DNA of 64,000 nucleotides from Macrostomum lignano (lineage: Eukaryota): assembly GCA_002269645.1 (NCBI GenBank), contig NIVC01000848.1:1-64000 (forward strand), given 5' to 3'. The notes below the pieces were generated by a model. That model made no database searches. It saw nothing but the letters and a program-made list of their open reading frames with translations, and had not been told where the DNA came from. The position numbers and the translations under genes are program-made. This document shows, one piece after another, positions 1 to 64,000 of the stretch (positions are counted from its first letter, which is position 1; each line of letters opens with the position of its first letter).

Positions 1-65
1 GGACGAGAATCGAACCCCCGACCTTTCAGTCGTGAATCCGAAGCTCGAACCACTGGGCTACAACC
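1..65 (-). mobile_element. tRNA-derived SINE head (element runs off the left edge of the window)
   Basis: Minus strand GGTTGTAGCCCAGTGGTTCGAGC...GGGGGTTCGATTCTC has pol III A and B boxes; aligns ungapped at 48/60 nt with the SINE head at 57378-57319. Confidence 0.7.
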
Positions 66-2166
66 TAATAAAACACATGATCAGTTCAATCCCAAAAATG
101 GCACCGATCAGAGACAAAATGATCACGCCAGAAAATGGCACCATAAAGATAGAAGGAAAAAAGTGACACAAATGACACAAAATGGTCAAATAAGGATTTA
201 CTGACTCTTGCACGCGATAATGAGAGTTTCCAGCTTTTAGCCGGGCAATACTCGAACTGCCCGAACGAGTTTCTCATCTCTCCCCTATTTAACAGCCGGT
301 CAGTCCAGCCTTGCTGCTCCAGTTTCTCCCGCTGATAAAAATGACAGTTGCTGTCAAGAGCGAGCGGCAATGGGGGGAGTGAATGAGGAAGAGCGGGAGA
401 TCTGACGAGATAAAGGGCGCGGGACACGAGAGCTGACCATGCTCAGATGGGGAAGTTCCCCATAATTGAGGAGATGCTTGGCTAGCGTGAGGCGCAGGGA
501 CACAGAGAGAGACTGCAAAAGGAGATTTAGCGAAAGCCGAGTCCCAGCGCTATGCAGTTTAGAGATTTCAAAATTTATTGTTAAATGAAATGGTAATAAT
601 GTTGAATAACCGTTTATGCCTGTGTGTGCAGCGAGAAGCTCGGGTGCAGCTTCACCGGCTCGCGAATTAAACAAGCCGGTTTCATAAGCCCAATGATAAT
701 TGCTGGGGCCAAAGAGCCCCTGGCAGGGTTTTTAGACCGCCGGCTGCATGGGGCTCTCATCTCCGATTCTCAAGTCATAAATTGTTTTTCCGTGAACTGG
801 CCGCCGCCGAGCTGGTGGGCTGGGGCTCTCAGATGGCAGCAGAGACAAGACGAGAGAGGGAGGGGAGTGGGGAGAATAATGGGGGAGTTTTTGGGAGAGC
901 TGGATGGAGAGAGGGGGCCTGGGTGCGCACGAATAACTGCTGATGGATGAGGTCCAGAGGAGGCCCTCCAATTATCTCCCCAATTATCTTCTGCCTGTTG
1001 CTCCGGAGTGGCGCGCAGTGAGAGAGCTGGCTCAGTGTTTAAACAGCACTGGGACTGCATGAAAAACTCTTGGCCAGAGCCCAGATATAGTTTTGAGACA
1101 AATACAATATATCGAAGTATATAGTCCCCAGCCTCATATCGATAATGTAGCAGCATTTTTAACCGTTTTTTTATTGTGCCACCATTAGCATGGATGCCGT
1201 TTTACAGAGCAGACCCAACTCAGTGCTCAGTGTCCGGGCAAAAACGACCGATCACTCCCTTGAGGATTAGCTGGCCCAGCGTCTCCCAAACAACTCTCGC
1301 GCTCTCTCTCCATCTCTTGGGACTAATCACACGGGAGGCCGGCCACTCCCCATTCTCAGCTTGTGTTCGATCAATCAATTATTTTCAAGTTTATATCCTA
1401 CTGCACCGTGGAAGTTGCTGATCTTAATCGGTTCGGTCTTGAGCACACAGGCACATACAAGCCGAAGCCAAACTCAGCACAGTTATAGTAGCAAGGCAAA
1501 CCTAAGGTGCGTCCCCACTATATAATCTGTACACTTCCGGTTGCCTGCTGTCGGCCTGGCATCCCTTATTGACAACATTCGATGACTTTTTACGTCTAAG
1601 AGAGCCGTCCGTCGCATAGAGATGCGTGTGTGCTCAGAGCATGCAGAAGCAGTAGTTTTGTTTGTATCCGGGGGAGGGGGTGCACAGGGTTAACGCGCTC
1701 GTGGTAATTCGATATCGCTCCCGGTGAGCAAACATGTGGGAATGGCGCTAATCTATCGCTGATTCAGTTTTTAAAAACGATTTCCTCTCTCTATCTCAGC
1801 CTCAAGAAATTATCCTAAGCAATAAATTTGCAGTCACGCGCGCGAAAATTTAATAGAGTGACGTCACTCGATAATTCATATAGCAATCTTTGCTCAATGT
1901 TATTGACCGGCCCTGAAGCAGGGGGTGAGAAATACCTGTGCAGACAGGGAATTAAGAGATGTTTGCTCAAGTTTTCAGTCGGACACGGGCTGGTAGATAA
2001 GGTCTCGGTCATGCCGCTCGATAATAGCGCAGCTCAACTTTAATCTTTAATAGCCTGGGCTATAAAACTAAGAGAAACAGAAGCTGCACAACCAGAGAAG
2101 TAGACAGATTTTGTGGAGAGGGAGACAGAGAAGTAGACAATAATCGAATGCAATTTAAAAGCTTAC

Positions 2167-2201
2167 CTGCTGACCCGCTGGCAACCGGCTCCGTGGCTCA
2201 T
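2167..2201 (-). CDS. possible short first coding exon (MSHGAGCQRVS) of a gene continuing leftwards
   Basis: GCCTACC-ATG followed by 35 nt and a strong donor CAG|GTAAGC; no downstream exon or homology recognised. Confidence 0.25.
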
Positions 2202-2704
2202 GGTAGGCAAAAAAACTCTCTAGCTCAGCCGAAAAAGTGCTTATTGCTTATTTAAATCTGGCGGGTGACTAACGCAAAATTAAAGTCGACAGAGCGAGCG
2301 CAGAGTTTGCTCAGGTGTTGAAATAGGGGTGCTCAGGATTTTCCAGTTTTGAGTTGGGCTCCGCCACTTTTGGGAGAATTATTCCTCCTGAGCTCCCCCA
2401 CCCCCAGCCCCGGTGATCCCATCCAACCGCGGGGCGTCTGCCCTGCCAGAATGAGTAGCTTACTGAGCACGAGGGGAGAGTGTGAGGGAAGAATTAGTCG
2501 GTGGGGATCTGGCTTAACGGAGGCCGGCCGCTGCGGCGGCGGAGGCGGCTGGCTTGATGCGGGAGCTCTCCTATTGGAGGGAGGCTGGAGGGACGGATGA
2601 AGCGCCGATATAATTTTCCCACCGGCTAATCTATCCAAGGATACAGCAATCTGCTTCTAGCTCCTTCCCCAAAAGGCCTTTGTAGATGCATCCCGGCAGT
2701 TTCC

Positions 2705-3210
2705 TGGCTCTGGAGAATGGGGAATGGCGCTGGAGAATGGGGAATGGCACAGGGATCAGTGGAATGGCACAGAAGATCTGGGGAATGGCACAGGGGATCT
2801 GGGGAATGGAACAGGGATCAGGAAAATGGCACAGGGATTTGTGTAAGGTCACAGGGGTCTGGGGAACGGCACAGGGGCCTGAGAATGGCACAGGGATTTG
2901 TGTAAGGTCAAAGGGATCTGGAAAGTGGCACAGGTGTCTGGGAATGGCACAGGGATCAGGAAAATGGAACAGGGATCAGGAAAATGGCACAGGGATCAGG
3001 GGAATGGCACAGGGAATCTGGGGAATGGCACAGGGATCTGGAGAATGGCACAGGGATCTGGAAAATGGCACAGGGTATCTGGAGAATGGCACAGGGATCA
3101 GGGGAATGGCACAGGGATCTGGAGAATGGTACAGGTGTCTAGGGAATAGCAGAGGGGATCTGGAGAATGGCACAGGGATCAGGGGAATGGCACAAGGATC
3201 TGAGGAGTGA
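2705..3210. repeat. minisatellite, 20-21 bp unit GGAATGGCACAGGGATCTGG(A)
   Basis: Directly visible tandem copies; explains the GMAQGS/ENGTG repeat ORFs. Confidence 0.9.
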
Positions 3211-3889
3211 CAGGAATGACAACTTGCTGAAACAATTAACAAACCAATAATTATACATTGATAACGCTACAGGGGGGGGGGCAAAAATAGCTGATATCTG
3301 CTGGAGAGCATTTCCTGTAGGAGGAGTTGCTCCCAGTTTTCTGGCCGCCTGACGCCATTCTTCACGAATTTCAGGAAGTAATAAAATAATTATGGATTTG
3401 ACGAATGCCCAAGGCCAAGACGGTCCGGGATCTGGGTCGCTAACGGCTTTCAACCCCACCCTCCTAACAAAGATTTCGAATACCTTTTGTCATATCCATA
3501 TTTATTTTTCGGCCGAATCAGCAAGCTTCGCTTCAAACAGCGGCAATTTGGATAAAAATTATTTTTATAATTTTTTTCACAACCTATAAACCGCTAGGGA
3601 GTCTAGATTTTTTATTCTGTTTTATATTGTTGCATATTCCTTCTAGCTGCAGCTTTGCTGGAATTACCGGAAGCAGCATGGGATCGAGTCGTGACGAAAA
3701 TCATAAATCAGAGAAGCCTGTTTTAGCAGAAATTCGACAGGGGACCATGGAAGAAATTATTGGATTTTATTTACGAATGCTTTCTGTCCCAAACAGCCTA
3801 CTTTCAGTAAAAAGATAAGTGCTAATCGCTGAAAATAGCAAAAAAATTTCCAAAACAGTTCTCATACTCATTTTTTTCTCCGTATTTCT

Positions 3890-4205
3890 CATTCTCATGT
3901 ACATGAATTCTCATCTTTATTCTCATGTACATGAATTCTCATCTTTATTCTCATATACCTGAATTCTCATCTTTATTCCATATACATGAATTCTCATCTC
4001 ATTCTCATGTACATGAATTCTCATCTTTATTCTCATATACATGAATTCTCATCCTTATTCTCATATACCTGAATTCTCATCTTATTCTCATATACATGAA
4101 TTCTCATCCTTATTCTCATATACATGAATTCTCATCTTATTCTCATATACATATACATGAATTCTCATTCTTATTCTCAAATACCTGAATTCTCACCCTC
4201 ATTCT
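3890..4205. repeat. minisatellite, 28 bp unit CATGAATTCTCATCTTTATTCTCATGTA
   Basis: Period 28 measured (3902 to 3930). Confidence 0.9.
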
Positions 4206-4997
4206 CATTTACCAGAGTTCTGATCCTTATTTACCAGCAGTCCCAAATCGGTCATTAAACAAAGACACAACCAGAAGCCCTGTTGTTGTGTAAAAAAAAT
4301 AATAAAGTCCATAACAGGCGCAAGCAGTTGTTTAACAGGACATGAAAGAGGCAAATAAACAAATCGACGTAATGCCAAGCCTTGTTCTAACAATAGTTTA
4401 TTCACGTATTCAGAATTTTACAATTAATTATATGCATATTTATGTGAGTAAACGCTTGAAACCTTATGAACAGAACATATTACTATATTATAAATATGCA
4501 TTTGTACAACATATTAATAGGCGAGTGCATATGGTTACGGCATGGTTAACAGATAGGGAGCATAAATAACAAGGATATAACATAGATAAATAAAGTGGGA
4601 TATTAGCCCAAACAGGAGTTTAATCTAACAAGACAGCTGACCAAAATTCTAATAGGCAGAACTTTATTACACTAAGCAACAAATGGGCACTTTGAATTGA
4701 ATTAAACATTAACAAAAAACAGAAACTGTCCGCATTTTACTACTGACAGACAGCAGTAGTATAGTAGAGATCGCAATACATTATTGTATTACAATATGGA
4801 CACGAGACACGGGGAGTTTAAATACGCTTAAAAGTGGGAAGTTAAGAGCGGACTCGGAGCGGGTTTTAACAACCAGAAGAAGACTGAAGGGGAAATGGCG
4901 AGTACAAAGGAAAGACTGCGTCAAACTTGAACAGGATTAGTAATTGAGAATTTAACGCAACTGCTCATAAATTGTCTCAAACTGTGAGTGCAAGCAG

Positions 4998-5999
4998 CTA
5001 TGCGGCCGATTTGCTCGCACTGTCCGAAGTTGATGGTGCATCATCCGCTGTTGCCAAGGCGCCCGACTGCTGCTGCTGCTGCTGATTGTCGGAGCCGGCA
5101 GCGTCGGAATCGGCGGCGGCGGCAGCGCCAGGCAGCAGGGCCTCCAGATTCAGCTGGTCCAGCGCCGCTCCGTAGGCCTTGGCAGCGTCAGGCACGCCTG
5201 CGGCGGCCAGCCGGGCCACAGCGGCCAGCAGAGCGGGCGATCGGTCCGGCCAGACGGAGGCCAGCTCGGGCAGGCAGGCCAGCAGCTGGGCACGGGCGCC
5301 GGGATCAGCGCCAGGCTGCAGATGTCGCAGCACCGCCGCTGCCGCAGCCGCATGTTCGGACGAATCGACGTCGGAGCCGCCGCGTCGCGCCTGCCTGAGC
5401 AACAGCGTCAGAGCCGGGCCGCGGACCTCCGGACAGGCGTCGCCAATAAGCCGTTCGATGTCGCCGACAAAGCTGTCCAGCAGGTCCGGCCGGCGTCTGG
5501 TCTTGTCTTCCAGCTCGCGGAGTGCGTCGGTCAGGTCGGCCAGATTGTCCAGCTGGCGAAGCCGCTTGCGACAGTTGGCGATCAGGCTGTGCGACCAGCT
5601 GTGCCGGCCAGCTGATGCTGCGTCGGAGGCTGGAGCGGCGCCGAAGTCTAACACGTCGTCCTGGTAATCGGCGTCGCTATCCAGCCGACTGTCGATAGAT
5701 TCGTCGTCGATGTCGCCGCTAGCGGTCAGGGCGGTCAGCTCCGGCAGCGAGTCGGTCAGATCCGACGGCAGCGAGGTGAGCTGAGGTCGCAGGCTGGCGA
5801 GAAGCCGGCGAGCCGGCCGCGGCGCCGCTGAAACGTAGGCGCAGAGTAGTAGCGCCAGCTTGGCGCCCAGCGGTATTAGGGCCACACGGGCATTGTCGCG
5901 GTAGCGATGAAGGGCCCGGGCGTAGCTAGACAGAATGGCGTCCACGGCTGGCCTGGTGGTATCGGACTGGTACAGCCGGGGGCCCAGGTGCTCCAGCAC
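4998..5999 (-). CDS. INTS1: Integrator complex subunit 1, last coding exon
   Basis: Acceptor TCCTCAG|GTG, phase 0; VLEHLGPRLY and LRELEDKTRRRPDLLDSF...LDQLNLEALL match the INTS1 C-terminus; TAG stop at 5000-4998. Confidence 0.9.
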   Translation of the reverse strand: MLEHLGPRLYQSDTTRPAVDAILSSYARALHRYRDNARVALIPLGAKLALLLCAYVSAAPRPARRLLASLRPQLTSLPSDLTDSLPELTALTASGDIDDESIDSRLDSDADYQDDVLDFGAAPASDAASAGRHSWSHSLIANCRKRLRQLDNLADLTDALRELEDKTRRRPDLLDSFVGDIERLIGDACPEVRGPALTLLLRQARRGGSDVDSSEHAAAAAAVLRHLQPGADPGARAQLLACLPELASVWPDRSPALLAAVARLAAAGVPDAAKAYGAALDQLNLEALLPGAAAAADSDAAGSDNQQQQQQSGALATADDAPSTSDSASKSAA

Positions 6000-6119
6000 C
6001 TGAGGATTGCGAAAATGTAAAATGCGCGATTGAAAAATAGCTCGAAGCTTGCAGCAAACTACGATTCTAAGAAATAATGTAGTCTTTGTTTACAGGTGTT
6101 ACTCACTTTTATCGCTTTA

Positions 6120-6705
6120 TAGGTGTACAGATCCCAATACACCCCAGATTAGACACAGGTGCACAGAACCCAATACACCCCAGATTAGAAAGGTGTACAG
6201 ATCCTAACACACCCCAGATTAGACACAGGTGCACAGATCCCAATACACCCCAGATTAGACACAGGTGTACAGATCCCAATACACCCCAGATTAGACACAG
6301 GTGTACAGATCCCAACACACCCCAGATTAGACACAGGTGTACAGATCCCAACACACCCCAGATTAGACACAGGTGTACAGATCCCAATACACTCCAGATT
6401 AGACACAGGTGCACAGATCCCAACACACCCCAGATTAGACACAGGTGCACAGATCCCAATACACCCCAGATTAGACACAGGTGTACAGATCTTAATACAC
6501 TCCAGATTAGACACAGGTGAACAGATCCCAATACACCCTAGATTAGACACAGGTGTACAGATCCCAATACACCCCAGATTAGACACAGGTGTACAGATCC
6601 CAACACACCCCAGATTAGACACAGGTGTACAGATCCCAACACACCCCAGATTAGACACGGGTGTACAGATCCCAACACACCCCAGATTAGACACAGGTGC
6701 ACAGT
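6120..6705. repeat. 36 bp intronic minisatellite CAGATTAGACACAGGTGTACAGATCCCAATACACCC (last INTS1 intron)
   Basis: Period 36 (6251 to 6287), about 16 copies; same unit as arrays at 10.8 kb and 13.9 kb. Confidence 0.95.
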
Positions 6706-6750
6706 GCCTGAAGTGAATCTTAACAATTGAACACCTGAAGCTGAACCTAC

Positions 6751-9423
6751 CTGAACCAAGCAGCCAAACATGGCGAGTGGTCCTTGCCAGCGGAACTCGG
6801 TCCAGGGCAGCAGATAGCGGCCGCTGAGCAGAGCGGCAGCAACGGGCAGTATTGGGGGCAGCAGTCTGGGATGCCTGGCAGCCAGTATACGGCAGGCTGT
6901 AGCGCTGACAGCTTGAGTAGACTCGCATTGGCTGCCGATGCCAGCGAGGACCCGGTGCCCGTAGGCTAGCACAGCATCGCCAGGCTGCAAGATCCGCTGC
7001 TCACCAGACTCGCCAGATGGCGGGCCCAGCATCGGCAGGCGGCAGTACAGCGCCAGGCGGAGTCGTCGTGCACCGGCTGAACTGCGACTGGCCGCGGTCA
7101 GCCAGCGGACGAGAGCCCTGGCGCTGGGACGGCCGCCACTGCCGGCAGACGACGGCGGGGCAATCAGGGCGGCAATGTCGACATTCTCTTCGGCGCACTC
7201 GTCTGCTAGCTGGGCGCAGATCAGGTCGGCCCGGCGCTCGATTTGATCAGCAGAGGGAGAGCCGGAGTCGGCCTCTCTGACAGCCAGCTGAGCCAGGCGC
7301 AGCAGCTCTGCCGTGCTGGCCCGCATCGGCGGAGGCGGCGGCAGCGCCTTGCTGCCGTGGTCGCCAGGCAGGAGCAGCCGGGGATGCCGCTGGCAGGCCT
7401 GATAGGCGTCTAACAACAGGCCGGCATCGGTCGATAATTTCATTTCCGCATCGGCCAGGACGCTTTGAACTGTCCGAGGCAGCTCGGCCAGATCCGACCG
7501 GTGCAGTAGCAGAGCGGCAACGTAGCGATTGGCTGAGCCCTGACGACAGCTCTGTTGAGCAAACACCTCGCTAGCCCGCGGGAAAGCCGGATCGGCCAGG
7601 CACAGATAGTCCATAGCGGCGCCGTTGATTTGGCCTTGGCCGGCTGCACCGCTGAGGCACAACTGGCGCAGCTCGTCCAGACTCTGGTCGGCTGGGTCCG
7701 CAGTCGATGGCAGCAGCAGCGATGATTTGGCGTCAACGCCGAGCAGGCTGAGCAGGGTCTGTCTGGCCGCACTATCCTGCGGCAGCCGATCGGCCAAGTC
7801 CTTGGCCATCCGGCCGGCGTGGCCAGGCGGGAACAGCTTGGCAAACAGCGGCCCGGCCAGCCACTGCTGACTGGCCAGCGACTGGGCAAAGGAGCTCGCC
7901 GATGACGACGATCCCGATGTCGGTAGTAGTCGGCGACGGAGCTGCTCCCGACATGCGGCGGCGAAGGATGGATCGGAGCCGGCTCGTTGAAGCAGCTGGC
8001 GGACTCGAACTCGGGACGCCCGGCGGCCGAGTTCAACAAGTGCGGGCAAATCCTCGGGCTTGACGCTGGCGCGGTGGTGCTGCTCGACGCCGGATGCTTT
8101 TGCAGTGCCAACAGCGGCGGCAGGTGCCGGTACAGTCCAGCTGAATATGCCCGGCTGGCAGCTGTCAATCTCCATGGCACTACTATGAGTAGCGGCAGCG
8201 GCAGTCTTACCGTCGGCCAGTTGAATCAGCAGGCGAACGCCCGGCTGGTCATCGCCGAGCCCGAGACGCCTGGCGCACTGCAGCAGGCGCAGCCAGGGCA
8301 CCGGGGCGGAGGGCCCGACTGCCCAGCTGGCCGGGCTGCCAGACGGACCGGACGCGAGTTCGGCCAGCCTGGCCAGCAGGGCGGACACGGAGCCGGCCGG
8401 CCAGGCCTCGCTAACGCCGGACAGCAGCCTGGCTAGTAGCGGCGGGCCGGTTCGCGAGGCGGCCAGACTGGCCAGACGGCTGTCGGCGCTGCGGGCCAGG
8501 CGGGCGAGCACGGTCTCGGGCATGACTAGGCTGTCGCATCCGTTAGCCAGGCGCTTGCCTCCGCCGCTGTCCGGCAGCCAGGCGGCGATGAGTCGGGATC
8601 GATAAGGCTCAGCGTCCGGGCCGAGATCGAGCGACAGCATCAGCAGGTGGCTGAGCAGCAGCCGAGGCGACACGGGAACCGGCTGGCCGGCCGGTTTGCC
8701 CAGTGGAACCAACAGTGGCGCTTCGCCGTCCTCCTCTGGCCAGGGCTGCAGCAATGCCGGCCTGTCAACAGAGGCGGCGAAGGCGCGCAGAGCCAGCAGG
8801 GCGGCGGGCCGGTGCGAGGCGGCCAACCGGCTGACGGTGAGCGGCCGGAGCAGCACCAGCTTGGCCAGGTTGTTCAGGTAGGCCAGGGCAAGTCGGTCAA
8901 TATTGGCAAGGCGACTTTCCAGTAGGTGCCGAGTGAGGAAGGCGATGTAGGCGCCGAGGGCCCTGGGGCAGGTCTCCTGAGCGATGCAGTCCACTAACTG
9001 GCCAGCTAGAAATGCCAGCAGGCGGGGAAACAGCGGCAGTCTAGGCAGCCGGTCCAGCAGCCAGTGCTCCGCGCCGTTGTCTTCCACTACTGACGATGAC
9101 GTCTGCGCCTGCGGCGCCAGAATCAGCGCCAGACAGTCGGCGGCTGTGGCCCGGATGGTGGCAGACTTTGCTCGCAATCGAATCATAAAGTAGGACAGCA
9201 GTTGTCGGACATCCGTTAGAACCTCTTCGCTGGCATCAGCGGCACTGTTGGCTAGGGAGGCCAGTCGATATAGCAGCTGCTGCCGCCGGTCTGTGCTCTG
9301 GCCAACGTGAGCCAGCAGGATCTCGGCTAGGCACTGCACGGGCAGGATCGACAGGCTCTGATTGCCCAAGTTGTCTACTAGGTGCACTAGCCACTGCTGG
9401 CTGGCGCTGGCCCGGCTGAACAC
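6751..9423 (-). CDS. INTS1: Integrator complex subunit 1, large internal exon (2673 nt)
   Basis: Acceptor AACTGCAG|GTG, donor CAG|GTAGGT, phases 0/0; LPVQCLAEILL, ARHPRLL and LLSGRYLLPWTEFR match INTS1 motifs. Confidence 0.9.
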
Positions 9424-9494
9424 CTGCAGTTGGCGGCGGGGAATGGGCAGAGATTGGGTTATGACTAGTGACGGTTTGAGCGACAATAGCGACG

Positions 9495-10295
9495 TTGCAT
9501 GACCGACACATGCATCAATAACATGACCGCCATTCCTCAGCAACATGACCAACATATTCAGCGACATGACCGACACATGCATCAATAACATGACCGCCAT
9601 TCCTCAGCAACATGACCAACATATTCAGCGACATGACCGACACATGCATCAATAACATGACCGCCATTCCTCAGCAACATGACCAACATATTCAGCGACA
9701 TGACCGACATATTCCTCAGCAAAATGACCGACATATTCCTCAGCAAAATGACCGACATATTCCTCAGCAAAATGACCGACATATTCATCAACAACATGAC
9801 CGACATTCAGCAACATGACCGACATATTCTTCGACAACATGACCGACATATTCATCAGCAACATGACCGACATATTCATCAACAACATGACCGACATATT
9901 CATCAGCAACATGACCGACACATTCATCAGCAACATGACCGACACATTCATCAGCAACATGACCGACACATTTATCAACAGCATGACCGACATATTTATC
10001 AACAACATGACCGACATATTCATCAGCAACATGACCGACACATTCATCAACAGCATGACCGACATATTTATCAACAACATGACCGACATATTCATCAGCA
10101 ACATGACCGACACATTCATCAACAGCATGACCGACATATTTATCAACAACATGACCGACATATTCATCAGCAACATGACCGACACATTCATCAACAGCAT
10201 GACCGACATATTTATCAACAACATAACCGACATATTCATCAGCAACATGACCGACATATTCATCAGCAACATGACCGACACATTCATCAACAGCA
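9495..10295. repeat. intronic minisatellite: 24 bp unit CATCAGCAACATGACCGACATATT plus about three copies of a composite ~66 bp unit
   Basis: Directly visible; fills INTS1 intron 10310-9424. Confidence 0.9.
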
Positions 10296-10310
10296 TAACT
10301 AACAACTTAC

Positions 10311-10668
10311 CTGTATAAGATCCAACAGGAAGTCGGGATCTCTGGACCGGCACAGACGCAATCCAATGCCGTACTGTGCATTGAGCTTGCGCAGCTGGTC
10401 AATAGCCCAGGCGGGTGGCTGCCTGGCTGGTCCGCAGGGCGCGCAGTCCATCAGCCAGCCGAGCAGCCTAGAGCTGGCCTCGGTGATGTCGGTGCCAGCC
10501 AGCTGCATCTCCAGTCTAACAACGCCAGTTTTCTCAGTTTCAAGAGCGCGCAATTCGCGCATTCGAACGGCATCGGCGCTGAGGCCCTCGCGGAGGAGCA
10601 GAGACTGACAAGGGAACTCGTACATACAGGTCATCACCATCTCTAGTAGGCAGCGCACTGTTGGGTAC
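10311..10668 (-). CDS. INTS1: Integrator complex subunit 1, internal exon
   Basis: Acceptor CATGCAG|G, donor CAG|GTAAGT; YPTVRCLLEMVMT and LCRSRDPDFLLDLIQ match INTS1 (YPTLKMLMEMVMT, LCRSRNPDFLLHIIQ). Confidence 0.92.
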
Positions 10669-10784
10669 CTGCATGGTTCGGCAACAGGTCAGATTCAAGT
10701 TACCATCGGTAAGTACTTAGCAACGATCCCATGCAGTGCGGAAAACACTTATGCTACTAGGATATTACACACTAGATTACGCCC

Positions 10785-11380
10785 TAGATTAGACACAGGT
10801 GTACAGATCCCAATACACCCCAGATTAGACACAGGTGTACAGATCCCAATACACTCCAGATTAGACACAGGTGTACAGATCCCAATACACCCCAGATTAG
10901 ACACAGGTGTACAGATCCCAATACACCCCAGATTAGACACAGGTGTACAGATCCCAACACACCCCAGATTAGACACAGGTGTACAGATCCCAACACACCC
11001 CAGATTAGACACAGGTGTACAGATCCCAATACACTCCAGATTAGACACAGGTGTACAGATCCCAATACACCCCAGATTAGACACAGGTGTACAGATCCCA
11101 ACACACCCCAGATTAGACACAGGTGTACAGATCCCAACACACCTCAGATTAGACACAGGTGTACAGATCCCAATACACCCCAGATTAGACACAGGTGTAC
11201 AGATCCCAATACACCCCAGATTAGACACAGGTGTACAGATCCCAACACACCCCAGATTAGACACAGGTGTACAGATCCCAATACACCCCAGATTAGACAC
11301 AGGTGTACAGATCCCAATACACCCCAGATTAGACACAGGTGCACAGATCCCAATACACCCCAGATAAGACACAGGTGCAC
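10785..11380. repeat. 36 bp intronic minisatellite (same unit as 6120-6705)
   Basis: About 16 near-identical copies, same orientation. Confidence 0.95.
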
Positions 11381-11417
11381 CGATGACAACAGCACAATCA
11401 GAAGTAAATGCACGCAC

Positions 11418-12113
11418 CTATCCCAGACCAGCCGGCCCAACGTATCGGGATTAAAGGCGGCCAGAAAGACCAGCGCCAGCGATGCAGACCAATAAGCCGG
11501 GGCGGAGGCGAACGCGGAGCCGCCAGCCAACAGCCGATCGTCCGGCTGCTGATAGATGCAGGCATCGAACAGGCTCTGAGCAACGTCGGGCCCGGCCGGA
11601 GCCGGACAGCAGTCGGACGAGACCAGCGCAGCGGCGGAACGGAACACCAAGTCGGAGGCCAGGTTAAGAGCTTCGAACGTCGGCTGTACCAGCCGGTCGA
11701 TGCCCAGGCGCAGTGCGGCTGTAATGGTATCGCTGTGCAGCGGCACCTCGGAGCAGAGCCGCAGCACCAGCTGCCTGTCCTGCTCAGGTGGCCAGTGGTC
11801 TGCCGGATGGTCCCAGCTGGCTGGCGGAGTCTCCGGCGGAGCAGGGTCGGGCACCGGCAGGAAGCAGGCCCGCCTGGCGAACAGGCTAAGCAGGGACGGC
11901 GGCAGTTGATCTTTTGGAAGCAGATTGGGCAGCCCGACAGCTAGCCAGTGCAGGGCTAGGCGGTGCAGCTTGGCCACGGTGGCGTAGTGCCGAGTGAGGG
12001 CCGGCGCTGGCTCGTCCGACTCTCGTCTGCGCGCGACAGCCTCACGCACTGCCGGCTGGGCGGCGCTGACCATCTGGCAGACGCAGAGCAGGTCTAGAAG
12101 GCTCTCAGCGTAT
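11418..12113 (-). CDS. INTS1: Integrator complex subunit 1, internal exon
   Basis: Acceptor CTCCCAG|A, donor AG|GTGCGT, phases 2/2; WPPEQDRQLVLRLCSEVPL and AAFNPDTLG match INTS1. Confidence 0.92.
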
Positions 12114-12244
12114 CTGGGAGTCGACGGTGGATGGGTTGAACGTTGAAATACAGAGCAAAATCTTAAGCAGTTGAATGAGACGGCCCTTAATAGCACTTAA
12201 CACCCGCCAGACCCAGACCACAATATCATCTACCTGTCCTCTGT

Positions 12245-13190
12245 CACCTCAGAGAACCCACACCACCACCAGGTTCCTCAGAGAACGCGCACCACTATCA
12301 GGTTCTTCAGAGAACCCACACCAACACAAGGTTCCTCAGAGAACGCGCACCACTATCAGGTTCTTCAGAGAACCCACACCACCACTAGGTTTCTCAGAGA
12401 ACCCACACCACCACCAGGTTCTTCAGAGAACCCACACCACCACCAGGTTCTTCAGAGAACCCACACCACCACTAGGTTTCTCAGAGAACCCACACCACCA
12501 CCAGGTTCTTCAGAGAACCCACACCACCACCAGGTTCTTCAGAGAACCCACACCACCACCAGGTTCCTCAGAGAACCCACACCACCACCAGGTTCTTCAG
12601 AGAACCCACACCGCCACCAGGTTCCTCAGAGAACGCGCACCACTATCAGGTTCTTCAGAGAACCCACACCACCACCAGGTTTCTCAGATAACCACACCAC
12701 TATCAGGTTCTTCAGAGAACCCACACCACCACCAGGTTGCTCAGAGAACGCGCACCACTATCAGGTTCTTCAGAGAACCCACACCACCACTAGGTTTCTC
12801 AGAGAACCCACACCACCACTAGGTTTCTCAGAGAACCCACACCACCACCAGGTTCTTCAGAGAACCCACACCACCACCAGGTTCTTCAGAGAACCCACAC
12901 CACCACCAGGTTTCTCAGATAACCACACGACCACCAGATTCTTCAGAGAGCGCACAACACCACCAGGTTTCTGAGAGAACCCCCATCACCACCAGGTTTC
13001 TCAGATAACCACACCACTATCAGGTTCTTCAGAGAACCCACACCACCACCAGGTTCCTCAGAGAACGCGCACCACTATCAGGTTCTTCAGAGAACCCACA
13101 CCACCACCAGGTTTCTCAGATAACCACACGACCACCAGGTTCTTCAGAGAGCCCACAACACCACCAGGTTTCTCAGAGACACCACAACAC
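12245..13190. repeat. 29 bp intronic minisatellite CAGAGAACCCACACCACCACCAGGTTCTT
   Basis: Period 29 (12482 to 12511), about 32 copies. Confidence 0.92.
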
Positions 13191-13242
13191 CAACTGCGCC
13201 TTAAAAAACTACACTGCCTACTCTGCCTCTTCCAGAACTCAC

Positions 13243-13718
13243 TGCCTGCGATGCTCCAACGGCAGAGACGCCACCCTAGAATCCGGAGGCAGCAGTAGCG
13301 ACTTGGCAAATGCCGGCAGACTAATATCGGCCTTCAAATGCCTATAGAGATCGCGCAACAGGCAACGCAGCTGATGCCGCCCGGTGTCCTGTACAAGCAG
13401 ATCGCGGAATATCGCAGCCAGTGCCCGACACGCGTCCTTACTAGTGTGTGTGTGCAGGGCCACCAATACGGCTGCATTATTGGGATTGCGTACGCCCGAA
13501 CTAAGCTCGTTAGCAACTACAGTAGCCAGCACCGCGCGCAAATTATCCGGATGCTTTGACACCAGCATACGAAGGCATTGCAAATAATGCGCGAATACAG
13601 CTTTATGCGATTTGAAGCGCAGCTTGTCAACTAGCCTAGAGACCACTTCGCAGTCGCGGGAGCCGGCTAGGGCTGTGCAGTTGCAGCAGACAGCTGTGAG
13701 CAGGTCCATGGCTTCGGC
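13243..13718 (-). CDS. INTS1: Integrator complex subunit 1, internal exon
   Basis: Acceptor TTATCCAG|GCC, donor CA|GTGAGT; NELSSGVRNPNN matches INTS1 NELSSARNPNN. Confidence 0.92.
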
Positions 13719-13844
13719 CTGGATAAATTGCAGTTCGAGATGTTTTATCATTTTTTAATTAATTAAATAATTTGTTCAAATGTTTATCTTTTGACAAGAA
13801 TGTGCAATTAGCATTTCACGTGACTCTGATGTCTGATGACACAA

Positions 13845-14345
13845 CCGTGCAGATCCCAATACACCTTAGATTAGACACAGGTGTACAGATCCCAACACAC
13901 CCCAGATTAGACACAGGTGTACAGATCCCAATACACCCTAGATTAGACACAGGTGTACAGATCCCAATACACCCCAGATTAGACACAGGTGTACAGATCC
14001 CAATACACCCCAGATTAGACACAGGTGTACAGATCCCAATACACTCCAGATTAGACACAGGTGTACAGATCCCAATACACTCCAGATTAGACACAGGTGC
14101 ACAGATCCCAATACACCCCAGATTAGACACATGTGTACAGATCTCAATACCCCAGATTAGACGCAGGTGTACAGATCCCAATACACCCTAGATTAGACGC
14201 ACAGATCCCAATACACCCTACATATTCCAATACACCCTAGATTAGACGCACAGATCCCAATACACCCTACATATTCCAATACACCCTAGATTATACGCAC
14301 AGATCCCAATACCCCACTGGTTAAACACAGGTGTAACAAATCCCA
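13845..14345. repeat. 36 bp intronic minisatellite (third array of the same unit; degenerates toward the donor)
   Basis: About 9 clean copies plus shortened, degenerate copies. Confidence 0.92.
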
Positions 14346-14376
14346 AATGCGAGCAGGTGAAATCTCGCAGACTCGC

Positions 14377-15371
14377 CTGTAACTTAGCCAGCTGCAACCA
14401 CATCTCCAACCGGTTGGCAGCCATCAATCGAATCTCTGAATAGCCAGCCGCCACAGTCATCAGCCGGATGACGGCCCGTTGAGCAGCTTCGCTAGATGTA
14501 GCCTGGCCGCGTTTCTGCAAAGCGTCTTTGACGCAGACAACAACTAGCTCTTCTAGCCAGTGCGGCTTCTTAGCGTAGCGCGGTTGAATTGCTGGCTGTT
14601 GCTGCTGCTGGCCATCTTGAACGCCGCTGCTGCCGCTCTGGGCCGAGTCATCGTCGCTGGCGGTGGCGGCAACGCTTACGCTAGTGTGCGTCTGCGGCAA
14701 CTCTTTAGTAGCGTTGCCGCGTGTGCCGCCAAAGGTGAACAAAGCATCAGCCGGTGTGGCATTGGGAAACGAAGCCTCCAGATTGCGCACCAGCCAGCGG
14801 CAGTCGGTCCGATCTACCCAGAATCTATCGCCAACCGAGTCTTCAACAAATGCCCGCAGGATTGAGTCCGGCCAGGCGTCCTGGTCGCGCAGAGCGGCAG
14901 TTAACAAGCCAACGCAGAGCATAGCGGCCGGCCGGGACACCTGATCCCGCTTGCGTAGGAACGAGCAAAGACCGTCAAATATGAATGGCCGAGTGAAGCT
15001 GGTGGGCCTGGACTTGGCCAGGTAGGCCAGGCTCACAGTCAGTATAGGCGGTAGGCGAGTCTTGCACGAGCGCAACTGTACAAGCGCTCCGCACAGGTGC
15101 ATCTCAGCTTGAGCTCGGGCATCCGTACTGCCGCGAGATTCCAGCTGTTCGACTGAGCGAACCAGCTCGGTTGGATCCACTGGCCAAGCGTTCGACTCGA
15201 AGCTGGCCTCCTTGGCGCCAGGCCGGCGCTGGCCAGCCAGCTGCGGCGCCCCGGATGGCGCCAGCCCGACTACAACTGGGGCGCCGCCGGCTGCTGCTGC
15301 TGGCGCTGGTGAAACTGTCGCGGCGCCAGATTTGCTGCCAAGTGCGTGAAAGCTGCCGCCGCTGCCGCCAC
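14377..15371 (-). CDS. INTS1: Integrator complex subunit 1, first visible coding exon (upstream exon not located)
   Basis: Acceptor ACATCAG|GT (phase 1); GSFHALGSKS, SLAYLAK, FVEDSVGDRFWVD and RLEMWLQ match the INTS1 N-terminus; ends at a GC donor CAG|GCGAGT. The six exons total 6200 nt in one frame. Confidence 0.9.
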
Positions 15372-17740
15372 CTGATGTTATAATTAAATATGCAAAGTAT
15401 TCAACCTTGTCACCTTTGGATTATTATTAACTTTGTAATAAAGTCTACAATAGTACAATAAGGTAAGCAACTCTAATTTCTCAGATTTTTTAACACATAA
15501 CGTGTTAAAGTTTCATATTGTCTATAAATCATATTTCTCCTTGGCATTTTAAGAATACTATTAATTCTCAATTTTTTAGTAACCTATAAATGTAAAATCT
15601 GCAGACTTACACAACTTACATATAGATGTGGTTATTATATTTGATTTTGAAATTTGAATTCAGACCCAAAATGCCATGTGACACTATGATTTTGATAGCT
15701 TTGAAATTTACTATTTGCTTTAAGTAAAACTGTATTTGAAAAATTAATGCTTTTGAATCAAAAAACCTTGCAAAGCTGAATACAGCTATCTAAAATATAG
15801 CAAAACTGAATGTTTTTTGTTTTTATAGCAGATACCCACCCTGATCTTATAATTTTTTATATCTTAGCTACTGTCTAATGTGGCTCACAGCTGATAGTAG
15901 GTTAGGTACCCCTGAACTAAGGCATCATAGGCACCACTTATGGCAGATACAATATTTTTATATTAGAAAATTTACAAGAAAACCTTTTTAAGGTTGGACA
16001 AATGAGTTACCTTATTTCATAATGCACTACAGGCATATCATAGCTACAGAATGGGTTTTTTTCTAGCATAGATGCAATGCAATTAAAGCTTATTGAGGTG
16101 CTTTATATAGTAATAGCAGCTATGTAGCTAAAGTCTTAGCTAAAAAGATAGCACTAACTATGAATTATATTTGATTTAGCTATCATATTAAAGTATTTCG
16201 TATTTTAATATATCAAAGAATATTATATTTTTTATTAAGTACTATTAAAAATAGTGTTGCCATTTTATTACTATTTAAACTTTTTTTTTCAAAATGCAGC
16301 ATTTAAACATAGTAGTTAATATAATAAGACTGTTGCCAATAGAAATGACTGGGTAAATATCTAGATTTAGTTTTTGAATCTTTTGAATCTATGATGCAGT
16401 TTATACTAAGTATCTTTGTTTAATTTTATCTCTTTATAATATTTATTATTTTTTTAAATTTATAACTACAGCTATGGGAATCTATAGAATGTGACTATAA
16501 TTATTATATTTCCTTAGTCATAGCCATAAGAGTAGCTATCTACTATAGGTATATCCATAGCTGCTGTAGGCACCTATTTGACCATATTAGCCATAGGATC
16601 CTATAGCCATAGCTATGGCAAAACACTAATTTTATGCCATTATTGTTTTTTTGCCAAAAATCCCAAATTGCCAAAGTTTATTTGGAATATTCTGTTTTAA
16701 CTGCAATTAATTTTTAATTAATTTCTAATTTTTAATTCAATTAATTTTTTATGTCTATGTACACTAATATGTATATTACACAATGTTTTAAATTGTCAAT
16801 TTTGAAATGTTAGTACCAGACTAGTGGTTTTGATATTTAATTTCAATTAGAAAAGTTAAAAAGTAAAAAAATGGTTATAATTCAAAAGATAAGTAATTCT
16901 ATAAGATTGCAAACATAGCATTTAACACATGTTTTTATAAAGATAACTAAATTCATCAATATATAAATTGTGTATTTCACTTTTAAGACCCTTTTCTAGA
17001 TTGCAAATTACTTCAATTCTAATACAAAAATCATTGAAATGATTAATTTTTCAATTTGACACTAAATATCATTAAGTTACAACTGAATCTAAACATTGTG
17101 TGCAGCCTATTTTGGTGAAAGAATTTTTGGTGCAAAAGTGAATTTTTTGGTTAAATAGATATACATTTTGGCAAAAGAAAGTGATTAGTTTGGCAAAAAC
17201 ATAGGCTACATATAATTACAAATATATATTTGGTAATTGAAGCTTTTAATAAATTATTCATTGCTGCAAATTATTTGCAGTTAGAAAATTTAAAAACTTA
17301 TGACTTACTAATAGCTATGTTATGTACATGCAATCTATTGATATACAATCAATAGATTAGGGATATAACAGTGTGGTTTTTTAGTTCCAAGTCCTAAAAT
17401 TGTGAGGAATTTTTCTAAACAAACCCTACTTGAAATCCTACTATAACAGAATGGCACCTAATAAAACAACTGAATTAAAATGCAAGTCTATGACAGAACA
17501 AAAAATGTTACAATAAAATTAGTCTTTATTATTATAAAGTTCATCATTTCTCTTTTAACTTTCTTCTAAAACAATAAAAACTCTTTACTAAAGCTTGGAA
17601 CAAATATTTTGCCAAAATGGTCAGCTTTAGACAAAATGGTCACTATAGTCAAGAAAGTAGTATATTTCACACAAAATTATGGTGCATACAAAGGAATTTT
17701 TAGCATACATGGCATACCACACTTAATGTATAGTCTATAA

Positions 17741-17815
17741 CAGTAGTTCTCAACCTGTGGGTTGCAACCGTCAGTGGGGTCATGTGACCATTTTCTAGAG
17801 GTTGCAGCACTAAGA
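17741..17815. mobile_element. orphan end of a Charlie-type hAT element
   Basis: CAGTAGTTCTCAACCTGTGGGTTGCAACC resembles Charlie/MER5-type termini; preceded by GTCTATAA (NTCTAGAN-like target); no partner end found. Confidence 0.4.
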
Positions 17816-17840
17816 AATGTGAGTATGTCATACTTAATGA

Positions 17841-18957
17841 TAGAGCCTAACCAGGATCCCAATCCCAACTTGGTTGGGACCCATGTGTTTTTTTCAGAAT
17901 CCCAACCATGTTGGGAATAAGTGTCAGGAGTCAGGAAAAGTCAGGCGGGATTATAAAAAGTTTTTAAATTTCAAGTATATCTTAAAAATCATTTAGAAGC
18001 AATTTTGAAAGGACTAACTGAGGCAAGTATGCCAAATTTATTCATTTAAATGAATCAATCAACTTACTCAAACAAAAAGTAATTGAAAAGCACAATTTTA
18101 TGCTAAAAGTGTTATTCAATCATTTATAATTATTGGAAATACTAACAAAATGAAAACTATAAAGTTATTGCAAAAAATATGACAATAGCCAAATAGGTTG
18201 AGGTTTGAAATTTACTGAGTATCAATTTTCATTCTACTTGACTACTCTTTTTTATTAGAGGCAGGGGGGTGTGTGTACCCTGGCACACTTTAAATGACAT
18301 TGACATTAAGTGATACACAACCGCGAGAGGCATTACTGCCCATTTTGCTGACTCCCCTGAGCAGGCATACAAGTGCATGGATATGTATGCAGGCACACAC
18401 TCACACTTTATTTTATTATTAGGCATGTACATTTCACTGTGCCTTGGGGGGGTTGGCTTTCAAGGCCATTAATTGCACGAGCAGAGCTAAGCCAAGATTC
18501 CAATTCAGCCCCAAATTAATAAGACTGCACTTGGAATCAAGCCTGGGTCACTGGCACATTAGATCCTGTGCTAGACTGCTAGGCTATGGCCCCCCTACTT
18601 GATTGCTCAACAAAACTTGACTTGAATACTCAGCTTGAACTCCCAAAGTTTTGTCAAGTATTCAGCTTGGCCAAAACCTGAGTTTGTCTAGGCTCTATGC
18701 TCTAGTAGCACTACAAGTAAATATACAAGTACAAGTACAAGTTAGACTAGTATAGTAATATCACTTGACTAATAATACTAATTAATACATATGCCTAGCT
18801 ATATATTATAATAATAAATGCATCTTTAACTATCCCATACCTAAATAATCCTGGATTCCAATGGTAGATCTTGATACTGATCCTAATCAATCCTAAGTCC
18901 TGACTTTTATGAATTTAATCCTGCCTAACCAGATTTTTCTATCCTGGTTGGGCTCTA
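17841..18957. mobile_element. non-autonomous hAT element (MITE), 1117 bp
   Basis: 17 bp TIR TAGAGCC(T/C)AACCAGGAT (16/17 match); perfect 8 bp TSD CTTAATGA at 17833-17840 and 18958-18965; inverted subterminal AAAGTCAGG motifs; no transposase ORF. Confidence 0.85.
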
Positions 18958-18986
18958 CTTAATGATGCATTATATTGATTGAAAAT

Positions 18987-19694
18987 TGGTGCATGACCAA
19001 GATGGCCACATACCAAGATGGCCACAGCTCGAAATGTTTAAATAAGTAATAATAAGACTAGGTTTACATATTTCACATATTTCCATTTGGTAGTAATTAG
19101 GGAAATAGACGTTATAATAGAATTTTAGGCTATCTTCTCGAATAATTCATTTAATTCTAACCCCCACCCCCCACCACCCTTGAATAGAGGGCAAAATAAT
19201 TCTGGAAATAATTAAACAAATGATTCGAGAAGATTGCCAAATTTTATTGCATCACAATTATTCCTTTTGGCCTTAGCTTTTATTATAGCCTGATCTAGGG
19301 GCTTATAGATATTTATCCACTACATAAGGCAAGTACAGAATACATATAAGGCACTACATAAGGCAAGCACAAAATAAATACCTTATTGCATATTTATCCC
19401 AATTTTTTACATAGCTAGCATTACCACTAAAAATGGTTTCTTGATAAACTAATAGTGATAAGATTTGATAGATGTAATGATAGAAAATATATTGGCATAA
19501 ACACTAAAAAAATATTAAAGTTTTTATGGAGGTAAAAGGCCTAAATAGTTTCAAATTTACTAGGCCTATTGTATCAGTATTTATGAATATGATTGATTAA
19601 ACATAATTATTATAAATATAACAATAGCTGAATTATATTGTTAATTAATGATGTTCTAGCTATCTTAGTGTGTGGCCATCTTGGTCTTATACCA
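18987..19694. mobile_element. non-autonomous DNA transposon (MITE), 708 bp, 6 bp TSD
   Basis: 24 bp TIR TGGTGCATGACCAAGATGGCCACA (21/24 match); TSD GAAAAT at 18981-18986 and 19695-19700. Confidence 0.8.
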
Positions 19695-21744
19695 GAAAAT
19701 CTTTGCTGCTGAGTCACTAAACCCATGATAAACAAGTTTGTTTAAAACAAATACAGATTTGGGGTAGGATTTTGAGAATACAAAATAAAACACATTTACT
19801 ACAGACAAACAGATATTTGGTCTTCGGAGAATTTTATAGAAAATACATTCAAAACCGGGTGATACTACTTACCGCCATGTGGTTTAATTCCACGCCTCAT
19901 ATTTACAGACATTATATCATTTGGTACACTCAATGCATTTTAAAGCCTGTGAACAAATCATTTGTATGTGTGTACAATTAAAAGAAGGTACAAATATAGT
20001 TATACTTCAATGTTGTCATAAAAGTACACAATTTTTATGCAAAGCGACAGGGAGTCACTAAAGACTAAAAAAATTAATTTGGCGCCCAAGAGGAGCGGGC
20101 TCCGACACGTATATTTATACTATTTTCATTAAAAGTTAAAACAAATTAAAATGTCAGTTAATAAGTAATCTAACCATTATTACTATTTTTACAGTAAATT
20201 AGCAACAAGACAACATAACTTAATAATGTATTATTTCGATACTTTTTGGGCTACTTTTTTAACGACTTTTCAAGAACCATGACTTCTCGATTGATCTTGC
20301 CATATTGTATTGCTATACACGGACAAGTGTAAGCAACGCGATTGGCAATTGCCAAATTCTACAGCTGTTTCGGATATTTATTTTTTCTTTTTTACGGAAT
20401 CCTAGCTATATGTATATTACGGTTCGAAGAGAAGCAACAAGCAATGCATTAACAAAGCTCTGTGAAATTCGTGTAGGAATTTCGTACATTTGATGCACTT
20501 ACACTAAGGACGACTGTAGTATAACAGGGGTTTATAGCATATAAAATATGCACTTTTCCCTGTATGAACTAAAAATTTAGACTGTCCATATAGAACCTAG
20601 ACTACTGATGAGTGTGTATTAATTTTTAAGAAATGCCTTTTTGCTGTAGCGCAGATATACATGTGTACATGTACATGTATACGGATTACCCATGCAGCTT
20701 ACCTGTAAGACGAGGAACGTACATGTATGCATGTACATTTTGGACTCCTGGATCGTCGAGATTAAGATGCTTAAACACGAAATGTAAATTACATGAAGCT
20801 CCATATATGCACTTACTTTTGTTCAAGTTATATCCGCTAATATAAATTATTTACACACTGTCTTAGCGTAAACTTATTTAGCAATATACCGGATGTGATT
20901 TCAGAAAACTTTAATGTGATTGATACATCACATTTAATTGTTCGTAATTTAATGTATAAAATTGATTAATGAGCTCAGGAAAAAAGAACTAATTAAAAAT
21001 GAAGCAACAAAAGTGACACGCAGACGATGACTGAGACTATCTTCTAATGCTAATGCTAACTTTATGGATGCAGGATGCAGTTAAAAAACACGCATAAACA
21101 AAGTAAGAGTAAAACTTTGCAGGAGGAAAAATTGAAATACGAGCGTATTGCGATTTAATGACTAGTTATGTGTATAAATAACATAGACAATATTTATATA
21201 TGTATACTTCAAGGCTCCAATTTCAGCTTGATCAATCTTAGTAATAAATGTCAAGGCAAAAATCTCATAAGATCTGAAGGAAAGGGGAGACTAGAACTCA
21301 AATATCACTTTACTGCAGCCTCGTTTAAAACTATTTTTGGAACTTCGAAGCTCAGGAGGTAAAAAATCATTCATTCAAAAAGGAACCACTAAATTATTTG
21401 AATAATAATATTTAAAACATTAGGATTACTGAATACGTATTAATATGCAACTAATAATTTAAACCATAAAGTTAATCGTAATACTAATTGTAAACCTGAA
21501 AAACAGGGATTTTCGATCAGTACATGTATTACAATAGTTTAAGTACTAAATAATACCATACATCAACATCAAAGTGGTGAATAGACTTCATTGTACATGC
21601 ATGCTCTACATGTAGATTTTGGACATGTGACAGCGGTTTGCTAATAATACTAAAATAACACCAATAAATTAACCAAGCCTATTGAAATTGCTTTCAACCA
21701 AGCTTAAATTATGATAAATTTTAGTTGAACAGTGACAAGTAACC

Positions 21745-22378
21745 TACTGACAAAAAACTGTGCTTATCTACTGACACAAAATTGTGCTTATCTACTGACA
21801 CAAAATTGTGCATATCTACTGACACAGAATTTTGCTTATCTACTGACACAAAATTGTGCTTATCTACTGACACAGAATTGTGCTTATCTACTGACACAAA
21901 ACTGTGCTTATCTACTGACACAGAATTTTGCTTATCTACTGACACAAAATTGTGCTTATCTACTGACACAGAATTGTGCTTATCTACTGACACAAAACTG
22001 TGCTTATCTACTGACACAGAATTGTGCTTATCTACTGACACAGAATTGTGCTTATCTACTGACACAAAATTGTGCATATCTACTGACACAAAATTGTGCA
22101 TATCTACTGACACAGAATTGTGCTTATCTACTGACACATAAATGTGCTTATCTAATGACACAAAACTGTGCTTATCTACTGACACAAAACTGTGCTTATC
22201 TACTGACACAGAATTGTGCTTATCTACTGACACAGAATTGTGCTTATCTACTGACACAGAATTGTGCTTATCTAATGACACAGAATTGTGCTTATCTACT
22301 GACACAGAATTGTGCTTATCTAATGACACAGAATTGTGCTTATCTACTGACACAGAATTTTGCTTATCTACTGACTGT
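21745..22378. repeat. 24 bp minisatellite TGCTTATCTACTGACACAGAATTG
   Basis: About 26 copies, starting about 70 bp 3' of the P450-like stop codon. Confidence 0.95.
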
Positions 22379-22450
22379 GTGTTAATTGAACAGACCTTGA
22401 AAATTGAAGTTCATAGATATCGCACACACAAACTGCAGCACTACAGTTGC

Positions 22451-22819
22451 TCACTCCTCAGGCACCTCCCGCCTAGCCGTATAGGCAAAGCTACCAGGCT
22501 GCTTGCCCGGACTCAGCCGGTACCTGAGCAGCACGCCTTGCACAAGCGCCGATGCCAGGGCCAGAGCGAATCGATAGAACGGCGACTTAGCATGGACGGC
22601 CTGCAACGGCGAGCCGGAGATGCCGCCGCCCTCCGGCTGTTGAGCGAACCTGTCCCAGTGCAGTTCGCCAGCCGACTGGAAGACCAGCGGGTCGCGGTTA
22701 ACAGCGTGCAGATTCACCGCCACGCAGGAGCCCATGGGCAGCAGGCAGCCGGCGCACACCAGCTCAGCTGTGCTCAGAAATACCGCCGTATCGCTGCCAA
22801 TATCTTCTATGCGGATTAT
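22451..22819 (-). CDS. cytochrome P450-like protein, exon 4 (K-helix, meander, degenerate heme loop, L-helix)
   Basis: Acceptor CTCTGCAG|ATA; with exon 3 gives EE|IIR (ExxR); LLPMGSCVAVNLHAVNRDP...WDRF matches GxxIPkGtxVxxNlxaihRDP...PERF; heme loop reads PLQAVHAKSPFYRFA with no Cys; TGA stop. Confidence 0.82.
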   Translation of the reverse strand: MIRIEDIGSDTAVFLSTAELVCAGCLLPMGSCVAVNLHAVNRDPLVFQSAGELHWDRFAQQPEGGGISGSPLQAVHAKSPFYRFALALASALVQGVLLRYRLSPGKQPGSFAYTARREVPEE

Positions 22820-22909
22820 CTGCAGAGTTTGCCGCGGTTGCTTTTTAGGGATTAGATTAGTGTCAGTTCTCTCTCATATCCTTTGTCTGCTCCAACCATG
22901 CCTTAGGAT

Positions 22910-24240
22910 TCTGCATTCCCTATCCCTCAGAGGCTTCATTCCCTATCCCTCAGAGGCTTCATTCCCTATCCCTCAGAGGCTTCATTCCCTATCCCTCAGA
23001 GGCTTCATTCCCTATCCCTCAGGCTTCATTCCCTATCCCTCAGAGGCTTCATTCCCTATCCCTCAGAGGCTTCATTCCCTATCCCTCAGGCTTCATTCCC
23101 TATCCCTCAGGCTTCATTCCCTATCCCTCAGAGGCTTCATTCCCTATCCCTCAGAGGCTTCATTCCCTATCCCTCAGAGGCTTCATTCCCTATCCCTCAG
23201 GCTTGATTCCCTATCCCTCAGAGGCTTGATTCCCTATCCCTCAGAGCTTGATTCCCTATCCCTCAGGCTTCATTCCCTATCCCTCAGAGGCTTGATTCCC
23301 TATCCCTCAGGCTTCATTCCCTTTTCCCTATCTCTCAGGCTTCATTCCCTATCCCTCAGGCTTCATTCCCTATCCCTCAGGCTTCATTCCCTATCCCTCA
23401 GAGGCTTCATTCCCTATCCCTCAGAGCTTGATTCCCTATCCCTCAGAGCTTGATTCCCTATCCCTCAGAGCTTGATTCCCTATCCCTCAGAGGCTTGATT
23501 CTCTATCCCTCAGGCTTCATTCCCTATCCCTCAGCTCAGGCTTCATTCCCTATCCCTCAGAGGCTTGATTCCCTATCCCTCAGAGGCTTGATTCCCTATC
23601 CCTCAGAGCTTCATTCCCTATCCCTCAGAGGCTTCATTCCCTATCCCTCAGAGGCTTCATTCCCTATCCCTCAGGCTTCATTCCCTATCCCTCAGAGGCT
23701 TCATTCCCTATCCCTCAGGCTTCATTCCCTATCCCTCAGGCTTCATTCCCTATCCCTCAGAGGCTTCATTCCCTATCCCTCAGAGGCTTCATTCCCTATC
23801 CCTCAGAGGCTTCATTCCCTATCCCTCAGGCTTGATTCCCTATCCCTCAGAGGCTTGATTCCCTATCCCTCAGAGCTTGATTCCCTATCCCTCAGGCTTC
23901 ATTCCCTATCCCTCAGAGGCTTGATTCCCTATCCCTCAGGCTTCATTCCCTTTTCCCTATCTCTCAGGCTTCATTCCCTATCCCTCAGGCTTCATTCCCT
24001 ATCCCTCAGGCTTCATTCCCTATCCCTCAGAGGCTTCATTCCCTATCCCTCAGAGCTTGATTCCCTATCCCTCAGAGCTTGATTCCCTATCCCTCAGAGG
24101 CTTGATTCTCTATCCCTCAGGCTTCATTCCCTATCCCTCAGCTCAGGCTTCATTCCCTATCCCTCAGAGGCTTGATTCCCTATCCCTCAGAGGCTTGATT
24201 CCCTATCCCTCAGAGCTTCATTCCCTATCCCTCAGAGGCT
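22910..24240. repeat. 23/21 bp intronic minisatellite (AG)GCTTCATTCCCTATCCCTCAG with a ~610-630 bp higher-order duplication
   Basis: Period 23 (22921 to 22944); rare variants recur at 23321/23950 and 23531/24138. Confidence 0.93.
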
Positions 24241-24271
24241 TCGTTTATTCATTCCCCCACTCCTCTCAGAC

Positions 24272-24571
24272 CTCTTCCAGTGCAGCCTCAACGCTGTCGT
24301 TGTCGGCCACGCTGACCGCGGCAAAGAACTGGTCGGGTGCAGCGGCCACCCGAACAAGGCAGGCGTGCACCAGATCGGGCACAATGGCCAGAGACAAGCA
24401 GGCAAAGTCCAGCGCCTCCTGAACCATGTGATTGGCCGTGACAAAATCTGTGTCGGTGATGCCGCACTGATCGAACGACATTTTCTCTTTGATGAAGCGT
24501 TCAACGAAGCTGGGCACGCTGCGATCTACCAGGTTATTGTGCGTGTCGCTCATGAAGTGGTCCAGAAAGTC
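24272..24571 (-). CDS. cytochrome P450-like protein, exon 3 (G-H-I-J helices)
   Basis: Acceptor GAACTCAG|GAC, weak donor GAG|GTCTGA, 300 nt, phases 0/0; DRSVPSFVERFIKEK resembles CYP2 dpxxPrDFIDxfLxe; the I-helix lacks AGxxT. Confidence 0.78.
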
Positions 24572-24629
24572 CTGAGTTCGATTGGTTGCAGGGGGTGTCG
24601 TATAGATATATAGAGAGCTTGTGAATTCA

Positions 24630-25765
24630 AATACAAGGGAAAATAGAAGGGAGAGAAGTATGAAGGGAGAATATGAAGGGAGAGAGGAATGATGGCCTGA
24701 AAGGATAGAGGGATAAAGGGATAGATAAAGGTAGGGATAAAGGGAGGGATGAAGGGAGAGAATTGAAGGGAGGAATGAAGGGAGAGAGGAATGAAGGGAG
24801 AGATGAAAGGAGAGAGGAATGAAGGGAGAGAGGAATGAAGGGAGATAAGAATGAAGGGAGAGAGGAATGAAGGGAGAGAGGAATGAAGGGAGAGAGGAAT
24901 GAAGAGAGAGAGGAATGAAGGGAGATAAGAATGAAGGGAGAGATGAAGGGAGAGAGAAATGAAGGGAGATAAGAATGAAGGGAGAGAGTAATGAAGGGAG
25001 AGAGGAATGAAGGGAGAGAGGAATGAAGGGAAAGAGGAATGAAGGGAGATAAGAATGAAGGGAGAGAGGAATGAAGGGAGAGAGGAATGAAGAATGAAGG
25101 GAGAGAGGAATGAAGGGAGATAAGAATGAAGGGAAAGATGAAGGGAGAGAGGAATGAAGGGAGAGAGTAATGAAGGGAAAGAGGAATGAAGGGATGGAGG
25201 AATGAAGGGAGAGAAGAATGAAGGGAGATAAGAATGAGGGGAGAGATGAAGGGAGAGAAGAATGAAGGGAGATAAGAATGAAGGGAGAGAGTAATGAAGG
25301 GAGAAAGGAATGAAGGGAGAGAATAATGAAGGGAGAGAGGAATGAAGGGAGAGAAGAATGAAGGGAGAGAAGAATGAAGGGAGAGAGTAATGAAGGGAGA
25401 AAGGAATGAAGGGAGAGAATAATGAAGGGAGAGAGGAATGAAGGGAGAGAGGAATGAAGGGAGAGAGGAATGAAGGGAGAAAGGAATGAAGGGAGATAGG
25501 AATGAAGGGATGGAGGAATGAAGGGAGAGAAGAATGAAGGGAGAGAAGAATGAAGGGAGAGAGTAATGAAGGGAGAGAGGAATGAAGGGAGAGAGGAATG
25601 AAGGGAGAAAGGAATGAAGGGAGATAGGAATGAAGGGATGGAGGAATGAAGGGACATGGAAATGAAGGGAGAGAGGAATGAAGGGAGAAAGGAATGAAGG
25701 GAGATAGGAATGAAGGGATGGAGAAATGAAGGGACATGGAAATGAAGGGAGAAAAAAGAGAAAGG
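24630..25765. repeat. purine-rich 16-17 bp intronic repeat GAATGAAGGGAGAGAG
   Basis: Directly visible; source of the SLHSSLPSFLSPFI repeat ORFs. Confidence 0.93.
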
Positions 25766-25865
25766 GTGAAAGAAGGGAAGAGGGAAGACAGAGAAGAAGA
25801 AGCAATAGAAAAAAAGTGACGCAGTACTCAAAATAGCCCAATGCGAAATCTGACTGAACTCTCAC

Positions 25866-26299
25866 CCGGATCTCGCCGTGCAGATCCTCCTGCAGTCGGT
25901 GCATTCTGTTCCCGTCGCAATTGGGATTGAGCAGGTGAGCGGAGCGGAAGAAGGCCATGTACTTGTCCAAGATGCTGTCCAACTGCGGCTGCAGGTCATC
26001 GCACAGGTCGGAGCCGCCGAACACGGCGTCCAGCAGGTAGGCTCGGACGATGCCGGACACAACCGACTCGTCAATAAACGCGCTGGCGTTATCGGCCGAG
26101 ACTTTGCTGTCTGCATTGTTGCCGTCGCCGTCGCCGTCGCCGCGTAGCCGGTCGCCAAGGCAGGCGAGCGCTTCGTCAACGCAGTTGCCAAGCAGAGCGT
26201 GCGAGTGCAGCAGATCGTCCACTGCGAATCGCGAAAGCAGGCCGACAACGCGGAGCTCTTCGTAGTTCAAAGAGTACACCGTTGTGGCCTTCCAGTCGT
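25866..26299 (-). CDS. cytochrome P450-like protein, exon 2 (C-F helices)
   Basis: Acceptor CCCCCCAG|AC (phase 1), donor CGG|GTGAGA (phase 0); WK at the C-helix position and IVRAYLLDAVFG at the E-helix (VFG) position. Confidence 0.78.
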
Positions 26300-26354
26300 C
26301 TGGGGGGAGGGGGACGGGAGATAGATAATTATCATCACCACTGTCCTGATTATA

Positions 26355-26700
26355 GCTTATCATCAGCATAATCATCATCATAATAATCATAATCATAATC
26401 ACAATTATCATCATAATTATCTTCATAATCATAATAATAATAATAATCACAATTATCATCATAATTAACATAATCATCATAGCTAATAAATATTATCATC
26501 ATCATAATCATCATAATCATCCTCAAAATCATCATAATCATCCTCAAAATCATCATCTTAATCATAGTTACTCGTATCATCATAATCATTATCACTATCA
26601 GAATCATCATCTTTATCACAATTATCATCATAATCATCATAATCATAATAATAATAATCATCATTATCATAATTATCATCATAATAATCATAATAATCAC
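26355..26700. repeat. (ATC/ATA)n low-complexity intronic microsatellite
   Basis: Directly visible in P450-like intron 1. Confidence 0.9.
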
Positions 26701-26775
26701 CAGGTCTTTACAATCGTAAACAACACCAGGCAATTTTTATTACACAAAAGGTTTGGATACTCGCCGATTACTCAC

Positions 26776-27151
26776 CAAAGGCCAGGTGAGGCCTTGCATA
26801 AATCAGCTTGGAGGTGAATGCAGAGCTATAAACCACATCAGCTTGGCTGACAACAAACAGCCAGTCTCGTCGCTTATTAAATTCAACCAGCACGAATGGC
26901 TCGGTGAACTGGCGCAGGAATTCCCCAAGTAGCAGACTGGTTGGTGTCACCCGACACACTGTTGCCATTGGAAACCTCACATTCTTGCGCGTAATATACC
27001 AGGCAGTAAAGAATAATAAGACCAGAAATAGGGCTAGAATGAAGAGTACTTTAAGCAGAAAATCACTGGACTTGTTGTTTGAGAACACGCCTTCATATTG
27101 TGGCCTGTAGTCCTCACTAGTGAAGGTCTGAGATGGCATACCATTCTCCAT
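26776..27151 (-). CDS. cytochrome P450-like protein, exon 1 (N-terminal membrane anchor, beta1, RP motif)
   Basis: ATG at 27151; hydrophobic anchor FLLKVLFILALFLVLLFFTAWYI followed by basic RK; LIYARP motif; donor TTTG|GTGAGT, phase 1. Exons 376+434+300+369 = 1479 nt = 492 aa + stop. Confidence 0.78.
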
Positions 27152-29789
27152 TGTTCAAGTTTTTTAGCATGAAAGAAAAGGAAGATTGATTGGTTAGGCA
27201 ATGATATTTCACTTTAATTTTTAAATATAAAAAACGAAAAAGGTTGTTTAAAACTCTAAAAATCTTTAGCAAATATTTTTAGCAGAATGAATGAAAAAGA
27301 AAAAAGAAAAACAAGTTTAAAGAAAAACAAAGTATTTTTTCTTTTTGACACACTAACTTCTAACTATAAAATTGGTTGTTCTAATCTTGACTTATACTAA
27401 TTGATATAAATAATAGTATCAAAATGATTATTACATTCATTTATAAAGGAAAATTTGATTTACAAATAATTCTTGCATAATTTTTATCTTTATAAACAAC
27501 TAACTTTACTACGTCATAAAAGTATAAAAGTCAAAACTTCAACGACAACTATTTGTATTAAGTATTATTTACTTTTATAGTTACTGGATATAAAAAATAA
27601 AGTGCGCAGACAAAAAATGTCTTGATTTCAAATCATGCACTGACAATAACATCTAAATATGAATAAATATGATATATCCATTTATAATAATGAGATCTTC
27701 TGACTTATTGTTATTGACTAAGCATCTATAATTTACAAAAGCATGACCTTAGTGCACTATAGTATAAGGTAGCAAGCAGCTTTTCGTATGCTTTCATAAT
27801 TCTATTTCAATGAACTAAAAATTAAACAGAAAAAATTTTATTACAATTGTGACTCAATATGCATGATCGCCATTTTTAAAGACATAAAGTTATACGAAAA
27901 TATAAATACATTCAAATTATCGTTAATAATGCAATTTCGCCTCATTTTTTAGTTCTGTCAAGTACACACTAACGTTAAGTCAATATTAACATATTTTTCT
28001 GTTGTATAGAATTAGTTTTTCTCCAAAAACTGTAAGAGTGAGATAAAATATTTTGTTAAGTCTTACAAAACGTTTGAACCGAAAGCCGGTACCCGAAAGT
28101 TTCTTAAATCTACGGAAACAATTTGAAGCATTGCTAATTTAAAATAAATAAATAAAGTACGCACGTAAGATTTTTGGCTGGAACACTTCAATAAACAATA
28201 AACTTATTCTGGAGCTACATATGTTGTCTAATGGTTTCGCACAAAAATGTTATTCTTGCTTGATTGTCAATGTTAAATAACTCAATAATCATGATACACG
28301 TACATATAGCCTTTTTAGTTGGCAACGACATTGATTTTGCATTGTCAATAGACTTTATACATGCAAGAGCTTCCAAAAAGAATTAAATTCTATTTACTAT
28401 TTACATCTATACCAATCAAACAGCCTTACTCTTTAGAAGCAAATGAAAGAAACACTTCAATCTGATTTTATAAGTGTGCAGTGGGTCACTTATTTATGCA
28501 CCACGTACGTACATGTACAAAGATGAGGTAAAATTATTTCGGTCTGAAATTGCGAGAGTACAATATACGGAATAATGAATTTAAATCTGTTAAACAGCCC
28601 AACAAAGTAGGAAAGGGACGACCGTTGCACACTAAAAAACGTTTTAATTCTAGTCCAGAAGCTGCATGGCCGACTAGAACTGGGAGCTTCTCTAACTAAG
28701 AGGAGAGGTCGATCAGAGACTTTGAGGAGAGCGAGAAGAATTGGAAGCGATACAGACAACATGCGAGCTTTAAGCCTTGATCTTTCACTGCTTCTTGTTG
28801 CCACCTGCCACTGGCTAAGCAGCTTTTTAGGCCCCTAGGTATTAACAGCAGAGAAGCTCCAGCGAGAGAAGATGAGTCGGGGATTGGGAGTTGGGGATAA
28901 TTGAAAGCTAAACCACTCAAACGATTGATGACTTTGCTAAAAAGAGGGGCGAAATGAGATATGGGATATATATGTTAAAGAGAGGCAATAAGGGGGCGGG
29001 CGTACAAGACAGTGGATCCCTTAGAGAGCAAAGTGAATTGAGGAGGATAGGGGAAGTGGGGGGGGGCTGCCGACAACTCAGCAACGTGCCGCGAAGCTGA
29101 CTCAGTTTGGGGAGAGGCAGGAGGAGCAGATGCGATGAAGCTCAACCGGAGACTGAGAAAGCAAGGGGTGGGGGGGGGGAGGAAGACACGCGGACACCTG
29201 GCTGGCTGCTGGTTTAGCCTCTACTTAAAACTCTTTGATCTGTAATTTGCTGAAGTAGCAACAATTCAAGATTAAATGTCTGTCTTACCCATCTATCCCC
29301 TTCGCTCCCCTGGCCTACTCGTAATAGGCTGATCTCAGAGAGCTGAGTGCTTTTAGTCGAATATCATCCAGCTGAGTCCTATCAGGGGGGGGGGCATCAC
29401 TGCGCAGAACTGTTATTTAACGCGAGGCCATATCGGCGCTGGCTTTTTTGCCTGTTAAAGCTTTCAACTCATCATCATCATCTGCCTAATAGAGACTTAA
29501 TTCCCAGCTGCGATTGTAGTTTTTAAAAAGGCTTGTCGGATTAGACATTGTGCGAGATGCGGGGGCTGCAATATTTTATTATTCCCTAGTGCTGGAGCTC
29601 AGGTGCACATCGAATCTCGCCCTTCCCCACGCCCTCGAAGTGACCAATTATTTGTTTGACCGGCCTCTCGCAGTTAGTGGCTGCCCCCCCCCCTAGTTCA
29701 TGCTTTTTGTGCCAAAATAGGCCTTCTGGCTGGGCAAGTTATAATTTGCTGAATTTGAAAGCTGAGTTGCAGATTTTTAGACATAGACA

Positions 29790-29925
29790 GAACACAGTAG
29801 CACTGCAGACACAGAGTAGCACTGCAGACACAGAGTAGCACTGCATGGACACAGAGTAGCACTGCAGACACAGAGTAGCACTGCATGGACACAGAGTAGC
29901 ACTGCAGACACAGAGTAGCACTGCT
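29790..29925. repeat. 19/21 bp minisatellite ACAGAGTAGCACTGCA(TG)GAC
   Basis: About 7 copies. Confidence 0.85.
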
Positions 29926-30869
29926 AGTGAAGTAATTTTAGCCAACCTGCAGTTAATTAAAAATCCAATTTAATCTGGTTTTTAAGCTGGTGAAGAGGTG
30001 GCTTATAGCAATTACCAGATACAGGTGTATCGCTTCGAGTTTCTAATTGGAAAAATTATCCAACCCCTCCGTCATAAAAGAAAAGAAATTAATTTTTTCC
30101 GCCAGTCGGTTCGACAGCCAGGCAAAGGAAAAGCGAATATTGCTTCGATTTAGTTAGTAAGGCCTGCTTCTTAGCTGAAAAAATTGACTCACACCCCAAC
30201 CAGAAATGCCGTCTCCGTTATCATTAAAGGATTAAACAGGGCCTCTCCATCTACCATGTTGTCTTGAGGAGGAGAGAAGAGGGACAGGCAGGCAGATCGA
30301 GAGGGACGCCCCTCAGTGTTTTGTCCATATCAATTATGACAGATTTCCCTTTTATAAATCCATACCTGCCTTGGTCGCCTTAAAAATCCTCAAACACGTC
30401 TCAAATCCCAGCCTTTTAATGCGATAAGTTGGCCCCCCCCGCGCTGTCAAGCATTGCGTCACAGTCGTTTTTATGACTGATGAATCCTCAGGGTCTTCGC
30501 TTGCATCTGCTGGATTACATATTTAGCTAGCATGGGTTGAGAATATTAATGCATAGGTTGTGTTTAACGGAGAACACACCTGCCAACAGGCATACTGTAA
30601 ACAGTCGCTAATTTAGACTTGAATTGCGCCAACAAAAAGTGCTAAGTGCTTCGATTTTTACTTTGTGATTGTCCGGGCACACACCTGGTGGATAAGTGGC
30701 ATAAAAACAATGCGCAGTTCGCTCACACGGCATGGCCAGTAAAAGCAGACTGAAGCGATTACAGAGGGACGATCAAAAGAGGCAAGTTTTATGGAGTGAC
30801 AGTTGAATAGTGACCTCTGGATGGAGATGGGCAAGTTGAGAGTGAATAGTTTCGAATGATAGTATGGGA

Positions 30870-31110
30870 ATGACGGTTTGAGAGTGACGGTTTGAGAGTG
30901 ACGGTTTGAGAGTGACGGTTTGAGAGTGACAGTTTGAGAGTGACGGTTTGAGAGTGACAGTTTCTGAGCGACAGTTTGAGAGTGACAGTTTCTGAGCGAC
31001 AGTTTGAGATTGAGTTTGAGAGTGACAGTTTAGGAGTGACAGTTTCTAAGTGATAGTTTGAGAGTGACAGTTTGGGAGAGACAGTTTGAGAGTGACAGTT
31101 TGGAAGTGAT
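30870..31110. repeat. 14 bp minisatellite GAGAGTGACRGTTT
   Basis: Directly visible. Confidence 0.85.
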
Positions 31111-31214
31111 AGCTTAGGGGTGAAAGTTTGTGTGTGAAAGCTCGCTAGTAACTGTTCGGGAGTGACAGAATGTTATTAGTAGTTTTGGAGTGACACTTCG
31201 GGAGTGACGGAACT

Positions 31215-31820
31215 TAAGTGACAGAATGTGAGTGACAGAATGCGAGTGACAGCATGTGAGTGACAGAATGTAAGTGACAAAATGCACTGACAGAATGTGA
31301 GTGACAGCATGTGAGTGACAGAATATGAGTGACAGCATGTGAGTGACAAAATATGAGTGACAGAATGTGAGTGACAGAGTATGAGTGACAGAATGTGAGT
31401 GACAGAATGTGAGTGACAGAATGTGAGTGACAGAATGTGAGTGACAGAATGAGAGTGACAGAATGTGAGTGACAGAATGTGAGTGACAGAATATGAGTGA
31501 CAGAATGTGAGTGACAGAATGTGAGTGACAGCATGTGAGTGACAGAATTTAAGTGACAAAATGCAGTGACAGAATATGAGTGACAGAATGTGAGTGACAG
31601 AATGTGAGTGACAGAATATGAGTGACAGAATGTGAGTGACAGCATGTGAGTGACAGAATGTGGGTGACAGAATTTAAGTGACAAAATGCAGTGACAGAAT
31701 GTGAGTGACAGAATGCAGTGACAGAATTTAAGTGACAAAATGCAGTGACAGAATGTGAGTGACAGCATGTGAGTGACAGAATGTAAGTGACAGAATGCAG
31801 TGACAGAATATGAGTGACAG
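31215..31820. repeat. 14 bp minisatellite GAGTGACAGAATGT
   Basis: About 40 copies. Confidence 0.92.
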
Positions 31821-32654
31821 TTGAGCAGGGAATGCAAGTGGGCAGCAATGAGCTGGAATTATCTAGAATCCACCCGCCTAAGCCCTAAACGCAATCCAGC
31901 TCAGGAATCGAATTCGTCACACCCTACGGTCCCCCCTGACAAATCTGATGAAGCGAACTCGAAGCCGTCCTCCCCAGCAATTATTTAAGCTATTAGAAGC
32001 AGAAGCTGCTGCTAGCCAACAGCAAGGTGCACACTGAGTGTAAGGAAACACGCCAGACGCAACAGGAGGAAGGAACACAAGGCCTGCTGCTCTGCGCTCG
32101 CCACTTTTCCAGTTCGTGTTGCTAATTTCTCTCTAAAACTGTCCCCAAACTGCTGCAAGCCACTGCTTATTGCTTGGCTTTGTCTTCCGCCAAGCTTTTA
32201 TCAATTGGGCGGGCTGAAATCCGATCTGGAACTTGTTGGATAGAAAATTACAGCCTTCCGATCTGGTTTAGCCTCGCCTCAGTCCATGCACCCCCCCCCC
32301 CCCTACCCCCAGCGATTCGGCATAATTGCTTAGCTATTAAAAATCTGTGCAGGCAAGCGAACGCCTTCGGGAGACAGGGGGGATCCTGTTGCTAGCCTGA
32401 GCGCTTTGCCAGCCTTAGTAGCCTATTTGTTGTACCATGATGGCCGACAATCATTGTCCAGCAGCTTCAATCAAGTCTGGATGGATTGGCAGATCATCTT
32501 TCCGCTGACGTGTGCTATTAATTAAAGTAAAAATATTGCCAAACTTGTCAGTAGGGAGGATGGCATTGAAATTTGAAGAAGTCAGGTGGAGTGACAGGTT
32601 TATGACATGGAGGACGGGGTGAAACCAGCTGGGGGAGAGACAAAATACCGAAAG

Positions 32655-33290
32655 AGTGACAGACTAATGGAGTGACAAATTAATGGAGTGACAGATTAAT
32701 GGAATGACAGATTAAATGGAGTGACAGACTAATGGAGTGACAGACTTATGGAGTGACAGACTAATGGAGTGACAGACTTATGGAGTGACAGACTAATGGA
32801 GTGACAGATTAATTGTTGGAGTAAAAAACTAATGAAGTGACAGACTTATGGAGTGACAGACTTGAGGAGTGACATGCTTGAGGAGTGACAGGCTTGAGGA
32901 GTGACAGGCTTGAGGAGTTACATGCTTGAGGAGTGACAGGCTTGGGGAGTGACAGACTTAAGGAGTGACAGGCTTGAGAAGTGACAGGCTTGAGAAGTGA
33001 CAGGCTTGAGAAGTGACAGGCTTGAGGAGTTACAGGCATGAGGAGTGACAGGCTTGAGAGGAGTTACATGCTTGAGAAGTGACAGGCTTAGGAGTTACAT
33101 GCTTGAGGAGTGACAGGCTTGAGAAGTGACAGGCTTGAGAAGTGACAGGCTTGAGAAGTGACAGGCTTGAGGAGTTACAGGCATGAGGAGTGACAGGCTT
33201 GAGAGGAGTTACATGCTTGAGAAGTGACAGGCTTAGGAGTTACAGGCTTGAGGAGTGAGAGGCTTGGGGAGTTACAGGCTTGGAGGAGTG
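32655..33290. repeat. 16 bp minisatellites GGAGTGACAGACTAAT and GAGGAGTGACAGGCTT
   Basis: Two sub-arrays sharing the GAGTGACAG core. Confidence 0.9.
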
Positions 33291-34019
33291 AAAGTCACCC
33301 CGCGATCAACCGAGGCTGAGAATCCCAGAAAAAAGTGATTACACAAGGCAGCAGGTAACTAAGCTTAACAAATTCAATAAAGCGTGCCTCGATCTGCTTG
33401 TGCCAGACTCTTGATGTCCCAAGGCTCCCAAGCCGAGCTCAATATTAAAATAATAACAGGATCTAATTAAACGGATTAAATTGCAGAGTCGCCAAAAAAC
33501 CAAACACACACACACAGATGTGAGTGAATGGCACCCTTCATCTCAGGCCAGGATTCGTGCTTGCCAAGTGATGGATTCGGCTGGCGTCCCGCTGCGAAGC
33601 GCCGGAGAGGGCCGTGCCGATTGCTTGAAGGAAAGAAGGAAAGAAAGACTATGGGGGATTGGGAAAAGGCATCAGCGGCATTGGCCTCATCAAATCAGCT
33701 GGAATGATGGCTAATAGACTGCAATCACGGATCTCGGGCCTCCCTATCAGCTCCGGGTGATGAGTTGGGGAAACATCTCCGGAAGGCCCTTCCATTTCTC
33801 CGACTGTCTCCTGCGAAAGCAACATCGGCAAGGAAAATTTCTTCATCTGTATATTGTTGCATGTTGCTTTCAGATTTCTGCGCCGTTAATAACCCGGAGA
33901 GCGCGGGTCTTCAACAAGCAGACGGACGTCATAATTTTCAATTCGGCTCAATTTCTTCTTCAGGCCTGCTCAGGCCAACTTCCTTCACTTCCTGACTCGG
34001 CTTCTGCAATCAGTTCGGC

Positions 34020-34750
34020 ATTTGAAACTGTGAATTTCAGCCATGATGAGGGCGGGGTATTTCTCACATTGTAGGGGGAATTTCAGCCATGATGAGGGCG
34101 GGGTATTTCCCGCACTGTAGGGGAATTTCATCCATAATTAGGGCGGGGTATTTCTCACACTGTAAGGGAATTAACTCCATGATTAGGGCGGGTATTTCTC
34201 ACATTGTAGGGGGAATTTCAGCCATGATGAGGGCGGGGTATTTCCCAAACTGTAGGGGAATTTCATCCATAATTAGGGCGGGGTATTTCTCACACTGTAG
34301 GGGGAAAATCATCCATGATTAGGGCGGGTATTTCTCACACTGTAGGGGGAATATCATCCATGATTAGGGCGGGTATTTCTCACACTGTAGGGGGAATATC
34401 ATCCATGATTAGGGCGGGGTATTTCTCACACTGTAAGGGAATTAAATCCATGATTAGGGCGGGGTATTTCTCACACTGTAGGGGGAAAATCATCCATGAT
34501 TAGGGCGGGGTATTTCTCACACTGTAAGGGAATTAAATCCATGATTAGGGCGGGGTATTTCTCACACTGTAGGGGGAATATCATCCATGATTAGGGCGGG
34601 GTATTTCTCACACTGTAAGGGAATTAAATCCATGATTAGGGCGGGGTATTTCTCACACTGTAGGGGGAATATCATCCATGATTAGGGCGGGGTATTTCTC
34701 ACACTGTAAGGGAATTAAATCCATGATTAGGGCGGGGTATTTCCCACACT
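34020..34750. repeat. 45/46 bp minisatellite CATGATTAGGGCGGGGTATTTCTCACACTGTAAGGGAATTAAATC
   Basis: Periods 46 and 45 alternate (34449, 34495, 34540); about 16 copies. Confidence 0.92.
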
Positions 34751-35279
34751 TTAGAGGAAGCGGTGTCCATCTATTTGAGCTGTCCATGAATCTATTATAA
34801 AAGTACCCATATTGTCTCAGAGCCAAAAACTGTGCATTAAGTGCCCCTACTATTCATCTTATCGATGCTATCCGATGCCAAAGCAATTTTGCGTGCAGTT
34901 AGTCTTCTGCTTCTGCAATTCGAGGCCATCATATCGAGGCTTTTGAGCAGCCACTCCTCCTCCCGAATAATTCTGAGACGCAATTGTCTCAAGAATCCCG
35001 CGGGGTGCTCAGAACTCGGCCCATTAAAGCTTAACTGATCGCTGAGTTGAGTATATCAGTGACTATTGCCGTCTGAGATACATTGGGCATCAGTTTGCAC
35101 AGCTTTGCAATTCTATCCATTGGACAAGAAGCCGAGTTAGAGATGCCTCCTTAAAATTTGTTGTTGGTTTATTTAGTCTGCAAATAACTCTGTTTGACTT
35201 TAGAATCTCAAAAATTATGAAAGATTTCATAGTTTTAGTTCAATATGGGTTATTCAGATGCAAGTCAATAAATAGTAGC

Positions 35280-36235
35280 TGTCAAATGGCGTCAAATGGA
35301 AGTCAAATGGGAGTCAAATGGAAGTCAAATGGAAGTCAAATGGGAGTCAAATGGGAGTCAAATGGAAGTCAAGTGGAAGTCAAATGAGAGTCAAATAGAA
35401 GTCAAATGGCGTCAAATGAAAGTCAAATGGCGTCAAATGGAAGTCAAATGAGAGTCAAATAGAAGTCAAATGGCGTCAAATGAAAGTCAAATGAAAGTCA
35501 AATGAGAGTCAAATAGAAGTCAAATGGCGTCAAATGAAAGTCAAATGGCGTCAAATGGAAGTCAAATGGCGTTAAATAGAAGTCAAATGGCGTCAAATGA
35601 AAGTCAAGTGAGAGTCAAATGGAAGTCAAATGGCGTCAAATGGAAGTCAAATGGCGTCAAATGGAAGTCAAATGGCGTCAAATGGAAGTCAAATGAGAGT
35701 CAAATGGCGTCAAATGGAAGTCAAATGGCGTCAAATGGAAGTCAAATGGCGTCAAATGGAAGTCAAATGGGAGTCAAATGGAAGTCAAATGGGAGTCAAA
35801 TAGAAGTCAAATGGCGTCAAATGGAAGTCAAATGGCGTCAAATGGAAGTCAAATGGCGTCAAATGGAAGTCAAATGGCGTCAAATAAAAGTCAAATGAGA
35901 GTCAAATGGAAGTCAAATGAGAGTCAAATGGAAGTCAAATGGGAGTCAAATGAGAGTCAAATGGAAGTCAGATGGGAGTCAAATGGAAGTCAAGTGGTCG
36001 TCAAAAGGGGTCAAGTGACGATCAAATGGCGTCAAATGGGAGTCAAATGGAAGTCAAATGGAAGTCAAATGGCGTCAAGTGGTGATCAAGTGGCGTCAAG
36101 TGGTGATCAAATGGCGTCAAGTGGTGATCAAATGGCGTCAAGTGGTGATCAAATGGCGTCAAGTGGTGATCAAATGGCGTCAAGTGGTGATCAAATGGCG
36201 TCAAGTGGTGGTCGGTCAAATGGCGTCAAATGGAA
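35280..36235. repeat. 10/11 bp repeat GTCAAATGG(C/AA), grading into a 21 bp unit GTCAAGTGGTGATCAAATGGC
   Basis: Directly visible; source of the MASNGSQ repeat ORFs. Confidence 0.92.
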
Positions 36236-36502
36236 GTGAAACGGCGCCAACCGAGAGCCCCCAGTTGTTGCAGCAAAGTCAACCAACTTTCCGCCTTTTT
36301 CCCGAGCAGAAAGCGACAGAGGTGTGGCACAAGTTGAGAAAATTTCTGAGGATCTTCCAATCCAATGAAAGGGATTAACGCGGCTGCTTAGGTAACAAAG
36401 AGGCACAAAGGGGGGAGAACAGAGGAGAAAGTTAAAACTAGAGGAGAAGCTTCTGCCACTCACTCCACTAGAAGAAGAAAGAAGCGGAAAGATTAGCGCG
36501 GA

Positions 36503-36534
<32 letters not shown>

Positions 36535-37314
36535 TTAAAAAGGAATAATTTGTGTAATTGAAGAAATTACTTAGAAAATGAAAATAACCCTGCCGGTTGC
36601 AGAGAGGCCGACGGGTCACCTTTGAGATTTTCTAAGATTGGGAAACCGAACAGGAAGCAGCAGGGCCCAGCAAATCAGCCGCTAAAGTCTCTTTTGCAGA
36701 AGAAATCATTGGCTAAATTAAGGATGAAAATAAAAATCATCAGACCCTCAACATCGGCTGCGGCCGGAGGGGTAGGGAAGGACGGAGCGCGGTGTCAGTG
36801 CAGCTGGGGATTTTGGGGAAGCTTTCTCCTCCCCCGGATGAAGGCTTAAATGGTTGCTAACAGCCCCGGCTGATTACCCTGGCTAGCAACAATCTGCTAA
36901 TGACACGAAGGCCTCTCTAATTTCTCTGCTTTTGCTTTTCCACCCGAGCAAGGAGCTGAAATATGACTTGGAGTTTTTGGGAAAACACACACACGAAAGC
37001 AATCATGGTCTCCTGTGTATGCTTTTCCTGTCAGCTTTGAGGAAATCAAGTTTAATATCTTGCAACCGATGCCTTTTAATTGGACCGGCAAAGCAGTCTG
37101 TAAGCGTAATTACTTCTCCGATCCTCCTGCGTTGAAGGCAACACGGGGTACGAGATAATAAGTGACTCAAAATAGTCAGTTGCTAATTCACTCATCACTG
37201 AAAAGCATAGATAAATTACTCTTTGGCGTAATTGGAACTATGAGTAATAATTGACAGTCAAAATAAATTGTGTCACAAAAGAATCAACACAAAGTTGCCA
37301 CAAAAATATGTGTA

Positions 37315-37670
37315 ACAATATCCGCAACAATATCCACAAGGATATCCATAAGGGTACCCACAACAATATCCACAACAATATCCACAACAATATCCACAAC
37401 AATATCCACAACAATATCCACAACAATATCCACAAAAATATCCGCAACAATATCCACAACATCCAAACAATATCCACAACAATATCCACAATAGTATCCA
37501 CAACAATATCCACAACATTCACAACAATATCCACAAGAGTATCCACAACAATATCCACAACATTCACAACAATATCCACAAGAGTATCCACAACAATATC
37601 CACAACATTCACAACAATATCCACAAGAGTATCCACAACAATATCCACAACATTCACAACAATAGCCACA
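37315..37670. repeat. 12 bp minisatellite AACAATATCCAC with ~36 bp higher-order units
   Basis: Directly visible. Confidence 0.9.
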
Positions 37671-38369
37671 ACGACAAGTCCAACTGTTAAAAGTGTCAAA
37701 ACTAACAAAATAACAAATTAATTGGATTTTCTATCAACGATGGCATGCGGAGGTGGGCAGGGAAACTCGAATCTCTTTGTAAACTCAATCCCCAATAAAT
37801 TTAATACAAAGAGAAAGAGATGAAGAGCCCTACAGAACCGATACAATGCACTCAGACTAGCGGCTTCCGATCGGAGCAGTCCCGTCACGACATCCTAGGG
37901 ATTTTCGAGCTGGTCCCAATCTCAAAAAGATAGTTTTTTGTATCGATGTGCATTTCCTCCCCTTTGCTTTGCTCGATTATCCAGATTCGATACGCGGCAG
38001 GGTGTGAAATACCTCGAGGGGGGAAGGCGATTCAACAAACCAGATCATATTGCCCTGATGCCATGCCGGCACACACACAACCAGCTCCCTTTTAACTCTA
38101 AACTTGTTAATCTGCGCCGGCTCTGATGTCTCTTAGCCGCGGTCACGCTATCTTTTGTTGGAGAAGTAGCTGGGTAGGTAGGTAGGTAGGAGAACACAAA
38201 GAGTAGGAGCCCGCCGGTGTGACAGTTGAACAGCGAGTGGGCAGGTTCGAGTGGTGTCTCCGGTTTCTCACGCTCTCTCTCTCTCTCTCTCTCTCTCTTG
38301 AGCAGTCACTGTTTACAAAATCAAATGATGCTGTGCTGTTAGATTTTTGAGAGATGTTCCAACTGCACT

Positions 38370-40345
38370 GGTGCCTAGAACTGAGTTGATATTTGTGCCT
38401 AGAACTGAGTGATATTTGTGCCTAGATCTATGTGATATTTGTGCCTAGATCTATGTGATATTTGTGCCTAGATCTGAGTGATATTTGTGCCTAGAACTGA
38501 GTGATATTTGTGTCTAGATCTGAGTGATATTTGTGCCTAGATCTGAGTGATATTTGTGCCTGAGATCTAAGATCTGAGTGATATTTGTGCCTGAGATCTA
38601 AGATCTGAGTGATATTTGTGCCTAGATCTGAGTGATATTTGTGCCTAGAACTGAGTGATATTTGTGTCTAGAACTGAGTGATATTTGTGCCTAGATCTGA
38701 GTGATATTTGTGCCTAGATCTGAGTGATATTTGTGCCTGAGATCTAAGATCTGAGTGATATTTGTGTCTAGAACTGAGTGATATTTGTGCCTAGATCTGA
38801 GTGATATTTGTGCCTAGATCTGAGTGATATTTGTGCCTGAGATCTAAGATCTGAGTGATATTTGTGCCTGAGATCTAAGATCTGAGTGATATTTGTGCCT
38901 AGATCTGAGTGATATTTGTGCCTAGATCTGAGTGATATTTGTGCCTGAGATCTAAGATCTGAGTGATATTTGTGCCTGAGATCTAAGATCTGAGTGATAT
39001 TTGTGCCTAGATCTGAGTGATATTTGTGCCTAGAACTGAGTGATATTTGTGCCTAGAACTGAGTGATATTTGTGCCTAGAACTGAGTGATATTTGTGCCT
39101 AGATCTGAGTGATATTTGTGCCTAGATCTGAGTGATATTTGTGCCTAGAACTGAGTGATATTTGTGTCTAGATCTGAGTGATATTTGTGCCTAGATCTGA
39201 GTGATATTTGTGTCTAGATCTGAGTGATATTTGTGTCTAGATCTGAGTGATATTTGTGCCTAGATCTGAGTGATATTTGTGCCTAGATCTGAGTGATATT
39301 TGTGTCTAGAACTGAGTGATATTTGTGCCTAGAACTGAGTGATATTTGTGTCTAGAACTGAGTGATATTTGTGCCTAGATCTGAGTGATATTTGTGCCTA
39401 GAACTGAGTGATATTTGTGTCTAGATCTGAGTGATATTTGTGCCTAGAACTGAGTGATATTTGTGTCTAGAACTGAGTGATATTTGTGCCTAGAACTGAG
39501 TGATATTTGTGCCTAGATCTGAGTGATATTTGTGCCTAGATCTGAGTGATATTTGTGTCTAGAACTGAGTGATATTTGTGCCTAGAACTGAGTGATATTT
39601 GTGTCTAGAACTGAGTGATATTTGTGCCTAGAACTGAGTGATATTTGTGCCTAGAACTGAGTGATATTTGTGTCTAGATCGATGTGATATTTGTGTCTAG
39701 ATCTATGTGATATTTGGAGTTTAGATATGAGTGATATCTGTGTCTAGATCTATGTGATATTTGGAGTCTAGATCTGAGTGATATTTGTGTCTAGATCTAT
39801 GTGATATTTGGAGTCTAGATCTGAGTGATATTTGTGTCTAGATCTGTGATATTTGGAGTTTAGATCTGAGTGATTTTTGTGTCTAGATCTATGTGATATT
39901 TGGAGTCTAGATCTGAGTGATATTTGTGCCTAGAGCTGAGTGATATTTGTGCTTAGAACTGAGTGACTTTTGTGTCTAGAACTGAGTGATATTTGTGCCT
40001 AGAACTGAGTGATATTTGTGTCTAGAACTGAGTGATATTTGTGCCTAGATCTGAGTGATACTTGTGCCTAGATCTGAGTGATACTTGTGTCTAGAACTGA
40101 GTGATATTTGTGCCTAGATCTGAGTGATATTTGTGTCTAGAACTGAGTGACATTTGTGCCTAGATCTGAGTGATATTTGTGCCTAGATCTGAGCGATACT
40201 TGTGCCTAGATCTGAGTGATATTTGTGTCTAGATCTGAGTGATATTTGTGCCTAGAACTGAGTGATATTTGTGCCTAGATCTGAGCGATATTTGTGCCTA
40301 GATCTGAGTGACATTTGTGCCTAGATCTGAGTGATATTTGTGCGA
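38370..40345. repeat. 23 bp minisatellite CTAGA(T/A)CTGAGTGATATTTGTG(C/T)
   Basis: Period 23 (39241 to 39264), about 80 copies. Confidence 0.95.
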
Positions 40346-41059
40346 TATTTATGTCTAGATGTGAACTCAGGAGGTGATTAGTCATTGATTGAGAGCTATA
40401 AAGTGTTACAAGTTGGTTCATTCAGATGTTAATGCCAAAATGTTGATTGTTGATCATGTTGAGTAAATCAACGATTGAGCACAAGTTGCAGTGGCTAATC
40501 CTGCTTGGAGACTGAACTGCCAACTGGTTTGCTGCACCCACCGGCCATCCCCACTGCAACCCGATACCCATGAGTTAAGTGTGTTCCACAATGGCTGGTA
40601 ATGATGGAGGTTTTTGGCCAAAAGTTTGCGCTAAACACAATACTCCACGATGGAAAAGCTTATTGGGAACAGAAGAATCAAAGAGGAGAGCCTAGGAAGG
40701 CAGACAGACAGGCAATTGAAGGATGCGCATCCAGACCCTTAAGCCTTTTTTTCATCGTAATCGTCATCATCTACTAATCTTTCTTGTCTGCTGTGACTAC
40801 CGTGAACTCAATACCTTCTCTCTGCTCAATCGCTCAATGATGGCGCGTGCGCTTCTAAGAGGATTTTTATCCCGTTCTCCCCCGAGGGGACGGTTGTCTG
40901 CTGCAGTTTCAGATTTTTCCCCCTGCAGCACGTGGCCAGCTTGCTTGAATTGCAGCGAACCATTTTTTGAAGATTTTTTGTTAGAAAACTTTTTGCGATA
41001 TTTTATGAAGATAATATTGAGTCTCTACAGTCGCCAGTCGCAAGATCACAGTCGACACA

Positions 41060-41810
41060 GTCTCTAGATCACTATCTACACATTCTCTAGATCACTGTCT
41101 ACACATTCTCTAGATCACAGTCTCTAGATCAATTACTCTAGATAACAGTCTTTAGATCTCAGTCTCTGGATCTCAGTGTCTAGTCTCTAGATCTCAGTGT
41201 CTAGTCTCTAGATCTCAGTGTCTAGTCTCTAGATCTCAGTGTCTAGTCCCTAGATCTCAGTGTCTAGTCTCTAGATCTCAGTGTCTAGTCTCTAGATCTC
41301 AGTGTCTAGTCTCTAGATCTCAGTGTCTAGTCTCTAGATCCCAGTGTCTAGTCTCTAGATCTCAGTGTCTAGTCTCTAGATCCCAGTGTCTAGTCTCTAG
41401 ATTTCAGTGTCTAGTCTCTAGATCTCAGTGTCTAGTCTCTAGATCTCAGTGTCTAGTCCCTAGATCTCAGTGTCTAGTCTCTAGATCTCAGTGTCTAGTC
41501 TCTAGATCTCAGTGTCTAGTCTCTAGATCTCAGTGTCTAGTCTCTAAAACTGTCTCTAGTCTTGACACTTAATTTCAAGTCTCTGGATTACAATCTTCAC
41601 AGTCTTTAGATCTCAGTCTCTAGATCACAGTCTCTAGATGTCAGTGTCTAGTCTCTAGATCACAGTCGCTAGATCACAGTCTCTAGATGTCATTGTCTAG
41701 TCTCTAGATCAGTCTCTAGATGTCACTGTCTAGTTTCTAGATCACAGTCTTTAGATCACATGTCTAGTCTCTGTATTACAATCTACACAGCCTCTAGATC
41801 TCAGTCTGCA
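41060..41810. repeat. 21 bp minisatellite TCTAGTCTCTAGATCTCAGTG
   Basis: Clean core at 41170-41545 with degenerate flanks. Confidence 0.9.
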
Positions 41811-42934
41811 AAGTCCGTAGATCATCACACCATGATCAAGATTTTACGAGTATTTTTATTTAGCAAATTTACATATTTGAATGTCTAATAAATGAGCAAT
41901 GAGCTGCTTGGAGGAGAAGAGACGCAATGATTTACAATTAATTGATCAAAAAAGTCAAACCGATTTCTAGTTGAATCTTCGCTGGTGGGCTGGACTAACC
42001 AAGTCATATAATTTTTCCCGTCTCACCGTCTCAGCTACTCCCAAGGTGCGGGGCTGGGAAGCTCCTTCCCAGTTCGAAACATTGACTAATTAAGAAGGTG
42101 AGCGGAGTGGAGACGAGGGGACAGTGAGATTAAGGCATTCAGAGATTGGTTTGTCGCGATGCAACTGAGAGCTCGATGATAAGCAGCAGGGACTGCCTTT
42201 TTTCCTCCCGGCCTCCTCCATCATCAGTCATGGGGGTGGGTTATAGGGGGGGGGGATTAATGCCCTGCCCTGTTTGAGGCCTCATTAAGGCAAGATTTGC
42301 CGATTGTAAAAGCCAGGTAAAGACAGGCATTCTCGGCTTTCTACGCTCTTAATTACGTTGATTTAGCGGCCTTGTTAAGTAGGGACCCGGGAGCGGAGCA
42401 TCAGTTCGAGCATCAGATGGCTTTTCAACGTGTGACGGTAATCACTGGATAATTCGCACCTAAGCTAGTCTTCCTCCCAGCCTCTCATACAATCCCCTGA
42501 ATCTTCATCAACCACCTGCGTGACCCGCTCGAAACTCGATTGATTCAGGTTGCTTCGGGGGCGGAAACAGCTCAGAGAACGGAATTGATTCCTCCATCAA
42601 GGAGGGGGACACGCAGGCAGATCAGCTTACGATGTTTCGTTATGTTTTGGCGTTAAATCGATTGCAAAAAAACCAATCGAACTTGCGGGGTGTTGAAACT
42701 GTCGAAGTCTCTTGCGAAAGTTATTGTGCTTTGTCGGCGCCTTCTTTTGACGCTTGGTTTGGCTGGATTTTTCTATGATTGAGATCGGAATGAGACTAGC
42801 AACAGTGGGGAGAGATATTGATGCGACTTAGAATGAGAGAAGATAGAGAGGATTAAAGAGAGGTGAGATAAGAGAGGAGAGGGGGGAGGAAAGGAAAGTA
42901 GAGGAAAGGAGAATAGAGGAAAGAAGGGTAGAAG

Positions 42935-43495
42935 AAAGGAGAGAAGAGGAGAGGAGAGGAGAGGAGAGGAGAGGAGAGGAGAGGAGAGGAGAGGAGAGGA
43001 GAGGAGAGGAGAGGAGAGGAGAGAAGAGAAGAGGAGAGGAGAGAAGAGGAGAGGAGAGTAGAGGAGAGGAGAGAAGAGGAGAGGAGAGGAGAGGAGAGGA
43101 GAGGAGAGGAGAGGAGAGGAGAGGAGAGGAGAGGAGAGGAGAGGAGAGGAGAGGAGAGGAGAGGAGAGGAGAGGAGAGGAGAGGAGAGGAGAGGAGAGGA
43201 GAGGAGAGGAGAGGAGAGGAGAGGAGAGGAGAGGAGAGGAGAGGAGAGGAGAGGAGAGGAGAGGAGAGAAGAGAAGAGAAGAGGAGAGGAGAGAAGAGGA
43301 GAGGAGAGGAGAGGAGAGGAGAGGAGAGGAGAGGAGAGGAGAGGAGAGGAGAGGAGAGGAGAGGAGAGGAGAGGAGAGGAGAGGAGAGGAGAGGAGAGGA
43401 GAGGAGAGGAGAGGAGAGGAGAGGAGAGGAGAGGAGAGGAGAGGAGAGGAGAGGAGAGGAGAGGAGAGGAGAGGAGAGGAGAGGAGAGGAGAGAG
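42935..43495. repeat. (GGAGA)n homopurine microsatellite, about 110 copies
   Basis: Directly visible. Confidence 0.97.
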
Positions 43496-44149
43496 TTAAT
43501 AAATTGCAAAGCAGAAACCAGATGCAGTAAGGCAAGCAAAAAAGGTGCAAAAAGCAATCAGTACCTACAGAGTTGAGCACAGTTGAGTTGATAATTAAAA
43601 ATGATGAAGCACCCAGATAAGACAACAGTGGGGAATGCCTCTGCCGGCTGCCTATCTCTCAAGCGATCGCTGCGCCGCTCCGCAGCCCGTCACCCTCCGG
43701 GCAATCAGATTTCAATTTTTCTGTTCCCTATTTTTAATTTCCCCAATTAATTCACCTCCTTTTATTGGCCGGCTTGAGCTGTCCAAGTGTGGCCAAGCGG
43801 GCGAGACAAAATGGGCTGACAGGAGACAGGAAGTCGCTTCTATATCCGCAAGAGTCCCACTTACCCCCCCTCCCCCTGACCAGGTAGATGATTTAGAACT
43901 CTGCAACACTAATTAAGGAGTTAGAATCTGCGACTGACTAAAGAGAGCCAATTTCCGAAGCCCGAGTAACATGATAGAACCGCTTTGTCAGTGATGAAAA
44001 AGTCTAGAAAGCATTGATCAAAGAATTTGGGATGCTGGCATAAACGCGCACTTTTATAGCACAGAGTTTGGCATAGGGTGCAGCGGAACTCAAAACTCAT
44101 TAAGCTGGACCAAAAGATTGACAAATCATGAAACAACATTTGGCACTAA

Positions 44150-44510
44150 TGGCGCTTATACCAGTGCGCGACTGTGCGCTTTTACCAGTGTGCGCTTATA
44201 CCAGTGTGCGCTTATACCAGTGTGCGCTTATACCAGTGTGCGCTTATACCAGTGTGCGCTTATACCAGTGTGCGCTTATACCAGTGTGCGCTTATACCAG
44301 TGTGCGCTTATACCAGTGTGCGCTTATACCAGTGTGCGCTTATACCAGTGTGCGCTTAAACCAGTGTGCGCTTATACCAGTGCGCGCTTATACCAGTGTG
44401 CGCTTATATCAGTGCGCGCTTATACCAGTGTGCGCTTATACCAGTGCGCCCAGTGTGCGACTGTGCGCTTATACTAGTGCGCGCTTATACCAGTGCGCGC
44501 TTATACCATT
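44150..44510. repeat. 16 bp minisatellite CTTATACCAGTGTGCG
   Basis: Period 16 (44227 to 44243). Confidence 0.93.
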
Positions 44511-45182
44511 CTATATCTATCTGATAATCAATTAAATAATTTGTTATTTCAAAGGCTGAAAACGTAGTTATGGAACACAATATATAGTCGACAAGTTTAT
44601 ATTTATGTTTGAGATCATATTTATATATATATTAATATCATGGATACGCGCTTTCTCCGCTGTTAAACCAAAGCATGAAGTTGACTAAAGAATGACGCAA
44701 CAATATTAAGAGCTTAGAGAGGCATTTAGGAATGAAATTTTGTTTTAAACAATTTACATGTGTGTCAATTTGTCTGAACCGACCGAACGGCTTTTCCGAA
44801 TGATATAATAAAAAAGTAAATACAAGAAGAGAAGCAAATACTAAAACATCGCATTTTTAATTCTCTCGCTGGTTCACAACAGTGACACAGGGGCGTTAGG
44901 CTATGCAGAGAGAAGCCATGAAAAGAACAAAACATAGTTTAAGTTAATTCAAGAAACTACAGAGTTAACGAATAATATTAAGCAAAAATGTTTATTAAAA
45001 AAGTTTTTAAAGTTTAAGCCAGACAGCGCTGAGAGTGGTTGGATCAATGTATGCGTGCTATGACTGTGTCAGTAATACATTTATATAGGTGTGTATCAAC
45101 TTTTGTGTGCATATACTATATGCATGTACCAATATGCATTCAATATTATTCTTCTGATCAGCATGAACTGGTGTGTATGCTA

Positions 45183-45530
45183 CTGGGGTAGGGGTTCAGA
45201 GTGTTGGGGTGGGTGCTATCGGGGCAGGGGTAGGGGGGTTCAGAGTGTTGGGGTGGGTGCTATCGGGGCAGGGGTAGGGTTTCGGAGTGTTGGGGTGCGT
45301 GCTATCGGGGGCAGGGGTAGGGGGGTTCAGAGTGTTGGGGTGGGTGCTATCGGGGCAGGGGTAGGGGTTCAGAGTGTTGGGGTGCGTGCTAGAGGGGGCA
45401 GGGGGTGGGGTTCAGAGTATTGGGGTGGGTGCTATCGGGGGCATGGGGTAGGGGTTCAGGGTTTTGGGGTGCGTGCTATCGGGGCAGGGGTAGGGGTTCA
45501 GAGTATTGGGGTGGGTGCTATCGGGGGCAG
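45183..45530. repeat. ~41-42 bp G-run repeat GGGGTTCAGAGTGTTGGGGTGGGTGCTATCGGGGCAGGGGTA in the predicted HMX 3' UTR
   Basis: About 8 copies between the HMX stop (45602) and a minus-strand AATAAA (44996-44991). Confidence 0.88.
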
Positions 45531-45601
45531 GCATTCAGAGAGCTGTAGCGAGCAAGCGATAAGCTCCAAGTCAAAGGGCGCCCCGGCCAACAGTCACGCA
45601 G

Positions 45602-46572
45602 TCAAACCATGCCGGGAAGTCCGCCAGGCCGCATTGGCGAGCTGAAGCCGGGGGCGCTCAGGTAGAGCGGATTGGGGAACGGGCCCGAGAACGTCGGGCC
45701 GGACGCCGAGGCAAACGTTGTTGCCGCCTTAGTGGCGGAGGCACCGCCGTTGCCTCCGCTGCTGACACCGCCGCTGCCGCCGTTGCCAACGCCGCCGCTG
45801 CCGCTGGCGACACCTTCACCGGAGCCGGCGTTACCAGCGGCGCTGCCAGCGTTGGATTCTGCATCTGAAGCGTTGGGACTCTGCGGTTTCTGGTCGTGGT
45901 ACAGGATGGGCACGCGGACCATGCGGTTGGCCGCCACCAGGTTCGCCGCCGCCAAGTTGGCCGCTTCGATCTCCGCGGCCAGCTGCCGTTTCCACTTGTT
46001 GCGCCGGTTTTGAAACCAAATTTTCACCTGAGTCTCCGTCAGCTGCAGCGCGTGGGCAAGGCCGGCCCGCTCGGAGCTGGACAGGTAGCGCTTCATGTCG
46101 AATGTGGACTCGAGCTGGAACACCTGCGACCGGGAGAACACTGTCCGGGTCTTCTTCTTCCGCTTCAGCGACGCCAGGCCGGAGGCCGTTGAGCCGTCCC
46201 GACAGTCGGCGGCGTCGTCGTCTTTTGAGTCGTCGAGGCCGCCGCTGCCGCCGCCGCCGACGCCATCGTCGTCTTCGTCGTCCATGTCGACGTCATCGTC
46301 CAGCATCGCGGACGCCGCAACGGCATCCTCATCGTCGACATGATCGCCTCCGGGCCTAATGGGGTCGCTCACGTCCGACGCATCGGTCGCCGGCTCCCCC
46401 GCCGTCGCTCCGACACCGTCCAAGGCGTCGTTTGCGTCCGTGGCAGCGGCGGCGGCGACGGCGCTGGTCGAACGACGCGACTTTGCCGACGACCCGTGGT
46501 GGCCAGCTGGGGGCCGGTAGCCAGTGGTGAGCGGGTTCTGCTGCTGCTGCTGCTGCTGTTGTTGCGGCTGAC
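45602..46572 (-). CDS. HMX: HMX/NK5 (H6 family) homeobox protein, exon 2 (homeodomain)
   Basis: [61 protein letters not shown], followed by LAAEIEAAN and [10 protein letters not shown] (NK5-specific); tandem acceptor AACCAG/CAG|GT, phase 1. Confidence 0.95.
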
Positions 46573-46629
46573 CTGCTGGTTAAAATTTAAGACAATCTTT
46601 CTCTCTTTCACTATCGCTTTCAGCTTGTA

Positions 46630-47190
46630 AGAGATGGATAGAGATGGATAGGAGATGGATAGAGATGGATAGGAGATGGATAGAGATGGATAAAAGATGG
46701 ATAGAGATGGATAGGAGATGGATAGAGATGGATAGAGATGGATAAAGACAGATGACAGATGGATAGAGACAGATGACAGATGGATAGAGACAGATGAGAG
46801 ATGGATAGAGACAGATGAGAGATGGATAGAGACAGATGACAGATGGATAGAGACAGATGACAGATGGATAGAGACAGATGAGAGATGGATAGAGACAGAT
46901 GAGAGAAGGATAGAGACAGATGACAGATGGATAGAGACAGATGACAGATGGATAGAGACAGATGAGAGATGGATAGAGACAGATGAGAGAAGGATAGAGA
47001 CAGATGACAGATGAATAGAGACAGATGACAGATGGATAGAGACAGATGAGAGATGGATAGAGACAGATGAGAGAAGGATAGAGACAGATGACAGATGGAT
47101 AGAGACAGATGACAGATGGATAGAGACAGATGACAGATGGATAGAGACAGATGACAGATGGATAGAGACAGATGAGAGAAGGATAGAGAT
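46630..47190. repeat. 21 bp intronic minisatellite AGAGATGGATAGAGACAGATG
   Basis: Directly visible in the HMX intron next to the acceptor. Confidence 0.92.
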
Positions 47191-48335
47191 GCACAGAACT
47201 GGAAAAGGATGACAAGAAGTGATTGGAAGTAAATTTAAGCAAGAGCGCCAGAGTCTGCACAATTTACACATCGCAGCTAGTTTAACAAAACTAATAAAAA
47301 TGGACATACATTAAGGAACCAAATTTTTGATGGTTTTGTATTCCAAATTTACAATTGCAACCTGACAAGATCTTCGTGCTTAATTTTACAAGACTGGGAC
47401 TACCAAGCCCCTCTGCCTGTCATTCAAGATTTTTAATTGACGGTGGCGGGCCTGGGCGGAGCTTGCTTCGAACTGTGATTAGCCACTTTTTTGACAGCCC
47501 CCCCCCAGGTGAGAATCGAGAGGTGAGACTTAAGACAGACAGACTTCGGAAGCGAAACAAAATTTATGTCGGCTCAAATTAACAACTTTGACTCTTAGAG
47601 AGAATTAAGCTTCCGGTGAATGGCTGCTCAAGCCCTGCTCCAAAACACGAACTGAGAGTCTGAGACAGATTCTAATCTCTTAGATCACTCGCTCTTTGTG
47701 TGTAGAGAGTCTTTGTGCTCAATGTACAGAAGTTTGAGTTTATGAAAACTCAATTATTGAGACAGGAGGGCAATTCGAATCACGCAAACTTCGAGCCAGT
47801 TGGGGGTGTGTTTTTTCATATAACCACTGCTCATTTTGGTAATCGTGCTCAATTCCAGGCATCTTTCAATTAGTTGAAAAAAAATACAGGAAAAGAGAAG
47901 ACACGAATTGAAAAAAATTTGAAAACACACCAACCCTGCAATTCCCTTTTCCCTGCAATATTCGGTTATAGCAGTGTTTCATTGCTGTTTATGGTTGCCT
48001 CTATTAACAGTTTATGCCTACTTGACAGTTTCCTAAAACTATAATTTATCCCTCGAGGCGATTTCAAGCATAATTGAATCATTCTATTATTACCCAGCGC
48101 CGGTCTACCCCGCCCCCAGGGCGGTGCAGTTGATGAAGTCAACTGCAGCCACTTCGCAGCTCAGCCGAACAACTCCACTGACAGTTGTGCAGCAATGTGC
48201 TAATCGTCCCGCCCTCGAGGCAATCCTATAGCTAGCTCATTTCTTTCTTTCGCAAAGTCAAAAAAGCAAAAATAATTAGGGAATTTGCGTAACCGATTTC
48301 TTAGGGAAGGTGCAGGAATCGAGAATTTCACTAAC

Positions 48336-48447
48336 CGATTTTGCCGAGGCCGCTGCCGCTAACTGAGATCATCCCGCCGCCGCTGGAAGCTTCAGCAAAA
48401 CAGTGGCGCAGGAAGGCAGCGGCTGCGGTGCTGTGCGGTGGTAGCTG

Positions 48448-48478
<31 letters not shown>

Positions 48479-49056
48479 ATAGGCGGCGCAGGCAGCGATA
48501 GCTGGTGACCCTGCTGGACTGCCAGATGCTGCGGCTGCGGACCCGGGAACCAGCAGGGCTGACAGAGAGCGGCGGCAGCGGCTGCTTTGGCCTGCATCTC
48601 CAAGTAGGCCTGGTGCAGCAGCGGATGTCCAGGCGGGAAGGCCAGCACAGGGAAGCTCTGGCTGCCGGCGGCCGCGGCGGCTGCAGCGGCGGCCAGACTG
48701 GCGGCCAGATGCGACCGGGGATCGCTCAGGTCCAGTGGCATGGAGACCGGCGAGGGAAGCCGCGGCTGCTGCTGCTGCTGCGGCAGGGACTGCGGTGCGT
48801 CTTCTTGCGGCGGCGGCGGCGGCGAGTCGCCGTCCTCAACAGTCGACGAGTCTCTCGGCCGCTTGTTGGCCGGCATTCGGAGGATGCTGCTGATGCTGAA
48901 GCCGCTGCGACTGTTGCTATGCTGTGGGGCGGCCCGTTTGCCGCCAAGTGAGGCTGAGCTCGGCTTCTGCTGCGGTGACTGATGGTCGGGCAGCAGTCCA
49001 GCTGCATCCTGTTCCGCATCAGTCGCATCCGCCTGTTGCTGCTGAGTAGCTGCCAT
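48336..49056 (-). CDS. HMX: HMX/NK5 homeobox protein, exon 1 (eh1 motif, poly-Q and poly-A tracts)
   Basis: ATG at 49056; FSISSIL eh1 (Groucho-binding) motif; donor ATCG|GTTAGT, phase 1, matches exon 2; 721+971 nt = 563 aa + stop. Confidence 0.85.
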
Positions 49057-49549
49057 TGAATTTGAACTTCTGTGCAAGCGAGTTGGCTGGCTGCCTTGCT
49101 GGTCCTGGCGAAACTCTCTCTCTCTCTAAGTCTTTCTTTTCTCTTTGCAACTTTTAAGCGACAATTTTTATTCTCCTTTCGTGGAGCCAAACCCCCCCAC
49201 CCCGCCCTCCTGCCTACTCACCTTGACGCAACAGTGGACTCCCCACCCCATGCTCAGGCTTCCCACCCCAGCCCCTGAGCGAGGCCGGCTGCCATTGGTC
49301 CAGAGAAGGGTGGCTGACGGCAATCTTACCCGGGTGGCGCTTCTCAGGATGCGCCGCTTCGGAGCGAATGAGCTGTGAGCTCCGAATTTCCCTGGTGGAG
49401 CTAAATTAAGCCGGTTTGATAAGCGGACAGACTTGGATTTGAAACGCTAATAGACATGCTTTGGAGAAAAGCAATCGGTCTCAGATTGCAGAATGCATCT
49501 GGGTTAGGCTTTTACGTACCAACAAAGCACTTCTTATTGATTTCCTCTC

Positions 49550-51355
49550 CCATCTCCCTTATCTATTCCCTCTCTGATCTCTCCCATCTCCCATCTCCAT
49601 TATCTATTCCCTCTCTAATCTCTCCCCTAGTCCATTATCCTCTAATCTCTCCCCTCGTCCATTATCCTCTGATCTCTCCCCTCGTTTATTATCCTCTGAT
49701 CTCCCCCCTCCCACTATCGACCTCTCCCCTCTCCCAATCCACCTCTCCCCTCTCCCACTATCCACCTCTCCCCTCTCCCACTATCCACCTCTCCCTTTCC
49801 CACTATCCACCTCTCTCCCTCTCTCACTATCCACCTCTCCCCTCTCCCACAATCCACCTCTCCCCTCTCTCACTATCCACCTCTCTCCCTCTCCCACTAT
49901 CCACCTCCCCCTCTCCCATTATCCATCTCCCCCTCTCCCACTATCCATCTCTCCCTCTCCCATTATCCACCTCCCCCTCTCCCACTATCCACCTCTCCCT
50001 CTCCCACTATCCATCTCTCCCTCTCCCACTATCCACCTCTCCCTCTCCCACTATCCACCTCCCCCTCTCCCATTATCCACCTCCCCCTCTCCCACTATCC
50101 ATCTCTCCCTCTCCCATTATCCACCTCCCCCTCTCCCACTATCTACCTCTCCCTCTCCCACTATCCACCTCCCCCTCTCCCACTATCCACCTCTCCCTCT
50201 CCCACTATCCACCTCCCCCTCTCCCATTATCCACCTCTCCCTCTCCCACTATCCACCTCTCCCTCTCCCACTATCCACCTCCCCCTCTCCCACTATCCAC
50301 CTCCCCCTCTCCCACTATCCACCTCTCCCTCTCCCACTATCCACCTCTCCCTCTCCCACTATCCACCTCCCCCTCTCCCACTATCCACCTCCCCCTCTCC
50401 CACTATCCATCTCTCCCTCTCCCACTATCCACCTCCCCCTCTCCCATTATCCATCTCCCCTCTCCCATTATCCACCTCCCCCTCTCCCACTATCCATCTC
50501 CCCCTCTCCCATTATCCACCTCCCCCTCTCCCACTATCCACCTCTCCCTCTCCCACTATCCACCTCCCCCTCTCCCACTATCCACCTCCCCCTCTCCCAC
50601 TATCCATCTCTCCCTCTCCCACTATCCACCTCCCCCTCTCCCATTATCCATCTCCCCTCTCCCACTATCCATCTCCCCCTCTCCCACTATCCACCTCTCC
50701 CTCTCCCACGATCCACCTCTCCCTCTCCCACTATCCACCTCCCCCTCTCCCACTATCCACCTCCCCCTCTCCCACTATCCACCTCCCCCTCTCCCACTAT
50801 CCATCTCTCCCTCTCCCACTATCCACCTCCCCCTCTCCCATTATCCATCTCCCCTCTCCCATTATCCACCTCCCCCTCTCCCACTATCCATCTCTCCCTC
50901 TCCCACTATCCACCTCCCTCTCTCCCACTATCCACCTCCCCCTCTCCCATTATCCATCTCCCCTCTCCCATTATCCACCTCCCCCTCTCCCACTATCCAT
51001 CTCTCCCTCTCCCACTATCCACCTCCCCCTCTCCCACTATCCACCTCCCCCTCTCCCACTATCCACCTCCTTCTCTGCCACTATCCACCTCTCCCTCTCC
51101 CACTATCCACCTCTCCCTCTCCCACTATCCACCTCCCCCTCTCCCACTATCCATCTCTCCCTCTCCCACGATCCACCTCCCCCTCTGCCACTATCCACCT
51201 CTCCCTCTCCCACTATCCATCTCTCCCTCTCCCACTATCCACCTCCCCCTCTGCCACTATCCACCTCTCCCTCTCCCACTATCCACCTCCCCCTCTCCCA
51301 CTATCCACCTCCCCCTCTCCCACTATCCACCTCCCCCTCTCCCACTATCCATCTC
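49550..51355. repeat. 22 bp pyrimidine-rich minisatellite CTCCCACTATCCACCTCCCCCT upstream of HMX
   Basis: Period 22 (50341 to 50363), about 80 copies. Confidence 0.95.
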
Positions 51356-51924
51356 TCTCTAAGCTCAATCCCTAGCCCCAAGCCAGCCTACCTTTTCTCT
51401 CTCCCTGTCACAGCCATACTCAGAGCATTTCCAATAACCCCGAAAGCGCTTCATAATTGAATTAGCTCACCTATAAGCCAGGTGCCTGTCGTGCCATAGC
51501 AAAAATTAACAAATTGTCAATTTGTAGCACAAGGTGATAAATTGGTGCCAATTAGCGACCCAACCAAAACTCTTACTAAAAATAGAAAACTCGTGGCATA
51601 ATGAATTCTCACAATTAGGTGAGAATTTGTTGTGTTGAAATTGTTTTTTTTAAAAGCTTGAACAGAACAGGACTGGCTATGAAAATAGCAACAGGTCATT
51701 GTTGTTCACGAGGCCAAGTTGCTAGGTTAAGTTTATCTATTAGCGTAGTGCAAATTCAATTGAAAGCATAGAGATGATTAGGTGCTAGAGAACAATACAA
51801 AAAGCTTTAGTTATGCCTCATTTAGATTTGCTATTCAATGCTCAATGTTTATATAGTTTGGTGCGATACAATGGAAATGTAGGACTATTTGGTTTGGAAT
51901 CTTAATTTTAATGGGGAAGCCTGC

Positions 51925-52220
51925 AGATGGGATCTCAACTTTATTGGGAGAAATCTGCAGATGGGATCTCAAATTTATTGGAAAAAGTCTGCGGATGGGA
52001 TCTCTACTTTATTGGGGAAATCTGCGGATGGGATCTAAAAAATTTATTGGGGGAAGACAGCGGATGGGATTTTAACTACTTGAATTGGGAAGTCAGCGGA
52101 TGGGATTTCAACTACTTGAATTGGGAAGTCAGCGGATGGGATTTCAACTACTTGAATTGGGAAGTCAGCAGATGGGATCTCAACTAAGTCAACTTAAATG
52201 GGGAATTCAGCGGATGGGAT
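51925..52220. repeat. ~34-36 bp repeat CAGCGGATGGGATTTCAACTACTTGAATTGGGAAGT
   Basis: About 8 variable copies. Confidence 0.8.
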
Positions 52221-53234
52221 CATGACTTAATGAAAATAAACAAACAAACAAAAGGCCTACAGAGATGTTTTGCAACAAAGCCAAGCTCAAACACAACTCA
52301 GAGTGGATTGAAAACTGGCTGACAGACAGGCAAAATGGGAGTCTTGTCTGAGGGAGGAGGGGGCTCAACCAAAATCGAACCCCAACCCCACGAAAGTCAA
52401 GCAGACAACTTACTTTAGCACACACATTTCTATAATTTTTACTAAACAAATTCCAAACATCACCATTGTTTTGTTCTCCACAGCCATTTTAATTTGACTG
52501 GCTTCCGTGACTCGCATAAAACAAAAACTGTGTTGGCAAGTATATAATTCTCATTTCCCAGAACCAAATTCCCGCATTTAGAGACAGACAGGACGGCCGC
52601 ACAATGTCCACTGGAGTGGAAGCGAGGGGAACACAAAGTCAGATGGCACCAGTCCTAAGAGAATCTATCTATACTCATGCATAATACAGTCAGTTGAGCC
52701 CGGGTCTGTCAAGGCTGATGTCTGTCTGTCATATGGTTAAGATATACTTCTAGAGGAGCGACTTCAGTTCCGCCCACTTTGCTGCTAAGCGGCTTGGAAA
52801 CAAGAGTTATTCGAGAGAGAGAGAGGTGCGCGCCCAAGTTCCGGGGTTTATAGGGCTGGAGGGGGAGTGAGAGTTTAAGAAACAGAAGGGTTGTTATCTG
52901 GCCTGACCATGCAACAACATGTTATGATAGATAAGAGTCTGATCTGAATGTCGTATGGGACGCGGTGCCCCTACCCTCGACCCATCAGGTTAATGACAAT
53001 GCTGTAACATACACCACTCAGTTTTGCCAAGTTTTGCTTTTAGTAGACAAGGCAGGTATACAAGTATGCGTGTGGTTGAAAGACAATTATATAAGTATGT
53101 CGTTGTCGGCACTGTGACTAATGAGCAGGCACTGTTTGCAGTTTGCAGCCCACAACATGCTGTGCGTACAAGATCGGTGAATCCGTTATGGACCAGGGGA
53201 TACCAGCTCAAAAGTTTATCTTTACCAATCCGAA

Positions 53235-54105
53235 GCTTCACACAGAACCTTGAAGATTCATAGAAACCAAGATCCACACCATCCTAGAAAATTCACACAT
53301 ATATTCAAGATTCACAAAAACCTTGATGATTCACACAAACCTTAGAGATTCACACAAACATTGAAGATTCACACAGCCGTCGAAGATTAAGATAAACCTT
53401 GAGATTCACACAAACATTGAAGATTCATACAGCCGTCGAAGATTAAGATAAACCTTGAGATTCACACAAACCATGAAGATTCACATAAACCTTGAACATT
53501 CACACTAATTCGGAAGCTTCACACAATTCCAAAAGATTTACACAATCCTAGAAGATTCTCACAGACTTAGAAGATTCACACAAACCTTGAAGATTCACAC
53601 GAACCTTGAAGATTGACACAAACCTTGAAGACTGACACAAACCTTGAAGATTCACACGAACCTTGAAGATTGACACAAACCTTGAAGACTGACACAAACC
53701 TTGAAGATTCACACGAACCTTGAAGATTCACACGAACCTTGAAGATTGACACAAACCTTGACGATTCACACAAACTTCGAAGATTTACACAAACCTTGAC
53801 GATTCACACAAACTTTGAAGATTCACACAGACATTTAATATTCACACAGACATTTAATATTCACACAGACATTTAATATTCACACAGACATTTAATATTC
53901 ACACAGACATTTAATATTCACACAGACATTTAATATTCACACAGACATTTAATATTCACACAGACATTTCATATTCACACAAAACTTGAAGATTCACACA
54001 GACCTTGAAGATTCACACGAACCTTGAAGATTCACACGAACTTTGAAGATTAACACAGACCTTGAAGATTCACACAGACCTTGAAGATTCACACAGACCT
54101 TGAAG
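53235..54105. repeat. 19 bp minisatellite GAAGATTCACACAAACCTT with an internal sub-array ACACAGACATTTAATATTC
   Basis: Directly visible. Confidence 0.88.
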
Positions 54106-55014
54106 AATAAGTTCGTAACCGAAATTCAGAGATGCTTCCCAGAAATTCATAACTTTGATTTCAATTCACTGCATGCTTTAAATTCGTTTAAAAACACACA
54201 GAGACTAAAAGTTGCCATCGGGAATCTCCCAAAGCATGCCCCACTTGCTCATTAAAATTAGCAATACCCAAGTCTGTGCACAAACCTGCAATTATAATCA
54301 AACCGAATGCCTCGTAATAACTTATTCAATAATTGATCACTGCTGGTGATAAAGTATAAAGTTCCCCCCGGAGTTAATTCGCACACTTTGCTAGCCGAGT
54401 GGAGCAAATGCCGACAATCAGTCAGGGCGGCAGCTTAGCAACCAAGCAGGTATGCGAAAAGGAAGAAATACCATAGACAAACTTGATTAGCCCGGACCCA
54501 TAGAGGGGGACCATGAATTGGCTCGGGCACGCCCATCGGCTAAAGAGAGAATAACTTACTACAATAAAGCCAATTCTTACAATGTGCAACCGCACGCAAG
54601 CAGGTCTCTGCAACAACAACTACCTGTCAATTTTCGCGAGGCTGAGGGTTGGGCAGCTGCTCGAGGCGAAGCAACCGCGCCGCCATTGTTGAAGCCCTGG
54701 GAGCTTCCGTATGCCATATTGAAAGTTTTTCTAGGCCTCGCGTTTCAACGACACATTGTTTGAAGCTTTCTTGAGTCAGTTTTTATTGGCATAATTACAC
54801 CCTTCTGACTCCGGCTCCGGGCATGGAAACTGAGTCTATTGAAATTCGAATGTGCGAGCTTCATCAAAAGAGCATCCACTTTTTTCAGCAGTTTTATTGA
54901 ATTTTGAATTTGAAAAAGCTGAACTTGCCATATAGGGGTTATAACAAAGATATTTATTGAATCTGCCAAAGAACTGTTTTTTTATAATTGGTGCGTACGA
55001 TCGTAAAGTAGCTC

Positions 55015-55990
55015 AAAGGTGGAATAGAATGGATTGCTAGTCTAACCAACATGAAGGAATAGAATGGATTGCTAATCTAGCCTACATCAATGATGAAGGA
55101 ATAGAATGGATTGCTAGTCTAGCCTACATCAATGATGAAGGAATAGAACGGATTGCTAATCTAGCCTACATCAATGATGAAGGAATAGAATGGATTGCTA
55201 ATCTAGCCTACACCAATGATGAAGGAATAGAATGAATTGCTAGTCTAACCAACATGAAGGAATAGAATGGATTGCTAATCTAGCCTACATCAATGATGAA
55301 GGAATAGAATGGATTGCTAGTCTAGCCTACATCAATGATGAAGGAATAGAATGGATTGCTAATCTAGCCTACACCAATAATGAAGGAATAGAATGGATTG
55401 CTAATCTAGCCTACATCAATGATGAAGGAATAGAATGGATTGCTAATCTAGCCTACACCAATGATGAAGGAATAGAATGGATTGCTAATCTAGCCTACAT
55501 CAACGATGAAGGAACAGAATGGATTGCTAATCTAGCCTACATCAATGATGAAGGAATAGAATGGATTGCTAATCTAGCCTACACCAATGATGAAGGAATA
55601 GAATGGATTGCTAATCTAGCCTACATCAACGATGAAGGAACAGAATGGATTGCTAATCTAGCCTACATCAATGATGAAGGAATAGAATGGATTGCTAATC
55701 TAGCCTACACCAATGATGAAGGAATAGAATGGATTGCTAGTCTAGCCTACATCAGTGAAGGAATAGAATGGATTGCTAGTCTAACTAAGATGAAGGAATA
55801 GAATGGATTGCTAATGTAGCCTACACCAATGATGAAGGAATAGAATGGATTGCTAATCTAGCCTACACCAATGATGAAGGAATAGAATGGATTGCTAGTC
55901 TAGCCTACATCAGTGAAGGAATAGAATGGATTGCTAGTCTAACTAAGATGAAGGAATAGAATGGATTGCTAATGTAGCCTACATCAATAA
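55015..55990. repeat. 42 bp minisatellite GAAGGAATAGAATGGATTGCTAATCTAGCCTACATCAATGAT
   Basis: About 24 copies with occasional shorter units. Confidence 0.93.
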
Positions 55991-57089
55991 GGAAATAGAA
56001 TGAATGCTTATTATGCCTACAGAAAGCTGTTCTGTAATAAATTAAATTTACTCAATCAGACGATGTGCATTTTCGGCTCATCAGAATAAACTCTTTAAAT
56101 CAGACTGCTCGAACTGCCAAGTTCTCACCTTGTTGCTAAGGCACTGAGGCCGATATTATGCCAAACTGCTGCTGAGAAGCAACCGTCAGATAAGAGGCCG
56201 TCTTTCGCCCGCCCTGCCTGCCACAGCCATTTTGCCTGTGTCCGCCACCCCGACACAAAAAAGCTGCTTGATCAGCTTCTCCTTTGCCTTTCTCAGCCAG
56301 CCAGTTCCCAGTTCCCACACCAACAGAGCCACCCCTTGGGGGAGGTGGGCGGAGAGAGCTCTTAATGGACTCGAAACAGAAGGTCTTTTGATGTTGGCAG
56401 GGAGTCATTAGCAGGGCGAATTAGTTGGAAAAACCGATGGCCCAACGAGGCCTCTGAGACAATTTAATTGAAGCAGCGGCAGCAGCAGCCTATAGGCAAT
56501 AAAACTTCTGCTCCAGAAGGCTCGCAGAAATCTCCGACCACTCACTTCAAGTGATTTACCGGGGGGACCCAGCAGGGGCACTGTCACTTCCCATCAGGGC
56601 CGGGGCAGTCTCAGCGGGCCGCCAGAGACCTAAAATCCCCGAGACTAATGGACCCGCCCCGGAGGCCAATTTCGCAGTCATAAATAACCGCTGACAACTG
56701 GGGGCCCCGGCCAAAGCCGAGGCGATCACGGAAAGCAGAAACAGAAGGACGGAGAGATTGCGGCTTGAAGAGTCAGGAGGAGACAACTAAAGAGAAAGTT
56801 GGCTTTTAAAGTAGACTCGCATCTGCCGCGAACAAGTAGATTCAGTCCGATGGTAAAGTTTTTATGAATTGGAGACAGGCAGCAGCAGGAGCGGTTCTCC
56901 ACCCAATCCCAAAAATGCCCCGGCATGCTCATATTTTATTATCTCAACTTCTGTCAACAGTATAAGGCTTCTAGCTAAAACATTTATGACTTCTAGATGG
57001 CCCGCGCTTCATAACTGAGCAGACATGAGCAAGATGCTGCTGACTTCACCCGGATGGGCCAAATTATAAAGTCATGCTACCTAATAAAA

Positions 57090-57378
57090 ACAACAAAAAT
57101 ACCAATTGATTACACCTGACCCAATTGGGCCAGATGTGCAATAGACAGCTCAGCCGCAGCTATTGCGCGGCGCATCTGAAGGCTGCGTACGGCTGTTCAG
57201 TTCAAGGACCGGGGGCCTTCATTCAAGGACACACTGCCTTCATTTCCCCAGCAGAACTGGGCGCAATGCAGAGTTAAGTGTCTTGCTCAAGGACACAAAT
57301 TGTTCCGAGTGGGATCTGGAATCGAACCCCTGACCTTCAAGTCGCTAGTCTGATGCTCTAACCACTAGGCGACAACCC
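57090..57378 (-). mobile_element. tRNA-derived SINE with a CORE-like central domain
   Basis: Minus strand: A box (GCCTAGTGGTTAGAGC), B box (GGTTCGATTCC), then GTGTCCTTGAGCAAGACACTTAACTCT resembling the MIR/CORE motif GTGACCTTGGGCAAGTCACTTAACCTCT; 3' boundary approximate. Confidence 0.72.
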
Positions 57379-58094
57379 ATACTACCTAGCTGCTGCAAAA
57401 AAAACGCATTGCATGCCTACTTAATAAATGTATCAGTAGGATAAAACGCGCACGACTGGAAAAAATGAATTAAAAACCAAGTCGAAAGAAAAAATGAGAC
57501 GCGCAAAGTCTAGAATGACTCAAACTTCTGGAGTATATTATATTGTTTTTAAAATTGTGTAGAATCAGTTTTTTATTTAAATACACGCGAGTGTGTATTA
57601 TATACACAAAAAAGTCTGTACAGGAAAAAACCAATATCGATAGAGAGAGAGAGCAACAGTGTCCCAGCCAACAGTGTGTTAGTACAGTAATATTACACGA
57701 GTATGAATAATAGTACACATTATTAACACATTGCATAGTAACTAAGGATTGTAAGCTCGGTAAAGACAGACGGACATGAATGAGACTTATACGCAAAAAA
57801 GCGTGAGATTGCGAGACAAGCTTGGATTCACCGGCAGTTAGTGTAAAAAATATATGACCAACAAAAAGGTATATAAAACGCTTCGGTTAGCTGCACAGGT
57901 ATATTGAATTGTTAACAAGGGAAAGATATACAGCCAATAAATTTGTTAGGTCCGCTAGGAGCAGCGAATTAACATGATAATTTCAGTTGTCAGGTTGGGA
58001 CTGCTGAAGGGGGGGCTTCTAGTCCAGACACTACCGTAAGTCCAGAGAGTTTTAGCTATCCTTGTCCGAGGTTAAATACGGTGAGGTTTATAGC

Positions 58095-58550
58095 CTAGAT
58101 ATGTCCCATCCCTCAGTCTAGAAATGTCCCATCCCTCAGTCTAGAAATGTCCTATCCCTTAGTCTAGAAATGTCCTATCCCTCAGTCTAGAAATGTCCTA
58201 TCCCTTAGTCTAGAAATGTCCTATCCCTCAGTCTAGAAATGTCCTATCCCTTAGTCTAGAAATGTCCCATCCCTCAGTCTAGAAATGTCCCATCCTTCAG
58301 TCTAGAAATGTCCCATCCCTCAGTCTAGAAATGTCCCATCCCTCAGTCTAGAAATGTCCCATCCCTCAGTCTAGAAATGTCCCATCCCTCAGTCTAGAAA
58401 TGTCCCATCCCTCAGTCTAGAAATGTCCCATCGCTCAGCCTAGATATGTCCCATCCATCAGTCTAGAAATGTCCCATCCCTCAGCCTAGATATGTCCCAT
58501 CCCTCAGTCTAGAGATGTCCCATCTCACAGTCTAGAAATGTCCTATCTCA
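58095..58550. repeat. 23 bp minisatellite TCTAGAAATGTCC(C/T)ATCCCTCAG
   Basis: About 19 copies. Confidence 0.92.
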
Positions 58551-58800
58551 CATTTTCATGTTGTCTTATCTCATCTACCAGCAATTCTGTATAAACGCAT
58601 TTACAAAAGATTCAAGGTAAATAAAAAGCACACAGAGGTAGACTGCACCGAACAAACAAACAAACAAACAAGCAAAAAAGCAGCCCAAAAAGCAACAAAT
58701 TAGGGGCTTTGGCTGACGGCACAAGAGCACAACACAAGTGACTATTGAATTATAAGCTGGACAAAATAGCAGGAATTGACATGAAATGCTGCTGCAGTTC

Positions 58801-59051
58801 TCAGGAATTTCTGTGCAGAGCTCGCAGACAGCGCAACAGATTCTGGCGTCGGCGAGCTCTCTCAACTCGGCTGACCAGTTTGAGCGCTGGGCCGACCCTG
58901 GCGCCCATGCCCAGCACCAGGGTGTCCGCGGTCAGCGATTGAAGCGCCAGGCCGTCGACAGAGTGGCGCTGAAGCAGCGGCGCCAGCTCTGACAGGCGCC
59001 AATAGCGGAGGCCGCGACTGACCTCAGCATTGGACCAGCCGGACATGTCGG
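58801..59051 (-). CDS. Scm: Scm/SCMH1-like Polycomb protein, last exon (SAM/SPM domain)
   Basis: Acceptor TTTCCGCAG|CC, phase 1; WSNAEV...RHSVDGLALQSL...MGARVGPALKL matches the Scm SAM (WTIEEV...KHEIDGKALLLL...MGLKLGPALKI); TGA stop. Confidence 0.85.
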
Positions 59052-59094
59052 CTGCGGAAAGCAACCGGGAGGTTTGGGAATGATGTGGCTTGGA

Positions 59095-59970
59095 AGCTGA
59101 GCTTAATGACCGATTAGAGGGACCCAATGACAATAGGGAAGCCAAGCTTAATGACCGATTAGAGGGACCCAATGACAATAGGGAAGCCAAGCTTAATGAC
59201 CGATGAGAGGGACCCAATGACAATAGAGAAGCCAAGCTTAATGACCGATTAGAGGGACCCGATGACAATAGGGAAGCTGAGCTTAATGACCGATGAGAGG
59301 GACCCAATGACCATAGGGAAGCCAAGCTTAATGACCGATTAGAGGGACCCGATGACAATAGGGAAGCTGAGCTTAATGACCGATTAGAGGGACCCAATGA
59401 CCATAGGGAAGCCAAGCTTAATGACCGATTAGAGGGACCCAATGACCATAGGGAAGCCAAGCTTAATGACCGATAAGAGGGACCCAATGACCATAGGGAA
59501 GCCAAGCTTAATGACCGATTAGAGGGACCCAATGACCATAGGGAAGCCAAGCTTAATGACCGATTAGAGGGACCCAATGACCATAGGGAAGCCAAGCTTA
59601 ATGACCGATTAGAGGGACCCAATGACCATAGGGAAGCCAAGCTTAATGACCGATTAGAGGGACCCAATGACCATAGGGAAGCCAAGCTTAATGACCGATT
59701 AGAGGGACCCAATGACCATAGGGAAGCCAAGCTTAATGACCGATTAGAGGGACCCAATGACCATAGGGAAGCCAAGCTTAATGACCGATTAGAGGGACCC
59801 AATGACAATAGGGAAGCCAAGCTTAATGACCGATGAGAGGGACCCAATGACAATAGGGAAGCCAAGCTTAATGACCGATGAGAAGGACCCAATGACCATA
59901 GGGAAGCCAAGCTTAATGACCGATTAGAGGGACCCAATGACCATAGGGAAGCCAAGCTTAATGACCGATC
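59095..59970. repeat. 45 bp intronic minisatellite GCCAAGCTTAATGACCGATTAGAGGGACCCAATGACCATAGGGAA
   Basis: About 19 copies filling the last Scm intron. Confidence 0.95.
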
Positions 59971-60021
59971 AAAAACACAAAATACGAGTGGTTTGAGAGA
60001 AAAAATAAATACAAAACTCAC

Positions 60022-60684
60022 AATCGGGCTCCGCTGCATCCTCTTCAGACTCAGTTACTAACACCGGTGCGTGCGCGGAAACTGCTACAGATTGATCTGC
60101 CTCATCAACAATAGAAACATCGTCATTGTCGGGATTGGACTGCAGCGCCGGCTGAGGCGGCGGCGGCGGCGGCGGCGGACTGCCAGCGGACGAGGATCTG
60201 TCCGAGAAGGCGGACGGCGACGCCGTGGAGACGCCGGACGCGCCAGACGCCTGTTTGACTTTGTTTCGGTTGGACTGGAATCGACTACTACTACTTGTAC
60301 TAGTAGTATTATTAGTAGTAGTAGTTGGCGAATAGGAGACGGAGGAGCCGGGCGGCTGCACCGGATAGCCGGCGGCTGAGCACCAGCCGACAGGGAAAAT
60401 ATCCCTACTATCGTAGCGGCACCAATAGTCGAACGCGCCGCGCCAACCGTCAAAGGAGACGTGCAACCGGTCCTGCCGGATGTCCCGGACAGTGGCTGGA
60501 CAGACCAGCTGCGGATGCTTCCGATCGACGGCCTCGAGTCGCTGGCCGGGCACGAACGTGTTCCTGGCCGGAGCCGGTGGTGGCCGCTTGAAACAGGCGG
60601 CCGGGGCGAAGTTGCCGGCAGCCTCGATGCGAGCCAGGAAAGCTGGCCAGGTGCTCATGGACTTGGCGTAGCCCAGGGGCGGCA
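60022..60684 (-). CDS. Scm: Scm/SCMH1-like Polycomb protein, exon with MBT repeat 2 and a Ser/Pro-rich linker
   Basis: Acceptor CCCCTCAG|TG, donor GATT|GTGAGT, phases 1/1; FDGWRGAFDYWCRYDSRDIFPVGWC is nearly identical to Scm/SCML2 MBT2. Confidence 0.92.
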
Positions 60685-60745
60685 CTGAGGGGATTGGCGT
60701 GGATGAGAGGCTGTTGGCGATTCCCGTGTAAGCTCAGTTCCTTGT

Positions 60746-60966
60746 CCCGACCGGAAATAATTGTTCTTTAAATGCGTCAAATAGCACATAAAAAATGAAT
60801 TGGGGGGAATCCCAAAATAACTGTCGAAACGACACGAAATTTGTGAGAATCGACAATTGGTGGCACAGCTTGTCTTACAAAGACATTTATAACTCTGTCA
60901 AAGGGCATATTTGTGGCACAACTGGCACACTTACTGTTTTTGAAAGGACAAATATTTTCGGTCGGG
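60746..60966. mobile_element. small MITE candidate in an Scm intron
   Basis: 27 bp imperfect terminal inverted repeat CCCGACCG(G/A)AAATA(A/T)TTGT(T/C)CTTT(A/C)AA (23/27); no convincing TSD. Confidence 0.5.
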
Positions 60967-60972
60967 GTTTCA

Positions 60973-62484
<1,512 letters not shown>

Positions 62485-62509
62485 TTAGAGTCTTTTATAA
62501 TCAGAAGGG

Positions 62510-64000
62510 CAGATACACAGGGATAGGGGACAGACACATTGATTTAGGGGACAGACACATTGATTTAGGGTACAGACAGACAGAGATAGGGGACAGACAC
62601 ATTGATTTAGGGTACAGACAGACAGAGATAGGGGACAGACACATTGATTTAGGGTACAGACAGACAGAGATAGGGGACAGACACATTGATTTAGGGTACA
62701 AACAGACAGAGATAGGGGACAGACACAGATATAGAAGTCAGACACAGAAATAGGGACACACAGATAGGGGACAGACACACACAGATAGGGGACAGACACA
62801 CACAGATAGGGGACAGACACACACAGATAGGAGACAGACACACACAGATAGGGGACAGACACACACAGATAGAGAACAGACACACACAGATAGAGAACAG
62901 ACACACAGATAGGGACAGACACACACAGATAGGGGACAGACACACACAGATAGGGGACAGACACACACAGATAGGGACAGACACACACAGGGGACAGACA
63001 CACACAGATAGGGACAGACACACACAGATAGGGGACAGACACACACAGATAGGGGACAGACACACACAGATAGGGGACAGACACACACAGATAGGGACAG
63101 ACACACACAGATAGAGAACAGACACACACACAGATAGGGACAGACACACACAGATAGGGGACAGACACACACAGATAGGGGACAGACACACACAGATAGG
63201 GGACAGACACACACAGATAGGGACAGACACACAGAGAGGGCACGCAGACACACACAGATAGGGGACAGACACACACAGATAGGAGACAGACACACAGAGA
63301 GGGCACGCAGACACACACAGATAGGGGACAGACACACACAGATAGGGGACAGACACACACAGATAGGGACAGACACACAGAGAGGGCACGCAGACACACA
63401 CAGATAGGGGACAGACACACACAGATAGGAGACAGACACACAGAGAGGGCACGCAGACACACACAGATAGGGGACAGACACACACAGATAGGGGACAGAC
63501 ACACACAGATAGGGACAGACACACAGAGAGGGCACGCAGACACACACAGATAGGGGACAGACACACACAGATAGGAGACAGACACACAGAGAGGGCACGC
63601 AGACACACACAGATAGGGGACAGACACACACAGATAGGGGACAGACACACACAGATAGGGGACAGACACACACAGATAGGGACAGACACACAGAGAGGGC
63701 ACGCAGACACACACAGATAGGGGACAGACACACACAGATAGGAGACAGACACACAGAGAGGGCACGCAGACACACACAGATAGGGGACAGACACACACAG
63801 ATAGAAGACAGACACACAGAGAGGGCACGCAGACACACACAGATAGGGGACAGACACACACAGATAGGGGACAGACACACACAGATAGGGGACAGACACA
63901 CACAGATAGGGACAGACACACAGAGAGGGCACGCAGACACACACAGATAGGGGACAGACACACACAGATAGGAGACAGACACACAGAGAGGGCACGCAGA
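62510..64000. repeat. ~21 bp minisatellite ACAGACACACACAGATAGGGG with higher-order GAGAGGGCACGC variants
   Basis: Directly visible; runs off the right edge. Confidence 0.93.

Follow-up and report, generated by a model that had tools for sequence, protein, structure and literature searches.

An intact gene of P450 descent in the flatworm Macrostomum lignano that appears to have lost its heme-thiolate site

Can a cytochrome P450 be maintained as a coding gene after the residues that hold its heme have gone? The question is raised by a P450-like gene on the minus strand of the Macrostomum lignano contig NIVC01000848.1, of which positions 1 to 64,000 were analysed (hereafter, the window). Its four exons, with phases 1,0,0 and GT/AG intron borders (Table 1), splice into an ORF of 1479 nt that encodes 492 amino acids and has its sole stop at the end, and the model, first drawn from the letters of the DNA in a first-pass annotation, proved identical to the GenBank protein PAA76018.1/PAA76034.1 (P0002). 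The GenBank annotation of this assembly was built on RNA-seq and de novo transcripts with TransDecoder ORFs (PMC5730564), and all splice junctions of the gene have therefore been observed in transcripts. Exon 1 encodes the N-terminal 125 residues, including a conserved motif ahead of the membrane anchor and the anchor itself, and exon 4 is the region of strongest P450 similarity. Taken together, the results support a real, intact and transcript-annotated gene of P450 descent.

Alignments and profile searches point to a P450 ancestry that is real but weak. The match to the Pfam p450 profile (PF00067), a check proposed in the first-pass annotation, is marginal (23.7 bits against a gathering score of 22.8; E = 2.4e-5), covering residues 219-431 on profile positions 158-391, and it is reinforced by an hhalign probability of 96.5% against a canonical CYP, over just 69 columns, and by an exhaustive phmmer search that links the flatworm protein (E = 3e-13) to P0005, itself a clear p450 (49.9 bits). 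Similarity to P450s of the PDB is restricted to the region from the I helix to the meander, and chiefly to the part from the K helix onward. Sequence supports a P450 fold for approximately residues 219-470 only; none of the sequence profile methods extends into residues 60-218, and for the N-terminal half we infer the fold. Both AlphaFold2 models were of low confidence (mean pLDDT 41.4 from the single sequence and 35.6 from a three-sequence alignment), the anchor being the sole segment with a confident helix (pLDDT 87-88), and Foldseek run with the single-sequence model gave no match at E ≤ 0.001.

The closest relative, P0005, is an uncharacterised P450 of 508 residues from contig ctg124097l of the ENA metagenome assembly ERZ25070786, and it was the sole protein better than 1e-10 among the 1.84 billion representative proteins searched exhaustively with phmmer; none of our searches, that one included, turned up an orthologue from another identified species. 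The two proteins are about 26% identical and align collinearly between the N-terminal motif and the C-terminus, sharing the Y-x-G-V-F-S...D-F-x2-K-V motif, the membrane anchor (top Kyte-Doolittle 19-residue mean of 2.87, at residue 31, in the flatworm protein), the ExxR and the W-x-R-F. Residues 18-60 are the best conserved (40% identity), followed by residues 371-432 (34%), other segments standing at 22-25%, and a tblastn search with P0005 as the query matched exon 1. The I helix of P0005 (GGQPL) likewise lacks the acid-alcohol pair. Unlike the flatworm protein, however, P0005 retains the heme-thiolate signature, PFSIGSRKCPA (F-x-x-G-x-R-x-C), and the beta1-4 Arg, has a 27-residue insert ahead of the Cys pocket and is encoded by an intronless gene. 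The proteins encoded on its contig are all singletons.

Table 1. Features of the P450-like gene, with positions in the window.
Feature	Position	Strand	Description
Exon 1	26776..27151	-	376 nt, ends in phase 1; ATG 27151-27149
Family-specific motif before/at anchor start	27044..27100	-	Y-x-G-V-F-S-x3-S-x-D-F-x2-K-V, residues 18-36
Hydrophobic N-terminal membrane anchor	26993..27064	-	approximately residues 30-53, FLLKVLFILALFLVLLFFTAWYI
Exon 2	25866..26299	-	434 nt; carries the WKATT of the first-pass annotation and the low-complexity insert GDGDGDGNN
16-nt minisatellite	24770..25752		fills intron 2; array length differs between copies
Exon 3	24272..24571	-	300 nt, phase 0/0; I-helix region; last residue E370 of ExxR
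I-helix equivalent	24362..24430	-	residues 318-340, HMVQEALDFACLSLAIVPDLVHA; profile alignment to solved P450s
23-nt minisatellite	22914..24242		fills intron 3; related to the intron 2 array, inverted relative to it
Exon 4	22451..22819	-	369 nt including the TGA stop; K helix, beta1-4, meander, degenerate Cys pocket, L helix
Phe384	22778..22780	-	position of the beta1-4 heme-propionate Arg; column F/R/R in P0002/P0005/P0006
Meander motif W425-D-R-F428	22646..22657	-	PERF equivalent; source of the Arg in the E-R-R triad
Degenerate Cys pocket	22574..22609	-	P441-LQAVHAKSPFY-452; MAFFT against P0005 (PFSIGSRKCPAQ)
Ser449 codon TCG	22583..22585	-	axial-Cys position; same in 3/3 copies

What the flatworm protein has kept is the structural core. 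The ExxR, E370 to R373, is reassembled across the exon 3/4 junction, and its two charged residues align, together with R427 of the meander, with the E-R-R triad of solved P450s, of P0005 and of the further sequence P0006, which bears out the earlier claim that the triad is retained. The strand motif AGCLLPMGSCVAVNLHAVNRDP and the L helix, which had been named alongside it, are also among the motifs kept, the latter as an L-helix-like stretch.

The heme site has fared differently. MAFFT alignment with P0005 places L442, V445, A447 and S449 where the Cys pocket of the relative has Phe, Gly, Arg and Cys, so that the Ser proposed at the axial position was recovered independently (K-S-P is paired with K-C-P), as was the loss of the pocket Gly and Arg; the A447 column has R and H in P0005 and P0006, respectively. 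An alternative register, in which EGGGISGS440 faces FGGGIHQC of CYP105AS1, also ends on a Ser, and the flatworm protein has no Cys beyond residue 402, whatever the register. The TCG codon of Ser449 lies at least two substitutions from any TGY codon for Cys. A further loss, absent from the first-pass annotation, is that of the beta1-4 Arg, replaced by Phe384 at the position of P450cam Arg299, an Arg that binds a heme propionate. In the I helix, LSLAI stands in place of (A/G)Gx(D/E)T and faces the AGHET of LLGAGHETTA in the profile alignment to PDB P450s, in agreement with the loss of AGxxT described before. That loss alone is not decisive, because CYP74, CYP5A and CYP8A also lack the I-helix oxygen-activation motif. 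The C helix, to judge by the P0005 alignment, may sit approximately 13 residues beyond WKATT. Overall, the alignments support a heme-thiolate site that is gone at four positions of the Cys pocket and at the beta1-4 Arg, all five of which are kept by P0005.

We consider it somewhat better than an even bet (a probability of about 0.55) that the gene encodes a constrained, heme-free, P450-derived pseudoenzyme and is still maintained as a coding gene. The ancestor would have been a cytochrome P450 with a membrane anchor, from a family of which hardly any other members have been sampled; on the lineage to M. lignano the axial Cys (now Ser449) would have been lost together with three further pocket residues (Phe, Gly and Arg) and the beta1-4 Arg, and the core residues (ExxR and the meander Arg), the K-helix-to-meander block, the L-helix-like stretch, the anchor and the juxtamembrane motif would have been retained. 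With these heme-site residues lost and the I-helix acid-alcohol pair absent, the protein would be incapable of heme-thiolate monooxygenase chemistry, and most probably no heme is bound. The product is probably a non-catalytic, membrane-anchored and very divergent P450 descendant. The bacterial heme-free homologues, EryCII among them, suggest by analogy that it most likely acts as a P450-fold protein tethered to the membrane, with either a protein partner or a hydrophobic compound as its ligand; from the example of microsomal P450s, we infer a location in the ER. The first-pass annotation had arrived at a constrained non-catalytic protein as well, and the intact gene, the lost heme site and the excess of synonymous differences given below speak for it in part, with the constraint itself putative and the carrier, scaffold or regulator roles then suggested hypothetical.

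The concept is less novel than was then assumed, since heme-free P450 homologues are already established. The P450-derived glycosyltransferase activating factors, or PDGAFs (EryCII, DesVIII; TIGR04515; PDB 2YJN), have a P450 fold with no axial Cys and no heme, and are non-catalytic (PMC3391682; PMC11703216). In EryCII, helices I, J, K, K' and L are preserved, and an N-terminal addition forms the interaction interface with its partner (PMC3391682). The likeness to the flatworm protein extends to the conservation of the I-L helices and C-terminal sheets of PDGAFs, with the N-terminal half remodelled (PMC3391682); PDGAFs, however, are bacterial, soluble and encoded beside their glycosyltransferase partner, whereas the flatworm protein is membrane-anchored. 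Membership in this family was rejected, the TIGR04515 score being 19.1 bits where the cut-off is 343; no glycosyltransferase was seen among the neighbours called in 12451-37151, nor a domain of that kind in ten further long ORFs of the window. Of the neighbours, INTS1 (downstream) and, at a greater distance, an MBT/SAM gene could be identified, and no gene was called within 10 kb upstream (gene calls cover 12451-37151). The loss of the heme site in the flatworm protein is independent of, and convergent with, that in PDGAFs. Our search of the literature found no heme-free P450 descendant from an animal, whereas bacterial ones are known. Among animal enzymes, the only ones in the top PDB profile matches were the clan 2 microsomal CYPs CYP1A1, CYP1A2 and CYP17A1 (25-27 bits), which share the N-terminal anchor and a similar length; the resemblance is weak, does not extend beyond the stretch from the K helix to the meander and is equalled in score by bacterial CYP105/107-type proteins, and the proline-rich hinge, WxxxR, AGxxT and FxxGxRxCxG that are canonical in clan 2 are unrecognisable in the flatworm protein.

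The main alternative, which we regard as unlikely, is that of a transcribed but dead gene, i.e., a P450 inactivated in a highly duplicated genome and drifting neutrally, with no stop or frameshift yet. It would fit the orphan status of the protein, with its one relative below 1e-10, the Pfam score barely over the threshold, the low-complexity GDGDGDG insert, the massive redundancy of the genome, which relaxes selection (PMC5730564), and the weak donor of intron 3 with an in-frame stop right behind it. The gene is nevertheless present in three near-identical genomic copies, which may be homeologues or haplotigs in this redundant, polyploid assembly (PMC5730564), and all three keep the 492-codon ORF and the six splice sites. 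The copies differ at eight coding sites, six synonymous and two nonsynonymous, an excess with a binomial P = 0.003 (0.027 under a transitions-only model) that, as it comes from eight substitutions between very recent copies, covers the very recent past only; the D184G difference of copy L004 falls within exon 2. Despite flanking DNA of 28-33% GC, the gene has a three-base periodicity (GC of 0.62/0.39/0.70 by codon position) and a codon usage typical of its conserved neighbour INTS1, the RSCU correlation with an exon of the latter being 0.85 in frame and 0.15 and 0.09 out of frame. Moreover, the heme site has taken at least five separate replacements with zero disabling mutations in the gene, which retains both the N-terminal motif specific to the family and the ExxR/R triad that stabilises the core. 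The intact copies, the synonymous excess and the normal codon usage argue against a decaying pseudogene.

Improbable, and slightly more so than a dead gene, but a serious rival now that a bacterial example exists, is a native hemoprotein without a cysteine ligand, in which Ser449 or His446 would ligate the heme (as alkoxide or imidazole, respectively) in an active non-canonical CYP of altered chemistry. The first-pass annotation knew of Ser ligation from engineered P411 variants, a view now outdated by the native Ser-ligated CYP P450-G9 (PDB 9CJG), a bacterial protein of typical fold with bound heme (PMC11703216). The flatworm protein resembles it in that, whichever of the two registers is used, a Ser aligns with the axial position (S449 against P0005, S440 in the alternative), and the family may already use an unusual, non-monooxygenase chemistry, as P0005 has the Cys and no I-helix acid-alcohol pair. 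The Ser is not an isolated change, however; the rest of the Cys pocket is degraded too, L, V and A having taken the places of its Phe, Gly and Arg, and F that of the beta1-4 Arg. Gone with them are two of the usual anchors of the propionates, as well as the glycine by which the loop can pack against the heme. A specific kinship was also rejected, given that 9CJG ranks below approximately 55 ordinary CYPs (E = 0.43 by sequence and 6.6e-4 by profile), and the ncCYP families A-T, which include the family G of P450-G9, have been reported from bacteria only.

That the missing site reflects an annotation or assembly artefact, with another exon or frame restoring FxxGxRxCxG or the Ser codon being a sequencing error, is very improbable and already largely refuted: the exon 3 donor is indeed weak (GAG|GTCTGA) and the older models P0003 and P0004 do differ from the present one, ending in the Val-stop produced by read-through past that donor, but the three genomic copies share an identical donor, the exon 3/4 junction restores the ExxR in collinearity with the intronless P0005, the annotation derives from transcripts (PMC5730564), no heme motif of the F..G.R.C type, strict or loose, from which alternative splicing could rebuild the signature (the outcome that the first-pass annotation had named as fatal to its claim) occurs in the six frames of 19000-28500, nor any strict one in the six frames of the whole window, and the TCG codon and the exon borders are identical across three separately assembled contigs.

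The window corresponds to positions 1-64000 of Macrostomum lignano contig NIVC01000848.1, the very interval retrieved with the encoded protein. The P450-like gene on the minus strand (22451-27151) is made of four exons, joined in phases 1, 0 and 0 into 1479 nt, or 492 codons with one terminal stop. This four-exon model, as proposed in the first-pass annotation, equals the annotated CDS, and its translation is identical to GenBank PAA76018.1/PAA76034.1; a variant copy, PAA76028.1, differs at 2 residues. Two transcript sources, RNA-seq data (StringTie/TACO) and a de novo transcriptome, underlie the GenBank annotation of GCA_002269645.1, in which TransDecoder predicted the ORFs (PMC5730564). Since it is transcript-derived and agrees with the model, the four-exon junctions, including the weak donor of intron 3, exist in assembled transcripts. 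Read-through of this donor gives Val and then a stop, and therefore retention of intron 3 would yield a 371-aa protein without the K helix and everything beyond it; the older UniRef models P0003 and P0004 terminate in ...EEV exactly at this stop. It had also been considered that transcripts might splice differently and restore FxxGxRxC. Six-frame regex scans of 19000-28500 revealed neither strict nor loose heme patterns, and the strict motif is absent across the whole 64-kb window, which rules out a hidden motif or an alternative exon. Neither the window nor the DNA flanking the paralogous loci showed a second P450-like sequence.

Positions of the P450-like gene, its repeats and its neighbours (window coordinates unless another contig is named)
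Feature	Position	Strand	Remarks
Exon 1	27151-26776	-	GT...AG borders
Exon 2	26299-25866	-	GT...AG borders
Exon 3	24571-24272	-	GT...AG borders; 300 nt, phase 0/0
Exon 4	22819-22451	-	GT...AG borders
Residues 18-36	27044-27100	-	QYEGVFSNNKSSDFLLKVL vs KYIGVFSESHSTDFIIKVC in P0005
Intron 3 donor	24266-24274	-	GAG|GTCTGA
Ser449 codon	22585-22583	-	TCG
Intron 2 minisatellite	24770-25752		16-nt unit
Intron 3 minisatellite	22914-24242		23-nt unit
ORF through intron 2 array	24627-26480		open in frame with exon 2
3' repeat array	21744-22375		24-nt unit CTACTGACACAGAATTGTGCTTAT x ~26, 93% identity
INTS1	about 4998-19912	-	Integrator complex subunit 1
Candidate L3MBTL/Scm-like gene	58801-62451	-	MBT repeat ORF 60970-62451; SAM domain ORF 58801-60039
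Stop-free array ORF	49456-51375		minisatellite
P0005 gene	190-1716 (L003; ERZ25070786, ctg124097l)		intronless

Profile and pairwise searches identify the flatworm protein as a remote homologue within the P450 superfamily. Pfam p450 matches residues 219-431 at 23.7 bits (gathering score 22.8), and phmmer against all PDB chains returned exclusively P450s, the best match (E = 0.0017) spanning K helix to meander. When 1.84 billion representative proteins were searched exhaustively with phmmer, 3 sequences came out at E <= 0.001, the query itself included; the others are P0005, an uncharacterised 508-aa P450 from a metagenome (E = 3.3e-13), and the bacterial CYP P0006 (5.6e-5), for which hhalign gave 96.5% probability over only 69 columns. 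P0005 is an unambiguous p450 (49.9 bits), is ~26% identical to the flatworm protein and is collinear with it over the N-terminal motif, the anchor and everything up to the C-terminus. Combining both proteins in a profile improved the PDB matches to 1.6e-6 and lengthened the alignment at its N-terminal end as far as the I helix, with clan-2 enzymes as the sole animal matches, at weak scores. Residue 219 corresponds to Pfam profile position 158, which would put the start of the P450 domain near residue 60, directly after the hydrophobic anchor (residues 30-53), consistent with an architecture of microsomal type. For the first 160 residues of the domain no similarity of any kind was detectable, word-indexed searches with both proteins and their profile returned nothing beyond the queries, and scans of JGI metagenome contigs yielded no further relatives of either. 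From the matches to known P450s we infer a P450 fold; AlphaFold2 models reached a mean pLDDT of 41.4 (single sequence) and 35.6 (3-sequence alignment), and Foldseek on the former returned nothing but noise at E > 2. P0005 itself bears the Cys, has 27 extra residues inserted ahead of the Cys pocket and lacks the acid-alcohol pair of the I helix; with the Cys present but no I-helix Thr, it may be a P450 of the peroxide-using or isomerase type. The contig that carries its gene is eukaryote-like, with nucleotide-sugar-transporter fragments that look intron-split, has no synteny with the window, and encodes only proteins that are singletons in cluster look-ups of a 15-billion-protein collection.

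A three-way MAFFT alignment with the bacterial CYP mis-registers the Cys pocket, and the pairwise alignment with P0005 and the L-helix hydrophobic pattern were used instead. There, PLQAVHAKSPFY (441-452) aligns with PFSIGSRKCPAQ of P0005, which places Leu442, Val445, Ala447 and Ser449 opposite the Phe, Gly, Arg and Cys of FxxGxRxCxG, all kept in P0005, and the L-helix pattern 3' of the pocket remains in register. This pairing supports the first-pass annotation, which had placed a Ser at the Cys position and reported the pocket Gly and Arg as lost; the Ser449 codon is at least two substitutions from any Cys codon. An alternative register, from the CYP105AS1 alignment, sets EGGGISGS440 against FGGGIHQC and likewise puts Ser at the Cys position, and whatever the register, the protein has its final Cys at residue 402, ahead of the meander. 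A loss not listed previously is that of the beta1-4 Arg, which in P450cam (Arg299) anchors a heme propionate; it is kept in P0005 and P0006 and replaced here by Phe384. The profile alignment to PDB P450s puts LSLAI opposite the canonical AGxET, in agreement with the loss of the I-helix motif claimed before, and P0005 has GGQPL there, so that this family may never have possessed a normal oxygen-activation site. The P0005 alignment also hints at a C helix ~13 residues downstream of WKATT, which had been read as the degraded WxxxR motif; this downstream position likewise shows no obvious Arg. The fold residues said to be retained are indeed present in the alignments, namely ExxR (E370 to R373, which splicing of exon 3 to exon 4 reassembles) and WDRF (425-428), together with the block AGCLLPMGSCVAVNLHAVNRDP. 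Heme binding is unlikely, given the joint loss of the axial ligand, of Gly and Phe in the pocket and of two residues that anchor propionates. The defining features of a functional CYP are absent from the protein and, judged by these alignments, it cannot be a heme-thiolate monooxygenase.

The stretch best conserved with P0005, residues 18-36, lies outside the P450 core, where it leads up to the membrane anchor and takes in its first residues. Identity between the two proteins is 40% in the segment that runs into the anchor and continues inside it, above the 34% of the K-helix-to-meander core, and they share the juxtamembrane motif Y-x-G-V-F-S-x3-S-x-D-F-x2-K-V. The ~30 residues ahead of the anchor are unusual for microsomal P450s.

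The reading that we prefer, with a probability of roughly 55%, is that of a membrane-tethered, non-catalytic protein of P450 fold that would act by binding a partner protein or a hydrophobic ligand, its location, partner and role being suggested by analogy. EryCII, one of the bacterial P450-derived glycosyltransferase activating factors (PDGAF), has lost both Cys and heme; it retains helices I-L and the C-terminal sheets, its N-terminal half is remodelled, and it contacts its partner enzyme through an N-terminal addition (PMC3391682). The flatworm protein is similar in its heme-site loss, conserved C-terminal core and special N-terminal segment, and it is this resemblance that favours a non-catalytic binder. 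Membership in PDGAF itself was rejected (TIGR04515 score of 19.1 bits vs 343), and no glycosyltransferase neighbour was found among the gene calls of 12451-37151 and ten further window ORFs. A broader proposal, which we advance only tentatively and at less than even odds, is that this would be the first animal case of a conserved, expressed, membrane-anchored P450-fold protein devoid of heme-thiolate chemistry, either heme-free or non-Cys-ligated. It would belong, as the derived member, to a CYP family that had gone unrecognised and whose hallmark is the conserved juxtamembrane motif, and would serve as a non-catalytic binder of a partner or ligand at the ER membrane.

Among the alternatives, a gene that is still transcribed but drifts within a redundant genome is unlikely. 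Three gene copies were found in M. lignano (contigs NIVC01000846, 847 and 848), all with intact 492-codon ORFs and identical splice sites, and with intron lengths differing by hundreds of bases via minisatellite expansion. The 8 coding differences among them, 6 synonymous and 2 nonsynonymous (D184G, G479D), over 353 synonymous and 1123 nonsynonymous sites, correspond to an omega of about 0.1 for very young copies; the synonymous excess has a binomial P of 0.003, or 0.027 with transitions only, as observed. GC by codon position is 0.62/0.39/0.70, vs 28-33% in intron 1 and the flanks, and the RSCU correlation with a verified INTS1 exon is 0.85 in frame and 0.15 and 0.09 in the shifted frames. 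Five heme-site positions have changed, with zero disabling mutations. This evidence, thin since it comes from very young copies in an assembly that is redundant and polyploid (PMC5730564), favours a maintained coding gene. The gene identifiers Mlig016456, Mlig014502 and Mlig006003 occur in none of the papers that could be searched, nor in the supplements of two M. lignano expression papers.

A native hemoprotein ligated by Ser or His is a rather improbable explanation. A natural Ser-ligated CYP does exist, P450-G9 (PDB 9CJG; PMC11703216), which renders outdated the first-pass statement that cited engineered P411 variants for Ser ligation; in the flatworm protein, however, the remainder of the Cys pocket is degraded too, and there is no specific similarity to the P450-G9 family, kinship with this Ser-ligated family G of the bacterial non-canonical CYPs (ncCYP) having been rejected on non-specific PDB matches. 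An annotation or assembly artefact is largely excluded, given that the three copies agree, P0005 is collinear, the annotation derives from transcripts and the heme motif is absent in all frames.

The axial cysteine has long been regarded as obligatory in P450s. To our knowledge, the exceptions documented so far, the PDGAF chaperones and the ncCYP families, come from bacteria only. Homologues lacking the axial Cys are already established there: one preprint counted 301 PDGAF-like sequences as well as 880 ncCYPs (20 families), every one from bacteria (PMC11703216). None from animals or other eukaryotes was found in an open-access subset of the literature. If the animal gene is maintained without a heme site, metazoans, too, would have recruited the P450 fold to non-thiolate or non-catalytic roles, and a partner-binding role, if true, would be an independent eukaryotic reinvention of the PDGAF role known from actinomycetes. 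For now, the case consists of one orphan gene, one distant relative, an inferred fold and a weak selection signal. Inventories of flatworm CYPs by Pfam hit counts would list the gene as a P450 enzyme, which its product almost certainly is not. RNAi and in situ hybridisation are established in M. lignano. Transgenesis is established as well (PMC5730564), and with these tools the function is directly testable.

The introns around exon 3 are almost filled by related minisatellites in inverted orientation to each other, whose array lengths differ between the three copies (1223/1294/1197 nt in intron 2; 1648/1452/890 nt in intron 3). With shorter seeds, 205 inverted pairs were found, 72-77% complementary over 26-37 nt, and none with a 10-nt exact seed. 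A strong hairpin flanking exon 3 is unsupported at such weak complementarity; pairing across the exon could favour skipping or back-splicing. The 3' repeat array begins 76 nt beyond the stop codon and presumably belongs to the 3' UTR or to intergenic DNA. INTS1 is the downstream neighbour on the same strand, ~2.5 kb from that stop codon, with the Pfam domains RP2B-binding, INTS2-binding, R3 and R4 in successive exons; the arrangement is the same at the paralogous locus L001, and INTS1 is absent from the gene listing of the other, L004. The MBT and SAM ORFs suggest an L3MBTL/Scm-like chromatin reader gene broken up by minisatellites. Most long ORFs of the window are stop-free minisatellite arrays and not genes, including many intervals of 30000-64000; one array of a 22-nt unit x75 reads as a 639-aa Pro/Ser/Leu-rich "protein" with a GC skew of -0.74. 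ORF length alone is misleading as evidence for genes in the M. lignano genome.
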